From assembly GCA_009103225.1 (NCBI GenBank), contig RHPI01001168.1, positions 187,337-251,336 on the forward strand: a DNA stretch of 64,000 bases. The letters are read 5' to 3'. Within the stretch, counting starts at the first letter, position 1. Every line of letters starts with the position of its first letter. Source of the DNA: Chlorokybus atmophyticus (taxonomy: Eukaryota; Plantae; Mesostigma and Chlorokybus algae). A program made the translations under genes and the position numbers. The notes beneath the pieces were generated by a model, which saw only the letters and a program-made list of their open reading frames with translations, was not told the DNA's origin and did not search any database. Shown piece after piece: positions 1-64,000 of this stretch.

Positions 1-156
1 GCGCCGTCCTCCGCCACCGCCTCCTGCGTCTTAGCCAATTTTGCCCAACTCAGCTAGCACAACACGTTACGTGGATGTTGTAGAGCGGCGGCGGCGGCGG
101 GGTTGTCGTCGTTGTTAGTCGTCGTTGGTACTGGTGGCTTCACAGCTAGCTTAAGC

Positions 157-3100
157 ATGGCTGAGGCGGAGGTGCTGGTATTTGACGACAAGGATGATGA
201 GGGCCATGCTGACTATGAGCATGACTATGAGCGCGGCTACAGGGGCGGCGACCCCAGCAGCAGCGGCTCAGACGTGAGTGTTTGCAAGAACACAGTATCA
301 AGTATATGTGTAGGGGCATTGTCTTTCTTCACTCAGTTGCTCACGTTCACTTGGGCTAATCGATGTCGCCCTGTCTCAGGTTGTGCATGCGGTATATCCG
401 CTTGATTGTCATTTAATGTGTACACCTGCAATGCTAGCCATGCAAGCCAGTCTATAGCACAATGTCTGATTACATACATGGCAGCACATGCGCATGCACA
501 CGCGCAGAGGTACGCAGACTTGGATATGCGCACGTACGCACCCGCGCTTGAACGTGTGCAACCTTGTGTCTACGCGCACAAGCGCACATATATATGCCTA
601 ACGGACGTGTGTCAGGCATACATATGTGCGCACGCACGCTGTGCAATCCACTTTGTGCTGGTGTTTTCTTCTTTGGTGCTTTGTTCATATAGGTTGTGTG
701 TATACGGTTCAGACTCTTGTTATGGTCATGCGGACACCTATAGCTAACCACTACTGTCTTCAGCACTCCTGGGGCGGCGCCATCCCCGAGCTCGCCGATA
801 TCCGCCGCGCTGTTTCACTCTTATCGGACGACTCCGCCGATATCCGCGCCGCGGGAGCAAAGGCACTAACGCCCGTCGCACGCACGCGTCCACGCCACTC
901 TTGTGGCATTGTGTTGTGGTGATCTGTTGATGTGTGGGTTGTTGATTAGGTTCTGGAAGGGTTTCATCCGGCGGACGTGGCGTACAATCTGATGTGGCCT
1001 GAGATTGTGAGCGCGTTGACGCGTGGCCTCGCCGATACGGAGACCAGGTGTGTACAAGAGGCAAACGACCCGTATGCGCGCACGAACACAAGCATGTGTG
1101 CTTATGTAGCTCATTTTTTTTGCCATGTGTACAGTGCATGCCACGAATAAAGCAAACACTACTGATGCTTTTGTGTGTGCGGTTGCGGCATGGTGTGTAC
1201 ATGCACACACGGACGCACACGTGCGTACGAACACGTGTACATTATGTGTACAAGTTGGATACGTGCACGACACATACGGCGTGTATATCGATACAAACAT
1301 CAAATGCATGTACGCGTTGCACAGGTGCAACATGTGTACACATCTCAGTGAGTGTCTTGTTGTTGTAGTGAGCGTGAACAGATGCCACAATATGCAGGGA
1401 CTAATCCATCACTGCTGCAGAGTCGCAGATTTCGCTCTGCGCTACCATCTCGCCCTCTTTGACGAGCTCCTTCTCTCCTCTCCTCGCCAGGCTTGCGATA
1501 TCGTCGGGAGCCTGATCATCCGCAGCACGGCATCTGTTATCGAGGCCGGGGTTGGTCGCGATGACGCGTTTGATCAATACCCACTGAACAGCGACGTGCT
1601 TCGTGAGGTGAGGAGTGTTTGAGGGGTGTTTGTATGGTGGTGTTGTTTGTGTGGTTTTTGTGATCTCTTTGTGGTTAATGCAGTTTCGTCTCTTAGATCA
1701 CTTCCTGAGGGGGATAGCGAGACATCTGCATTACCTTCCCGAATGCCAGCAGGCTGCGTTGATGGCAATGCTGACCTCCTTGATGAGGTGCATGTTTATG
1801 CAGTAATGTTGTTGTTCAGTCTAGTTTATGCATGGTTATTTGCATACACAGACGTGCACATACACCCACATATTTGGCCACATGCAGTTATCCAGCAAGT
1901 CAAGTCGGGTGTCACACACGCACTGTGTGTGTGTACACACTGCGCGTGGGTCACACCCGCAGTCACAAGCGCATACCCATGTGCACACATGAACGCGCAT
2001 GCACGCGCAGACGTGTATGCGCAGATGCTGACATTGGCCCTGCCCGCATACATTGCAGGTTGTGCATTGACGGCGCTTACATGGCGATTGTCGACCCGAC
2101 TGCCACTTGGCTAAAGCTATGGTGCATCGAAGTGCCCGTCCGCACGCGCTTCATTAACCACCTCCACAAAGCCGGCGTCCTCGACGCGATATACTCTCAT
2201 TGCTGCAGCACCAGCAGCTGGATATCAGACCCTGCCACCGATATCCAGCTCATGTGGTGGATCTCCGTGGCATGCCAAGCAATTGCAACAAATGCGGGAA
2301 CTGCCTTGAGCTCGATATCGACGAGCGAGGTCCTGTCGGCTGCTATTGGCGTTGTCACAGCAGCTGTGACGGCGGATATCGGCTCCGTGTATTGCAATGG
2401 AGTCTTGCCTGCTGCTGCGGATGGACTCGTGCGCGTGGCGGAAGCGTGCGAGTGCAGATTGGATATCAATCATATTGCGCAGTTAGTTGAGGCGCTACAC
2501 ACCGTCCCTCAAGAGGTTAGTCGAAACGCGGTTACTATCACAAGTGTATCAAAGCTGCATTCTGACACACGTGCACGCTTGCACATGCACGCGCACACAC
2601 GTGCATGCACACGAACACATGCCTGCACGTACACATGCATGCGTGCATGCACATGCACACACTCACCCACGCATGCGCGTGCGCGTATGTGATGGGTGTC
2701 TGTCCGCTGCTTGCAGTGAAACTTCAATTCCATTACAGGCAAGTGATGCAGTTTGGGTGCGCTATTTGGCCCTCGGCGATATTTTGCTGGCTTTTTCCAA
2801 CAACGTCGCCAGCAGGCATCTGCTGTGCGCTCCTTTCAACAGCGCAAGCAGCAGTGACGATGTTACTACTGCCGTGGATGCGATATCGACATTCTGCATC
2901 AGAGGTCTAGCCGCGGTAGCGTCCCAAAGCTGGCCATGCGGCATCCTCAAACAGTACCTGCGGTTGATATCACGCCTGGCATTATATCCATCTGCTGGAG
3001 ACATATTGGCTGACAAAAGTGGCATAGTGGAAGCGATCAGTCAGGCCTTTGCTCACAGAATGGATATTGAGCGGGAGCTGGCTGATGTTTTGGTGGCATT

Positions 3101-4000
3101 TGCGGGGTCGAAACGGGGTTTGGCTGCTGTTGAAAAGACAAATGATATCGCCTCTCGCCATCTGTCTCAGCGCCTTTGCGAGCAATATCGGTCTGCAGTT
3201 GTGCAGTCTGTTGACTTCAGGGAGACCGCACAGGCTTTGGTGGCTGCTGTGCACAGCGATATCGCCTCCAAGGCGCTGATAGAAGCCGGTTTGCTGAAGG
3301 AGATGTGTTACAAAGTCCAGGACTTGTTGAATGAAGATTATCTCGTGGAGGCACTTGCTTCAAACTGTGATATTGAGTACCCATTTCTTGCGCAGTTGCA
3401 TCTGATTGAGACTCTCCTCAAGTCACCGCATCTGATATCCGCCGCAACCTCCTTTTCCTCTCTTGATAACAAAGCTTTAAGCTCGCCAGTGAGGGACTCA
3501 ACGGAGATATCGGACGTATGGCAGCTGATAACGTCCCTGGCGCTGCCAATGACAGCCGAGCAGCGGCGCTCACTGCCTCAGTTCATCGAAGCGCACCATG
3601 TTGGGTTACGACTGCTTCGGGCGTTGTTGAGTGCAACCACGCAAGCGCGCAAGTTGCTTGATGAAAGGTGGCGTGTCAGAGTGTCACTTGCAGAGCTGCA
3701 GAACATCAACGGTGCGGTGATAGATGCCAACTCTTTACTGAGGCAAGAGATGTTGGATATGGTCAGTAAACAAATGTAATATACAAGAGGATGCTGTGGA
3801 CTGCATGTTATGTGTAACATTGCTGGCACGCAAACTGCAGTGGTACAGTTGGGATTCACTGCTACACATCACAGGCAGCCTGCGCTGTAGACATTGCTGT
3901 GACGTTAGCAGTAGTCACTCCATTGTTAACAGAATTGTCTGCGATGCATCATGTGCACTCATCTGTTGAACTGGCAGAAGCGCAGTTGTCAACAAAGTGA
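157..4000 (+). CDS. TBC1D32: BROMI (Broad-minded/TBC1D32)-like protein, N-terminal BROMI region only; ~8 exons, ~750 aa
   Basis: Spliced exons give VLEGFHPADVAYNLMWPEIVSALTRGLADTETQ, FDELLLSSPRQACDIVGSL, FRLLDHFLRGIARHLHYLPE and YMAIVDPTATWLKLWCIEVPVRTRFINHL. These are collinear with recalled TBC1D32 blocks (PPSDVLNCENW..L...LSDPDP; LLSP...EIY.SL; VRLLNEYQKE.P.FW..HPE; FALVD.KA.WFKKW....SR..V..LL). ATG at 157. The long exon has a donor ATG|gtcagt near 3764, and a final exon 3875-4000 ends in TGA. Confidence 0.7.
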
Positions 4001-4297
4001 TTCATTAAGTGAATACATGCAGCCTGACACAAGGAAACCCTGGGTGAAGCTGTTGATGACGAGAGTCATGAGTTGAACTGGCAATGCAGCAATTCAGTTG
4101 TCAACAACAAAATGGTTCATGAAGTGCATATATGCACCCTGACCTAAGGACACTTTGGGAGAAGCTGTTGAAGATGAAGATGACTAACAGGCGTTGGTGA
4201 ACACCCACAACCATGCTTGAAGTTGTCAAGACAGTCACACATATTGGCGCTACGTAGTGACAAGATGCGTGACAGGGCAGCAACGCACATTTGTACA

Positions 4298-6512
4298 TCA
4301 GCTGCGTGGGTTTGTTGTCCGCTGCAAGTCCAACCAGAGCAGCAGTGTCTGGTCCAGCACAAGGTGCGCCGGCAGCTTGCAGGACGTGAACACGGGCCCG
4401 TTGTCGTCAAAGTCGCGCAGCACGACAAAACCGTGTTGCTCGTAAAGAGCACGCGCGGCACCGTTGCGTACGGCCACGTGAGCATACAGATCCGGCATCC
4501 CTTAACGACGACAACAGAAGTGTTATGTCTTACATTATGGGCCATGGCATGCAACATCATGTAGAATATGGACGGTGTCTTTGTGCGCGCATGTGTGTTT
4601 GTGCGCGCTTGCGAGTACATGTACGTGTGCATGCATGCGTGTGCATTGAGTTCGCATGTCGATGCGTGCGTGGGTGCATGTATAACCATCATTCACCAAA
4701 GCAGCAACTTACCCCACAAAGCAGCCTCGTCAAGAGCATGCTTCAGCAGGTGTGATGCAATGCCCCTGCATGGCACAGTCCAGGGCACTGAGAGACAGTA
4801 TCCCTGAATCCTGCAAGCACATGTGGCATATACAAGGACCGTGGCATATATTGCTATCCCACCTTCGCCTCTCGCTGCCCGCGGTGCACATGTTGGCCAT
4901 GTACGCGTACTCCAGGGCCCAGGGAGGGCTGAACCCGCCATACGCATCATCCGACAGCCTGTAGCGCCTGAGAGTCTCTAGCAACTGCGTCATTGAAGCT
5001 TAATGACGCAGTTGCTCAGTTTTTTTTATAAACAAAACTCTGACAGTGACCTATGTAGTCTGTCAGTAGCGTACCCGTAAGCGGGTGTGGCCGGGAGCTC
5101 GTCTCAGTGAGACGTCAACAGACCCAATGATCTCCTCGCTAGCACCTACATGCTGTACCTGCAACAACTCATGCTGTAAGACACAAGACAAGGCGTAGGA
5201 TAAGGAGGAGTTGCTGCGTGCTGGGCAAAAGGATTGCAAACAGGAACGCATGACGGTCGCACCGCAATGAAGCATGTGCACCGCATGATGGAGGACACAG
5301 TGCCTTTCAGTCGCTTCGTGAGCGCCCTTGCTTCCTGTCAATCAACACTCAGTGAAGGAAGCTTTACTGACGCTCATAGAACAGTGCAAACATTCAATGA
5401 GCCTTACCTGCTCGGCAAAGCGTTGAATAAAGCTGTCTACAAACCTGCCAACAAGAGATGTACTTGCTGAATTACGTGCAAGCTAGCTTGGCAAATAATA
5501 CAAAAGCGTTACTGATATTGCATGTTGTAGGATACAAACGAGGTGATATACAGAACAAGCGATGAGTTGGATTATAAAGTTTGCCAATGGATGCAATCAA
5601 GACCAGCGTTGATGCCCAGGGTGTCCCTCGCACACACAGAGCTTTCTTACACAAACCCATTCTGAAGTGCACCTTAAATAAGGCTGACCTTCATAAAATG
5701 CCCTTGCCCGAAGCATCGCCGTGTTCTGCACAGCAATTGTCCTTGTCAAAAGAGGCACATACAATGCACCTGAGAGACTGCGACGCATTAAGACTTCACA
5801 GAAGCAAGGTGTTGTGTTTACAAAGTCAGCTTGTCGACACCCCTAATGTTGGGGAAGCATGCGCAAGAGCAAAACATGACATGCGATAATTCATCGGCAC
5901 CAATAAATGCCAGTGCCTTCAATCACATTATTGTGCCGCGAAATAAACGCGCAAAGTGTGCGTTGACACAGCACTGCAATTTGTATGGTCTACCAAGCTG
6001 TTTGTTATTGTTATCACATACACGCAATAACTACTGGAAAGCATGTCAAAACGTTACAAGTGCTTAGATACGCCATAGCAACTCACCCAAATATCCTCAT
6101 CGCTTTCAGGCTGGCGCACGTCAAACCGCAAGCTACTGCTGCCGTTGGCTTCCTGCTGCTGCTGCTGCTCCTGCTGCTGCTGAAGTCGTTGCTGCTGAAA
6201 CTGCTGCTGAATATGCAGTTTGTGCTGTTGCTGAAACTGTTGCCTGAGCTGATGTTGCTGCCATGTGCTGCCGTGAGAGAGCTGAAGCCGTGTCGCTGCC
6301 CTTTTCCACCCAACAAGCTCCTTCCCCTCAAAGTGTTCATGCTGTCTCACACCATGTGCAGGCCTACAGGAAGAAGACAGCGACAAGGGCGGCGGCGGCA
6401 GGAGCGCATGCAAAGCGCTGTACACCGCTGCAGGCATCCTAGCTACACTACATGCCTAGGCCTACTGCTCACAACAAGCTCCTTGCACAGGCGCAACCAC
6501 CATCATGGCCAT
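4298..6512 (-). CDS. GNAT N-acetyltransferase, plant plastid GNAT6/GNAT7-like, with N-terminal poly-Gln region
   Basis: Exons join in frame: LRFDVRQPESDEDIW / NTAMLRARAFYEGQPYLR / FVDSFIQRFAEQ / EARALTKRLKG / EEIIGSVDVS / EYAYMANMCTAGSERRR-GIASHLLKHALDEAALW-GMPDLYAHVAVRNGAARALYEQHGF / LLLWLDL. Acetyl-CoA motif A (R-R-R-G-I-A) and motif B (N..A..LY...GF) are present. Confidence 0.85.
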
Positions 6513-7004
6513 GCTCGCCGCCCTCCCCGCAACAGTTCGCCCTTATGACAAAAAGATGTGGTTCAGAGGACAGTGCTTATACATCTCGTTTCCCATGCTG
6601 GTATCCAGGGTGAACTGTTTCGTTTCGGTTTCGCACTTCAAATTGTCGCAGCTTCATAGCGACGCCCGGCTGCGCGACGCGCGCTACAATTGTGTCCGCA
6701 AGACCCGCAAGAGGGCAGTCAGAGTGTACTACGTACCTACGTACCTGCACTAGCCTAACCAAGTTGGTAGTACCAACGTTGCGCTGAAAGCATTGCTGCG
6801 TTGCCGGCGGAGGTGGCGGCGGTGGTGTCTGTCGGCGTCGCCTTGGTATACATTGCTTGTCTGTTTTGGAGCAGGAGCAGGAGCAGGTGGGGTTTGGTCA
6901 CCGGCATTGCGTTTGCTCGTCACTCAGGTCAGGCTGGTAAACAGTAGCAGGTTGCTAGGAGCAGAGCAAACACCAGCTCCAGCTGCCTGGCTGAGCGGGC
7001 AGCA

Positions 7005-9893
7005 ATGGCTAAGCGGGCGTTGCTCGTGGGATGCAACTACCCGGGGAGTGAGGTAAGGGTTCTGCATGCACAAAATGCTGTGCAGTTGCTGTCATCATTT
7101 GTGCCGCACTGAGCATTCGCACTTTACTGCCTTTGACAAGCTTTAAGCCAGCAAGTTGCATGCAAGCTAACCTATTTGGGAGTCAGTGGCCTGATGGTTT
7201 TGTCACATGCAGGCTGCCCTCAATGGCTGCGTCAACGACGTGTTTCAGATGAAGCAGCTGTTGGTCACCAGGTACGGGTTTGACGAGCGTGACATTACGG
7301 TCATGATCGACACGGACCCGTCGTACACTTCTCCGACGGGGAAGAACGTCAAGGACGGGCTGGCGCAGCTTGTCAACGGGGCGAAAGACGGAGATGTGAT
7401 TTTTTTTCACTTCTCAGGGCACGGGACGCAGGTGAGAAAGTAGTTGGATTTGCTGCTGCATACATTTCCTTGGACCTGCAAGTCAGTTACAAGGTTGCAA
7501 AGTGTGACATGTTGCTGCTGTGTCGAACCACGTGGTGATCATGGTCGCACAACTGTTTTTGCTGCATTGCACAGTAAAGCACCCACACCATGTCTTAACT
7601 GCTGCATTGTATTCTATTCACCAGGCTTTGCTATAAGGTGCACATGTTGAGTTCATGGAGTCCTTAAAGCTTGTCTGGCGACCAGCAGTGCTTGCGCAGC
7701 TATACGTAATTCATAGGGCCGTGGACGCCAGCGGCAAGCTGCTGTGGCAGCTTGCGCCTGTCTATGTAGTTTGACCACTTGTTGCTACAGCACAGCCACA
7801 CTTTGCTGGCAGGGCTGCCGTGGTAGTTTGTGCCTGTGTACGTAGTTTAAACTCTGTGTGTCAGTTGTATGACACTGGTTGATACAGCACTGCGACGTCA
7901 TGGCAGCACATCAGGGTGTCTTGCAAGAGATAACCCCCAGCTACCAAGCGGCTCAGTGTATGATCTGCAGGTACCTGCAGACGGTGATGACTACGAGATA
8001 GATGGAAAAGATGAAGCCATTGTACCCACTGACATGAATGTCATCGTGGACGACGACCTGCGCACCATCTTCATGCCCTTGTCCCCTGGCGTGCACCTTA
8101 CTATTGTGACTGATTGTTGTCACAGCGGTGGCATGCTGGACCACGCTGAGGTACTGCTGGCATAGTGGCAATGTTGTCAGCAAGGTCATGATGTAGCATG
8201 TTACGTCAACATGGAAACCTGCCTTATCACTGTAACTTGACAGTCTCGCGAAGCGTAGTGACCTGCATGGATGCAACTGTAGGGGCATGCACTGCCCTTG
8301 CATGGCTCTATGCCCACAACGTGCCGCAACTGATGACCATAATGTCAGCTCGCATAATCCATCAATGTGTCTCGCATCCACAGATCGTTATCAGTGGTGA
8401 CAAAGGTGGCGCAAAGGCCTCATCAGGAACTGACATGATGAGTGTGTTGTTGGGAAGCTTGGGTGGGCGAGATTATATGCCGAAGAATAGGTATATTTGT
8501 CCAGTACTGAGCTTAACTCCACACGCAAAGGGTTCTGCATGCATCCTCCAGTCTGTTCTTTGCCATAAGGCATCGTGGTCGGTGTTGGCGTGGTTGCAGG
8601 TCGTTGGACGTTGCATCCCTTGCAAACATCTTGACTGCGAGAACAGGACAGCAGGTTGCACCCAACAACGTCCGGTCAACGCTTACCAGCGTTTTTGGAT
8701 CTGATGCGTCGCGAATGGCCATCAAGTATGCAGATGTAAGTGCTCGATACCTCTTGTGTGTGCAGAGTCCATGACATGTCTAACTTTGCACAACCGCTTT
8801 TCTGTCCTTTGGTGGCATTGCATTCGAGCCGGATGTGTTGAGATACAAGCATACCTTTTGCATGACTCGCATACATGCGGGTGAGCTGGCTGCTCTCAAC
8901 ACGTAACACCTGTTCTTTCGCAATTTCTTGCAGCAATACCTCTCCAGGCTTGGTAATCCCCAGGCTGTGAAAGCTGCGCGAGGCCTGTTGTCCATGCTGA
9001 CCAAGTGAGGAACAGCGAAGTTCATTGCAATGCGATGCCGTCCTGGTTTAGGCATGCAGCAAGACTTGTCTTTGAACATATAACAGCGCTCAACAAACAT
9101 GCCTTGTAGGTGCATGGCAGCCCCAGCCACCCAAGGCTCATCAGCACCGCCACCTGTCATGCCTGTGCCCGGACAAGTAAGTGCGCAACTTTGGTCGCAG
9201 CCTTGTGGCACATGACTTCATATCCATTTCAGTATATAGACTTTTCAAGCATAAAAGTTCATAAGCTGCTGCGTTGCTATATGCATGGTTTGAGTTCGAA
9301 CACTTGCACCAAGCCGTTTTTACATGCTACTCATGGCTGCAGAAGCCTCCACCTTCACAACAGCTGCACAAGGACGTTGGTGTCCTTATAACCGGCTGTC
9401 AGGTACAAGAATTGTGCCATCTGCAGCATAGCACTGCTGACGGTTTGCACAAAGAGGCTCAGCGTGGTTAACCAAACATATTGCACTACTGCCCCCTATC
9501 TACAAGTCAAATCACAATTACAACGCATGGTGCGTGGTAAGGCCGGCCAGCACAACCATAAATAGCACTGCACTGTAATAATTTTGCGTTGATCTCATGC
9601 CACGTGACTCCTTCATCGCTGTATACTGCGCATATGTTTATTAGGTATTGACTAGAATTGTTGTCACGCAGTCAAGCGAGACGTCAGCAGATGCATGTCC
9701 ATCTGGCGACAAGACTCAGGCATACGGAGCCCTCACCAATGGTATCAGTACCGTTTTGGCACGGCATAACGGTCCTATAACCTTCAAGCAACTCGTGACA
9801 GAAGTGCGCAATCATATGAAGGAGAAAGGCTTCACGCAGAACCCTTGTCTAGAATGTTCAGCAGCGAATGCGGATAAGGTGTTCATCTGCTGA
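7005..9893 (+). CDS. Type II metacaspase (peptidase C14B), 9 exons
   Basis: Starts MAKRALLVGCNYPGSE|AALNGCVNDV. Catalytic HFSGHG and DCCHSG motifs, long linker exons, p10 domain GVLITGCQ|SSETSADA...GALT, ends QNPCLECSAANADKVFIC*. There is no N-terminal prodomain. Confidence 0.95.
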
Positions 9894-10764
9894 TGACATC
9901 TCACTCGCTGCGCGTGCAATACTGACTCCACGGTCAACAGTGGTGTGCAATTCTGATTGCGAACTGCATGTCCTCACGTTGCCAACTGAACTGTGTCTAC
10001 AAATTATTCACCCCAGGAGATGTGTAAAGCTCAAAAAGTTTGTCCATGAACAACACTAAGTACTACCGCTCTGCAGCATTCTGATTCAAATCAATGCTGA
10101 TATTGCACAGAATCGCCTCGGCCATTGCCACAAGGCTGCATCCGACAAGTGCCCTGCGCCTGGCGACTGCCAATCCGCGGTACTAGTGCAAATTACCTCT
10201 GCTGGTCCTTGTAATCATGGGATGCGCAACTGTTAGGCAGCGATTAGCAGTGCAAAACCGATTGCTCAACAAGCATGTGACTCGTGCGCGCGATCAACCG
10301 CTGCTTTCATATAGTTGCAACATTCAGACGCCCAAATGCAATGCCAAACAGCAGCGCAAAAGCTGCAATCCAAACCGCACAGCCACCATTGGCCCCATAT
10401 CGGGCAGGCAGATGAGTACAAGCAGGAGTGATTGAATAGCTATGGCACGATAGGCACAAACAGTATTTTTGTACAAGCAGGGCTTGGTCTAGCCAACAGC
10501 AACTACTCCCACAAATTCACCATACCCTCGCTGCAAGGGTGCAATCTTTGGGGCTTCAGGCGCACGCCCTGTCCCAACTTGCGCCTACGTGGTAACCAAC
10601 GCGCGGAAACTGTACGTCACTTTTCGTGCGCATGTCCAATGTATGCTGCGCCACCAGGAGCAGTACTCATCTGTGCAACGAATGCAGTAGTGAGTTCAGC
10701 ATTGAACCAACCACAAATTAAGTCACAACAGTGGTCGCAAACATAACATAGGAGTTGTAGTGAC

Positions 10765-11041
10765 TTACTTTGGTGCACCTCGCAGTAAGTTTCGAAGGCC
10801 CCGCTCGTGACTTTCGCCCAGTTTTGTCAGGACTTTGGCGTGGCTCTGACCTAAGGCCTTTAAGCCACGCTCGTGGCTGCGCCCTACACTGTCGCCGTGG
10901 TAGGTCATGCCCTTCAAGAGGGCCGCTCCCAGTACCAGCATCGCCACTGCCAAGGATGTAAAGAGTTGTTACCAAAACGGCCGCATTGCGGGTGGCGTCC
11001 ACCGCCTCGCTTTCAGGCATCAAGCCAGAACCGTTGGCCAT
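10765..11041 (-). pseudogene. Small single-pass membrane protein with 11-aa repeats (SHERGLxxLGx), apparently interrupted by a 1-nt frameshift
   Basis: MANGSGLMPESEAVDATRNAAVLVTTLYI joins, by a 1-nt shift at TAC ATC C TTG GCA (~10955), to LAVAMLVLGAALLKGMTYHGDSVGRSHERGLKALGQSHAKVLTKLGESHERGLRNLLRGAPK*. The join creates one continuous hydrophobic helix. Homologous coding fragments occur at 60.9-61.1 kb. Confidence 0.45.
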
Positions 11042-11758
11042 GTTGTCTCAACCTCAACCGACCCCTGCCTCGCCGCCCCTCGTCACACATTTTACACGGT
11101 GACTGACAAGGGACTTAGGGACTGACGGGTGCCTGACCCTACCGGACGTAACGGATTGGTTTATTAAGGGACTTTTATTAAGACGACCGTTACTATCAAG
11201 CAACATATACCGACGGCAAGCGGTCGACCGATAAGAACAATCGACGGCGGCTTGCCTGTGACGGCAACACCGCACTTTAAGGTGACGGCCGATTGTCGGT
11301 CGTCCCATTTGGCGTGTAGCAAGATCCAGGTGGACACTTTTGGTGCAACGTAATGCTAACTTTCAATGTAATCAACTGCAATTTGTCATTTTCAAGATAT
11401 ACAATATTAGTTGACACTATGTGCAAGCTACTTGCAGTTGAGGCAGAGTTTGCGTTTATGCACGATATGTTACGCTATTGATGACTTAAGCAACACATCT
11501 GAGCGTGTTATTTCTCAACTAGTTTAAGGCAAACTCAGAGCATCTTGAACTTGCTAAGCTATGGCAATGTGCTTGTCATGCATAGGAAGCACGCCCCGAT
11601 ACCTCTAAAGATCTTTTACATAGAAGTAAGTTCTATACACACAAGGGCAACCGACACATCATACACAACCAAGCCAACTATATGTCCTACTGTACAAGAT
11701 TATCTCTGGGAGCAACAGTTGGACATGCTGATAGCAGCAAGGTAGTAGAACTCTATTA

Positions 11759-14700
11759 TCATAAGCCTTCAAAGCGGCGAGGCATTGCCGGAGACTTGGC
11801 TTGCACTTGGGATGGAGAGTTGGCTTGCAGGCTCAACCACATCCAAGTGTGGAAGGCTCGGCACATGAGACTCCTGCTGTGACTCCTGCGGCCAGCACTG
11901 CTTGCAGCCTTCAACATCTCGGCAGACACTGCAACCTCGGATGTTGCTGCCTGCGTTGTCTTGCCTTGTCTGCCATTGCCTGCTTCCACTCATCAGACAC
12001 GTCGGGGTGGTGATCGATGCATAGGGTCTACTGGACCTCTTCCTTTCCTATGAAGCGTGTAATGCACAAGTCGTGCAATTGCTTGGCACACCCAGCTGCG
12101 CCGCACTTGGTGGGGTACATGCTGTCGAAGTCAACAGTGATATTACAGTCAGGGACAGAACAGCCTTTCACATATTGTGGGCGGCTCCCCGAGGCCACAT
12201 CTGACTTGTAAATTTGCTCATTTGTTTTTTCATCAAGGACATTAGCCTCCTTGGGGCTGTTGGTTGGCAGGTTCACAACGTTGCAAATGATGGGCTTCGC
12301 TTCATTGGGCGAGGGCTCGCCGTCATCGCCGCTTAGATAGTTGAGGTCCAAGAACTTATCCATCAAATTCGCCAGCCGATGCCGCCATGCCTCTGCAGCT
12401 TGCTTGGCCTCTGCAGCAGCATCGTCGTCCTGCTCTGCATCTGAACTCTCCTGCTTGTTGCTGTCGCCTTCATCCTTGTGCTCATCAGCAGCAGGCTCTA
12501 CAGCAGCTTCAGCATCCGGGTCCATAGATGCAGCGTCAGCTGGGGGATCGACCTTTTGCAGCTCGTCGTGCAGCTCCTGCCACTTCTAATCGTCTGCCAT
12601 TTCTTCCAGCGCCTCTACGTAGCCATTCACTGCAAAAACACATGCGGATTATGATACCTCCCGTAACTGCTCCTCGGCAATGCTCACATGTCACAACACA
12701 AGGCGCTTACTTGTCACAGCATTGGCCACTGATTCAGACACCCACTGCTTTACTTTCTTGAATTTGTCGTCACCCCAAGCTTCTTGCGCAGCGTTGTCCT
12801 TGGTCAGCCACTGACCCAGCATCGCAAGGTGCCGAGCGAAGTTGTGGTTGAACCCTGTGAACATTTCACGCACAATCTCCTTAGCAATGGCCGCATGCGT
12901 CTTGACTCGCGGAAGCGGCACAGGCGTCACTGCGGGTTTTCCTGTAAGTGCTGTGTACTCGCTATCCAGTCCGTAGTTGTGCTTCTCCTACGCAAGCAAA
13001 GTGGTCAGCCAAGGAGCTGAGATATGAGAGGTCCATTAACTCAAAGTGCACACTCAAAGCGTGGATGCAGGTGGGATCAGGGTCTACAAGGAATCCGCTG
13101 TACCCTCGCTTTAGGGCATATGTTGCAAAGCCCGCAGCACCAACACCAAGGTCCAAGAAGAACATCTCCCTGGTGTCCTTGCGATAAGGCAAAAAGTCAA
13201 GAGCAAGCCTTCGAGAGAATAGCTGAGCTTGGTTGACCATCTTACTTCCAAACTTCGCCATTTGAGCGGTCCAATAACTCCGCATTCTTTCACTAAGCAA
13301 TGCAATTCTGCGGTCAGCTACTGCCCTGGCGTCGAGCAGAATCTTTAGCGGATCCCGACCCTCATCAACCTTTATCAGCTCCATTCTGGCAACAACCCTG
13401 CTCTTGAGATCTGGATGAGAGGCAAGGTGTTCTCTCAGTTGCGGAATAGTAGGTTAATCGTCGTGATAGCTGGGAAGGCAGAACTTGCGTGGCAAAGCAT
13501 AAACATGCCGGCTACCGACACCGCTCATTCGGGTCCACACTCTTTGATAAAAGCGCTCAAGGTTTGCGTGGTGCAAACCAACATCATTGTCTTCGTCCTT
13601 GAAGCAGGCAACTACCACATGATTGCTGCTGGCCCGAGATGCAAATTACGTGGGAAAAGTAAATTGCTCTACGGAAGACAACACAGTAGCCTCAGTTGCT
13701 ACATCAGGTTGGTGGACCTTGTATATCCTGGAACACAACGACTTACTGCTGCTGGCGTGGTGGTAAGTGGATGTCTCCACAGCAAAGGCATCCTGTCTAA
13801 GAATCTGCACCACGCTGCTAACATGGTCGTCGTCCACGAAGACCATCATATTCCAAAAAGGCAACGGCTTGTTGTGGCCGACCAGGATATCCAACGAGTT
13901 GAAGAAAACACTCGTCAGTGATGCCAAAATCCTCAACGCTGCTGCGATGCTTGACAAACTCAATATCCACGAACATAGTGTAGAGTGACGGCAGAGGTTC
14001 CTCCGATTTGGACAAGCCGTCCAAGAACTGCTGATCAGTGTCCATTCGAAGGACGACACGTTGCCTGACCCTTGGCAGGCGCTTTCTCTTCCAATTCCAC
14101 ATCTTGCGTCTACATGCAACACAGCACAGTCAGTGGCATACACGCACCGCTAATAGACCAACCACATTTGACATTGCTTACTACGTAGATTCCACAGCGC
14201 CTTTAATCTCGGCGGCTGTGTAGACCAGCTTGGAGCCCGTGAGTACTTAAAAAACATCCCGGATGGCGACGGGAAGATCCAAATCTTCAAGTTGTTTGAC
14301 ATCTGTGGGCTGGCCTTGCCCTTTCACCTTGCCTGCCTTTATCGGCTTTTTCTCAACGTCTTTTTTTGACTCTTTCGTCTGTACCTTGGGTCTCGCTGCT
14401 ATCAGCCCTCTCATGAACATGTCATGCTTCTGAGCTCTGAAAAGTGCAAAGACGATCCTGATTGCTGCAAGCATAACAATTGCGTTCAGACACATGGCAG
14501 GCAACTAAGAGAGGTTCAAGATCTTGACCCTCTCAAAGCTGGGTGTTAAGAAAGGTTTAAGAACTTGGAACTCTGCAAGCAAGCAGCTAAGAGTGGTTCA
14601 AGATCTTAAACCAGGTTGAATGTACCCAGGCTTGTTATTCAATGTCTAAAATAAAGCCTTGGCAGCGATAAACCCATAGGATTTGCCTCTTTGGCGCATG

Positions 14701-16980
14701 TCGTCGCAGACGGTGACAAACTCTTTTTTTCTCGAAAAGGACAGCCGGCCGGAGTGCAGAGTCCGGCGGATGATTAACAACGCTGATGATTTGGGGGGGC
14801 TCGAGTTTGGTAAAGTTGTCCAGGAGATTCAGGGAACTGCCCTGCACTGTGTTCGGCTTTCCATCGGCCATAAACAAGTCTTCTTTGCTGTGCAGCACAT
14901 GGAGAAAGCGCTGGTATTCTGGCTTTGAGAGGCTGAGATCCATCGCAATACTGCGGTAGCAATGTAATTAATGGAGATGTAGAAAGCTGTATCGAATGTT
15001 GTGCACTATATACAGATACATTTTCAAAGTCGTACGTGACATGGATGCGCTTGGTTTGGGGGACTTTAGCCACCTCGTCATCCGTTAGAGGCGTCAGGGA
15101 CTCTTGCAAGATAACCATCCATGACCGTGCGCAGTCAAGCCACGCTTCAGCCCCCCTTGTTTTGCGGGTCTGCTCAAAAAACAGCTTAAACGGTTGACCA
15201 TGCTGTTTCTAGATTTCACGCATGGCGTGTATGACCCACCATGGCGTGGACTTTTGTCGCAGCTCATCGTGCAAGTTGTGCAGCCTACTCAGGTTGAGAA
15301 TTTGAAGTCTATCGATGTCGGTCACGACCTGTCACATGTAGAGTTGTTGGTCAGTTATTGAAGGTATCATAGCTTGACAACGACAAAGCAGCCTACCTCA
15401 ATGCTTTGAGACGCCCATTTTTTATCATTTGGATGGTCATGATTCCTGCGCTGATAAATTGTCAGCGAGTAATTCCCGCACAGAATCTCAAACTGCCATC
15501 TTTGCTCGATGGGTCCTGCAGAAACTCGTCTGCTAGCACTTGACGCCATTCTGTGGGTCCAGTCTTTTCGAGCACCAATCCTATCCACCGTTTAATTAAT
15601 TGAGCAGGCCAGCGTTGATCTGGCCCTCCCTCACAAGCTTCAGCCTGGCCTCGGTCACCGGTCTCACGAAATGGCCCGGGCGAGCAAGCATCATCCGATC
15701 AAAGGGAACATTGAACAGGGTGTTTCCTCCAGAGGTTTGAACCAAAGGGGGCAGCTTCAACCGATCTAGCAGGTGAAACATAAGACAAGCAAGCGACCAT
15801 CGAATATCCTCTGGCAATGCACTTAGTGATTATGCCTTGAGTTAATGCACACAGAGTAATGACAAGCAGACCAAAGCCGAATACAATAGCTCACTTTTGT
15901 TACTGGTCTCAATGACAAGTGAGTAGCCTGCAGGTTTGTTATTATCGGATTTATCTGAATCATCTGATGTGGACGTGGAAGGCTTAATTGCCTTGCCCTA
16001 ACTGGGTGACACGCTGTTATCGGGCAGGTCTGCAAAGTACAGCAAGAGTAGTATTAGATTTGTCAAGCCCTTGGCAGTGATGTGGTATGCCACAAGCTAC
16101 CTCGCAGCCATTCGAAGATCAAGTCGTCTGTTGGATCCACAAAATGCTTCAGCACCCTTCAGTTGACACTTGCTGCAAGATCCATTCGAGCGGTCACTGC
16201 CTCAACTTCTTTTTACTTGAAATAGGAACCCTTTGCTTTGAACAAGATCAGAAGTTCGGCTTTTGGCACAATGACGTCATTGTCGTCGTTAATATTGCTG
16301 TAGGGCAACCCGAGACAGTAGATGGACTTTCCAGTTTTGCACAACACTCCAAGTAGGGCGTAGGTAGATGTGTTGGCCTGTGCACGGTAAGCTAAGCCGC
16401 ATTGTGGAACTCAAGTAACCCACGCTTATAAACACAACGCTCACTTTACGCTTTACATTAAGACGATAATCTCCCTGACCCATGTACCGCAACTTCCAAA
16501 CATGTTGGCGCTCAGCTTGACCTCTTGATTTCAAAACTGCAACGCTTGGTACGAGGATGACTTTGATTGAATTTTGCTTTTTAGCCCATGGCAATTCTAG
16601 ATCGCTATCTGTCAATACAAGCTTGTCACGTACTTGTAAACGTCACACACAATTCAGATCAAAGACATCTGCTGCACACCCTTGGTTACTCACATGAGTA
16701 GATGACGGGTTCATCTGCATCACTGCTGACGCTGAAATCTTCTTGGTCTTGCTATTTGTTGTCGCTGGGCTGATCGTCACTGGTGTCTACTTGCTTCCTG
16801 TCCTGCTTGTCATCATCAGAAGAAATCTCAACCGGCTTTTTTAAGCTTTCTGGAACTTTTAGGTGTCTTCTACGGAGGAGTCTTGTCTTGCTTCTTCTTT
16901 GTGGCACTTTTCATCGGCTGCGTGCTTGCAGGCTTTCGTTGCGGTCCCTGACCAGGGCTAACAATTGCCAGAGGTTGTCT
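11759..16980 (-). pseudogene. Decayed multi-exon gene: ParB/Srx-like domain + beta-class N6-adenine/N4-cytosine DNA methyltransferase-like domain + PHD-like Zn finger
   Basis: Intact-looking GT-AG exons with many stops and frameshifts. Motifs: WQFEILCGNYS..LNLSRLHNLHDELRQKS (~15.2-15.5 kb, ParB-like GNH region); SLYTMFVDIEF (~13970, motif IV position); KMVNQAQLFSRRLALDF..EMFFLDLGVGAAGFATYALKRGYSGFLVDPDPTCI (13070-13250, SAM-binding motif I C-terminal to motif IV = beta permutation); CSVPDC..CGAAGCAKQLHDLC..LCIDHH (12000-12170). Confidence 0.65.
14511..14612. repeat. Three copies of the AGATCT-centred palindrome at 41-bp period, inside an intron of the MTase pseudogene
   Basis: gaggttcaagatcttgaccctc (14511), aaggtttaagaacttggaactc (14552), gtggttcaagatcttaaacc (14593). 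Confidence 0.85.
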
Positions 16981-17303
16981 GCAGTTCACAACGTAGTAAG
17001 ATCATACGTGGGAAGCAATTGTACTTTACTTGAAAACTTTAAGAGCAGGAAGCTAAGGGAGGTTTAAATTTTTACTCTATTCCCTTTTCAGCGCTGCGCT
17101 CTATTCCTGTCTCCGCATTCTATTGCACTGCCCTTTACTTACTACCGGTTGCATTGCATGCTGGTAATCAATAGCTGCTGCGCTGGTCTGCATGCAGCAA
17201 ATTTTCGATTGTGGGTAATCTAAGGATGGGTGCATGCGGGGGCTGCATTGCATTGCATTGCATTGCATTTAAACTTTCAAACTTCCAAGAGCAGGCAGCT
17301 AAA

Positions 17304-17492
17304 GAAGGTCTAAGATCTTAAACCTTCCTTAACTTGGAGTAAAGGGAGGTCCAAGATCTTAAACCTCCAAGAACAGGCATCCAGGGGAGGTTTACGATCT
17401 TGCACCTCTAAGTGCCGGCAGCTACGGGAGGTCCAAGATCTTGAACCTCTCTTAACTGTAAGTCAAGGAAGGGTTCAAGATCTCTAACCTCC
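17304..17492. repeat. Five copies of a ~24-bp palindrome (consensus GGAGGTYCAAGATCTTRAACCTCC) at exact 41-bp period
   Basis: Copies start at 17304, 17345, 17386, 17427 and 17468. Spacers alternate between two types (cttaact...agt and aagaacaggcagcta). A partial copy lies near 17058. Confidence 0.9.
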
Positions 17493-18833
17493 AAGAACAG
17501 GCAGCTATGGTTGTTGGCGGAGGCGGCGGTGTTGTTTTCAGCTGGGCGCTAGTGTGTTTCAGTAGATCCCACTGTGTAGAGTGCAGCTAAAGCTTGCAAG
17601 TTGTAATTTGCAAGGTGAAAGACCTGGTGCGGTAGCTGGTAAGTAAGTGCTGGCTTTGGGCGGTGGTATGGGCGGCGATGTGGGGGCCATAGGGGGTGGC
17701 GAGAGCGAGCCAGGTAAGTTGAAGCTTGCTGCTCTACTTGATCGTTAGGACGTTTGTAAGCTAGTTTTAGCGTAAAGCGCTGAACACATGAAGACTTGCG
17801 GTAAGGGTTGCGCTGTCCCAGCGCTCATGCAGGTGGTTTGATCAGCGGCAGCATACATGGCGCCACCTAGCAGGTACAATATCCGTGCGTTATAGTCTGG
17901 TATGCATTGTTTGACAGTTAAAGATTGATCTTGCTATAATGCACACCATACGCTAGTTGCTGCAGCAGTAAATCCTGTGCTGGTAATCAGCAAAACCGCA
18001 AAGCGCAACATATAGAGCTGCATGCACACATCAAGTTGCAGCAAGCAGAGACATTTGCACACACACACATGTTGCTTATGTGATTGTTTCTTGCATGGTA
18101 AGCACGATGTACTGCAGCAGGGGAGCTGCCCCTTGATGTATACACAGTTGGCATGTACTGGCACACACCCATCATTTGTCATGCAACATCCGCATGCAAG
18201 AGCACGCGTACACATATACACAGATGTTGTAACCTCATTACTGTGTAGTTCTTGCAATTGCCTTTGTACTCAAATGGTATTGTCACAACCGCACCTAAAG
18301 CCCTTCAGCGTGAGATGTTGTCGTTCCCAGTCTGCAAGACTGTGGTACTAGCATTCTTGGTCCATTGCTTGTCAGGCAGCATACATGAGATCTTGGACAC
18401 GGATTGACGTTCAAGGACCATGAATGGTCCGTGACGCAGGACCGGGATTTCCCCCTGCTAAATGAAATCGGTAGACCTTGCATGGTCTGTTTTTCATCGA
18501 CAGTCGGACCATTCATGGTCCGAATTTCACGTGAATGGTACCATTGTCCCTTGGTACGCACCACTTAAGGTCCGGCCGATTACTGTTGCGTCAGGACCAG
18601 GTATGGTCCGGCCATCGGACCAGGGACTAAATCATATCATTACAAAACTTCAATCATAACTGGTCCGGCCAGCGGACCATGAACCGAAATTTATTATGGA
18701 CCAATGTAAATATGAGTGCAAATGCAGTAAAAGTTGACACATCTTTGCCGGCGGCACCGGCCACGCCCAACCTGCGGCGCACGAGGCCGCGGCCAGCTCC
18801 GCGGCGTTAGTGGAATGATTAGTCAAGAACACA

Positions 18834-18906
18834 CGCATCGACCGGATTCGAACCCAGCACCTTTAGCATATCAAAGACGACGCCCTAACCACTAAGCTAC
18901 AAGTGC
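18834..18906 (-). pseudogene. tRNA-derived sequence (pseudo-tRNA or SINE-like head) with intact Pol III A and B boxes
   Basis: Minus strand GCACTTGTAGCTTAGTGGTTAGGGCGTCGTCTTTGATATGCTAAAGGTGCTGGGTTCGAATCCGGTCGATGCG is 73 nt, with A box TAGCTTAGTGG and B box GGTTCGAATCC. Anticodon, T and acceptor stems pair poorly. Confidence 0.7.
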
Positions 18907-19904
18907 ACGTACCGGTAGGGTCGCAGGGCAACCTATATCATGTAGTTTATTGCATGCGCCGACAGCCGCTTGGCGACTGTCGGCCGGCGGCAGTAATTGC
19001 CGATGGACAGTCGGAGATTGTGTGTCGCTTTGATAGGCCCACAGGCTGAGCCTATGCAATTGTAGCATCTATAGGCTGTACCAGTTACATGGACGGTGGT
19101 AAACTACATACCGGTAGCCGCGAACTCGGCGGTTGTCAATACGCCAGTACAATTTGTAGACTTGTTAGGGGCTGTCATTGTGACAATGCTTAGTGATAGT
19201 AGCCAAATTGCGACTGTCAATGCAGCCAGTGTACCTTATCGGGCTGTCGATGATTCTGTGGTCGCATGAGGCTTTTATATGCCATTGATGAGGTTATACC
19301 AGTAAGGCTATAAGTCATAACATCTGACATTGCTTGCGCTTTCGTTTTATACAAAATATTAACACCAATCATACCATAAACTGCGCTTAGCAATGCAACA
19401 TGCGAACAGCATCAACATATGTATTCATGGTATGATGTTAACGGTTGTGAACATTATGATAATGTAATAACCAACGAATTATATTTAATGCAATTAACAC
19501 GCGCAATGCATGGATGTAAATTTGATATAGTTATTATTTTAGACTATGTAATTGTACAGTAGTCATAACACTTTGTACAATCATATTTTTATACATTATT
19601 TAAGATGTATATAATTTTGCATATGAAAGGTCTAATGCACATGTGTACGCGCATCAATATACTTACAACAATGTATGTACATGAAATGATAGATATGAAG
19701 TAATTGCACGGCTGCAAATTGCGGCCGCAATACGTCAACAATTTCTGCTTGTATACCTTAAGCCTATTCCTACATGCACACACACACACGTATATTTGTC
19801 AACATATATATACATATGCATGTATACATATATATATAGGTGTGTATATATACACATATATTTATATGTATACACATATCCATTTATACATATATAGGCC
19901 ACAA

Positions 19905-20005
19905 GTGGACAGCCGCAACTGGTCGGCGGCTGTCAAGTTAAAATGTACATGGACAGCCGGCTGTCAATATACATTGACAGCCGCCGACCATTTGCGACTG
20001 TCCAC
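19905..20005. repeat. ~100-bp near-perfect palindrome (GACAGCC/GGCTGTC family)
   Basis: 32-bp outer arms (19905-19936 vs 19974-20005) are 30/32 complementary, around a perfect central gacagccggctgtc (19952-19965). The same motif recurs at 18960-19260. Confidence 0.85.
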
Positions 20006-20465
20006 TTTATGGTAAGCGGCGACAGTCGGTGCGGCCTGTCATTTATTAAATGATACACACAATGTACCTATGTACTCGTACATGCAATAACGATACTTCA
20101 GTCATGGTACACGTGTAGCGCGCCCTGCAGGGCCGCCAACCAGCAACATTGCTGGTCCATGCCGCCCCATACATGGTGCGGCACGGACCATGTACGGTGC
20201 GCGGCTGCCGGGCCGCTGAGCCGCGGGCCCACTCCTGGTCCGCATCCAGGAACCAGCGTAGAGTACTGGTCCGTGCCGCACCATACAAGGTGCGGCACGG
20301 ACCATATGTGGTGCGCGACTGCGCGCCAGGTGTTGGGGCCCCACAAGAACCATGGACGGTCCGTCCCTCGCGGACCAGACACTCGTGGTCCGCGGGGACG
20401 GACCATGTATGGCCCGCGGGGTCCGTGGAAGGTCCATGCATGGTCCCCGAACGTCAATCCGTGTG

Positions 20466-20680
20466 GGAGGTCTATTAACTTCAGCCGTTGTGCGTTCTTG
20501 GACCTTCAAGATCTCAGGTCATAAATGCCTCGATGCCTGAGATCTTGGAGGTCCATTAACCTCACTCGTTGTGTGTTACTAGACCTTCAAGATCTCAGGT
20601 CGTCAATCCCTCGATGCCCGAGATCTTGGAGGTCCATTAACCTCACTCGTGTGTTACTGGACCTTCAAGGTCTCAGGTCG
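20466..20680. repeat. ~81-bp tandem repeat (about 2.7 copies), each with two inverted AGATCT-containing motifs
   Basis: gaccttcaagatctcaggtc at 20501 and 20582, variant at ~20660; cc(t/c)gagatcttggaggtccattaacctc at ~20536 and ~20617. Confidence 0.85.
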
Positions 20681-21883
20681 ACAACTTTACTCATTGTCAC
20701 ATAAAGCTGGAGTGGCATTATTCTTGCCCTCAGCACGGTAAAGGAGAACACGACGGCCAGGGAGGAACATTAAAGCACCTTCTCGGCAGGGCAGTGCTGC
20801 AGGGAGAACTAGTTTAATGTGCATTCGAGATAAAATCTTGTGCAAATTGCAATAACAGCTGTTTTGCCTATCCTAGGCCCGTTTTTATAACTTTGAAGCG
20901 CCCAAGCCATTTGCAAAAAGTGTCCCCCCGGATCCTGCTACAAGCCATTTGCGCGATGGCGACCTATCCGTATAGCAGATAAGTCACGTTTTTGTCACAT
21001 ACAGTGGCCGACCGTTGGTCTTACCCTGACCGTCGAAAAGTATGCGCGACGGCCTGCCTACTTTGGCAAGTCAGTCACCGTTAGTCCCTATCAGGTGACC
21101 TTACCGCGTTTATTAAGTGACTGTCGATCGCCGGTCGTGCACTTAACGCGGCGGCGACCTACTTATTGTGTGTCAAGTATAATAAGCAAGTGATCGCCGG
21201 TCCCTAAAGCTCGACAAGTCGGGACGGTGGTACCGGCCGGCAAGTCGCGACGCTGATACAATGCAGCCGCCTTACTATGTCAATGGTACGAACAGTAACT
21301 AATGGTACGATAGTGCTATTGCGACAATGTTACTTTCGTACCACTATAACAATACGATAATAATGCCGTTGCGAGTCACGTTTCGACAACGCGTTTGAAT
21401 AACTTGGGCTACCCAAGTTATTTAAACGCTCGACGGCTTCAAGTTGAACAGAGCGTTGTAGGCGGCGGCGGCGGCGGCGGCAACAGCTAATGATAGGTGA
21501 GCTTGGTTGCTGTCTGACGTTGTACTACGCGCAACACCGCATGCCATCTAACCACCCTCCTTGCCTTAGAGCGGCCAGGCTAGGCCAGACCAGGCCAGGC
21601 GGCGGAGAAGGAACGGCGGCGGCGGAGCTGGAGCGGGCGATGCAGGAGCCGCAGCTCAGTACAAGGGTAGTACTAACAGTAGTACCTAAGGTAGTAGTAG
21701 CAGTAGTGGTAGTGGTAGCAGTTGTGGTAGTCTAATTGTACTAGCAGTAGTGGTAGTAGCTCAGTATATTACATTGCAAATTATTTATTTCTTTGTTCTT
21801 TATTATTGATAACGCATTCTTGCACAGCTGATGACGACAATCACGTGTGACATCTAATCATGACTGAACGATACCAGCGGGTA

Positions 21884-22351
21884 CAGTCTACCCCCGCTAA
21901 GAGACTTCGCTTCAAAAGAATAACCCCGCTATAGCATAAAGTACGAGATTACTAATGGTTCTACAGGCAAATGTTGGTGCTCAATAGAATATGACTAACC
22001 GCGAAGAGCATATTACTTTTAAATAAAATCTTGCAAGTTTGAGTGTGCATATTCCTAACATCGAGGGAGTAGCGCGTGACGGGTGTGGCATAAGACGTGA
22101 TGAGCGTGATGGACAAGGCGTGATGGGTAAAGTGTAACGCGTTATTAGCGTGATGAGCGTGATGGCATAATAGATGTGACGTGATGCGCGTGACGTAATG
22201 TGCGTGATGGGCGTGACGAAACCGCGTTTGTAGTATATATATGCTCTTAACGTTCAAGAGCATATTATGCTCTTAGACGCCATGAGCATAACCCCGCCAA
22301 GAGCATACGACCTTGGAGGATGAACAGTATGCTCTTAAAGAGGGTAGACTG
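21884..22351. mobile_element. 468-bp Tc1/mariner (pogo-like) MITE
   Basis: TA|CAGTCTACCCCCGCTAAGAG ... CTCTTAAAGAGGGTAGACTG|TA: ~20-bp TIR starting CAGT, TA duplication, subterminal AAGAGCATA/TATGCTCTT repeats and internal GCGTGA repeats. Confidence 0.85.
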
Positions 22352-24386
22352 TACCTACATCATTATCGGTAGGTACCTTAAGATACTTGACAATTTTGCT
22401 TAGTTAGCGTACAGTCGCCGGTACCTAACTGATAGGTACCGGTCAGTTACCTGTTAGTTAGGTCGAGTCCCCTTTGGGTAACTGTTGAGTACCAGACATG
22501 TACCTATTAATTAAGGTTAATCCCTTTATACAGACGGTCGGCAACTAATGGTGACGGCCATTATGCTCAGGTCCCTGTATCGAGATCGCCGGTAGATTGA
22601 AGGTCGGCAGTCTAAATGAGTATCCTCAGATGCACGGCCGTTGCCAATATTCAGTCGGCCGGCAAGGGAAACATTTTGCGACGCTCCCTCTTCCGACCAA
22701 CCACCCCGCCGCCCTGTGGCGCTTTCTCCACCCTCTACCCCGCTGCTGTGTGGTACTGTCAAACCTACCTTCGTGCTCCTCACCATCATCACTAACACAC
22801 CGCAAGCGTACACCGCCGCAGCTCTGCACTTTCCGGCAGAGAAGAATCCAGCTGGCACCCGCGTCGCCGCCATTGCCGCCATCGTCGAAACATACGGCAA
22901 ATTTGCTAGAGGTCGGCAAATTTTAGCAAATTTTACTAGCAATTAAAATTTGCTCGTAACCCTAACTCAAACCTTAAATAGCTAACTTCAACATTGATAT
23001 TGTAAATATAGATGGATTGGAACGGATCTTTAGCACTCCATAGCCATCATGACGATGGACTGCAAAGTGTACGATTAGGTGTAGGATTACGCCGTAAGGC
23101 AAGATTCTAGTAAATCACGGGGCATAATAACGGTTTACGGCGTAAAGCGTCGGGTTTGGGGTAATATAATAGTGCCCTTTCTGTTACTGTGTAACGCCGT
23201 GCGTTTACGACGTGATTGCGGTGACCAAGTAGCAATTGAGCTATGATTAAAGCCAACTAAAAATACTTATGAAGCCATATACAGCACTTAAACCCCAACG
23301 TTAATGAAATGCTAGAACCTCATGATCGCAGTTTGGATCCAATTTGCCTGCATCTCAGCTGTAAACCGTGGTAAACACCATATATTAGCAAAGTACACCT
23401 TACACTTACTTACAAGGGCTGATTTAGGATTATTGTAAATTACGTCGTACTACGCGTAATGTAAAATACCGTCAGCTGTAAGGCCACATCCGTATGCGCA
23501 GCGTGACCCGCCATGCATACGCGTGAGACGCAATGAGGACCGCAGGATGTAAAATTCTGATTTGGTTTAACAGATGGAGCACAACTCAGCCATTGATTAC
23601 GCTTGCACATTAAACAAAGGGTTTGAAGTGCTAGCTGGATACCACCTTCATGATGGTATAACGATGCTATCAATTGTTGCTTGAAAACTGTATATTACAT
23701 CGCGCGTCAAGTGTCGAGTCACATAAAGATAATACTTGAAATAGCTGAACTGTAATGCTCGTAAGATTTAGGGTAGTTAATAGCCATCTTCATGTCTATA
23801 AGCAACATATCTGAGATATGGACGAGGTCGACTTCCAGTTTTGGGGCTGACCGAGGCAACAAAGACCGAAAGTCTTAACTATGTGTGTGTGTGTCAGTAT
23901 ATACATAACACACAGTTCCATGTAGCAGACTTTGAAGTATGAAACCTCCGTAAGTTAAAACAAAATGAGCAAATTCATCATTGCTAATGAACAAAATTAG
24001 CATTATTATTTTCAAGATATGCTTTCAATTTTAAGAATCAAACGTTAAAAACAACCATATGCATTAAACAAGCATAATATCTTGCAATATTGCAATAATA
24101 CTTATACAATGTAAAACTCATAGCGCATGTATTGGTAATAACGAATGAACAACAACTATAATCAATTAGAGCACATGCATGGTTTTCAATACATGCTTTT
24201 AAGTTTGGAACACAATTACATGCATCAACAAGCGTAACAGATTGCAATACAATACTTAATTGACATATAATTTATAACGCAAATCCACAGTGCACACATT
24301 GTCAACAAGCATTCACTAAAAGCTTTTGCAAATTGTAAACACTGATTGCCAAGCATTATAGCCGAAGATGTCACCATCGCGTGAAA

Positions 24387-24421
24387 CCGAATATTAGCGC
24401 CGAATATTAGCGCCGAATATT
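24387..24421. repeat. 13-bp tandem repeat (ccgaatattagcg x2.7)
   Basis: Direct reading of the sequence. Confidence 0.9.
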
Positions 24422-24600
24422 GGCAATCCGTTTAACTGTAAGCATCAATGAACAAAACTCAAGGTGAAACTCTTCAATCGACTGGTTGGCATGCATACGC
24501 AAAGTTGTAAATCTCATGCCTAAATTGAATTTGCACCTCCACATGCCTAGATGAGGATCCTTGAAGACCCTCAGGGTTTCGGTGGTGATTCCTGTCACTT
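24407..24600 (-). pseudogene. Possible retrotransposon gag-like remnant
   Basis: LGMRFTTLRMHANQSIEEFHLEFCSLMLTVKRI resembles the gag capsid pattern (l.q...esv.ey...F..l). No LTRs or pol were seen. Confidence 0.3.
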
Positions 24601-25354
24601 TGACGGTTGATCAGCAACATGCCCGTGACTTTGAATATACGTTGTTGATCGGACAATTGCGCGATCAAGCAATAGCGTACTGATGTCCTTGCCCTTCCTA
24701 GTGAAGGTGCTCGCGACTCGCTAGCACTGAGTACGCAAGCCTTGAGGTTTTCATTAACTTGCAACAAGTTAACATGGATTTTTTGTCATGAACTGCCATC
24801 TTGACCGACTGACCTACGTTGCTCCGTCTCATTGCCTCAATTTTAGCGCGTCGTTAAGCTATGGCTTCCACTTGGTAAAGATAAAACCAAATTGCCTCAA
24901 CCAATAGTTGAGCATTGCTTCTCATGGCTGGTTCTGATAAAAAACAATAGTAAGTATATTATATATAACATATATATGGCAAGGCTGCACAAATGCTATA
25001 TTCTTCTACCTATGGCAGCGTTTTGCTGCCATAGACTAGTGGTAAGGCGCCGATGTTACATTGTAGTCAATACTCAAAGTGCATACGGATTTCGTTGAAC
25101 ATAAGGCCCACTACACAACCAAGCGCTGATCAATATCACAACTAGGTGCCATTGGGTGCCAACCAGTGCACTGATGCAATAACACTGTAGCGCCGTCGCT
25201 ACAAAATCATAAGCAGGTTGCAACTACACTTGGTCAGGGTACTCTCCACTTGCGGTTGTCAAAATTAGGCTAACAGGCTGACACCATGCGTGAACATGTA
25301 GCCTAAGCCTTAGGCTACATGCCCTGAGGACACAGTATGCCCTTGAGCATGCTG

Positions 25355-25356
<2 letters not shown>

Positions 25357-25399
<43 letters not shown>
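25357..25399. repeat. (AC)n microsatellite
   Basis: About 21 AC units. Confidence 0.95.
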
Positions 25400-25402
<3 letters not shown>

Positions 25403-25806
25403 GCAAGGCTATTGACCATAATGAACATGTGACATGCACACCCTGCACACGCAAGGGGCATGCACCGCATTGCATACTTTGTACACATATACAACATCAG
25501 TGTGTAAGGTTATGGCATGCATGCGTGCTTGCAGTAGCCCATGCGCGCATGCCACATGGCATGTGACATGAGTAGGGTATAGATACATCCGCACTTCATG
25601 CAATGCCAGCATTACATATTAAAGACAATGGGCAAGCAGAGGCGGACCAAGCACATCAAATTACCCCCCGGCTTAATGCTACCACTATGCATGCACACAT
25701 AGCAATACCCAAGGGCAAAACCATCTAGGTAAGGGTTGTCTACAATACATAATTAAGGAATCCAACCCTCCCCCTCCCCCCAACCCGCGAGGGTGGGTGG
25801 GTGGGT

Positions 25807-26042
25807 NNNNNNNNNNNNNNNNNNNNNNNNNNNNNNNNNNNNNNNNNNNNNNNNNNNNNNNNNNNNNNNNNNNNNNNNNNNNNNNNNNNNNNNNNNNNNN
25901 NNNNNNNNNNNNNNNNNNNNNNNNNNNNNNNNNNNNNNNNNNNNNNNNNNNNNNNNNNNNNNNNNNNNNNNNNNNNNNNNNNNNNNNNNNNNNNNNNNNN
26001 NNNNNNNNNNNNNNNNNNNNNNNNNNNNNNNNNNNNNNNNNN
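25807..26042. other. Assembly gap (N run)
   Basis: 236 N, preceded by C-rich then (GGGT)n sequence. Confidence 0.99.
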
Positions 26043-27295
26043 CCACTAGGTAGAACAACCAGGAAAGGCCCTCACACAGGAGGGTAATGAAGGCTCCTTT
26101 AACAGCTAAGCCAAGCACTCTATAGACACAGCAAGTGAGCACTAGATTGAGTCCAACTGAACCGTTCAGTTCCTGGAGTTAAACTCCCGGAGTTGGCAAC
26201 GCCATGCTGGCCTAGCCTATTGTACTCCTCCCTGTTGCCTTCCCACTTGGCCACAGCTGAACTGAAGAGCCATCAACGCCTTCCGCCCACATAATGCTAA
26301 CACATTATATTCTCTTAGCCACATAGTGTCCTCGTGGACATGATCAAGAGGTACTAGCATATGCCACTGTCGTATGCCCACATAGTGTGACACATCATGA
26401 CATGATGTCACGTCAGCCAAATTTATATCAATAAGCACTGCCAGTGTCTATTTATATACATGGCTCAGGTATGATGATCACACCTCAGCTTGCTGTGTGC
26501 GTGACACCATGCATTTATTATATTAGTCTATCATCTTTTATACACGGTGTGACACAATACATGGGTGTGATCTCATCTATCCCCGCATGTCACATCATTC
26601 CCCGCATGTCACATTCTACTTGCTTATCGCTAATTAGCAACTGTCTCATGGCATGTTCCCGGATCAGGTTGTGCAAGCTGTGTATCACTGCCGGGAATAG
26701 TTTATCCTGCCCAAGGCTTATAAGCATAATGACTGACTGTATGAGCAAACCACTTAGATACTGCAAACACCCAAGCAATTGATCGATTGTATGGGAGTTA
26801 AAACTCCAATGCAATCATGCTATAAACATAGCATTATTATGACAGCTAAGAGCGATTGTGCCTTGCCCGTTGGGCGTGAGAGTGATCTGCCAGGTGTGTC
26901 CATGTGCATGCGTGCGAGGTCATCAATTTCATCGTGCTGATTCTGCTAGTTGGGTGAGTGCTGTGGCCGGTTGCTTGATGATCTTCAATTTGTGGCAATA
27001 TGTTGCTTACTTCAATTGCTTGTTTGGCAAAGTGTGACTACAAGCCTTTCAACCAACAGTTGCTAAGTGTGTCCGTGAGCATGCATGTGCGCGAGACTTC
27101 ATCAACTCCACCAGGTTAATCTGCAATTTGGGTGATTGCAGTGGCCTGCTTTTTGGTCTCTGTGTTGTTGTGGTTGTTGTTGTTGCTGTTATGTTGCGAC
27201 ATGTGTGCTGCACTTGCTTGTTTCGCACAGTGTGACTACAAGCCTCTCGGCCTTGATTTGCCAGGTGTTTGTGTGCATGTACGCGCGACTTAATT

Positions 27296-27524
27296 AACTC
27301 TTTCAATTAACCTGCTGGCTAAGTGAGTGCTTAGTACTTGGTAATCCTTGCCGTGCCAGTGTACATAAATAATCAAGAGTATTCTACACATGCAACCAAT
27401 GTTTTGCAAACTCTTTCAATCAACCTGCTGGCTAAGTGAGTGCTTAGTACTTGGTGATCCTTGCCGTGCCAGTGTACATAAATAATCAAGAGTATTCTAC
27501 ACAAGCAACCAATGTTTTGCAAAC
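27296..27524. repeat. Tandem duplication of ~113 bp
   Basis: aactctttcaat(t/c)aacctgctggctaagtgagtgcttagtacttggt...gttttgcaaac occurs twice with few substitutions. More degenerate related units lie at 26880-27290. Confidence 0.9.
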
Positions 27525-27859
27525 GGTCATGACATATTTAGCACCAGCATATATTACACAACACTCACCACCTACACATACCCGAGGCAGACAGTCGTCA
27601 CCACCGGGCATAACCACTAAGTTAACTACATGTGTTCGTTGACCAGATGATTGTCATGTCACTTGCACCAGCGCGTGCGAGCGCATGTTTTGGTTCTTGT
27701 TGCTGATGCAAAGTGTTGGTCATGGCATGCTCTACTTGCGTGCAGCTGCTATTTGCCGTGTCCAGGACCACTAACTACCGCCACTTTGCAGCATTCTAGT
27801 CTATGTCGGTGCAACTATTGCAGAAAAGTCGCCTTGGCCACTGCCATGAAGCTGCTGCA

Positions 27860-29883
27860 TCCGCTCAAGCGCCCCTAGTGCCTGCCAACCCGTGATAGTC
27901 TAAGGTGCCTCTGCTAGTCCTTGCAACCGCAGCATGTGCGTCTGATGGGCAGCAACGACAGTGCAAATCTGCTCACAAGCACACAACGCGTGACGTGTAC
28001 CAGCTGAATGTCCATACATGGAGACGCCCAACTGCAATGCCGCCAACAGCAACGAAAGGAAAAAGCCTGTTACAAATACATGCCAAGACGCGGACGGGAA
28101 TATGATGCGCATGATCAACGGTTGCATCCTTTAAGAAGCATCAGTTGCCATCACTGTAAATCGGCTTGGCAGTTACTTGAAGAAAATGACGAGATTGAGA
28201 TCAATACCTGCACACTACTTCACACCATTTCACATGCACACATACACACCCATGCTCACGCGCACTTAAGGTTGACAGCTGCTACGATGAGCTTGTCAGA
28301 TTTAGTTTACAAATCATTGACAAGCAGTATGAGGGGTTATCAATTAAGTGCACAAACAGTATTTTCTCATGTTCATGGTATGCTGCTAGTTTTTGACCGG
28401 CAAATGCTGACAGAGAGTCAGCAAGTTGCAATACAAGACCAAGACCATCACGCACTCAGCTGGGCACGAGGACCAGGCGTGCTCGAATACATGATTTAGC
28501 GTAGACAGCAGATACCACAGGTTCGTTGCGGTTGTTAACCTTCAATGTACTGACACATAAGGACGGACAGCAAACACAGACTTGCTGCACGACACAATCA
28601 CAATGACCTCACTCTTCCCATATGTCACCGACAACCATACAGCATCACACAAGCATGCTGTATAGTCGCAACGGTCATAGATTGTGCACTGCACTACGCG
28701 CATTTCACCAGGAGGAAAGCATGGACAACACCACAGTTCTTGACAAGTGCGATTGCATTCTGCAGGGCTTACCGGACTCGTACCATGTTTGAGTTGCTTG
28801 CTTAAACACAAGGTGGTCCAGCCTCAATCACTCTGGCACACTGTGGCAGACTGCCCAGGGCCCACCTCGACTGGCCACCAATGACACGAATGACGCACCC
28901 ACGTGACACGATCACATGACAAAGAACGAGCAGGCTCAAGGCATCTAACACGGACATGAAAAACTGCCACACGAGCAAGACGCTGGCTGACTGTCATACC
29001 ATTTCTGACGGCATAACACTAGTTCAAAAGTTGAACAGCAATGATAGCAGTCCCAGCTCAGCAACAACAGCCCTCAAAACATCATACCACAGACAGATTA
29101 CTCAGCAAACAATGTGATGACCATCCTGACGCAAGCACTGACCTCCAGAATGGTACAAATAGCGCCGCCGCTCGTACAGCCACATACCATGACAATGAGC
29201 AGACACATACGGCATGGAAAATTTGAGACATGACTACTACAGCTGACGTACTCAACAACTCAATCAACCTCTTCTTCATCACCATGGCACATACCACAAT
29301 CAGAGCATGCTCACGTTGAGCCCAGACCACGATGTGGGAAGAGTGCACTGTGACAAGCGGCCTTGCAACATTGTCACTACCACACGCAATGTGAGACAGA
29401 ACAACTGAGCAGTTGGAAAGCTCGCAACCAAAGGCATGTCGACAGTGTCTCTTTCCTCTCGCACAAGATATTGCAAAAAAGAGTCAGTTGACAGACCATG
29501 ACAGAAATTGCACTCCATGCTTGACGATGACTTTTCCATGCACAAATGCAGATGCAGTATAATTGCCACAAATGGCCACAAATGCAGACGCAGTATGATT
29601 GTGCCGCCAGAGCGCAGTGTACGCCACACAAAAGGGAGGATATAAACAATGTCACATAAAGTATGCACACATCAACGTCACTTGGCATGATTGCTTGCAT
29701 CGTCCTAAGCCTACTCTGAAAAGGTGAGCGTGAGCTGAGCCTGAAAGAAGATGCCAGGTGCCGCCTGAAGCGCGTGCAGTCCAACCGCGGCATGCGGCCG
29801 CGCACATCGCGCACGCATCCGCCTCTCAACTCCTCCGGCGCCAAGCTACTCCCTGGGCGACCGTTGACATCTGTCAGCAACAT
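27860..29883 (-). CDS. Putative multi-exon membrane protein of unknown family (model unreliable)
   Basis: Minus strand has intron-like TG-rich composition. Two GT-AG bounded hydrophobic exons join in frame (MCLLIVMVCGCTSGGAICTILE | SASVLLVWQFFMSVLDALSLLVLCHVIVS). Start and stop are not resolved. Confidence 0.3.
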
Positions 29884-29993
29884 TTGGCAACACACTCTGC
29901 AGTTGCAATCGACGCCAGAACCTCACACCATGCCACTCCTACCAAGCATAAGATACACCCAGGATGTAATGTACCTTTTCACTCATGGACAGC

Positions 29994-32900
29994 TTAGATC
30001 TCACCCTCTTCACCCAACTCCCCGTCCTCCAACTCTTCATCAGCCTCGCCATTGGTGGCCAAGGTCTCTGACTCCTTTTCAGATTTGTGGCGCTTCAGCT
30101 TGTCCCTTGTTTCGGAAGGGCTGTCCTCATGATGTCGCCTCTTCTTCTTGTCCTTATCCTTGTCTTTGGCACTGATGTGCTTCTTATCCAATTCTGTCCG
30201 TTGCTTTTCCTTGTCCTTCCTCTCCTTTTCTCTAGCTTTTTCTTTTTCTTTCCGCTCAGCTCGTTCCTTCTCCTTCTCCAGCCTTTCCTTTTCTTTCTTC
30301 TCAACCTTCTCCTTCTCTTTGCGCTCCTTTTCTTCCTTCTCCTTCGCTCGCCGGTCTGCCTTCTCCTTCTCCTTTTGTTGCAGATGCTCCACGGCTTGGT
30401 TGAACAAGGCCTCGCGCTCCTCATCATTATCAACAGCCCTGTCCAATGCAGTGCTCATTGAACAAATGCTCAACAAAGCCATGCATGCACACGTCCAATG
30501 GAATTTGGGCATCATGCACGCAACCATGTAACAAACGTACTTGTATGCAGACTTGTCTTGCAATTCGCTTTGAACATCCGCCCAGGTTGACGAAGCAGTC
30601 ACCACCTTGGATGACGTTTTGAGGTACTCCAAAAACTCATCAGCTGCACGCTTCTTGCGCTTGGCTTCCTTCTCTTCCTTCTCTTTGGCTTTTGCAGCAA
30701 AATCCTCATGCGCAAGCTGAAAACGTCACGCTCAGTGACATGCAGGCAGCCGCTATGCTTTGTGTGTATGGTGATCCTGCACTAGCCTCAGCCAGTGGCG
30801 CGTACCTTCACATTCATCTCAGGTATACTGGCAACCACTTCAGCAGCTTCTGCCAAAGCAGCCTTGAATTCCTCAAGTGTTGTGGTGCTCTTCATGCTGA
30901 ATTTTCTCTCTCGCAAAGCTTCCTTAATTTTACTTCGCTGTGCATGGTACTTTTCATCAAGCTCAAAACGGTAATCATGAAACAGTTCCTTTGGCGTAGA
31001 CCCTGACGAGTTGGATTGCACAGCTTTGTAAGCCTCATGGTCCTTCACCAACGCAAGATACTCTTTCCAACTCGTGCTTGCATTGAACACGCCGGTGGAG
31101 GCATGATCTGTCATCAACTCTACGAACACATCTCTGTTCTTGCGCTCTTGACGGCGCCGCTCTTCCTGTTCGCCAATAATCAATTGAGCACTTCATTCAA
31201 CAACTAGAGCGTGCGACCAGTGCATTCATGCTGCCTTGACACCATGTGCACACACCTTTTCCAACTGTTTTTGCTCAAGCTCTTTCTTTTCCAGCTCCTT
31301 GATGTAATCTTGGAAGACATCAAGCCGATCGATCTTGTCGACAGCTTCATACCGCGGATCATCCTCAATTTTTTCCTGCACTTTGCGCCACTGACTGCTG
31401 GCCTGTTACCAAGTTCAGTGGTCAGATGTGGCAAGCCAATTCAGTAATGAGAGACCGTACACCGCGGCCCAGGAGAAACGAAGAAGTACCGTGATGAACG
31501 CCTTCTCCTCCAAAAGTTCCCTAAAAGCTGCCATGTTTTGCCGCCGAACAAGCCGCGCTCGTTCTTTTTCCTGAAACCGGTGACAAGCAACTCAAGTCAT
31601 GCTGCTGTGATGTTAAGCAGATAAGGGGCTTTGCGATGTGTGCTGACGTTGCAAAAAGGGAGAGCAAGGCCAGCAACAGCATGCCGCAGCGTGTGAACTT
31701 TTGTCATCGTTACATACCTTCTTCTCTAGGTCGTACATGTACTCCTCATAAAGTTCTTCACGCTCACGCTCAACCTTGACCTCATGGAACCGGGTGTCTT
31801 TTTCAAGCAATGGCACTGCCTTGCTGTCACCACGCAACCAGCTTATCTTTACTGTATCAAAATTTGACAGCTAGCTGAGATACGGGCACTAAAGGGGCAT
31901 GGCACCTGTAACGCATGGTGGACTTCAATTCAGCACACTCTTGCAGCATCTGGGTGAAGCTCTCGCGTGCCAACTTCTCGCGTTGCCTCTGGAGGTCTCG
32001 CTCTTCCTTCTTCTTAGCTGTAATGTACTAAACAGGCAACATATCTTCAGACTGATATATCAGGAGGTAATGTAGTGTGCAACAAAACACATCAGACAAG
32101 CTACCTCATGGAATGCGTGACGGCGCTCACCAAGAGTCTTCAATGCACTATAACGTTCATCATTGATGATCTTCTTCATAGCCTATGGCATTCATATCAT
32201 AGTGGCAACTTAGGCGACATTGAGTGGATGAAGACAATGGAATCAGCTGTTAGATACGAACCTGCTCCCATGTCCAATCAGCACCAACTTCCGCATCTGC
32301 CAGAAGCTCTTTGAAAGCCATGCGAGCTTCCTGTGCATTGATGTCAGTGGAAACAAAACCAACATCTGCTGACTTTGGCCGAGTACACGAAGAAAACCTG
32401 TTGGCATGTGATACACAAAGCGATCCGAAACGCACAGATACCTGTTTTGAGGCATATGTGATGGTCTCCTTTGCTGGTGCTGCAGGCTCTGCAGCTTGCG
32501 AAACATTCACTTTCCCAGCAGCCGACATCTGTTTCTTGGCATCCTGATTATGGCAGCACGTTAATTGCGTGGATTGATACAAGTCACTCCCAGTCACATG
32601 CTTACACCACATGCGTAGACACTTGCCTCCATGTCTTCTTTGGAAGCCTGGGGTGTGGTCGGTTGTCTGCTAGACAGAGTCAACAGTTACAGAGCAAGGC
32701 AATAACACACAAGTACGCTCATGTCTGTGCATGCAAGAAGCACAGCATGCTGTTGTGCCTGTACAAGCCTGTAAGGACTTACGCGGCTGGCGGTGAACTG
32801 GCAGGCTGCGTAGCTTCAGTTGGTGCTGTTGGTGTTGGAGTAATGTTGGCAACTGCCGCAAACGGGGCTGGTGCTGCAGGCGCCGGAGCTGCACCCGTCC

Positions 32901-34972
32901 GCGCAAGTGCACGGTCTCGGGCAGCCTGCCAGTTAATGCTGCTTGAAACCACTATTCTGCGCGCGGGGGGGGGGGGACAGTATATACAAACAACCCAAGG
33001 CAGATGCACTCACCTTGAGCTCGTCAGGCATTGTCCACTTGGATTCCCGAGTGGTCTTGTTGTAATAGTACCTGTGGCAAACAGCAAGCTCCGTGTAAGC
33101 CAAGCTCATCTGCCACTGCAATGACTTCATGGTGCAGCAGTCAGGCCTTGGGCGGTGAAGCCTCATCTACGTGGTGCCACACATACTTTCTTCCGTCAGC
33201 CGTAGTGAACTCTTTCCAAGGTGTCTCAGCATCCGCCCTCTGCAAATGGAAACATTGGCAGTAAGCTCATGCCACAACTTATTTAACATACAAACCTTCT
33301 GGTGACATGCCAGCTTGCCTCGATATGACTCATCAGTTCAGCAGGCTTCTCCCAACTTGACTGCTTGGTACGGGTGTTGAAATAGTACCTGGACAAAGAC
33401 CGCGTATGTGTTTACAACTATGCAGCAACCACTGGTTAGAAGAGACTGATCTGTGAGACTGGTACTCCAATCAGGCACAAGCTTACTTGCGACCATCTGG
33501 TGCGGTATGTTCAGTCCAATCTGAACTGCCTGGCTGTGAAGTTGCGGACGTGGTGGGAGCCTGCTCAATGTTTGCCGACAGTAACTGACAAGAGCATGCA
33601 GGCAATGCACATTGAGTTGGCTAGTTTCAATGTCTGGGGGCTCCATACCTGTGCTGGCATTGCAGGAGCTGATGGAGGTGCTGCAGGCAGTGCAGAGGCT
33701 GCTTGAGAATATTGCTGCATAGCTGGCGCATTGGCAAACTGCTGCATGTTGGGATGCGCTGGCTGTGTTGGAGGTGCGTAAGCTGTCCCAGGCTGTGACG
33801 AAAACTGCCCTAATGCCTAGATAAGCACTTGTAAGCAAGCTTGCATGACACAAGACACCTGACCTGTATTCCGCAAACATACTTACTGAAAAGGTTGCTG
33901 ATTGCGTGGCGCTGATGTAACTCCGCTGCTGCCCAGGCATGGTTAAATGATTAGTTAGCGCACCCAATGGTCGCATCATCTGCGGTGGCTGGCCCATGGG
34001 TGGAGGGGGTGCGATTGGTCTCAGCTGACCTACTTGATTAAACCCTGTCTGTGGCATGGTCATTGGTGGCCGCCCTGGCTGGCCAGAAAGCTGACCCGCC
34101 TGCTGCATACCTCCAAACGGACTGGAAGCATACTGCGGTGGCTGGCCAGGATACTGTCCAGGGGGTTGTGGAGGGCGAATCAGTCCCTGCTGTTGCGTTG
34201 GTTGAGACATCATGCTAAAGGGATTTGGAGCTGGCGGTCGAGGAGGACCCATTCCATACCCTGGCCCAGGAACCTGAGCCAGCCAAGCAACTTTCAACAT
34301 CAGGCTTATGGCACATGCATCATTGCAGATAACAGGCACTTCAGTTTATCTTGATTGCTGCGCACCTGCTGAGGTGCAGTCTGGAAACCAAAGGAAGGCG
34401 GGCCGCCTTGAGGTGGCATGCCAGCGGGTCGCTGGAACTGCAAGCATATTTCAAGTCACTTGGGGAGCAGCGACGACATGTGCAGCATTTCATCGTTCGC
34501 ACAGACAGCCGAGAAGATGACTTGGCGGTGATAAAATAAACATCCACACCAACCTGTGGTGGCTGAGGTAGCCCTTGGGGTGGAGGCCCAGGTGGAGCTC
34601 CTGGTGCTGTCCATGGAGAACATAGTGATCAGCTCACCATGGCCTGACCAACATGCGCATGCTGTGATCGTAAAGTACCATTGACTGCCGGCATTTGTGC
34701 AACACACACTGTTGAAATGATTAAGCAACTACCAGTGAACTACAGCTAGACTAAGCTTGTTCGCACATGGTCTGTCTTGGCAGTCAGGCATGCGGCTGCA
34801 AACAAGTGAGCGGTACTTGTAAAGCCTAAGGAGTACAGAAGTACAGCAGCCAGCTGCACAACCAACTGCTGCTTTCAATTTTGCCAAAACAAGCATGCGT
34901 ACCTTTCATCCATGCCGGGAGAGTCGCCCCCATCCCACGCCCCCGGCCGGCACCCGGCGGCACGCCAGCCAT
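29994..34972 (-). CDS. PRP40: Pre-mRNA-processing factor 40 (PRP40A-like): Pro-rich N-terminus, two WW domains, FF domains, charged C-terminus
   Basis: MAGVPPAPGAPPGPPPQ start; WW RADAETPWKEFTTADGRK|YYYNKTTRESKWTMPDELK; FF repeats AFKELLADAEVGADWTWEQ, LLEKDTRFHEVKVEREREELYEEY, RKNRDVFVELM...TSWKEYL; ends ELEDGELGEEGEI*. Confidence 0.93.
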
Positions 34973-35073
34973 GATGCCAATAATAAGCACAGCACGGATC
35001 TATTGCTAAGTCGTCCTTCACCCTCGACGCCTCCACCGCCACCGCCGCCACTGCGTCATACAGGAAGTCAGGA

Positions 35074-35082
35074 TTAGGGTTT
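35074..35082. promoter_or_regulatory. Telo-box (TTAGGGTTT) in the PRP40/NUS1 bidirectional promoter
   Basis: Exact plant telo-box between divergent ATGs 190 bp apart. Confidence 0.55.
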
Positions 35083-35161
35083 GCAGGCTGGTGGGCAGTG
35101 TTGTTGTTGGCGACGTCGTTGGCGGCGAACGAGGAGGCGGCAGTGGGCCTGCGGCACAGGC

Positions 35162-37157
35162 ATGAGCCGAGCAGCCGACGCGCTTGCCCGCGTGCTGCTC
35201 AGCTTCCTGCATTGGGCGTTTGTCTGCTGGCAGGTGGCCCTGTGGGCGGCAAGCGAGGTGTCGTTGTGGTTGCTGCCTTTCCCTTCTTGGCTGCCGTGGA
35301 AAGAGCCAGCAGCAGCCGCTTCAGGGGCCTATCACCGAGATCTGCGCTGGTGCAAGCTTCGTCGTCAGCGAGGGGGCTCTGGCGTTGCTCCTGAGCGTCC
35401 CACCCGGCTGGCGGCTGTTCTGGACCACCAGGCTGCCATTGGCCCCGTGCACAACTTGATTAAGCTAGCCGCGTGGTGCAATTCCGCAGGCTTCACACAT
35501 CTCTTTCTGTACGACGCAGCGGGTAGGGCTGTCAGTTACGCTTAGGTAACAGTATTGATCCACGTTATGTCCGAGGGCATGCACAGTCTATGCACAGAGT
35601 CCATGCACACGCCGGCAGGACTGGCCCTATAAACAGGAGGACAACTCGGCGTTGATTATGCAGTGGGTATTTGCACAGTGGATTAACTCGTGGTGAACTT
35701 TTTGTTCAGGAGCGTCTGATGGGTGCGCAATGCCTCTGTGTCAGTACAGCTCATGCATTCACACATGATGCACAAAGGACAGCAGAATGCGGTGATTGAC
35801 GCAAAACTTTAAATGTACTGCACAGTTCTGTTGGTTATGCGCGGACAACCAAACTATCTTCCAGTTGTCAGCTGTAGTTGTTTCTCCCCTGGTGTACAGT
35901 GAAGCATTAACACCTTCGTAATGTACAAGTCTTGCAGTCTGTGGCACTGTGCTGAACATGCAGACACTGCATCCATGTGAGTGGATGATGCCGCCTTGTG
36001 CATTTTAGTATACAGTTTCATGTATGTCTTTGGCACATGGGTTTGCACGAGCTTCATGCGCGCTGCTTCCATCAATACTCTTGCGGATGCCGCAGGCATT
36101 CTGAAACAGCGCACAGGCGAACTTTCACTTGGGTTGGCAAGCTTCAAGAACATGCAGGAACACTCCAGAGGAAGGGTTGGTTCCAACTCCCATCCTCAGG
36201 CACTTCAGGTAACAGTCAGGTGGGTGTCGATTAGCTGCCAGCACGGCAGGTTGAACACAAGCAACCAGCCTGTGTGTCAACTTATGCGATTGTCCTGGCA
36301 GGATGGAGACGGTGCCATTCGTGTACATATGCGACATATTCCAGTTGGAGAAGAGTCATACCATCAGGATGGTGCAGCAAGCGCGCCCGGTGGTTCAGGC
36401 TCCCACAAGTTGGCAGATGGCAATTATGCGACAGCCTGCGACATGTTCTCAGCTGACTCACTGAGGCTGAGGCTAAGCACGAGCAACGGGAATGGACATG
36501 CACGCTGTGAGCATATCTGCGCAGCTTATGCGCAGCCTGCAAAGCCATCTTTGGAAGTCGGTGTGTTTTCAGGCGTGGATGGCAAACAAGCCATTGTGGA
36601 CGCTGTCGCACAGCTTGCTAATGACAGGTCACTAGAAGAAATAAGTCAAGAGACACTCGAGTCCAGGCTGGACGACGCAGGTGAGTGAGGCTGGGATGAA
36701 GGCAGGTCGGATGTTAGTCGATAAAAAAAATAGAGAGTTCTTGCGCTGATGCGGTGACATCCATCCAGGCATTGGTCCTGCTACTGAGCCGCACCTTGTG
36801 TTGGTGTTTGGAGCATGTGCCAGTTTACATGGGTACCCGCCTTGGCACACGCGCACCTGCGAAATCAGGTAGGCCTCATTAGGGTCATCGTCACAGCTGG
36901 AGTATGCTTTGCCACGACGGTTGCGTCATGTGAACCCAAAAAGCCCAAAGTGCTGCAGGACGCTTGCTTAGCATTCAAGAAAGTTACATCGTCCGTTGTG
37001 GCCAAGCTCGTCTTAGTGAGTCGGCTTTCGTGCTGCCTGATTATTTCTGACCATCCATCGCTGCAGGCATGTGGGAAGTCTGCACCACTATTCAGAGCGT
37101 CATTTCCACAGCACTCTATGGGAATATTCGCTAACTCGCCAAAGACATGGTCGATAG
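35162..37157 (+). CDS. NUS1: cis-prenyltransferase (dolichol synthesis) subunit NUS1/NgBR/LEW1
   Basis: N-terminal TM; LIKLAAWCNSAGFTHLFLYDAAG..ILK; EPHLVLVFGACASLHGYPPWHTRTCEI; C-terminal RxG motif RQRHGR*. Confidence 0.88.
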
Positions 37158-38247
37158 CATCTGATCTGCTGATGTACAGGATGACCAGTTGATACAGATG
37201 CACAGCATGCACATATGTATGTCGCACCCCAATAAGACATGGTTGGCGCTTACTCTTTGCTGTATCAACATGCAGAAACTTACCAAGGTTGTCATTGTTG
37301 TCTATGGGTCATGTTCTCACTCCTGACACAGTGCACATCTTGATGGTTGAACCCAAGCACAGACAGGCAGTGGGTAGGACTGCAGAATATGCGTACAATT
37401 TCACTTGTCTGTTGATCAATCAGCATCCTGCGCCCTGCAGGTTGTCCTTGTGTTGCCTTCTGCCTGCTCTGCTGTCAATGGCTGAGAGTCTTACCTCAGC
37501 CTTAGCCAAGTCTTATCTTGTGTAAGCTAGGTACTGGGCTTGGCCCCTGGCTCCCAGGTGAAACCATGCTTGCACTCGTGCATGTGTGTACAAAAGGGGT
37601 ATGCTGCTGTGTATTGCTTAAACTTGACCCCTACCACTAAATTTGCTATGATGCATCTCTTACATACATGATATATGCAGCAGGTTAAGCGCCCAGATCA
37701 ACCTTGTTATGCGGAATTCATTATCTGCACTGCAACAGGCTAAAATTGATGCTTGCTACCTGGAAAAAAGAGTTAAGGACACTACGAACCGCGTACATTG
37801 CATCTGCACCACTGGAGAAAGCGTATACACTTAGTGTTCAAGTGTACATTCATCAATAACGCTACATGGCAATGGTCAAAGTGTACATGGTAATGGTTGA
37901 TCTGGGGTAACCCAACACTCTCTGTTCTGCTAAAAGCATTTTCCTTCCTTGCGTGCAAGGGAACAAGACACAGAAGTGGAACCAACTGCAACCGCACCCA
38001 AGCAAAAGCTCGGGGAGGGGACATCAAAGGCAACAACACAGCGTGATAACAGCTGCATGAATGCTATGCAGCACAGAGTGGGACCCCACTCTGAGGCCGG
38101 AAAGCTTGCTTTTTGCAATTATGTTAACACAAGTGTTGGTCATGTCTGAAACTGGTTACTATTAAAGGAGGGCTATAAAACAGGAGAACAACAGCAACAT
38201 GACATGCAGAACGCCAGCTGCTATCACCTGAAGCGCCAATGGCATAC

Positions 38248-40063
38248 CTTTGAAAGCTGCTTAAGCAACTTATCGGTGGCAGGAAGCTGTCCAATCGCCA
38301 TCACAATAAGAGCTGCAAACACAGCAGCACAAACATACCCATCAGCAATAAACACCACCAAGCAACTGGCGTGCAGCGACGCGGCACGCCAGCCCAGCAC
38401 ACAACGGACTCACTCACCAGCCGCAATGGCGATCGGGAGGACGAGGTAAGTAGGGACTTTGATAAACAAGTAGAGCAATAGCGCAGTAATGACAAAGGCT
38501 GCAAACATCAACGTCCCAGGCAACCTGCGATCCGCCAACAGTGCGCGGGTTTCTTGCGACATACGCATGCTGTTCAACCTGCCAAGCAGGCGCCATGTTC
38601 TGTAAGTGTCCAACCAGCGTCAAACGCACAATGCCCACACATTTCAACAACATTCAGGAAGCAAGAAATGAAGGAGGCAGCGTTATATACTATGATACCT
38701 GGGAAGAGGCATCTGATCTGCCGGCACCACACGCGTTGTGATGCACCCATCCTCCGTTATGTGCAACACCACCCTTTCGGAATCACTCACGGAGGGCTGA
38801 AACAACAAAAGGAAGCACTCAAGTCACAGCGTGCTGGGCAGCAGGTATGTTGCCTAACTGCTGAAGTTCAAGTGCTTACCATGAAGTCCCCATTGACAAG
38901 CTGCCCGCAAAGCTCGCAAATGTTTGTCTTCTTGGCAGCACCAAACCAAGCCTGCGCGCATGGATGGTGCGTGCTAGCGAGGTCACCTCGGCAAGCGCAA
39001 CCGAGAGGCACGAGAGGCCCGACCGCTTTGCCCATCTGCACAGCCATGTGCTCGGCATCAGGACAGAATTCTGCTTACCACAATTTGCAGAAACTGTGGT
39101 ATACTGTGTGCTTGCAGGTTGCATGCAATGTTCAACCATAATACCGCTGTATATAGAACTGAATTGGATTACTGTGGCTATGGCAAACTATGGTAACAAT
39201 ATACCACTGCGAGGAGCACACACCACACATGACATGCATTCAGTCAATGCACACGAAGCGAGGACATCAGTGCTGCAGGAGCACATGCAATACCTGACAA
39301 ATGCGGCAGACATCTCCGCCATCAAGAGACGCTCCGGCATCTCCCATGCGCGTTGCATACTCCGACGCAGCCGGTATGATCAAGCGAATATCGTCCGGTT
39401 GCATTGCAGTGCGAGCAGCCAACCTCTCCGCGACAACAGTCATGGCAACATCATCGCTGCAGACTCAAATCTTTAGACGACAGCAAGGAGAGCCTTGCGT
39501 GCCACCTCAACATGTAGGCAAATGCAAAATGCCGTTGCATTGCGCACACTGCAACGCGTGCCATGACGCGCATGCAGTGGCAGGGTTGTGAGCTTTCCTT
39601 AATACTCACTAAGCAGAGCAATACGAAGCATAGAGTGCGGTGTCATCACAATGTCTCCCTTCTCAACACGAATGCTGACCAGCATAACTGTGCCAGAAGG
39701 CAGGGCCACTTGCATGGTGCGCACCAATAACTACGGTGCTGTGCAGTGAAGCATCCATACATAGCATGTGTCGTGCGGTTGTAAGCTTTGAGTTGTATAT
39801 GGGCTGAGCTTACAACTGCATGCGCAAGCAGTGCAAACAGGGCAGTCACTAACTGCATACGAAAGTGGCGAAAATCTACAACAGACCAGAAGAAGCGACA
39901 GCTGCTCTTACCTGCTTAACCCAGCAGCAGAGGCGCTGGTTGTGGGCGTTTCTTGGGCACCGGCTTCAAGGAGCGTGGGAAGACTGTCGCCTGCTGGGCG
40001 GCCAGCAGTTGACGGCGCCACATTGATACTCATTTCCGGAGGAAGAATAGCCGCATTCGCCAT
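38248..40063 (-). CDS. RING-CH (RINGv/MARCH-type) E3 ubiquitin ligase with two C-terminal TM helices; 3' end uncertain
   Basis: DVCRICQ|MGKAVGPLVPLGCACRGDLASTHHPCAQAWFGAAKKTNICELCG (C4HC3), followed by hydrophobic TLMFAAFVITALLLYLFIKVPTYLVLPIAIAA|ALIVMAIG. Confidence 0.85.
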
Positions 40064-40594
40064 GCCTGGCCGTAAGCACAACCCGCCCTCACCTCATCGA
40101 CAACGCCCAGCCCAGGGCCTACCGAGGCGCCAACGCAACCGGCGGCGGCGGCAGGCGTTGTATGTGAGGCGCACAACAAAAAGCTAGCCACACTCTAGCC
40201 CTCCTTCTAAGACAACCACCCCCAAGCCAGTGCACGCCCTTCCAAGCACGCGCCCGCTGCCGCCAACCACTCCACCGCCACCACCAACGCCAACGCCGCC
40301 AACGCCGCCGCGGCTAGTCTGCACCTGCACACTGCTGACACCACGCCGCCAAACCAGCCGACATTGAATCCATTCCACGCTGCTAGGGATATCTTTCCAC
40401 CGTGACGCCTTGCGAATAGGCGCCGAAGTAGCGTGTCGGCTGCTAGGTAGCAGGCTAGTAGGCCTAGCGATAGCTCCTGTGGGAGCTCGCGACGACATCA
40501 GAGTCATAACGAATATCCAAGACGCTTGTTAATCATTTCGACGAACGACGCAATCACGACTGCAGACAAAAGCCTTCGATATTTTGTTCGCCAA

Positions 40595-40603
40595 TTAGGG
40601 TTT
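40595..40603. promoter_or_regulatory. Telo-box between the divergent RING-CH and hypothetical genes
   Basis: ttagggttt followed by ggcggcggcgg. Confidence 0.5.
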
Positions 40604-40706
40604 TGGCGGCGGCGGCGGTCGTAAAGCAGGTGCAGGAGTAGGAGGGCTGAGGAGCGGGGGCCCCAAGAAAATAAGGAGGAGTTTGAGGTTGTGTGTTACA
40701 GTTACG

Positions 40707-41936
40707 ATGAAGTTTGCTTACAGAGTCACGGGCAGGAAGCGGCGAAAAGGCCAGGTAGCACAGCAAGTCAGCATATGTTGTCAGCTGTCTGAACTTGCTA
40801 TTGTCAGGAGAGTACTTCAATTCTGTGCACGTATACACGCAGCATGCACAGCTAAGTCAGCATTGTCCGTAGTTGTTTGTGCTTAACTCCTCATGGGTAA
40901 CTAGTCATTCATCTGCCATGCATACTGCATGGCCAGAACCAGTAGATTGCCAATATTGTAATCCATTATGTTGTCACCAGCTAGTACTCACATGAATCCC
41001 TAACAACTGTTGTCTTGGTTTGCTGTACGCATTTTCTGCCATCAATGACAACGTTTCATAAATGAAGCAAACATTCCAATCTTGCATGCACGACACCATA
41101 GCCACAGACAGTGCACGCCTAAAGCACGCATTGGCTCATAGCGCACTGTGTGTGTTGTCAACAGCAGCCGCAGGGCGCAACAGATGTGGCAATGGGTGAC
41201 GCGGTTGAAGGCACGCCATCAACAAGCATGTCCTCCAGGGAGCTTCACAAGCTGCGTGTTGACAAGAAGAGGCAGCTGAAAGTAAAGATAGCTAACTTGA
41301 AGCGCTCTCGGTGAGACAAACCATTGTGGTGTACATAGTGGCGTCATGTGGTACATGCACTGTGCCCATCTGAAAGGTGTTTGCAGGTTGAAATTGAGCA
41401 AGAAAACCTTACATCATCGGCAGGAACGCAAAGCTTTGACGCAACAGCTTCACGAATTGCTGCAGGTGCGGGTGCGCATAGTGACTCATGCACGTATGCA
41501 TATATGTACCAAGTTGGTTGTTGTATGTGCACGTGTAGGCGCAGGCAGAGCTGGACAAGGGCAAGGCACAGAGCAAAGCAGACCTTGCTGGAGAAAGCAG
41601 TACGTGTCTGTCTGTGTGGATGTTGCCCAACTTACATTGTGACTTGTGTGACAGAGTGCAGATTGTTGCATTTGAGTTGTTGCTAACAGATATGTTGATG
41701 TGTGCGCAGGTGCAGAGCTCCGTGCTGAGCCGCATGACAACACTGCTGAGCCCAGCGCCGTACCCAGCGAGTTACCTGATGGAGGAGTGGGAATGAGCGA
41801 TGCTGAACACGAAGATGGCGAAGACATGCAGGACATGGACGTGGGGGATGCACCTCCTGTTGACAATCCTAGCAATGAAGAAAAGAAGCACGGTCGCAGG
41901 AAAAAGCACAAACAAAGAAGCCGACGCAAAAGCTAG
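40707..41936 (+). CDS. Small hypothetical protein, 5 exons: basic coiled coil, acidic tract, basic NLS-like tail
   Basis: Exons join in frame: MKFAYRVTGRKRRKGQ | QPQGATDVAMGD...KKRQLKVKIANLKRS | RLKLSKKTLHHRQERKALTQQLHELLQ | AQAELDKGK... | ...EEKKHGRRKKHKQRSRRKS*. Confidence 0.65.
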
Positions 41937-42776
41937 GTGTTCCATCTTATTAAACACCTACAGTTGATGGTTGGGCCTGCCAGAATGGCATCTCAAAGTA
42001 GACTGTGCAGTATGTGCAGCTGATACGCTTGATGTGGAGGCAATGACAGCATCTAGTCCTGGCAATGCATTTAAACAGCGTTTGCATAACCGTGCAAACA
42101 CTGTGCAAAACCAATTTGCAACGCTGATAACCAGACCAGAGTGGGCAACAGCTGGTGACCACAAAACTACCTCATTTTGCAATAGACTCGCAAGTGCATC
42201 ATTTACCAATACCCGTGTGCTGTACAGGCATTGACCATTTGCATGTTGTGCATGTCTAGCGGGGTGGTGCTAGTGTTGGTATTGTTTAAAAGTATGATAG
42301 AGGAACCCGATGATAAACATGTTGATGGTTGAGTTGCTTGCTATATGCTAGTCACACAACGGCCGTGGTGCAGGTGATGCGCGTGCATGCATGCTTGTCT
42401 AACGGGGTTTGGGCTAGTAGTGAAGTTAGGTAGGTAGTAAGTAGGAAGAGCACCCGGTGGTGAATGTAAGTGTTGTGTGCTGTTGTGTGTGGTGTGCAAC
42501 GCATGCCTCACATTGTGATACATGCCACAATCTCTGCATCCTATATATTGTACTCCTTGCATGTCAAATGCATGCACGCATATGCACGCCACATCGTATA
42601 TACCAGCACAGCCTTTGGCGTACACAACTGCAATCACATGACATATTAGTAAAGATTGCGCGAACAAAAGCTACATGACACCAACCTGCACAACGCAAAA
42701 CACAGAGATGCTATGTACCAGAGCACTCTTGTATACTATACAGATACAGCCACGCAACAAGCCCCTGGTATAGTAA

Positions 42777-43893
42777 CTACAGACATTTGAAGCCTTTGCA
42801 CGCAATGAGGAAGACAACGAAAATCAGCACAAAAAGAATGCCCGCAACCATCAACTTGAGCTTCAAGTTGTTCCACCACATCCTGCGCCGCAACTGCCGG
42901 CCTGTGCGGTGGAAATCGTCTGCCTGCAGCAATATCAAACATGCACATGGTTAGGTTTGCAAAGAGGCAACTGGCAGGCTGCGGACACACTCTCAGCTAT
43001 CACAGCTAGAAGTGCAGATACCTGTGAGCGAAGGGCATCGGTTTTGTCCACAAGAAGTTCAATCTTCTCCCCGCGATCAAGTACCTGCAGGTCAACAGAC
43101 TTGGATGAATAGCTGTCAAACTGCTTGATGGTTGTCCCAGTGCACTGTAGTAACACAACAGCATGCACTGAACCTCTCGCATGATGCCCGCGAGGCAGAC
43201 CCTACCTTTTCAATGTTCTCCATCATGATGTGCTTGACCTGATCCACCTCCTTTTGCACTTTTGCCACTTTGCTCAGTTCTTCGGGATGTTCTGTTACAA
43301 ACTCCATGTGCTCGCGCAGCTTTGACCTGCACATGAAGCAATATGACATCTATACTCTGGCAAAAGTATGTTGTAGGGGTCATGGCATGCTACATTGCAA
43401 TTGACACACCAACCACACCACACAGCGGATAAGCACACTGCATTGCTTACGCGTAGTCCTTGTTGAGGCTGTGAGCAATGGCAGTCTTCGCTGCTTCCCC
43501 ATGTTTCCGCAAGAAGTCATCACGCACGCGCTCCAAGAAGGCAAAAGGAATCTGGCGCCCAAACTCTTCATTCGCAACAGCAGTGTACGCTGCAAGAAAT
43601 ACACACAACTACACATCACATTGATGCAGTGCACGCATTGAACACGACACACAATCATACGCACACAATGCATTACAATACATGCACTAGACCTCGCAGA
43701 ACGTACTGAAAGTTCCTTGAGTCAGATAGTTGAAGGTGTGTCTGTCGCATGTATACGTGAAGCGACCGCCATTCTGCTGATCCGGAAGCTTCTGCAAGCA
43801 CTGAAGGGCAACTGTGCTGAAGTTGCCTGAGAAAGCGGTGTATTCGCACAGCACCACTGAGCCCCGAGAGATGCACGAGTATATCAACGGCAT
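42777..43893 (-). CDS. VAMP72: R-SNARE VAMP72-like (longin + SNARE + TM)
   Basis: [37 protein letters not shown]; [12 protein letters not shown]; [30 protein letters not shown]; TM then ACKGFKCL*. Confidence 0.95.
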
Positions 43894-44950
43894 TGTATCT
43901 CCTTCTGTTCAGCACTGATGATGGCTCTTCTCCAAACCTGTTGCCTGTTTTGTGTGTTGCCACTCTGTGTAAGTACTCAAGTAAGTCATTGATAGAGCAA
44001 GCAACCCAACCTGAAGAGCAGATATGATTTGCGATGCACAAACGTGAAATCTCAGCACCAATGTTGCAAGGTTGTTGCAATGTTGGACACTTGCCAGAGG
44101 CCAGCATGGTGAGAGCAGAAAACGCAGTCAGGAACCGGAAGTCTGCATGCAGTGACATGACACGGCAAGTCTGAAATGAAAGTTGCGCAATTGCATGCGG
44201 AGCCGAGAAACACAGGCAAATATAACGGCAGTCATTTGACTTCAGCAATCGACACAACTGGGCCCCTACATCTGCTGTTTTTCACAAAACCCTGACTCAA
44301 CCAGCGGCGTTACATGGGGTTCTCTGGCCCAGTCTGCATCACAACGCAGCAAAACCCTGCCCTAGCTCTACAATAACAAGGCTGCAACCACGTGGACTTC
44401 AGTCGCATGGAGTCAACCCCTTCACTGAGCTGTTACCTGTCCAAAACTCAGGAGCTCTCTTCTCTGTGCAGTTATAGAAGCGGAGACGCTGTTCCTCCGC
44501 CTGTCCCTAGCGCAATTCGCCCGTTGCAGGCAACGATCTACGGGCGTGGCCAGCTTCTCCGCCGCCCGTCTCTGCCTCTGCCGCCGCCGCCGTAGCCGTC
44601 GCCGTTACCGCCAGGGTTGTTGACAAGTCCACGCCGTTGTTTATTTTAGCGCAGCAGCGGACACGTGGCATACACGCGCTGTCGCGCGTCTTGGCGGGCC
44701 ACATCAGGCCCCTGGCAGTGGACCCTTGGCACCGGAAGTCCGTTTATTAGACCTACCTCTAGACCCACCTGCAATACTGGGTAATGAAGCTCACTCTTTG
44801 GTGTGTTTGTATTGTGGCTTGGTATGAATAATATTGCATCAGCGGTAGTGCTTACGAACTCTATTCATAAGACATGTTATACCAATAACCATGAAGCTAT
44901 GCAAGACTTGTGACTTAAGAGTTCAAATTCAAACAATTACATACTTAATA

Positions 44951-45132
44951 TGTGTTATACATGTGTAGTATGTACTTGTAAGATACCAATATCATGCAGT
45001 ATATACCATATGTACACAAATTCTTCACGAAGACTAATCAACATGCGTTACATACATGTATAGTATGTACTTATGTTATACCAATATCATGCAGTACATA
45101 CCATATGTACACAATTTCTCCACAAAGACTAA
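44951..45132. repeat. AT-rich tandem duplication of ~90 bp
   Basis: tagtatgtactt...ataccaatatcatgcagta(t/c)ataccatatgtacacaa...aagactaat occurs twice. Confidence 0.85.
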
Positions 45133-45701
45133 TGTACGCGATGCTAATTAAATAACATCGTCACTTGTATTTGTATTGCAAAAAACATCGTCACACCAAT
45201 GTGGCAATCTCATGAAAACGAGTAGATTCATGTATAATACTGCGTACAAGTTGCTGCAAAACCAAGCTTCAAACCGTGTACATAAGTATGGATAGCAACA
45301 TGGATTTCAAAGTGTACAGGATAAGCGCATGGCTGTTACAGCATGCATCGTTACATCATACATGACATAGCCAGCCGCACGCATCTGTATGAACGACCAC
45401 CGGGCTAAGTCTATCTGCTACTCTACCCCTACTGTTATCGCCCGTGTGTGTATATCCTTAACTTTGTCAAGTACGAGGGGGTCAAGCAGTTGTCGTTCTT
45501 ATTGTGCTGATGCTGAATTAAGGCCTCACCGTTCATTCTGCCTTTCCCCTTCGCTGGTTGACCTCACTGCGTGTTGTCCGCCCTTTACATGTTTCAGGGT
45601 CCAGACTTAGCACGTGCTTGGTTCTGTCTACACTGGTCGGTTGGTCCCAGGTTTGCCTTACCCCTCATACAATATATTATTGCCTCTTGATGTATGATGA
45701 A

Positions 45702-46499
45702 TAGAATGCAAGGATTGTGGCATGCATGAGAGTGTGACACACAACCAGGACATGCACCGCCGCAGAGGGAGTTTCCGTGCGTGCCGTACATGCATACATG
45801 TGTGTACTTACAAAACCCTAAGCCGGCAGTTGACAAGCCGGCAGTAGGAGGCTGGCGGAGATGGCGGCGGGGGTGTGGGTGAAGCGGGAGGGGGAGTCCG
45901 GTGAGTCCTGCTGCTGGTGTGGCCGCTGCTGCTGCAAGAAGGCCGCTGACCAAGGCGCATGTGCAGGTGATGACGCACGCATGCATGCATGCATGCATGT
46001 CTAATGGGTATGGGCAGTAGAGAAGGTAGGTAGCAGCTAGGTTAGCAGCCCGGTGGTTAATGAGAGTGCTTCATTCAGTGTGGTGAGTAGATTGCTCATG
46101 CATGTGTGTGTCACACTCTCATGCATGCCACAATCCTTGCATTCTACTTATTATACACATGCATTAGCAGGCTACTCACCACACCATAAAGCACTCTTAA
46201 CCACCGGGCTGCTAACCTAGCTGCTACCTACCTTCTCCACTGCCCATACCCATTAGACATGCATGCATGCATGCATGCGTGCGTCATCACCTGCACATGC
46301 GCCTTGGTCAGCGGCCACACCAGCAGCAGGACTCAACGGACTCCCCCTCCCGCTTCACCCACCACCCCGCCGCCATCTCCGCCAGCCTCGTACTGCCGTC
46401 TTGTCAACTGCAGGCTTAGGGTTTTGTCAACACACGCACGCATGCATGTCCGGCACGCGCAGAAACTCCCTCTGCGGCGGTGCATGTCGTGGTTGTGTG
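45702..46499. repeat. Large inverted repeat with permuted structure A-B-rc(A)-rc(B)
   Basis: B (45738-46107) and rc(B) (46155-46499) are about 90% identical. A (45702-45743) has an exact 42-bp inverted copy at 46105-46146 that forms the loop. B contains a telo-box and (GCAT)n. Confidence 0.92.
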
Positions 46500-46918
46500 C
46501 CCATGCATATGTAAGAATTGCTTTCGCATTGTGAGCTTTTTGTGAGAGTTTGCAGGATAAGCATCCCTATTGTTGGCTATGATGACAACGTGCGGATGCA
46601 ATAGGTCCTTAGCCACCAATCATAGCAATGCGTGCTTAATGACTTGCAGCATTGGGATATTACCGCAACGCACGAGTACCATGCATAACATGAGTTGCAA
46701 TTGCTTTTGCAATCACGAATTACTCTAATGTGCAGAACGTGACATCATGTTTGCACATGTTATGACCTGGTTGATGGTTTTCCTACCGTCAAGGTAGACA
46801 TAACCTGTGATGTTATGTATAGCAATGGTTGTACATGCACGTAACGATAACGGAACAGCGCTTTAATGGAATACCCGCAACATTGCACTGCAAGTGCATA
46901 CCACGATCATTCATTAAG

Positions 46919-48094
46919 TCAAAGCTGTTCTAGTCGGAGTTTTGCTTGAAACAACGTTTGGAACTCGTGCTGCAAGCGTTCATGCAGTTCATGACCATCC
47001 CTACCATACACCCACCGCCCATCGCCAGCATAGTCATAGCGTACAGGCCCGCTGCAACGCAGATTTGCAGGTTGTTAGCTTACTATACTATAAGCATAAC
47101 CTGCACATAATGTACAGCCCAACGCAATCAGTTCCCGACTCACCTCAATGGAGATGAAGACCAGATCTGCCGATTCGGAGTCTGTTTATTGATGACATAT
47201 GTCCCCTTTGAACCCAAAGAAGCAGTCAGGACGCCTTGCTGTTTCAGCAGAACGGTTAGCCACTTGAAGGCGTAATTGACCATTCTGTGGGTTTGGCATG
47301 CGGACTGATATGCTTGCCAGTTCATGCAACAACTCTACGTGGTATGTCTTGTGCCACAGATTGTCGAAAACAAGAAGCATGTCAAGTAAAGCCTTACTTG
47401 TATGGACAGCTCAACAACTAAACGTACAACTGGATAGGTTGCAACAATCATGCTTGAGTGGCATCAATGTAGTGCTAACGACTTGTGCACGCGAGAAATA
47501 ACACCCACTGAAGCAAGGCGGCCCGCTCGTAGACTCAACAAAGCACGACTGTTGAACACCGCGTGACTGTAAATGCTTCGTGAAGCGATCGCAGGACGTG
47601 TAGTTGTGCGACAGGAATGCCACAACCAGTCGAGGGGAAGTCATGCAAGCAAGCCTGACGTGGAGTCAATTACCTGGGAACTGACGTCCATGCCTTCGAC
47701 ATCATGCTCGTCCCCAAAACTCTGCAGCAGAATTACACGCGTTGTAACTGTAGACTTATTCAGAAATGTCATCTTAGGCACACCCATAGAGACGGACATT
47801 GAGGCGAGGCAGCTCACGCACCTCAATAGCTTCTTGCAGGTTCTCTAGGGTGGCGTCTGCAGCTTGGTGGAACTCATGCTCAGAGACGGCGCTGTAGTCC
47901 CTGGGCACAGGTGCTGGTATCTCCGCCGCTGCAGCAGCCGCGATGTTTCTAGAAGGCCACAGGCTTGTTAGTGGTGGACGCTCAACTCCTGCTGCTACTG
48001 CGGCCTTCAGTGCCGACCAACAGGGTTTCCGAGCACGCACTTGTTGAAGAGAAGGCGCCAATCGCCGCGACAGCACGCCGCAGCTCCGCCGCAT
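46919..48094 (-). CDS. FXN: Frataxin, mitochondrial presequence, 4 exons
   Basis: [20 protein letters not shown] | [16 protein letters not shown] | [31 protein letters not shown] | SGPVRYDY...[14 protein letters not shown]. Confidence 0.95.
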
Positions 48095-48466
48095 CCCCGC
48101 CGCCACCGTCGCCGCCGTCGCCTACATGCACACCCACATGCACCTTACCTGACGCCCAGTTGACGTGCATTACACATCAGCACATTAAGGTGACTAACGC
48201 ACCAGATCAGCCTTAACTTGCATCTTAACAGGCCGTTACAGCATAATGGAGGGCAATGACCGGTGATAGTCAAAATAAATCTGGCAGCACCCGGCGCTCT
48301 GTGCTGGTTGAGGCCGCTACGTGGATACGCAGTCTGCTTATATAACCGGCAACTGCCGGCCGTGCAAGTACGGGCAAGCAGGCAGCTTACTGCACGCAGC
48401 TTAAAGCTGCCTGAAGCGCAGGGTGGAGGAAGTGAAGGTGGAGGAGGACAAGGTGGAGGTGGGGCG

Positions 48467-51400
48467 ATGGGGTGGTGTTCTTCTAGAGCGCTGCTTACTG
48501 CTGTCGCCTTGCTGCTGGCTGTAGCTGGTTGTGAAGTTCATGCACAGTTCCAGCAGGAGCATGCCGTCATCCGGCAGTACAACACCACTGCCCAGCGAAA
48601 GGAGGGCGTCCTGAACGTCCACCTTGTAGCCCACACGCACGACGATGTCGGCTGGTTGAAGGTGCGAGCAAAGCTTAGAATCTTAGAACAATCAGCTAGG
48701 CTTGTTACCTTAGCTTTACAAATGCAGTGCATGAGGCATGAGCACTGCATTGCAATGCATTGCATTGCTGCAGTATGCCTTACGTAGACATGCTAGATGG
48801 TGACTGCTGCTTATGCTTGTGCTTATGGCAGACGGTAGATCAGTACTTCTACGGGGCTCGCAATGACATCCAGACGGCGTCAGTGCAGTACATTCTCGAC
48901 ACCGTGCTCCAGGCCTTAGAGGAGGATTCAAACAGGCGTTTCATCTATGTGGAGCAGGTTGGTGCGGACGAGTACAAATCGTTGCTTTGCGTCGTGTTTG
49001 CCACCAACGCAGGCTTTCTTTAACTGTCGTTCTGCTAGGCCTTCTTCCAGCGCTGGTGGCGTAGGCAAAGCGACAGTCGCCGTGACCGCATGCGCCGTCT
49101 CGTTGCAAATGGCCAACTAGAATTCATGTAGGTGCAGTGGTTGCAGAGTCAGCAGACGTTGCACCCATCGCTTGTTTGCAGTCGTCCGTCGCACCGACAG
49201 CCTGCATGTCAATATAATGCTCAGGGAGTACGGAGTTGGTGTTGCTACTGTGTTGCACAGGTCGCTGCAGGTTTTTACTTGGCTCAACATTTGTTACATA
49301 ACAATGACCATTGCTGTCGAGTCTGTCACTTCTGAGTCTGTCGCTATTGTACCCCGACCATCGGCGTAACTTGGTGCTTCCCAGAGCTCAGTTGCTGGTT
49401 GTGTGCAGCAATGGAGGGTGGTGCATGCACGATGAAGCAGCGACGTACTACACTGCCATGATCGACCAGACGGCCCTTGGCCATCGCTACATCAAGCAGC
49501 AGTTCAACGTCACCCCAACCATTGGATGGCAAATCGACCCTTTCGGCCACTCTGCGACACAAGCAACTCTCCTGACGGCAGAGGTAATGCACTAAAGATA
49601 ATAGACACAGGAGTGTTGCACATGCCCTGCCAGATGATGTCCTGCGTGCTGGGGTCGTCAGTGGTGATCAGTCTATGTACACAGGTCGGCTTTGATGCCA
49701 CTTTCTTCGCGCGCATCGACTACGAAGACAGGGCTCTACGACACATCAACAAGGGCATGGAGATGATCTGGCGGCCATCCCAATCCTTGGGCAAGACCGC
49801 GCAGGTGCTGGCTGCAGCATAGCAGTATGTAATCGAAATTGGCAGAAACCTTACCATTGGTCACTATAAGGACCTTTGTGCAGACATTCGCAGGAGCTTT
49901 CTACCAGCACTATGACCCCCCATGGGGTTTGAACTGGGAGATCTGGAGCACAGACGCACCAGTCATGGATGACCCTATATTGCAGGACTACAATGTGGGG
50001 GAGCGTGTTGAGCGCTTTGTGCAGGCTGCTCGGCAGTTTGCTACAGCATATCAGGTTGGAAGAAGCAAGCTGCACTTGTTACGTTACCCGGTCGAAACTT
50101 ACACTGCACACTATACTGGCAGGGTAGCGACGTCATGTTCACCATGGGCAGTGACTTCCACTACTCCAATGCCGATCAGTGGTTCCAGAACTTGGACAAA
50201 ATCATGCATTACGTCAATCAGGATGGTCGCGTCCATGCTCTGTACTCAACTCCGTCAAAGTACCTTGCTGCCCGCCACGCTGATAGCGATGCATCCTGGC
50301 CTCTGAAGACTGACGACTTTTTCCCTTATGCGGACTGTCCGCATTGCTACTGGACAGGGTGCGAAGCCTTCGTCAATGCATGCATGCTGCCTGTCAGTGT
50401 TCTAATGATGTTCTCTGCAGCTACTTTACCAGCCGCCCGGCGTTGAAGGCATATGCAAGTGGCGGGTCCTCCTTTTTGCAGGCCGCACGGCAGCTAGAGT
50501 GGGCAGTTGGTCGGCGTAAGGATGCCAACACCGACGCTCTTGAAGAGGCCGTTTCCGTTGCACAGCACCATGATGGCGTGTCAGGCACATCGAAGCAGCA
50601 TGTGGCAAACGATTACGCACAGGTTGGTTGCTGATTGACAGCGTGCTGATGCTAACCCCATGCGGCGTGTATGAGCATGTGCAGCTATTCAGCGTCAATG
50701 CGTCGGCTTTGAGCGTAATCTGTGTTGATGTAGTCATGTCCTCCCTTAACAAGATGTTTGCCTTGTACAGCGCATATCTGTGGGAATGGATGAAGCCACC
50801 AATGTCGCAGTAAAAGCTATTGAGCAGCTCGCAAGCCCGTCCGCTACTGAAATGCTTCGCCTCCCATCAGAACCCATGCCAGAAGCCTCATCCGGCAGGC
50901 TTTTGTTATCCCAATGCCCTCTTGCAAACATCAGTGTATGCCCACCATCAGAGCAGCTCACTGTCAACGAAACACTGACAGTGATGGCCTACAATCCTTT
51001 GGCATGGGCCCGCGAGGTGGTTGTGCGACTTCCTGTATCAACATCTTACATTTCCGTCACAGGCGACAACGGCGAGCCAATCACTGCTCAGATACTGCCG
51101 GTCAGTTGCGTTAACCTGTACATGCACTACGTGCATTGTCACGCAACCATGGCACACTGCATGTAAAAGTGGTAGTGCATGCGGAAGCGCAGACCTCAAG
51201 TTGATGCAGCTGTCACTTCCATGCAGATCAGCGATGCAACAAAAGCCGTGCGTGCACGGCAGCAACAGTATAGTGGAGTGCCAGAGGGTGCAAGGTCGCA
51301 GTCCATGTACGAGCTGGTGTTTCTGCTTGACACTCCACCAGTTGGGTATGCTGCAGCTACACTGTGGGTGAGGGAAGCTCCATCGCCCCATACAGCTGTT

Positions 51401-52960
51401 CCCAGCTCCGTCACTCCACTGTCATCCGTGAACTCTATAAATGGCATTGCGGAAGTTGGCACAGCGCTCCTCACACTGGGTTATGACCAAGTGACTGGAC
51501 AGCTGAAGGTTTGCAAATGTAACATTAATCGACCACTACTCCATTTGCATCTAAGACAGGCACTGTGGCTCTCTGCAACTTGGGGTACATCCAGCTCATC
51601 TCGTATTCTATCATGCAGTTCATGCGCAGTGCTGACAATGCGGAGGCAGTGGCTATTACCCAGACATTTCAGTGGTACTCGTCTAGCAAGGGCGATGAGC
51701 CCGAAGACCACGGACAGGTGGTTCAACATACAGCATCTGCTCCGTTGTTGTGTCGGCCTCTGGTTTGGTAGTGACCATGTGCGTGCAGGCTGGTGGTGCG
51801 TACATCTTCCGTCCTTCAAGCAACGATGCGTTGCCTGTATCGGACGACAAGGTGATCACCACCATAGTCTTTGGTCCCGTGCTTACGGAAGTACGGCAAG
51901 AGTTTGCGTCATGGGCAACACTTGCTACACGCATCTACGCCATGCACACAGATGCTGAGCTAGAATGGACAGTCGGTCCTGTCCCGTTTGAGGACAACAT
52001 TGGCAAGGAGGTTATACTTCGAGTAAGTTTTAGTTATTTTCCCAAGGTCATCATGCAAGTTGTAGGTTATGATGGCATGATGACTCATCAACATGGGTGT
52101 CTCTGCAGATTGACACAGGCATCCCTAGTGGCGGTGTCTTCTGGACGGACTCCAATGGCAGGGAATGGGTGCGCAGAGTTGTCAACGGCCGCGGCACATG
52201 GCCATTGACGGTGACAGAGCAAGTTGCTGGCAACTACTACCCTGTAAACGCCGCTGCCTCCCTCGCTTCAAACCACACCCGCCTGACCGTCCTGACGGAC
52301 CGCTCCCAAGGAGCTGCGAGCTTGAAGGACGGTTCTCTGGAGTTCCTCGTACATCGGCGCTTGTTCTTTGACGACTGGCGTGGAGTGGCAGAGCCACTGA
52401 ATGAAACCGAATGCGGGTGCACAAACTGCAACTGCCCTGGCCTCACAGTGCGCGGCACAATGCGTCTTGTTGTCGGTGCTGAAGGGCCCCCTTTGGTCGA
52501 GTGGGCTCGCACCACTCAGCAGCTACTGTTGGAGCCTGCCCAGCTGTTCCTGTCAGAGGGCAAGACGCCAAGCATCAAGCCTCTTTCACTCTTGGCCAAA
52601 CCACTACCTGAAAGCTTGCACTTGCTTACCCTGCATGCACTAGAAGACAACACCACAATTCTACGCATCGCCCACCTGTATGAAGCCCACGAGCATCCAG
52701 AGCACTCAAAGCCAGTCAAAGTGGACATTCTGCAGCTGTTTGGCTCCAAAGCGATCAGATCGGCGGTAGAGCTTTCCCTGTCTGGCAACCAGCCCAAGGG
52801 TGCAGTCAAACCGATGAACTGGCGCATCAATGGAGAAGACGGGTCTGAGCCAGTGCCATTGCGAGAAGCCCCGATTGAGCATGTAGAGAATCCATCTGCT
52901 CTGGTCGTCACGATAGCACCGATGGAGATTAGGACATTCGGAATTATTTTTGGCAAGTAA
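48467..52960 (+). CDS. Vacuolar/lysosomal alpha-mannosidase (GH38)
   Basis: Signal peptide; [16 protein letters not shown]|TVDQY; [10 protein letters not shown]; [10 protein letters not shown]; MGSDFHY; [18 protein letters not shown]; TDSNGRE; GNYYPVN; DRSQG; ends [10 protein letters not shown]. Confidence 0.96.
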
Positions 52961-54303
52961 ATAGACCAATGCATGGGGCAGCCAAACACTGCAGGGAGGG
53001 ATTGTTCATGACTGCTTGAACCTGACAACTGTTTGCACTCGTTCGGACAGTCAACCGTATCTGCATGAGGTGCTGGACACTGCACATAGCAGCTGCATGC
53101 AAGCAAAGCATGAAATGACCAAAACTTTGCACGCTTACCACTAGTGTGAATTTGAAACTAATTGAACTGCGGGTAACGTAAGCATTGCAACCTAGACTCT
53201 TGGAAGGTCCATCGTCACACGCTAATAGTAAGTGACATTCTTAGATTTATATGACTAGCATAACAACACAATCTAACCTTCAACCGCATACCGGTGCCAA
53301 GTGACAGTTCACCCCCGTTGTTATCATATTTGCTGATGGAACAATCTCGTTCATGTACTGAAGTCGACAATTCTACTGTACGGCTACCAGTTGCTCTTTT
53401 ACGCAATAAACAATATCAAAGCAACAACCGAATCTTGTAATACAAGTTTCGCGCCAAAATTGCCTTGTCAATGCCATTAAACTTGCTGCATGGCAGCATA
53501 TGGATGACATAATAACCAAATGCTCAATGCGAGGCGCGCGTGAACAGTTCGTGTCTCTGTAGTAATGGCTGCCGGGCAATTGGAAGCTAATGGAGCAGTC
53601 TTACTCGTTTTAAGACTTTTGTGTGTGCATAAAAACCCACAGAAATATTGTTATGAAGAGGGTAGATTATTGTAAAGCTTGCGCATATGATGTACGTGTT
53701 GCCCAGTGGTGTCAATGCAAGTGTCATGCAAGCATGTGCAATCGATTTCACAATTGTAAAAACGAATATAGTTGTAATGAGTTATAAAGTTGATGGTCTA
53801 CTACGGCGGATTACAAGTTAACGCTGAAATACAATAGATTACGGCACATTACCTTCCCACAATCATGCTTACATGCAATATTGAATGGATATGCTAACAT
53901 ACATAAGTGAACTATGAACCTCATCATAAGAACGACTTACGAGAAACCAATAGTACTCTATAGCGAGGGGTTTCAGTAGCCGCATCATTGATGTCGTTGA
54001 ACAACATATATTATACCGTACACATTTTGTTGGTACACATTTCATTAAACGCCGCTAAAACCATGGAGGTCTGTAGTCCGTATTCCGTGGCCATGGCCGT
54101 CGTGGCTAACAAGCTAGTCGGCACCGCCCTGCTTGCGGCGGAGGGCGTTGATTAAGAGGCGTTGTGGCGGCGTGTTTGCCTGAGCATAGTCTTTGTTGTT
54201 TGCTCTGTCGACAATGGTGGTCAACAGCATCAGAAGAATTCAGGCAGCCACCACCTCTCCCTGCAACGTACGGCGACGTAAAAGGCAGGAAGCGCGGCAG
54301 CAG

Positions 54304-54396
<93 letters not shown>
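54304..54396. repeat. Poly(C) run of ~93 nt next to an N; length probably an assembly artefact
   Basis: Homopolymer abutting an ambiguous base; a second G-run/N gap lies at 54700-54720. Confidence 0.85.
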
Positions 54397-54399
54397 NGG

Positions 54400-55130
54400 T
54401 CGCTGAAAGGCAAGCCGGCAGCAGGCGCACCGCGCACCGCGCCGCGCACCTTTCTGGAGGACGTGTTGCTGAATTCAACGCCACTCAGCGGACAACAGTG
54501 TTGTCAATGGGAGTGGCGCTGGCAGCAGGGATGTGCTTTCGCGAGCGTCCATTCACGTGGTCTTCGTGACCTTAAGGTAAGCCATAAGTATGACTCTGCA
54601 AAGTTCGGCGAAAGTGCAAGATATGGATTCAAACACTTTGCTCGAGGGGACATTATCGTCACCAAAAAGAACCACGTGGCGCCCTGGCTGGAGGGGAAGG
54701 GGGGGNNNNNNNNNNNNNGAGGGGGGCAAGGGGTTGCTTCGGTTGGTTAGGGTAGGCACATATGTTAAAGCCGTCGTAGTTGACGCTTAAAAGCGAGCCG
54801 GCGACGGGCGCACAGCTGCCGGCTTGAGCACGGCCTCCCCGGGCCGCGCCGCGCTCCCTTTAGAAGAAGGTGTTGCTGAACTCAATACCGCTGTTGTCAA
54901 TAGGAGTGGCTCTAGCAGGCTGCCAATGGCAGCAGGGATGTGCTTTCACGGGCTTGTCCATGCATGTGGCCACGCGAAGGTCACGAAGCCAATGGGCACT
55001 ATTGGGCAAGCTATGGATGTGGTCTTGCAAAGTTCGGCAAAAATGCACGATTTGGATTAAAACATTTGAGTTAAGAGGACATCATCGTCATCGAGAAGAA
55101 CCACGTGGCGTCCAAGAGGTAACACGCGCC
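54400..55130. repeat. Two diverged ~330-bp direct copies of a degenerate coding-like segment
   Basis: Shared blocks gtgttgctgaa(t/c)tcaa, gttgtcaat.ggagtggc, ggcagcagggatgtgctttc, caaagttcggc.aaa.tgca.ga, agaaccacgtggcg in both copies. A third partial G-rich tail (ttgcttcggttggtt) lies near 55665. Confidence 0.75.
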
Positions 55131-58100
55131 CACACTTTTGCTTAGTTAGCATTGGATATCGCTGCATTGCGTGATTGCGGTTTGTTGTTGTGCAACTTGT
55201 CCTTTCCTTATTTTCCTTTTTATTTGTGGCAAATAAGCAGGTAGCGGCTGATTTGTGCAAATCTACACCCTGCTCGCTTGCAGTGGTGACCTTTATATAG
55301 CTGTCTTCATGCGCGGGACAATTGGAGGATGCACTGCTGGTGCCTGCGGTCAGTGCCTTGCCCGTGGTTTGTGCCTTAGCAAAGCTGATGGTGCTCTAGC
55401 TACCTACTCTAGCTACCTACCTGCCACGTGGTTGGAACCACTCTACCTGCGCACCAAGACATATTGGTGGGGGCGGCGGCGTGTACCAGGTCTGTGCACA
55501 TTTTGGTCTTTGTCATTTAATGTGTTAGTGATGGTGAGCAGCAAGGCACCCTGACTATACTACACAGCCGTAAGCTCTCTTTAAAGAGGCTGCTCCGGCC
55601 GAAGGCAGCACAGATGCAGGGGCGGCGACGCTTGGCAGGAGGGGGCAGAGGCAGGGGGGATTGCTTCGGTTGGTTGGGTCATGGTGAGGGGTCAACTATG
55701 TCAGCACATAAGCAGGTGCGCGCACAAGTCTCGTTCGACATTGCAAGGCCAGCCGGGAGTTGACGCTCATCCTTGAGCATCGCCTCCAGCGCACCTCCTG
55801 CTGTGGCACAAAGTGATGCTAACCTCCTTTTTGCTCCGAGCATTATACGACGCTAATGCCACTCTCCGCAATAACTAAATACAGTATGTTATAACTATAC
55901 TATACTGTATGCAGTTATTGCGGAGAGTGGCAAGAGGCATTGGCCATCATGGCGACAACCTTGTGCAAGGTCACTAATGTGGGCAAAATAAACATCATGT
56001 TCATCAACCAATGTGGGCTTAAGCCCACATTGGTGCCATGATGGTAAAAGCCTTGATTGTGGGCTCACTAACTTTAATGGAAGCATCGAGCATGGTTTAA
56101 GGCATTTTTCGCATGGTGACGTGATACATGTAGAGGAGAAGGAGCTTTGACCATGCTGTGGCATTTATGATGTTACGCATGGCATGAAATTGTGAATAAA
56201 TACTAAGACTGCCTATCTCATTTCAAGAATTTGCAAGTACATAAGAGTGTGCTAAAGACAATTCCAATTACTTCTTCACCTCTACTTTTAGTGTTGGACG
56301 TGGCACGATTCCAATCACTTGAATAAACAGAGAAGATAAAATCATCATGATGCAATTTGTCGATAAAGAGGTGTCGAAGGGCACTATAATAACCGAATCC
56401 GTGCGCGTGTGCATGTGCGCACACGCGCACGTGTGTGCATTTATTGATGCTGCGAGCTTGTTATACACAGTTTGATGGGAGTGCTAAGTGCTTGAACTGT
56501 GCATGCGATGGCGTCTAATACTTTTGTTGAATATGGGCTATGCTTGCCGGACATGCACACTACATCCCACACACATAAAGCAACAGATTGCAGAACGAAT
56601 GCACAGTTACACACACGCTTGCATTGCAATAGATTTGATTGGGGGCCCAGACAGCGCTTACAATACAACCACATGACCTAGGACCCTACCACCTGACGAG
56701 GCAACCGACATCACCAACACAATACACTTTGCCGTGTTGAACGAGAGGCAGGTTGGGCAAAACAGACAGGGTAGGGTAGGATCACCACACATGCAAGGAG
56801 CTACCCCAAACGTGTACTTGCACTGCATGCAATTGCTAGTTGCATTCAATGAAAGGTATCAACCAGCAGGTACTACTCAGCGGCTTCTGAGCAACAGCTT
56901 GTGTAGGTGTACTCTAGCGCATGCGTGGACTTGAACGGCAAGTTAGGTTTGTAGCATGGTTTGGCCACAAAGAACTGGTCGCCGTTAGGATACATCGCCA
57001 TCAGTATCAGCAGCAGGCATGAGTTCCAATCACAGACTTACAATTTGTACTGCATCGGTATACGCATCAACACATCAATACAGGCGTCCTCTTACCTTGG
57101 TCTACCTCGACCTTTACAATAGAGCCAAGTCACCAACTCTAGCGCACAATGTTATGCCTGTGCCCATGTGTTGAGTCTCCCGAGGCGCTTTTCAAGCAAC
57201 CACAATAAACGGTGGGTGCTGGGCTTGTTGGGTTGGGACCAGCAAGCGTGTGCGAAGGGAAAGGCTACTGCCGTTGTTGCTGTGACAAGTTTTAGTTGGT
57301 GAGAGCGAAAATGGTGCTTCTTTGGACAGGTCTGCTTTACCTGCTTGGCATGGACAGCAAAGTTAAGAAAAGTGTTATCAACAACAATGATAATACCAAC
57401 GACGTCAATGATAACAGCGTCAGCCTCGGCAGCAGAAGCGATGGTAACAACAACAACGATTATGCAATCAACAACGACAACTGCAATAAAGACGGCAGCA
57501 CGGAGCCTGCAAGCAGGCACTTGCATTAATTTTACACCCAACCGCAATTACGCCATGCCCCTTGACTGCGAGAGGTAGTTTTGCACGGGTTGGCCGCACG
57601 GCATAGTCGTTAAAGCTTGACCCATGTTCAAAGGCCTCCATCCGTTGACAACAAGCTGTAAATATGCAGGTCAAGGCTTGGTTGTTTACATGCTCTTACC
57701 AGCAGCAGGATATATTACCTGGCGTTGCATGCTGTTAAATTGTCAGCATATCGATTGCACAGCACTGCATGTACGCAATGCGAAGTGAACAATGCTGAGG
57801 TATAGCCGCATGCTCACTCTCGGCACTTCTGCAGGGCTCCAACGGGGAGTCTTCCAATCAGAGAACTGGGTGGTATAATCTATTGAACGTTCTGAAGAAG
57901 TGCGCTGAGGAAGTTGGCCGGATGGGTGTTACTGTTGTTTGGCTGCCTTGACCTTCCCAATCAATTTCACCAAGCAAGGTTGCTTTTACCAACACGCTAC
58001 CTCGGCGCAATGCATGTAAGTGTTGCTTACAACAATAGAACACATATACTACACACTCTGGATTAAGCCATTGTACCGGGTGAGGGGGAGCAACTAACAA

Positions 58101-60892
58101 CACTGTGTGCTATGAACTGGATGGATATACTGTCTGCAGGGGCTTGCTTGCAGTGTAAAGCTGTAATCGAGGGCTGCTGTGCAGAGTACTTGCCTACTTA
58201 ACTATAAGAGTTGAACGCTTCGTTGGATGACAGTGAGAAGGGCTTGAGGACCCTCATCACCACAGCACTTTTACAAAAATGGCATTGTGATCAACCATAT
58301 GTGTGCAGACTTTCAGGTAAGTGGGATTATAGAGGGCCAAGAAAGCCCGTGTTACACCTTGCGTCCATTGCTCTTGGTCGTTTGCACACATGTACACATC
58401 ATACCTTACCTTAGGCGCTACATGAGCAGGTTAAATGGCCCCAACCCCAAGCATTCCAGCTCCGGTCAGGCAGTGTCTGTGATGGCCATACTCAACAAGC
58501 ACACCCAACTCCCACTCCATCTGGTACAAGCACATGAACAGAAGATCCAATCCATCCGCCAGCCTCGAGCGCGCTGTAAAATGGACTTTTTACACCTGCA
58601 AGTCAGTGGGCAGAGAGTGTGAGTGTGTGTTGAGCGTGTTGGTCATGACGAGTGCGCTGAGTATGTCATGCGTGTGCTTAGGCGCGTGTGCGTGCGCGTG
58701 TGTCCATCCAAGCGTGGCTCAAAGAGAACGTGGGCGTCATGCTTATGAGGGCACTCCTTTTCAAAGGCAGACGGCGCAAAGGTGATAAGTTGTTGCACCG
58801 ATTGTTGTCATTGACAACAACAACAACAATATCATTTTATAGTGTACCAATTGTACCACTTGAGCCAGAACAGTTTAAACACAAAAGCAAGCAATGACCA
58901 CAACAGCAGTTCATACTCTTGCAAGTTCAACTGCGTGACGGTCTACACTGCGAACTTCATCGCCGCCCCTTAAGAGACGCTCAGCAAGCCCAGTAACCTA
59001 CTTCTGTAAAGGTGTTGTTGATGATGCGCCACCTTCAAGATGGAGGAGAGTTCTGTCACATAATGAAAAGAGAGCACGCATAGGCACACGCGCATACATG
59101 AATATGTGAGGCCGTTTACGCGCGCACGCGCAGACATGCACATGCATACACACGCACATACTCACAGTGTGGGGTGTGGCAGATGCGAGCATGCAGGCGG
59201 TGGCCGAATCCATTATGCAGGGTGCTCAACAAGACTGGCGTGCACAGCGAAGCAATGGTTTTGCCCGAAACACAATATCACCAACTCGAGAAATCATCCA
59301 CACAACCACTTGTTGCGTGTGCAGGTTTTGCAGCGGGTTGAGAGGCCAGTGCGTTGTGCAACATCAAACCACTGCTGGACGGCTGCTACCGGTAAGAAGT
59401 GCGTGTGTGCGCGCGTCTTGCTGCATTGCAGAGTGTTCTTGGTTTGTAGCTAAAGTGGTGAACTGAGACAACGTATGCTACAGTAAGCACAATGACAATT
59501 ATTGCAATTAGCGCGCTGGTGCGGAGGTGGCGTAGCATGCTGAACCACTTCGCTCACCAACAATTGCGCCACATACTTCTTACTTGCATACCTGCACATC
59601 CTAGGGGAGGATGAAGTGGAGTGTACATTATTGTACTTTTTCAGCATTCAAAGCATGCAAACCTACTTCCCAACATGTATATGTACACAGCTTTACACAA
59701 CCATGCTCGCAGGTGTTGGGAGCTATGCACGAACCCGTAGGACCACAGTGTGACAAATTCGTCCACTGATTGGTGAACGAGTTTGTTCGCGAATACAGCC
59801 TCGCGAGTACAGCCTCGGCAACTTTTGTGCTCGGGTACGCGCGTGTGTGTGTGTTTTTTCTTGATGTCATCAGCTGCCGTGAGTATTATGCAGGCGTGTC
59901 TTTATTTTTGCTTAGACGCAGACATTGCGAGGTGCTTTGCTGTTCATAAGTGCTCTCTGCCGTGCCCTCAGCTTCCCCACCACCACCCTTACATTGATTC
60001 TAGCTTGAAGCCAGCCTCCCAAAAATTGGTCCATACAGGGGAGATACACTCACACACCTACGCAGGGGAGGGACGGGGGTTCTCAACCCGTGGTGTGTGT
60101 GTGTGGGNGCGTGTGGGCGTGCCTGGCGCTCGCCGCTGCCCCCTTCGCCTTGCTCCTCGCCTCGTAAGGACTTCTCAAACATTCCGCAGGTAACACCGCC
60201 AGCTGCCCTCACTGCTAGCTAACAAACCGTTTCAAACAGATTGAGCCTGATCTCTGGTCTAATGCTGCCACAACACAGACATGCATGCGTGGCAGGAGTG
60301 GGACTCTTCTCTGTTTGCAAACAGCATTCTGTGCAATCACTTGCGAAGAATCAAAGTGACTCCACTAACGACCCAGCAGCCAGCTAGCAAGATGTATACC
60401 AATGAGATGTCAGCAACCGCACGCCTTGCCTCCACCAGCGTAAGTTGTTGTGTTGTTGTTGCCGTCATGATCCGCAAGGTTGTTGTAGTCGTGGTGGTGG
60501 TCGTCGTCGTTGTCATTGTGTCTGCGTTACACGAACTTGAGCGAACGGATATGACAACGACAACGACAACACCAACAACATGATGTATACCCGCAATGTG
60601 TGCTGCACAGCAACAGCGGGGCCCACAATGACCTCCCCCTTGAATTGGCATGAAGAAAGTACAAAAGGTGCGTCACTGCATCTCAAGAAGTCACCTCTCA
60701 TGTCAATCTCAGATCCCTACAGCAGGCTGCTGTAGGAAGCCCTACCAAACTGGGGCTGCTCTGAGGCGTGGGGAAGGAGGAGTGTTGCCGGCCGTTGGTC
60801 AGTGCAAAGAATGCGGCTCTGACGTTTAGCTGGAACCTTTTTGGGTAGGAGCTGCTGGCGTCCATGCTGCTCGTCATGAGCGTTCGCTTTAC

Positions 60893-61113
60893 GATGTTGC
60901 GCGTGGACTCTGCAACTCCATTGCATATCATGCAAAAGGTTTTAGGGAGTTGGGCGCCAGTTACGAGCGCGGGTTGCGGCACTTTTGAACAAGCAAACAC
61001 TCTTTGAAAGGAGCCACAGTGTTTGCAACCGCGCTCGTGACTGGCGCCCAACTCACTTAAGCCTTTTGCGTATCCATCTGCAGTGGAGTTGCCGAGTCCA
61101 CACGCGCAACATC
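60893..61113. repeat. ~220-nt imperfect hairpin (arms of ~90-95 bp, 36-nt loop) built from small-protein coding sequence
   Basis: 60893-60982 versus the reverse complement of 61019-61113 is about 80% identical. Arms read YHAKGFRELGASYERGLRHF* (+) and YAKGLSELGASHERG (-). Confidence 0.85.
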
Positions 61114-62257
61114 TCAAAGCCTTGATCTCTCTAGACTGCTTCGATAATTGCCGACTTAACAGGCTGAAATTATCAACTTGTCAATTTCATTATGTGTAGA
61201 TACTATTGAATGAGTAATTGGAACTTTGTTGTTATAAATGTTTAACTGGTAGAAAGGCTAAGCTGGTTGCTGCTTGTGTTGTACAAAATCAGCTGGTGAT
61301 TGCTATACAAAACACGAGATCGTGACTTATTGAGATATTCGTAACAAGCAGACGTATACGAGAAGAGTGGCATATATTCCATACTCTCTATGTTACATAA
61401 AAGTATGGAGGTGAATGTTGCAACAACTTACGTAGCAAGTGCACGCGGCTGCGTGGCAGGTGACTAGACATCCTTGCATGTTTGCATGATCAATGGGGCT
61501 TGGGCAATAGTGGTGATATATAGAATAAAGATGTAATAAGGTAGCCCAGTGATGCCTTATTGACTGAGTTGTGCTGTATGGCGTGTGTTGCGTTAGCTGG
61601 TGGCATTCAGCTGCCAGCTATGCTATGACATGTACATGTGCGATATGTCGCATGAGTTGCACGCAGCTAATACCCTCACCGTTCTTTTATACACAAGCTG
61701 CATGCATGCCATGACAATCACACACGATGCCGGTGTGTTAGTCTTTTTTGTTAACACAAACCTTTCATCACTTTCTTAACAAATCGGCTGACAAAATCAT
61801 TGCTGAAATTGTCGATGACATAAGGTGTGGAATTGTCATCAACAGACGCACGGCTTGTAGGTAACATTGCGATTAGAAATATACACTGCTTAATGCCCTT
61901 TCAACCTCTACATGATGCTGATGTTGTGCTATGCGATGTATTTTGAAATATCAAAACAGTGTCGTGAAAACTATCAATTCGATATGCACGTTGCATGCTT
62001 CAGCTTTGTCCACTGTGCAGCAGCTACACTGTATCAGCCCTTTTTGCTTTGGGCATGCTCTTCGCTTCTTTTCGAGCATGTATATGTATAGTGTATGCAG
62101 CATGTGTGTACGCAGAGTAGTTGAGATTGTACCGGTATGCACGATATGTATGTATGCATGATATATGCATGATACGTATGTATGCTAGCACGTGTGTCAC
62201 GCACGCACGCAATGACAATAAGCAAGCTAGAGAGCGCGAGACACACGTGTCAGCAAG

Positions 62258-62260
<3 letters not shown>

Positions 62261-62347
<87 letters not shown>

Positions 62348-62348
62348 N

Positions 62349-62408
<60 letters not shown>
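62261..62408. repeat. (AG)n microsatellite of ~148 bp
   Basis: Direct reading; contains one N. Confidence 0.97.
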
Positions 62409-62412
<4 letters not shown>

Positions 62413-62931
62413 ACAAATAGTAGCTTAGACTATAGTTGTGTAATCACAATCATGCTATTTGCATGCTTATAGCAATATCGTCAACACGACTATACACAAC
62501 ACACAGTGCGCTTGTCAAGTACCAATGCTATTTTGTATTGCTATATTGTATATAACATCATATACAAGCACGTCGCATACTATATGTTAGCGTGTGCGTT
62601 GGCCTTGCAATTGTTTAGCTCACGCTTGCCCGTGCCTTCGTTTGCCTGCTTGTGTCTTGTACTCAGTCTCAATCCCATACCCTATGTATGCATTTGCATA
62701 AGCATTATCTTGTAATTGTATGTACCTTCGACAACATGCAGCACATGCATCCGCAAGTAAAAGCGACGCATGCTGCAAGTTGGAAGCTTCCACGTGGCAG
62801 GCACTGCCGTATGCCTCGCTGCAATATCCCACTGACAAAACGGAGCTGGGCGGCGGCGGCGGCGGCAGGGGTAGAAGGCGAGGCGGCGGGAGAGAGGCAG
62901 TGGGGAGGTGTGTGAGGTGTGAAAGGCGCTC

Positions 62932-64000
62932 ATGGCGCACTGGGAAGGGGCGGGGCGGCCAGTTGTAGTGTACCTGCCGGCGGCGCCGCCGACGCCGCCC
63001 GGCGAGTGGAGCACAGGGCTGTGCGACTGTTGCGCCGACGGCCCCTTCTCTTGCTGGCAAGCTATCACTTTGTGTTCTCCTTGTAAATGCACCTGGATGT
63101 TTTGCACTTAGTCTTTCCAAGCATGGTTTGTGGCGTTTAACTTGCGAGTCTACTCGTTGGCCCACCCTGTGTCTGGCGCTTCGATTGCGTGCAGCAACTT
63201 CTGTAACCTCCATGACATAGTTGTCGAGTCATGTCTCCTGTCTCATCGTTAAGACTCACGAACTATGTTCAGAGCACTCCTTTTTACAGGATGTTTTCGT
63301 GTATTTCGCAGCCTGCTATTTGGTTAACACTGCCGACGCTGCCAAGGAGTGCATGCAAGAACGTCGATTGCAGTTTGGGTGACTGCACAGCTGGCATGAG
63401 CACATGCGAGAGCAGATTCATATCAAGTTGTCCGTTCGATACACGTAGTGTCCTCAACTTGTTTGAAACAGAGTTGCCAGTGCTAAGCAGATTCCCCTTT
63501 TTGCTGTAGCTGTCAAGTCACACGTCCAGTAGTGGTACTGTTACATACATTTGACTGTTTGATATGTTAGGGTTTCGCTGCTGTGCCCGTGCATAACAGT
63601 GGGGCGAAACGCCTCACGCGTGGACGACACTGATTGCTGCGTTGCCTCCTGCCTGTGGTGTGCCCTCTGCGCTGCCGGCTGGTCGCTCGGCCTCTTTCCT
63701 ATTGGCTTAGGCTGGTGCTACAGGTGAGTGGATTGAAACAGCATGTCTGCATGATGTGGCCACCTCACCTGACCCTTGCACATGCACATGTGTAGCTCAT
63801 TATCGGATCTGGCGTAGAGCACTGCAAGGGCTATGCAAGGCTTTGTTGCTTGCATCCATGATGCTGTGCATGCTGCATTTCGTTGCAGCATGAATGGCGT
63901 GTTGTCGTTCGGTGGCGATGCTGAAGTAGTGTGGGTTTCGTGTGGTGTGCGCAGTGCTGGTCATCGTTCGCGGCTGAGAGCAAAGTACAACCTGCCGGAG
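62932..64000 (+). CDS. PLAC8-family Cys-rich membrane protein (PCR/CNR/FW2.2-like), runs off the window end
   Basis: GEWSTGLCDCCADGPFSC | WVSLLCPCITVGRNA...GWCY | SAGHRSRLRAKYNLPE. The first intron has a GC donor (TG|gcaagc at 63057). Confidence 0.9.

Follow-up and report, generated by a model that had tools for sequence, protein, structure and literature searches.

A decayed TIR transposon with internal palindrome arrays in the streptophyte alga Chlorokybus

The region between positions 11311 and 20946 of the Chlorokybus window (the whole 64-kb stretch of DNA analysed here) is best read as a single, old insertion of a DNA transposon of the cut-and-paste type, whose active ancestors may have carried a self-coded, palindrome-bound tethering module, an interpretation to which we assign a probability of about 0.55. 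The ancestral element, of ~7.5 kb once a nested insertion of 2.07 kb is discounted, would have contained no coding sequence other than element-specific genes of the minus strand (a single long one or two in tandem), together with three arrays of a 22-bp palindrome. As no transposase could be recognised, the element most likely moved in trans. In active ancestors, we infer, the arrays would have been the sites bound by a dimeric DNA-binding protein coded by the element itself, possibly with an enzymatic activity, and the bound protein may have kept the product or products of the element tethered to that element's DNA, as a means of autoregulation, anti-silencing or self-marking. Such a role has already been suggested for ParB-like accessory proteins of transposons in red and brown algae, and for the inverted-repeat arrays next to them. 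The evidence for the element comes from a single copy.

The two ends of this segment support its reading as a transposon bounded by TIRs and by a 4-bp TSD. An inverted-repeat search returned arms of 32 nt (11310-11341 and 20916-20947) that are 88% complementary, and the left TIR matches the reverse complement of the right one at 27 of 31 positions, so that the TIRs are imperfect. ATTT stands at both ends, and the ATTT-flanked TIRs noticed when the sequence alone was read are therefore real. A 4-bp TSD is a feature of the Sola superfamily, and both the Sola-1 and Sola-2 families of Ectocarpus have a TSD of 4. According to the sequence-only reading, the TSDs of Sola1 transposons follow AWWT. When the TIR was converted into a degenerate pattern, only two sites were found in the 64 kb, the two ends of the element, with 0 expected. 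The coordinates of all features are collected in Table 1.

Table 1 Features of the Chlorokybus element and of its flanks (positions in the window).
Feature	Position	Strand	Basis
Left TSD copy, 4 bp, ATTT	11307..11310	.	direct reading
Left TIR, GGCGTGTAGCAAGATCCAGGTGGACACTTTT	11311..11341	+	inverted-repeat search
Distal block of coding sequence: 'gene B', or the 3' half if the gene is a single long one	11911..14492	-	frames and coding signal
Array 1, palindrome GAGGTYCAAGATCTTGRACCTC in each of three 41-bp units	14501..14623	.	repeat and motif search
Proximal coding block, 'gene A' or 5' half of one long gene	14638..16914	-	frames and codon score
Array 2, about six 41-bp units, palindrome GAGGTYCAAGATCTTGRACCTC	17254..17517	.	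repeat and motif search
Spacer, two GTAAGT strings (~17642, ~17716)	17518..18397	+	no ORF with domain
Nested unrelated non-autonomous element, CACGG...CCGTG termini, ~2.07 kb	18398..20463	.	inverted-repeat search
Degenerate tRNA-like sequence inside nested element	18834..18906	-	Rfam tRNA, 23.1 bits (gathering score 29)
Array 3, 2.7 units of 81 bp	20466..20679	.	repeat, inverted-repeat and motif search
Right TIR	20916..20946	-	inverted-repeat and pattern search
Right TSD copy, ATTT	20947..20950	.	direct reading

A sceptical reading would hold that this is not one transposon, the two 31-mers being the ends of unrelated repeats, the ATTT match a coincidence, and everything between them, ORFs and arrays alike, a satellite or host sequence that is lineage-specific and decaying. 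Only one copy has been seen, no other copies or similar sequence being present in the rest of the 64-kb window and no homologues having been found, the TIR gave 0 matches in viral contigs, and a 4-bp match has a chance of 1/256. However, the inverted match begins exactly where the flanking ATTT begins, 100 shuffles gave 0 matches to its pattern, and the motif family of the arrays ends at the TIRs. Moreover, both flanks share a motif cluster, GACGGC/CGACCG, that differs from the motif of the element, as if a pre-existing single repeat had been split by the insertion. We therefore regard this reading as highly improbable.

The coding sequence that lies between the TIRs is specific to the element. 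From ~16914 to ~11911 on the minus strand, ~5 kb show a coding-like GC1>GC2 periodicity and a codon score that tracks the frame, and three short GT-AG introns of 67-85 nt (16693..16609, 16444..16378 and 12710..12630) keep the frame. To this extent the ~5-kb spliced gene described by the sequence-only reading stands, but its frame is broken many times: in-frame stops number at least 12, several frameshifts add to them, and the gene is now a pseudogene. It may also be two tandem genes and not one long gene. Gene A starts with an ATG at 16914-16912, has a basic/acidic N-terminus, contains the first two introns, and is interrupted by in-frame stops at 16872, 16754, 16215, 16161, 16065 and 15598 and by frameshifts in A-runs at ~16840 and ~14735 as well as near 15600, 15480 and 14970. 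Gene B has a basic N-terminus, followed by 'VFVDDDH' (~13860), 'FFLDLGVGAAGFATYALKRGYSGFLVDPDP' (~13147), the third intron, an acidic tract and a Cys/His-rich C-terminus; its in-frame stops lie at 14249, 13648, 13456, 12964, 12588 and 12030, and its frameshifts near 13900 and 12990. Decoding of TAG as a sense codon was considered and rejected: four or five in-frame TAGs stand in a sensible context, but the ORF statistics of the whole window do not favour it, and the gene is interrupted by TAA and TGA as well. Because this copy is a pseudogene it cannot act as a 'writer', and the idea of a mobile epigenetic writer does not hold for it.

With up to two mismatches allowed, the palindrome half-site GAGGTYCAAGATCT had 19 matches in the 64-kb window, against 0.42 expected, all of them within 12343-20634 and none elsewhere in the window. 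The three arrays reported earlier are confirmed. Array 1 separates the two coding blocks and is either intronic or the upstream region of gene B, while array 2 lies 340 bp upstream of the gene A ATG; the 41-bp phase corresponds to about four helical turns. Each unit of array 3 has two half-sites in opposite orientation (…CAAGATCTCAGG / CCTGAGATCTTGGAGGTCC), and the array ends ~240 bp from the right TIR. Pairwise identity among the units of array 2 was 76% in the palindrome core and 51% in the spacers, the 22-bp palindrome being the most conserved window of the unit, in an alignment anchored on the palindrome, which favours a higher palindrome identity. Searches with the palindrome gave 0 matches in viral contigs and 8 loci in metagenome contigs, which collapse to 3 unrelated single sites. 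The sopC locus of F, a plasmid centromere bound by a ParB-family protein, consists of 43-bp units that follow one another in tandem and contain an inverted repeat each. Centromeres of this type and the arrays described here share tandem units of ~41-43 bp, one palindrome each on the same helix face, beside the gene of a presumed binder. In contrast to plasmid centromeres, the arrays here lie in a eukaryotic nuclear transposon, and neither a ParA partner nor a demonstrable ParB fold was found.

The arrays may instead be transposase-binding subterminal repeats, with array 3 near the right end and none in the left subterminal region. Taken further, the long ORF would encode the transposase of the element itself, a member of some superfamily for which Pfam has no model (Sola, Kolobok, Academ, Novosib, KDZ and others), the element autonomous and the palindromes binding sites for that enzyme. 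Such an arrangement would explain why, as is usual for simple autonomous elements, the ORFs occupy ~5 kb of an ancestral length of 7.5 kb, and why CAAGATCC within the TIR resembles the palindrome half-site CAAGATCT; Pfam models are indeed missing for several superfamilies (PMC5751038). Yet the transposase blocks of Sola1-1_Ec32 (MDGxNQ, DN..ENKN and GHTH..D) had no match in any frame of the element, in what is a weak, motif-only test, a phmmer search with the 163-aa exon was empty (see below), and the arrays are internal, 3-6 kb from a left end whose subterminus has none. We consider an own transposase improbable; unless the ORFs are one that lacks a Pfam model, the ancestral element was non-autonomous.

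Transposons with a comparable outfit have been described in other algae. Sola1-1_Ec32 of Ectocarpus encodes an accessory protein of 1104 aa with ParB-like and DNA-methyltransferase domains (Genome Biol 2025;26:320, PMC12477816), PAG2, a methyltransferase gene, is present in Sola1 elements of Chondrus and Kappaphycus, and red-algal PAG3 is adjoined by tandem arrays of inverted repeats (bioRxiv 10.1101/2025.02.11.637652). The sequence-only reading had proposed a new system, but ParB-like and N4/N6-methyltransferase accessory genes, and inverted-repeat arrays next to them, are thus already published (PMC12477816; bioRxiv 10.1101/2025.02.11.637652). Like the Chlorokybus element, Sola1-1_Ec32 has TIRs, a 4-bp TSD and an element-specific gene, for which binding and epigenetic marking of the element that carries it have been proposed (PMC12477816), and most of its copies are decayed. 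It is 21.5 kb long, with AACCG...CGGTT termini, 282-bp TIRs and a Sola1 transposase, and its host is a brown alga, whereas the element described here has GGCGT/GGCTT termini and 31-bp TIRs, no transposase or domain was detected in it, and its host is a streptophyte green alga. The ends resemble those of Sola2-1_Ec32, also from Ectocarpus (ends in GGCGG...CCGCC, an imperfect TIR of 26 bp, 4-bp TSD), a weak likeness that consists of five terminal bases in another phylum, with no Sola2 transposase here.

In the Plavaka, Mutator, Sola1 and Zisupton elements of red algae, the PAG cassette (Petroll et al. 2025; bioRxiv 10.1101/2025.02.11.637652) likewise comprises accessory genes inside DNA transposons, with inverted-repeat arrays beside the gene of a putative ParB-like binder (PAG3), and the arrays at 14501-14623 and 17254-17517 fit that published description. 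PAG1 and PAG3, like the present ORFs, are sequence orphans in InterPro. PF01555 plus SET is clear in PAG2, and PAG3 has a putative 2OG-oxygenase domain, neither of which was found in the Chlorokybus element; the likeness is one by description.

Searches for domains in the coding sequence gave little. Among all stop-free pieces, the best matches in Pfam, PHROGs and NCBIfam were a generic Methyltransf_23 (E=0.039) and RING/PHD-like models (E=0.04-0.13), while PF02195 and PF01555 had no Pfam match in any piece even at E<=10. PDB sequence searches of the coding pieces returned no match, and phmmer with the 163-aa exon against 1.84 billion representative proteins returned only three tandem-repeat artefacts; no homologue was found for this piece or for the C-terminal piece. 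Related-locus searches of viral and prokaryotic collections, and a search for contigs encoding two window ORFs and P0004, found nothing. Phage tblastn gave no methyltransferase match, an HMM built from 9 phage beta-methyltransferases had no positive score anywhere in the read-through six-frame translation, and phage ParB N-termini used as queries had no match in the element. Because no homologue of any piece was found, a DNA-binding role for the product is purely conjectural.

It is possible, though unlikely, that the gene is a genuine homologue of the accessory proteins of Sola1-1_Ec32 and of PAG2/PAG3, too decayed and too divergent to score. Gene A contains a ParB-reminiscent stretch, FNVPFDRMMLARPGHFVRPVTEARLKLVREGQINAGLL, at ~15730-15600, and the likenesses occur in the expected order, FNVPFDRMMLARPGHFVRPV...LVREGQINAGLL and then DGSLRFCAG, recalling the ParB box; INAGLL (~15610) and DGSLRFCAG (~15500) are in different frames, the latter being readable only past a frameshift. 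In gene B, a hydrophobic strand and 'DDDH' stand at the place expected for DPPY. After 238 further codons comes 'FLDLGVGAAG...(17 aa)...VDPDP', a segment that can be aligned with LDPFxGSGTT...GiE.dp in phage beta-methyltransferases. The motif I-like 'LDLGVGAAG' is a motif-level likeness, and 'VFVDDDH' and 'VVNHPPD' are non-canonical with respect to motif IV, (D/N/S)PP(Y/F/W); a search of all frames for [DNS]PP[YFW] found none in the coding frames and only DPPW, on the non-coding plus strand. The weak Methyltransf_23 and PHD/RING-like matches would agree with a true homologue, as would the Sola-like 4-bp TSD and the fact that the combination is already published. Red-algal PAG3 itself has no InterPro domain, its ParB-likeness being an HHpred match with E=0.29 (bioRxiv 10.1101/2025.02.11.637652), so that failure to detect ParB here is to be expected. 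The same does not apply to PAG2, in which PF01555 is readily found by InterPro (bioRxiv 10.1101/2025.02.11.637652) and which here left no such trace, nor any score above zero with the beta-methyltransferase HMM. Furthermore, the Ectocarpus TE protein file lacks six peptide words taken from the gene, and AlphaFold2, run on the 163-aa piece as a single sequence, gave no usable model (pLDDT 51, <50 in the motif-I region). As to identity with Ectocarpus families, k-mers and peptide words had no matches in the part of the Ectocarpus TE supplementary data that was compared. The identities first given to this gene (ParB, amino-methyltransferase and Zn-finger) find no support in profile, sequence or fold tests, and their likeness is at motif level only.

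Two other assignments were rejected. The first, a Dam-like (alpha-class) enzyme, would draw on 'VDPPAD', found ~170 aa downstream of the segment that resembles motif I; this string is part of an acidic tract of low complexity, PF02086 had no match, and the likeness is attributed to chance. For the second, a PAG3-like 2OG-oxygenase, the coding frames show no HxD...H once the acidic tract is set aside.

The orphan ORFs and sopC-like arrays of the 22-bp palindrome could, quite doubtfully, represent an undescribed protein family, a self-recognition module of a streptophyte-algal transposon that would tether the element's product to its own DNA and is unrelated to the red- and brown-algal ParB/methyltransferase accessory proteins, or kin to them at fold level only. 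Returning to the old insertion with a tethering module that we favour, the element is at best a decayed streptophyte-algal example of the published accessory-gene transposons of algae. The present copy is dead and contributes an anatomical example only; intact relatives in Chlorokybus, if they exist, would extend these transposons to streptophytes, the sister group of land plants, and the sharply defined 22-bp palindrome would be a directly testable candidate binding site.

The right-hand part of the element had been taken for a divergent transcript start with a splice donor, its disrupted remainder being perhaps the lost transposase. A donor-like GCTG-GTAAGT string is indeed present at ~17637-17646, but no ORF lies behind it and nothing marks it as a functional donor or its surroundings as a start. 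The supposed unit is only ~870 bp without ORF or Pfam match, no Pfam domain was found over the right-hand 3.4 kb, and the disruption is the nested TE. This element sits in the first unit of array 3, flanked by TGGA / TGGGA, and has TIRs of ~33-43 nt (81%) and GGACCATG subterminal palindromes, with no coding domain. ARAGORN found no tRNA there; the Rfam match to a tRNA is below the gathering score, in keeping with a degenerate sequence. A brown-algal origin of the DNA, to which the Ectocarpus paper had pointed, was rejected: outside the transposon, a flanking ORF is 100% identical to the Chlorokybus protein JGI Chlat1 Chrsp52S00516.

The anatomy of the element at 11311-20946 was confirmed; it matches that of a DNA transposon in decay, containing element-specific ORFs as well as phased palindromes (see table). 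Repeat finding returned an inverted repeat at both ends (arms 11310-11341 and 20916-20947, 32 nt, 88% complementary), as did base-by-base reading of the left arm against the reverse complement of the right. A degenerate two-arm pattern of these terminal inverted repeats (TIRs) matched twice in the 64-kb window, both matches being the arms themselves, and never in 100 shuffles. ATTT stands directly before the left arm (11307-11310) and directly after the right one (20947-20950), bearing out the ATTT-flanked TIRs of the sequence-only reading. Nothing resembling the element was found elsewhere in the window. The motif GACGGC/CGACCG occurs eight times in kb 11, four times in kb 21 and fewer than four times in every other kb; the motif-rich flanks on both sides (~11000-11310 and ~20950-21100) are as expected of a small repeat split by insertion, and such a pre-existing repeat was apparently the site at which the element inserted.

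Features of the element (window coordinates).
Feature	Position	Strand	Length or unit	Details
Left TIR	11311-11341			GGCGTGTAGCAAGATCCAGGTGGACACTTTT; repeat finding and direct reading
Right TIR	20916-20946			27/31 match to left TIR; repeat finding and direct reading
Array 1	14501-14623		three 41-bp units
Array 2	17254-17517		~six 41-bp units
Array 3	20466-20679		81-bp units
Intron	16693..16609	-	85 nt	GT-AG, frame-preserving
Intron	16444..16378	-	67 nt	GT-AG, frame-preserving
Intron	12710..12630	-	81 nt	GT-AG, frame-preserving
Nested non-autonomous element	18398-20463		2.07 kb	CACGG...CCGTG termini, TIR arms 81% complementary
Degenerate full-length tRNA-like sequence	18834-18906	-		Rfam tRNA 23.1 bits, gathering score 29

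The three palindrome arrays also held up, both by unit mapping and by the count of the half-site GAGGTYCAAGATCT (up to 2 mismatches), which occurs 19 times in the window versus 0.42 expected, each time inside the element (12343 to 20634). The aligned 41-bp units have the consensus GCAGCTAAGnGAGGTTCAAGATCTTnAACCTCnnAGAACnG; pairwise identity is 76% in the 22-bp palindrome, the best-conserved window, versus 51% in the spacer, an outcome favoured by the palindrome-anchored alignment. With one palindrome each, the ~41-bp units are constructed like plasmid centromeres to which ParB binds, sopC among them. For the active ancestor, the most likely working model would be self-recognition, with a putative element-encoded dimeric DNA binder on the arrays. 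GATC density is 4.05 per kb in the element (4.19 in its coding part) versus 1.4-1.7 per kb in the host flanks, a ~2.5-3-fold difference in which the element matches random expectation and host sequence is GATC-poor; the arrays contribute only about one third of the element's sites. The exact 20-bp palindrome AGGTTCAAGATCTTGAACCT is present once each in five JAABU* metagenome contigs from one project, in a common conserved context; these showed no further similarity to the element, and the match is probably chance.

The proposed ~5-kb spliced cargo gene stood in part. On the minus strand, from ~16914 to ~11911, successive stop-free pieces have coding-like composition (GC1 ~0.59, GC2 ~0.40), a codon log-odds scan followed a single frame at any one time, and direct reading showed three short introns linking pieces in frame. 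The frame is nevertheless repeatedly broken, by TAG (16872, 16754, 12964, 12588, 12030), TAA (16215, 15598, 14249, 13648, 13456) and TGA (16161, 16065) codons, by frameshifts within two A-runs (~16840 and ~14735) and by further frameshifts near 15600, 15480, 14970, 13900 and 12990; the gene in this copy is a pseudogene. TAG as a sense codon was rejected, ORF statistics across the whole window giving no sign of it. Because all frames are closed over array 1, with a stop in either candidate frame before it (14649 and 14638) and after it an ORF starting from an ATG with a basic N-terminus (14492), the stretch may comprise two genes in tandem, both preceded by a palindrome array; a single gene with a ~190-nt intron spanning array 1 is a possible alternative.

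The ParB, amino-methyltransferase and Zn-finger domains attributed to this gene were not recovered in tests covering all its stop-free pieces. In Pfam, neither ParB (PF02195) nor N6_N4_Mtase (PF01555) appeared even at E<=10, the best matches being Methyltransf_23 (E=0.039, 12965-13453) and zf-RING-like and PHD_NSD on the C-terminus (E=0.04-0.13). PHROGs and NCBIfam profiles and word-indexed protein homologue searches gave no match, a PDB sequence search none below E=0.5, and tblastn against 50,697 phage genomes no methyltransferase; phmmer with the 163-aa piece containing a motif-I-like segment returned only three tandem-repeat artefacts from 1.84 billion representative proteins. Since broken frames handicap domain searches, an HMM built from nine phage beta-class methyltransferases was run on the six-frame window translation with stops read as X; all scores were below 0 across the window, and the element was absent from the top rows. 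The N-terminal stretches of two of these nine proteins, presumed ParB-like from their sequence, gave no match as queries. A regex scan found (D/N/S)PP(Y/F/W) in no coding frame, and single-sequence AlphaFold2 gave no usable model of the 163-aa piece (mean pLDDT 51, below 50 across residues 72-163). Some likeness exists at motif level: ParB-reminiscent FNVPFDRMMLARPGHFVRPV...LVREGQINAGLL, with DGSLRFCAG after it beyond a frameshift; a hydrophobic strand that ends in VFVDDDH and lies 238 codons upstream of FFLDLGVGAAGFATYALKRGYSGFLVDPDP; and a Cys/His-rich C-terminus continuing sensibly past the TAG at 12030. We regard these resemblances as a lead rather than evidence.

Mobile ParB/methyltransferase systems, which had been put forward as new, are already published for brown- and red-algal transposons (PMC12477816; bioRxiv 10.1101/2025.02.11.637652). 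The accessory protein of the Ectocarpus transposon Sola1-1_Ec32, which has ParB-like and DNA-methyltransferase domains, has a proposed role in binding and modifying the very element that encodes it (PMC12477816). Among red-algal transposons, the accessory genes PAG2 (PF01555 and SET) and PAG3 (ParB-like with a putative 2OG oxygenase) are found in Plavaka, Mutator, Zisupton and Sola1 elements, PAG3 being adjoined by inverted-repeat tandem arrays (bioRxiv 10.1101/2025.02.11.637652). Dam-type methyltransferases fused to a ParB-HTH were described in chlorophytes by Iyer et al. (PMC4738411). PF01555 is easily detected in PAG2, whereas nothing like it was detected here; non-detection of ParB is uninformative, because InterPro assigns no domain to PAG1 or PAG3 and the ParB-likeness of PAG3 was based on HHpred at E=0.29 (bioRxiv 10.1101/2025.02.11.637652). 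All profile and sequence tests run for membership in this ParB/methyltransferase accessory class came out negative; such membership is possible, and we put its probability at roughly one in four. As for a mobile epigenetic writer, the examined copy, its gene a pseudogene, cannot be active; the element is a dead, unproven addition to an already described transposon type.

The disrupted divergent unit had been suggested as a possible lost transposase, an idea that fails: the 870 bp between arrays 2 and 3 (17518-18387) contain no ORF and no Pfam match, and the disruption is a nested element inserted in the first 81-bp unit of array 3 (flanks TGGA/TGGGA). This insertion has many GGACCATG/CATGGTCC subterminal palindromes, 114-bp-spaced direct repeats (20152-20322), AT/CA microsatellites and a CpG observed/expected of 1.07 versus ~0.7 elsewhere. 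The tRNA-like sequence within it, where ARAGORN called no tRNA, may be a relic of a tRNA-derived SINE. Without the insertion the ancestral element is ~7.5 kb, in which a second large gene would not fit. None of the catalytic blocks visible in the Ectocarpus Sola1 transposase was matched in any of the element's frames, and we consider it improbable that the element was autonomous, with the orphan ORF itself as its transposase; as no transposase is recognisable, it was most likely non-autonomous.

Host genes lie on both sides. An exon/ORF at 2487-3776 (+) matches EukProt jgi/Chlat1/6916/Chrsp52S00516, a 704-aa protein in which Pfam has no domain, with 100% identity across 341 residues, which places the window in Chlorokybus, a green alga of the streptophyte lineage. 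A multi-intron GH38 alpha-mannosidase gene spans ~48260-52960 (+), with HTHDDVGW in the N-terminal exon and a Glyco_hydro_38C match on the C-terminal one (E 3e-13). N runs of an assembly gap adjoin a long proline-coding tract at ~54300-54700, near 109-bp direct repeats (54576-54684 and 55005-55113). An AT-richer stretch (24-27 kb, GC ~0.40) holds 68-bp direct repeats spaced 198 bp apart (27010-27275) and a tandem 113-bp duplication (27296-27521, 97% identical). CA/CACG-rich low-complexity tracts are common (e.g. 900-2700, 4100-4700, 38500) and produce long spurious HTHT/ACAC ORFs.
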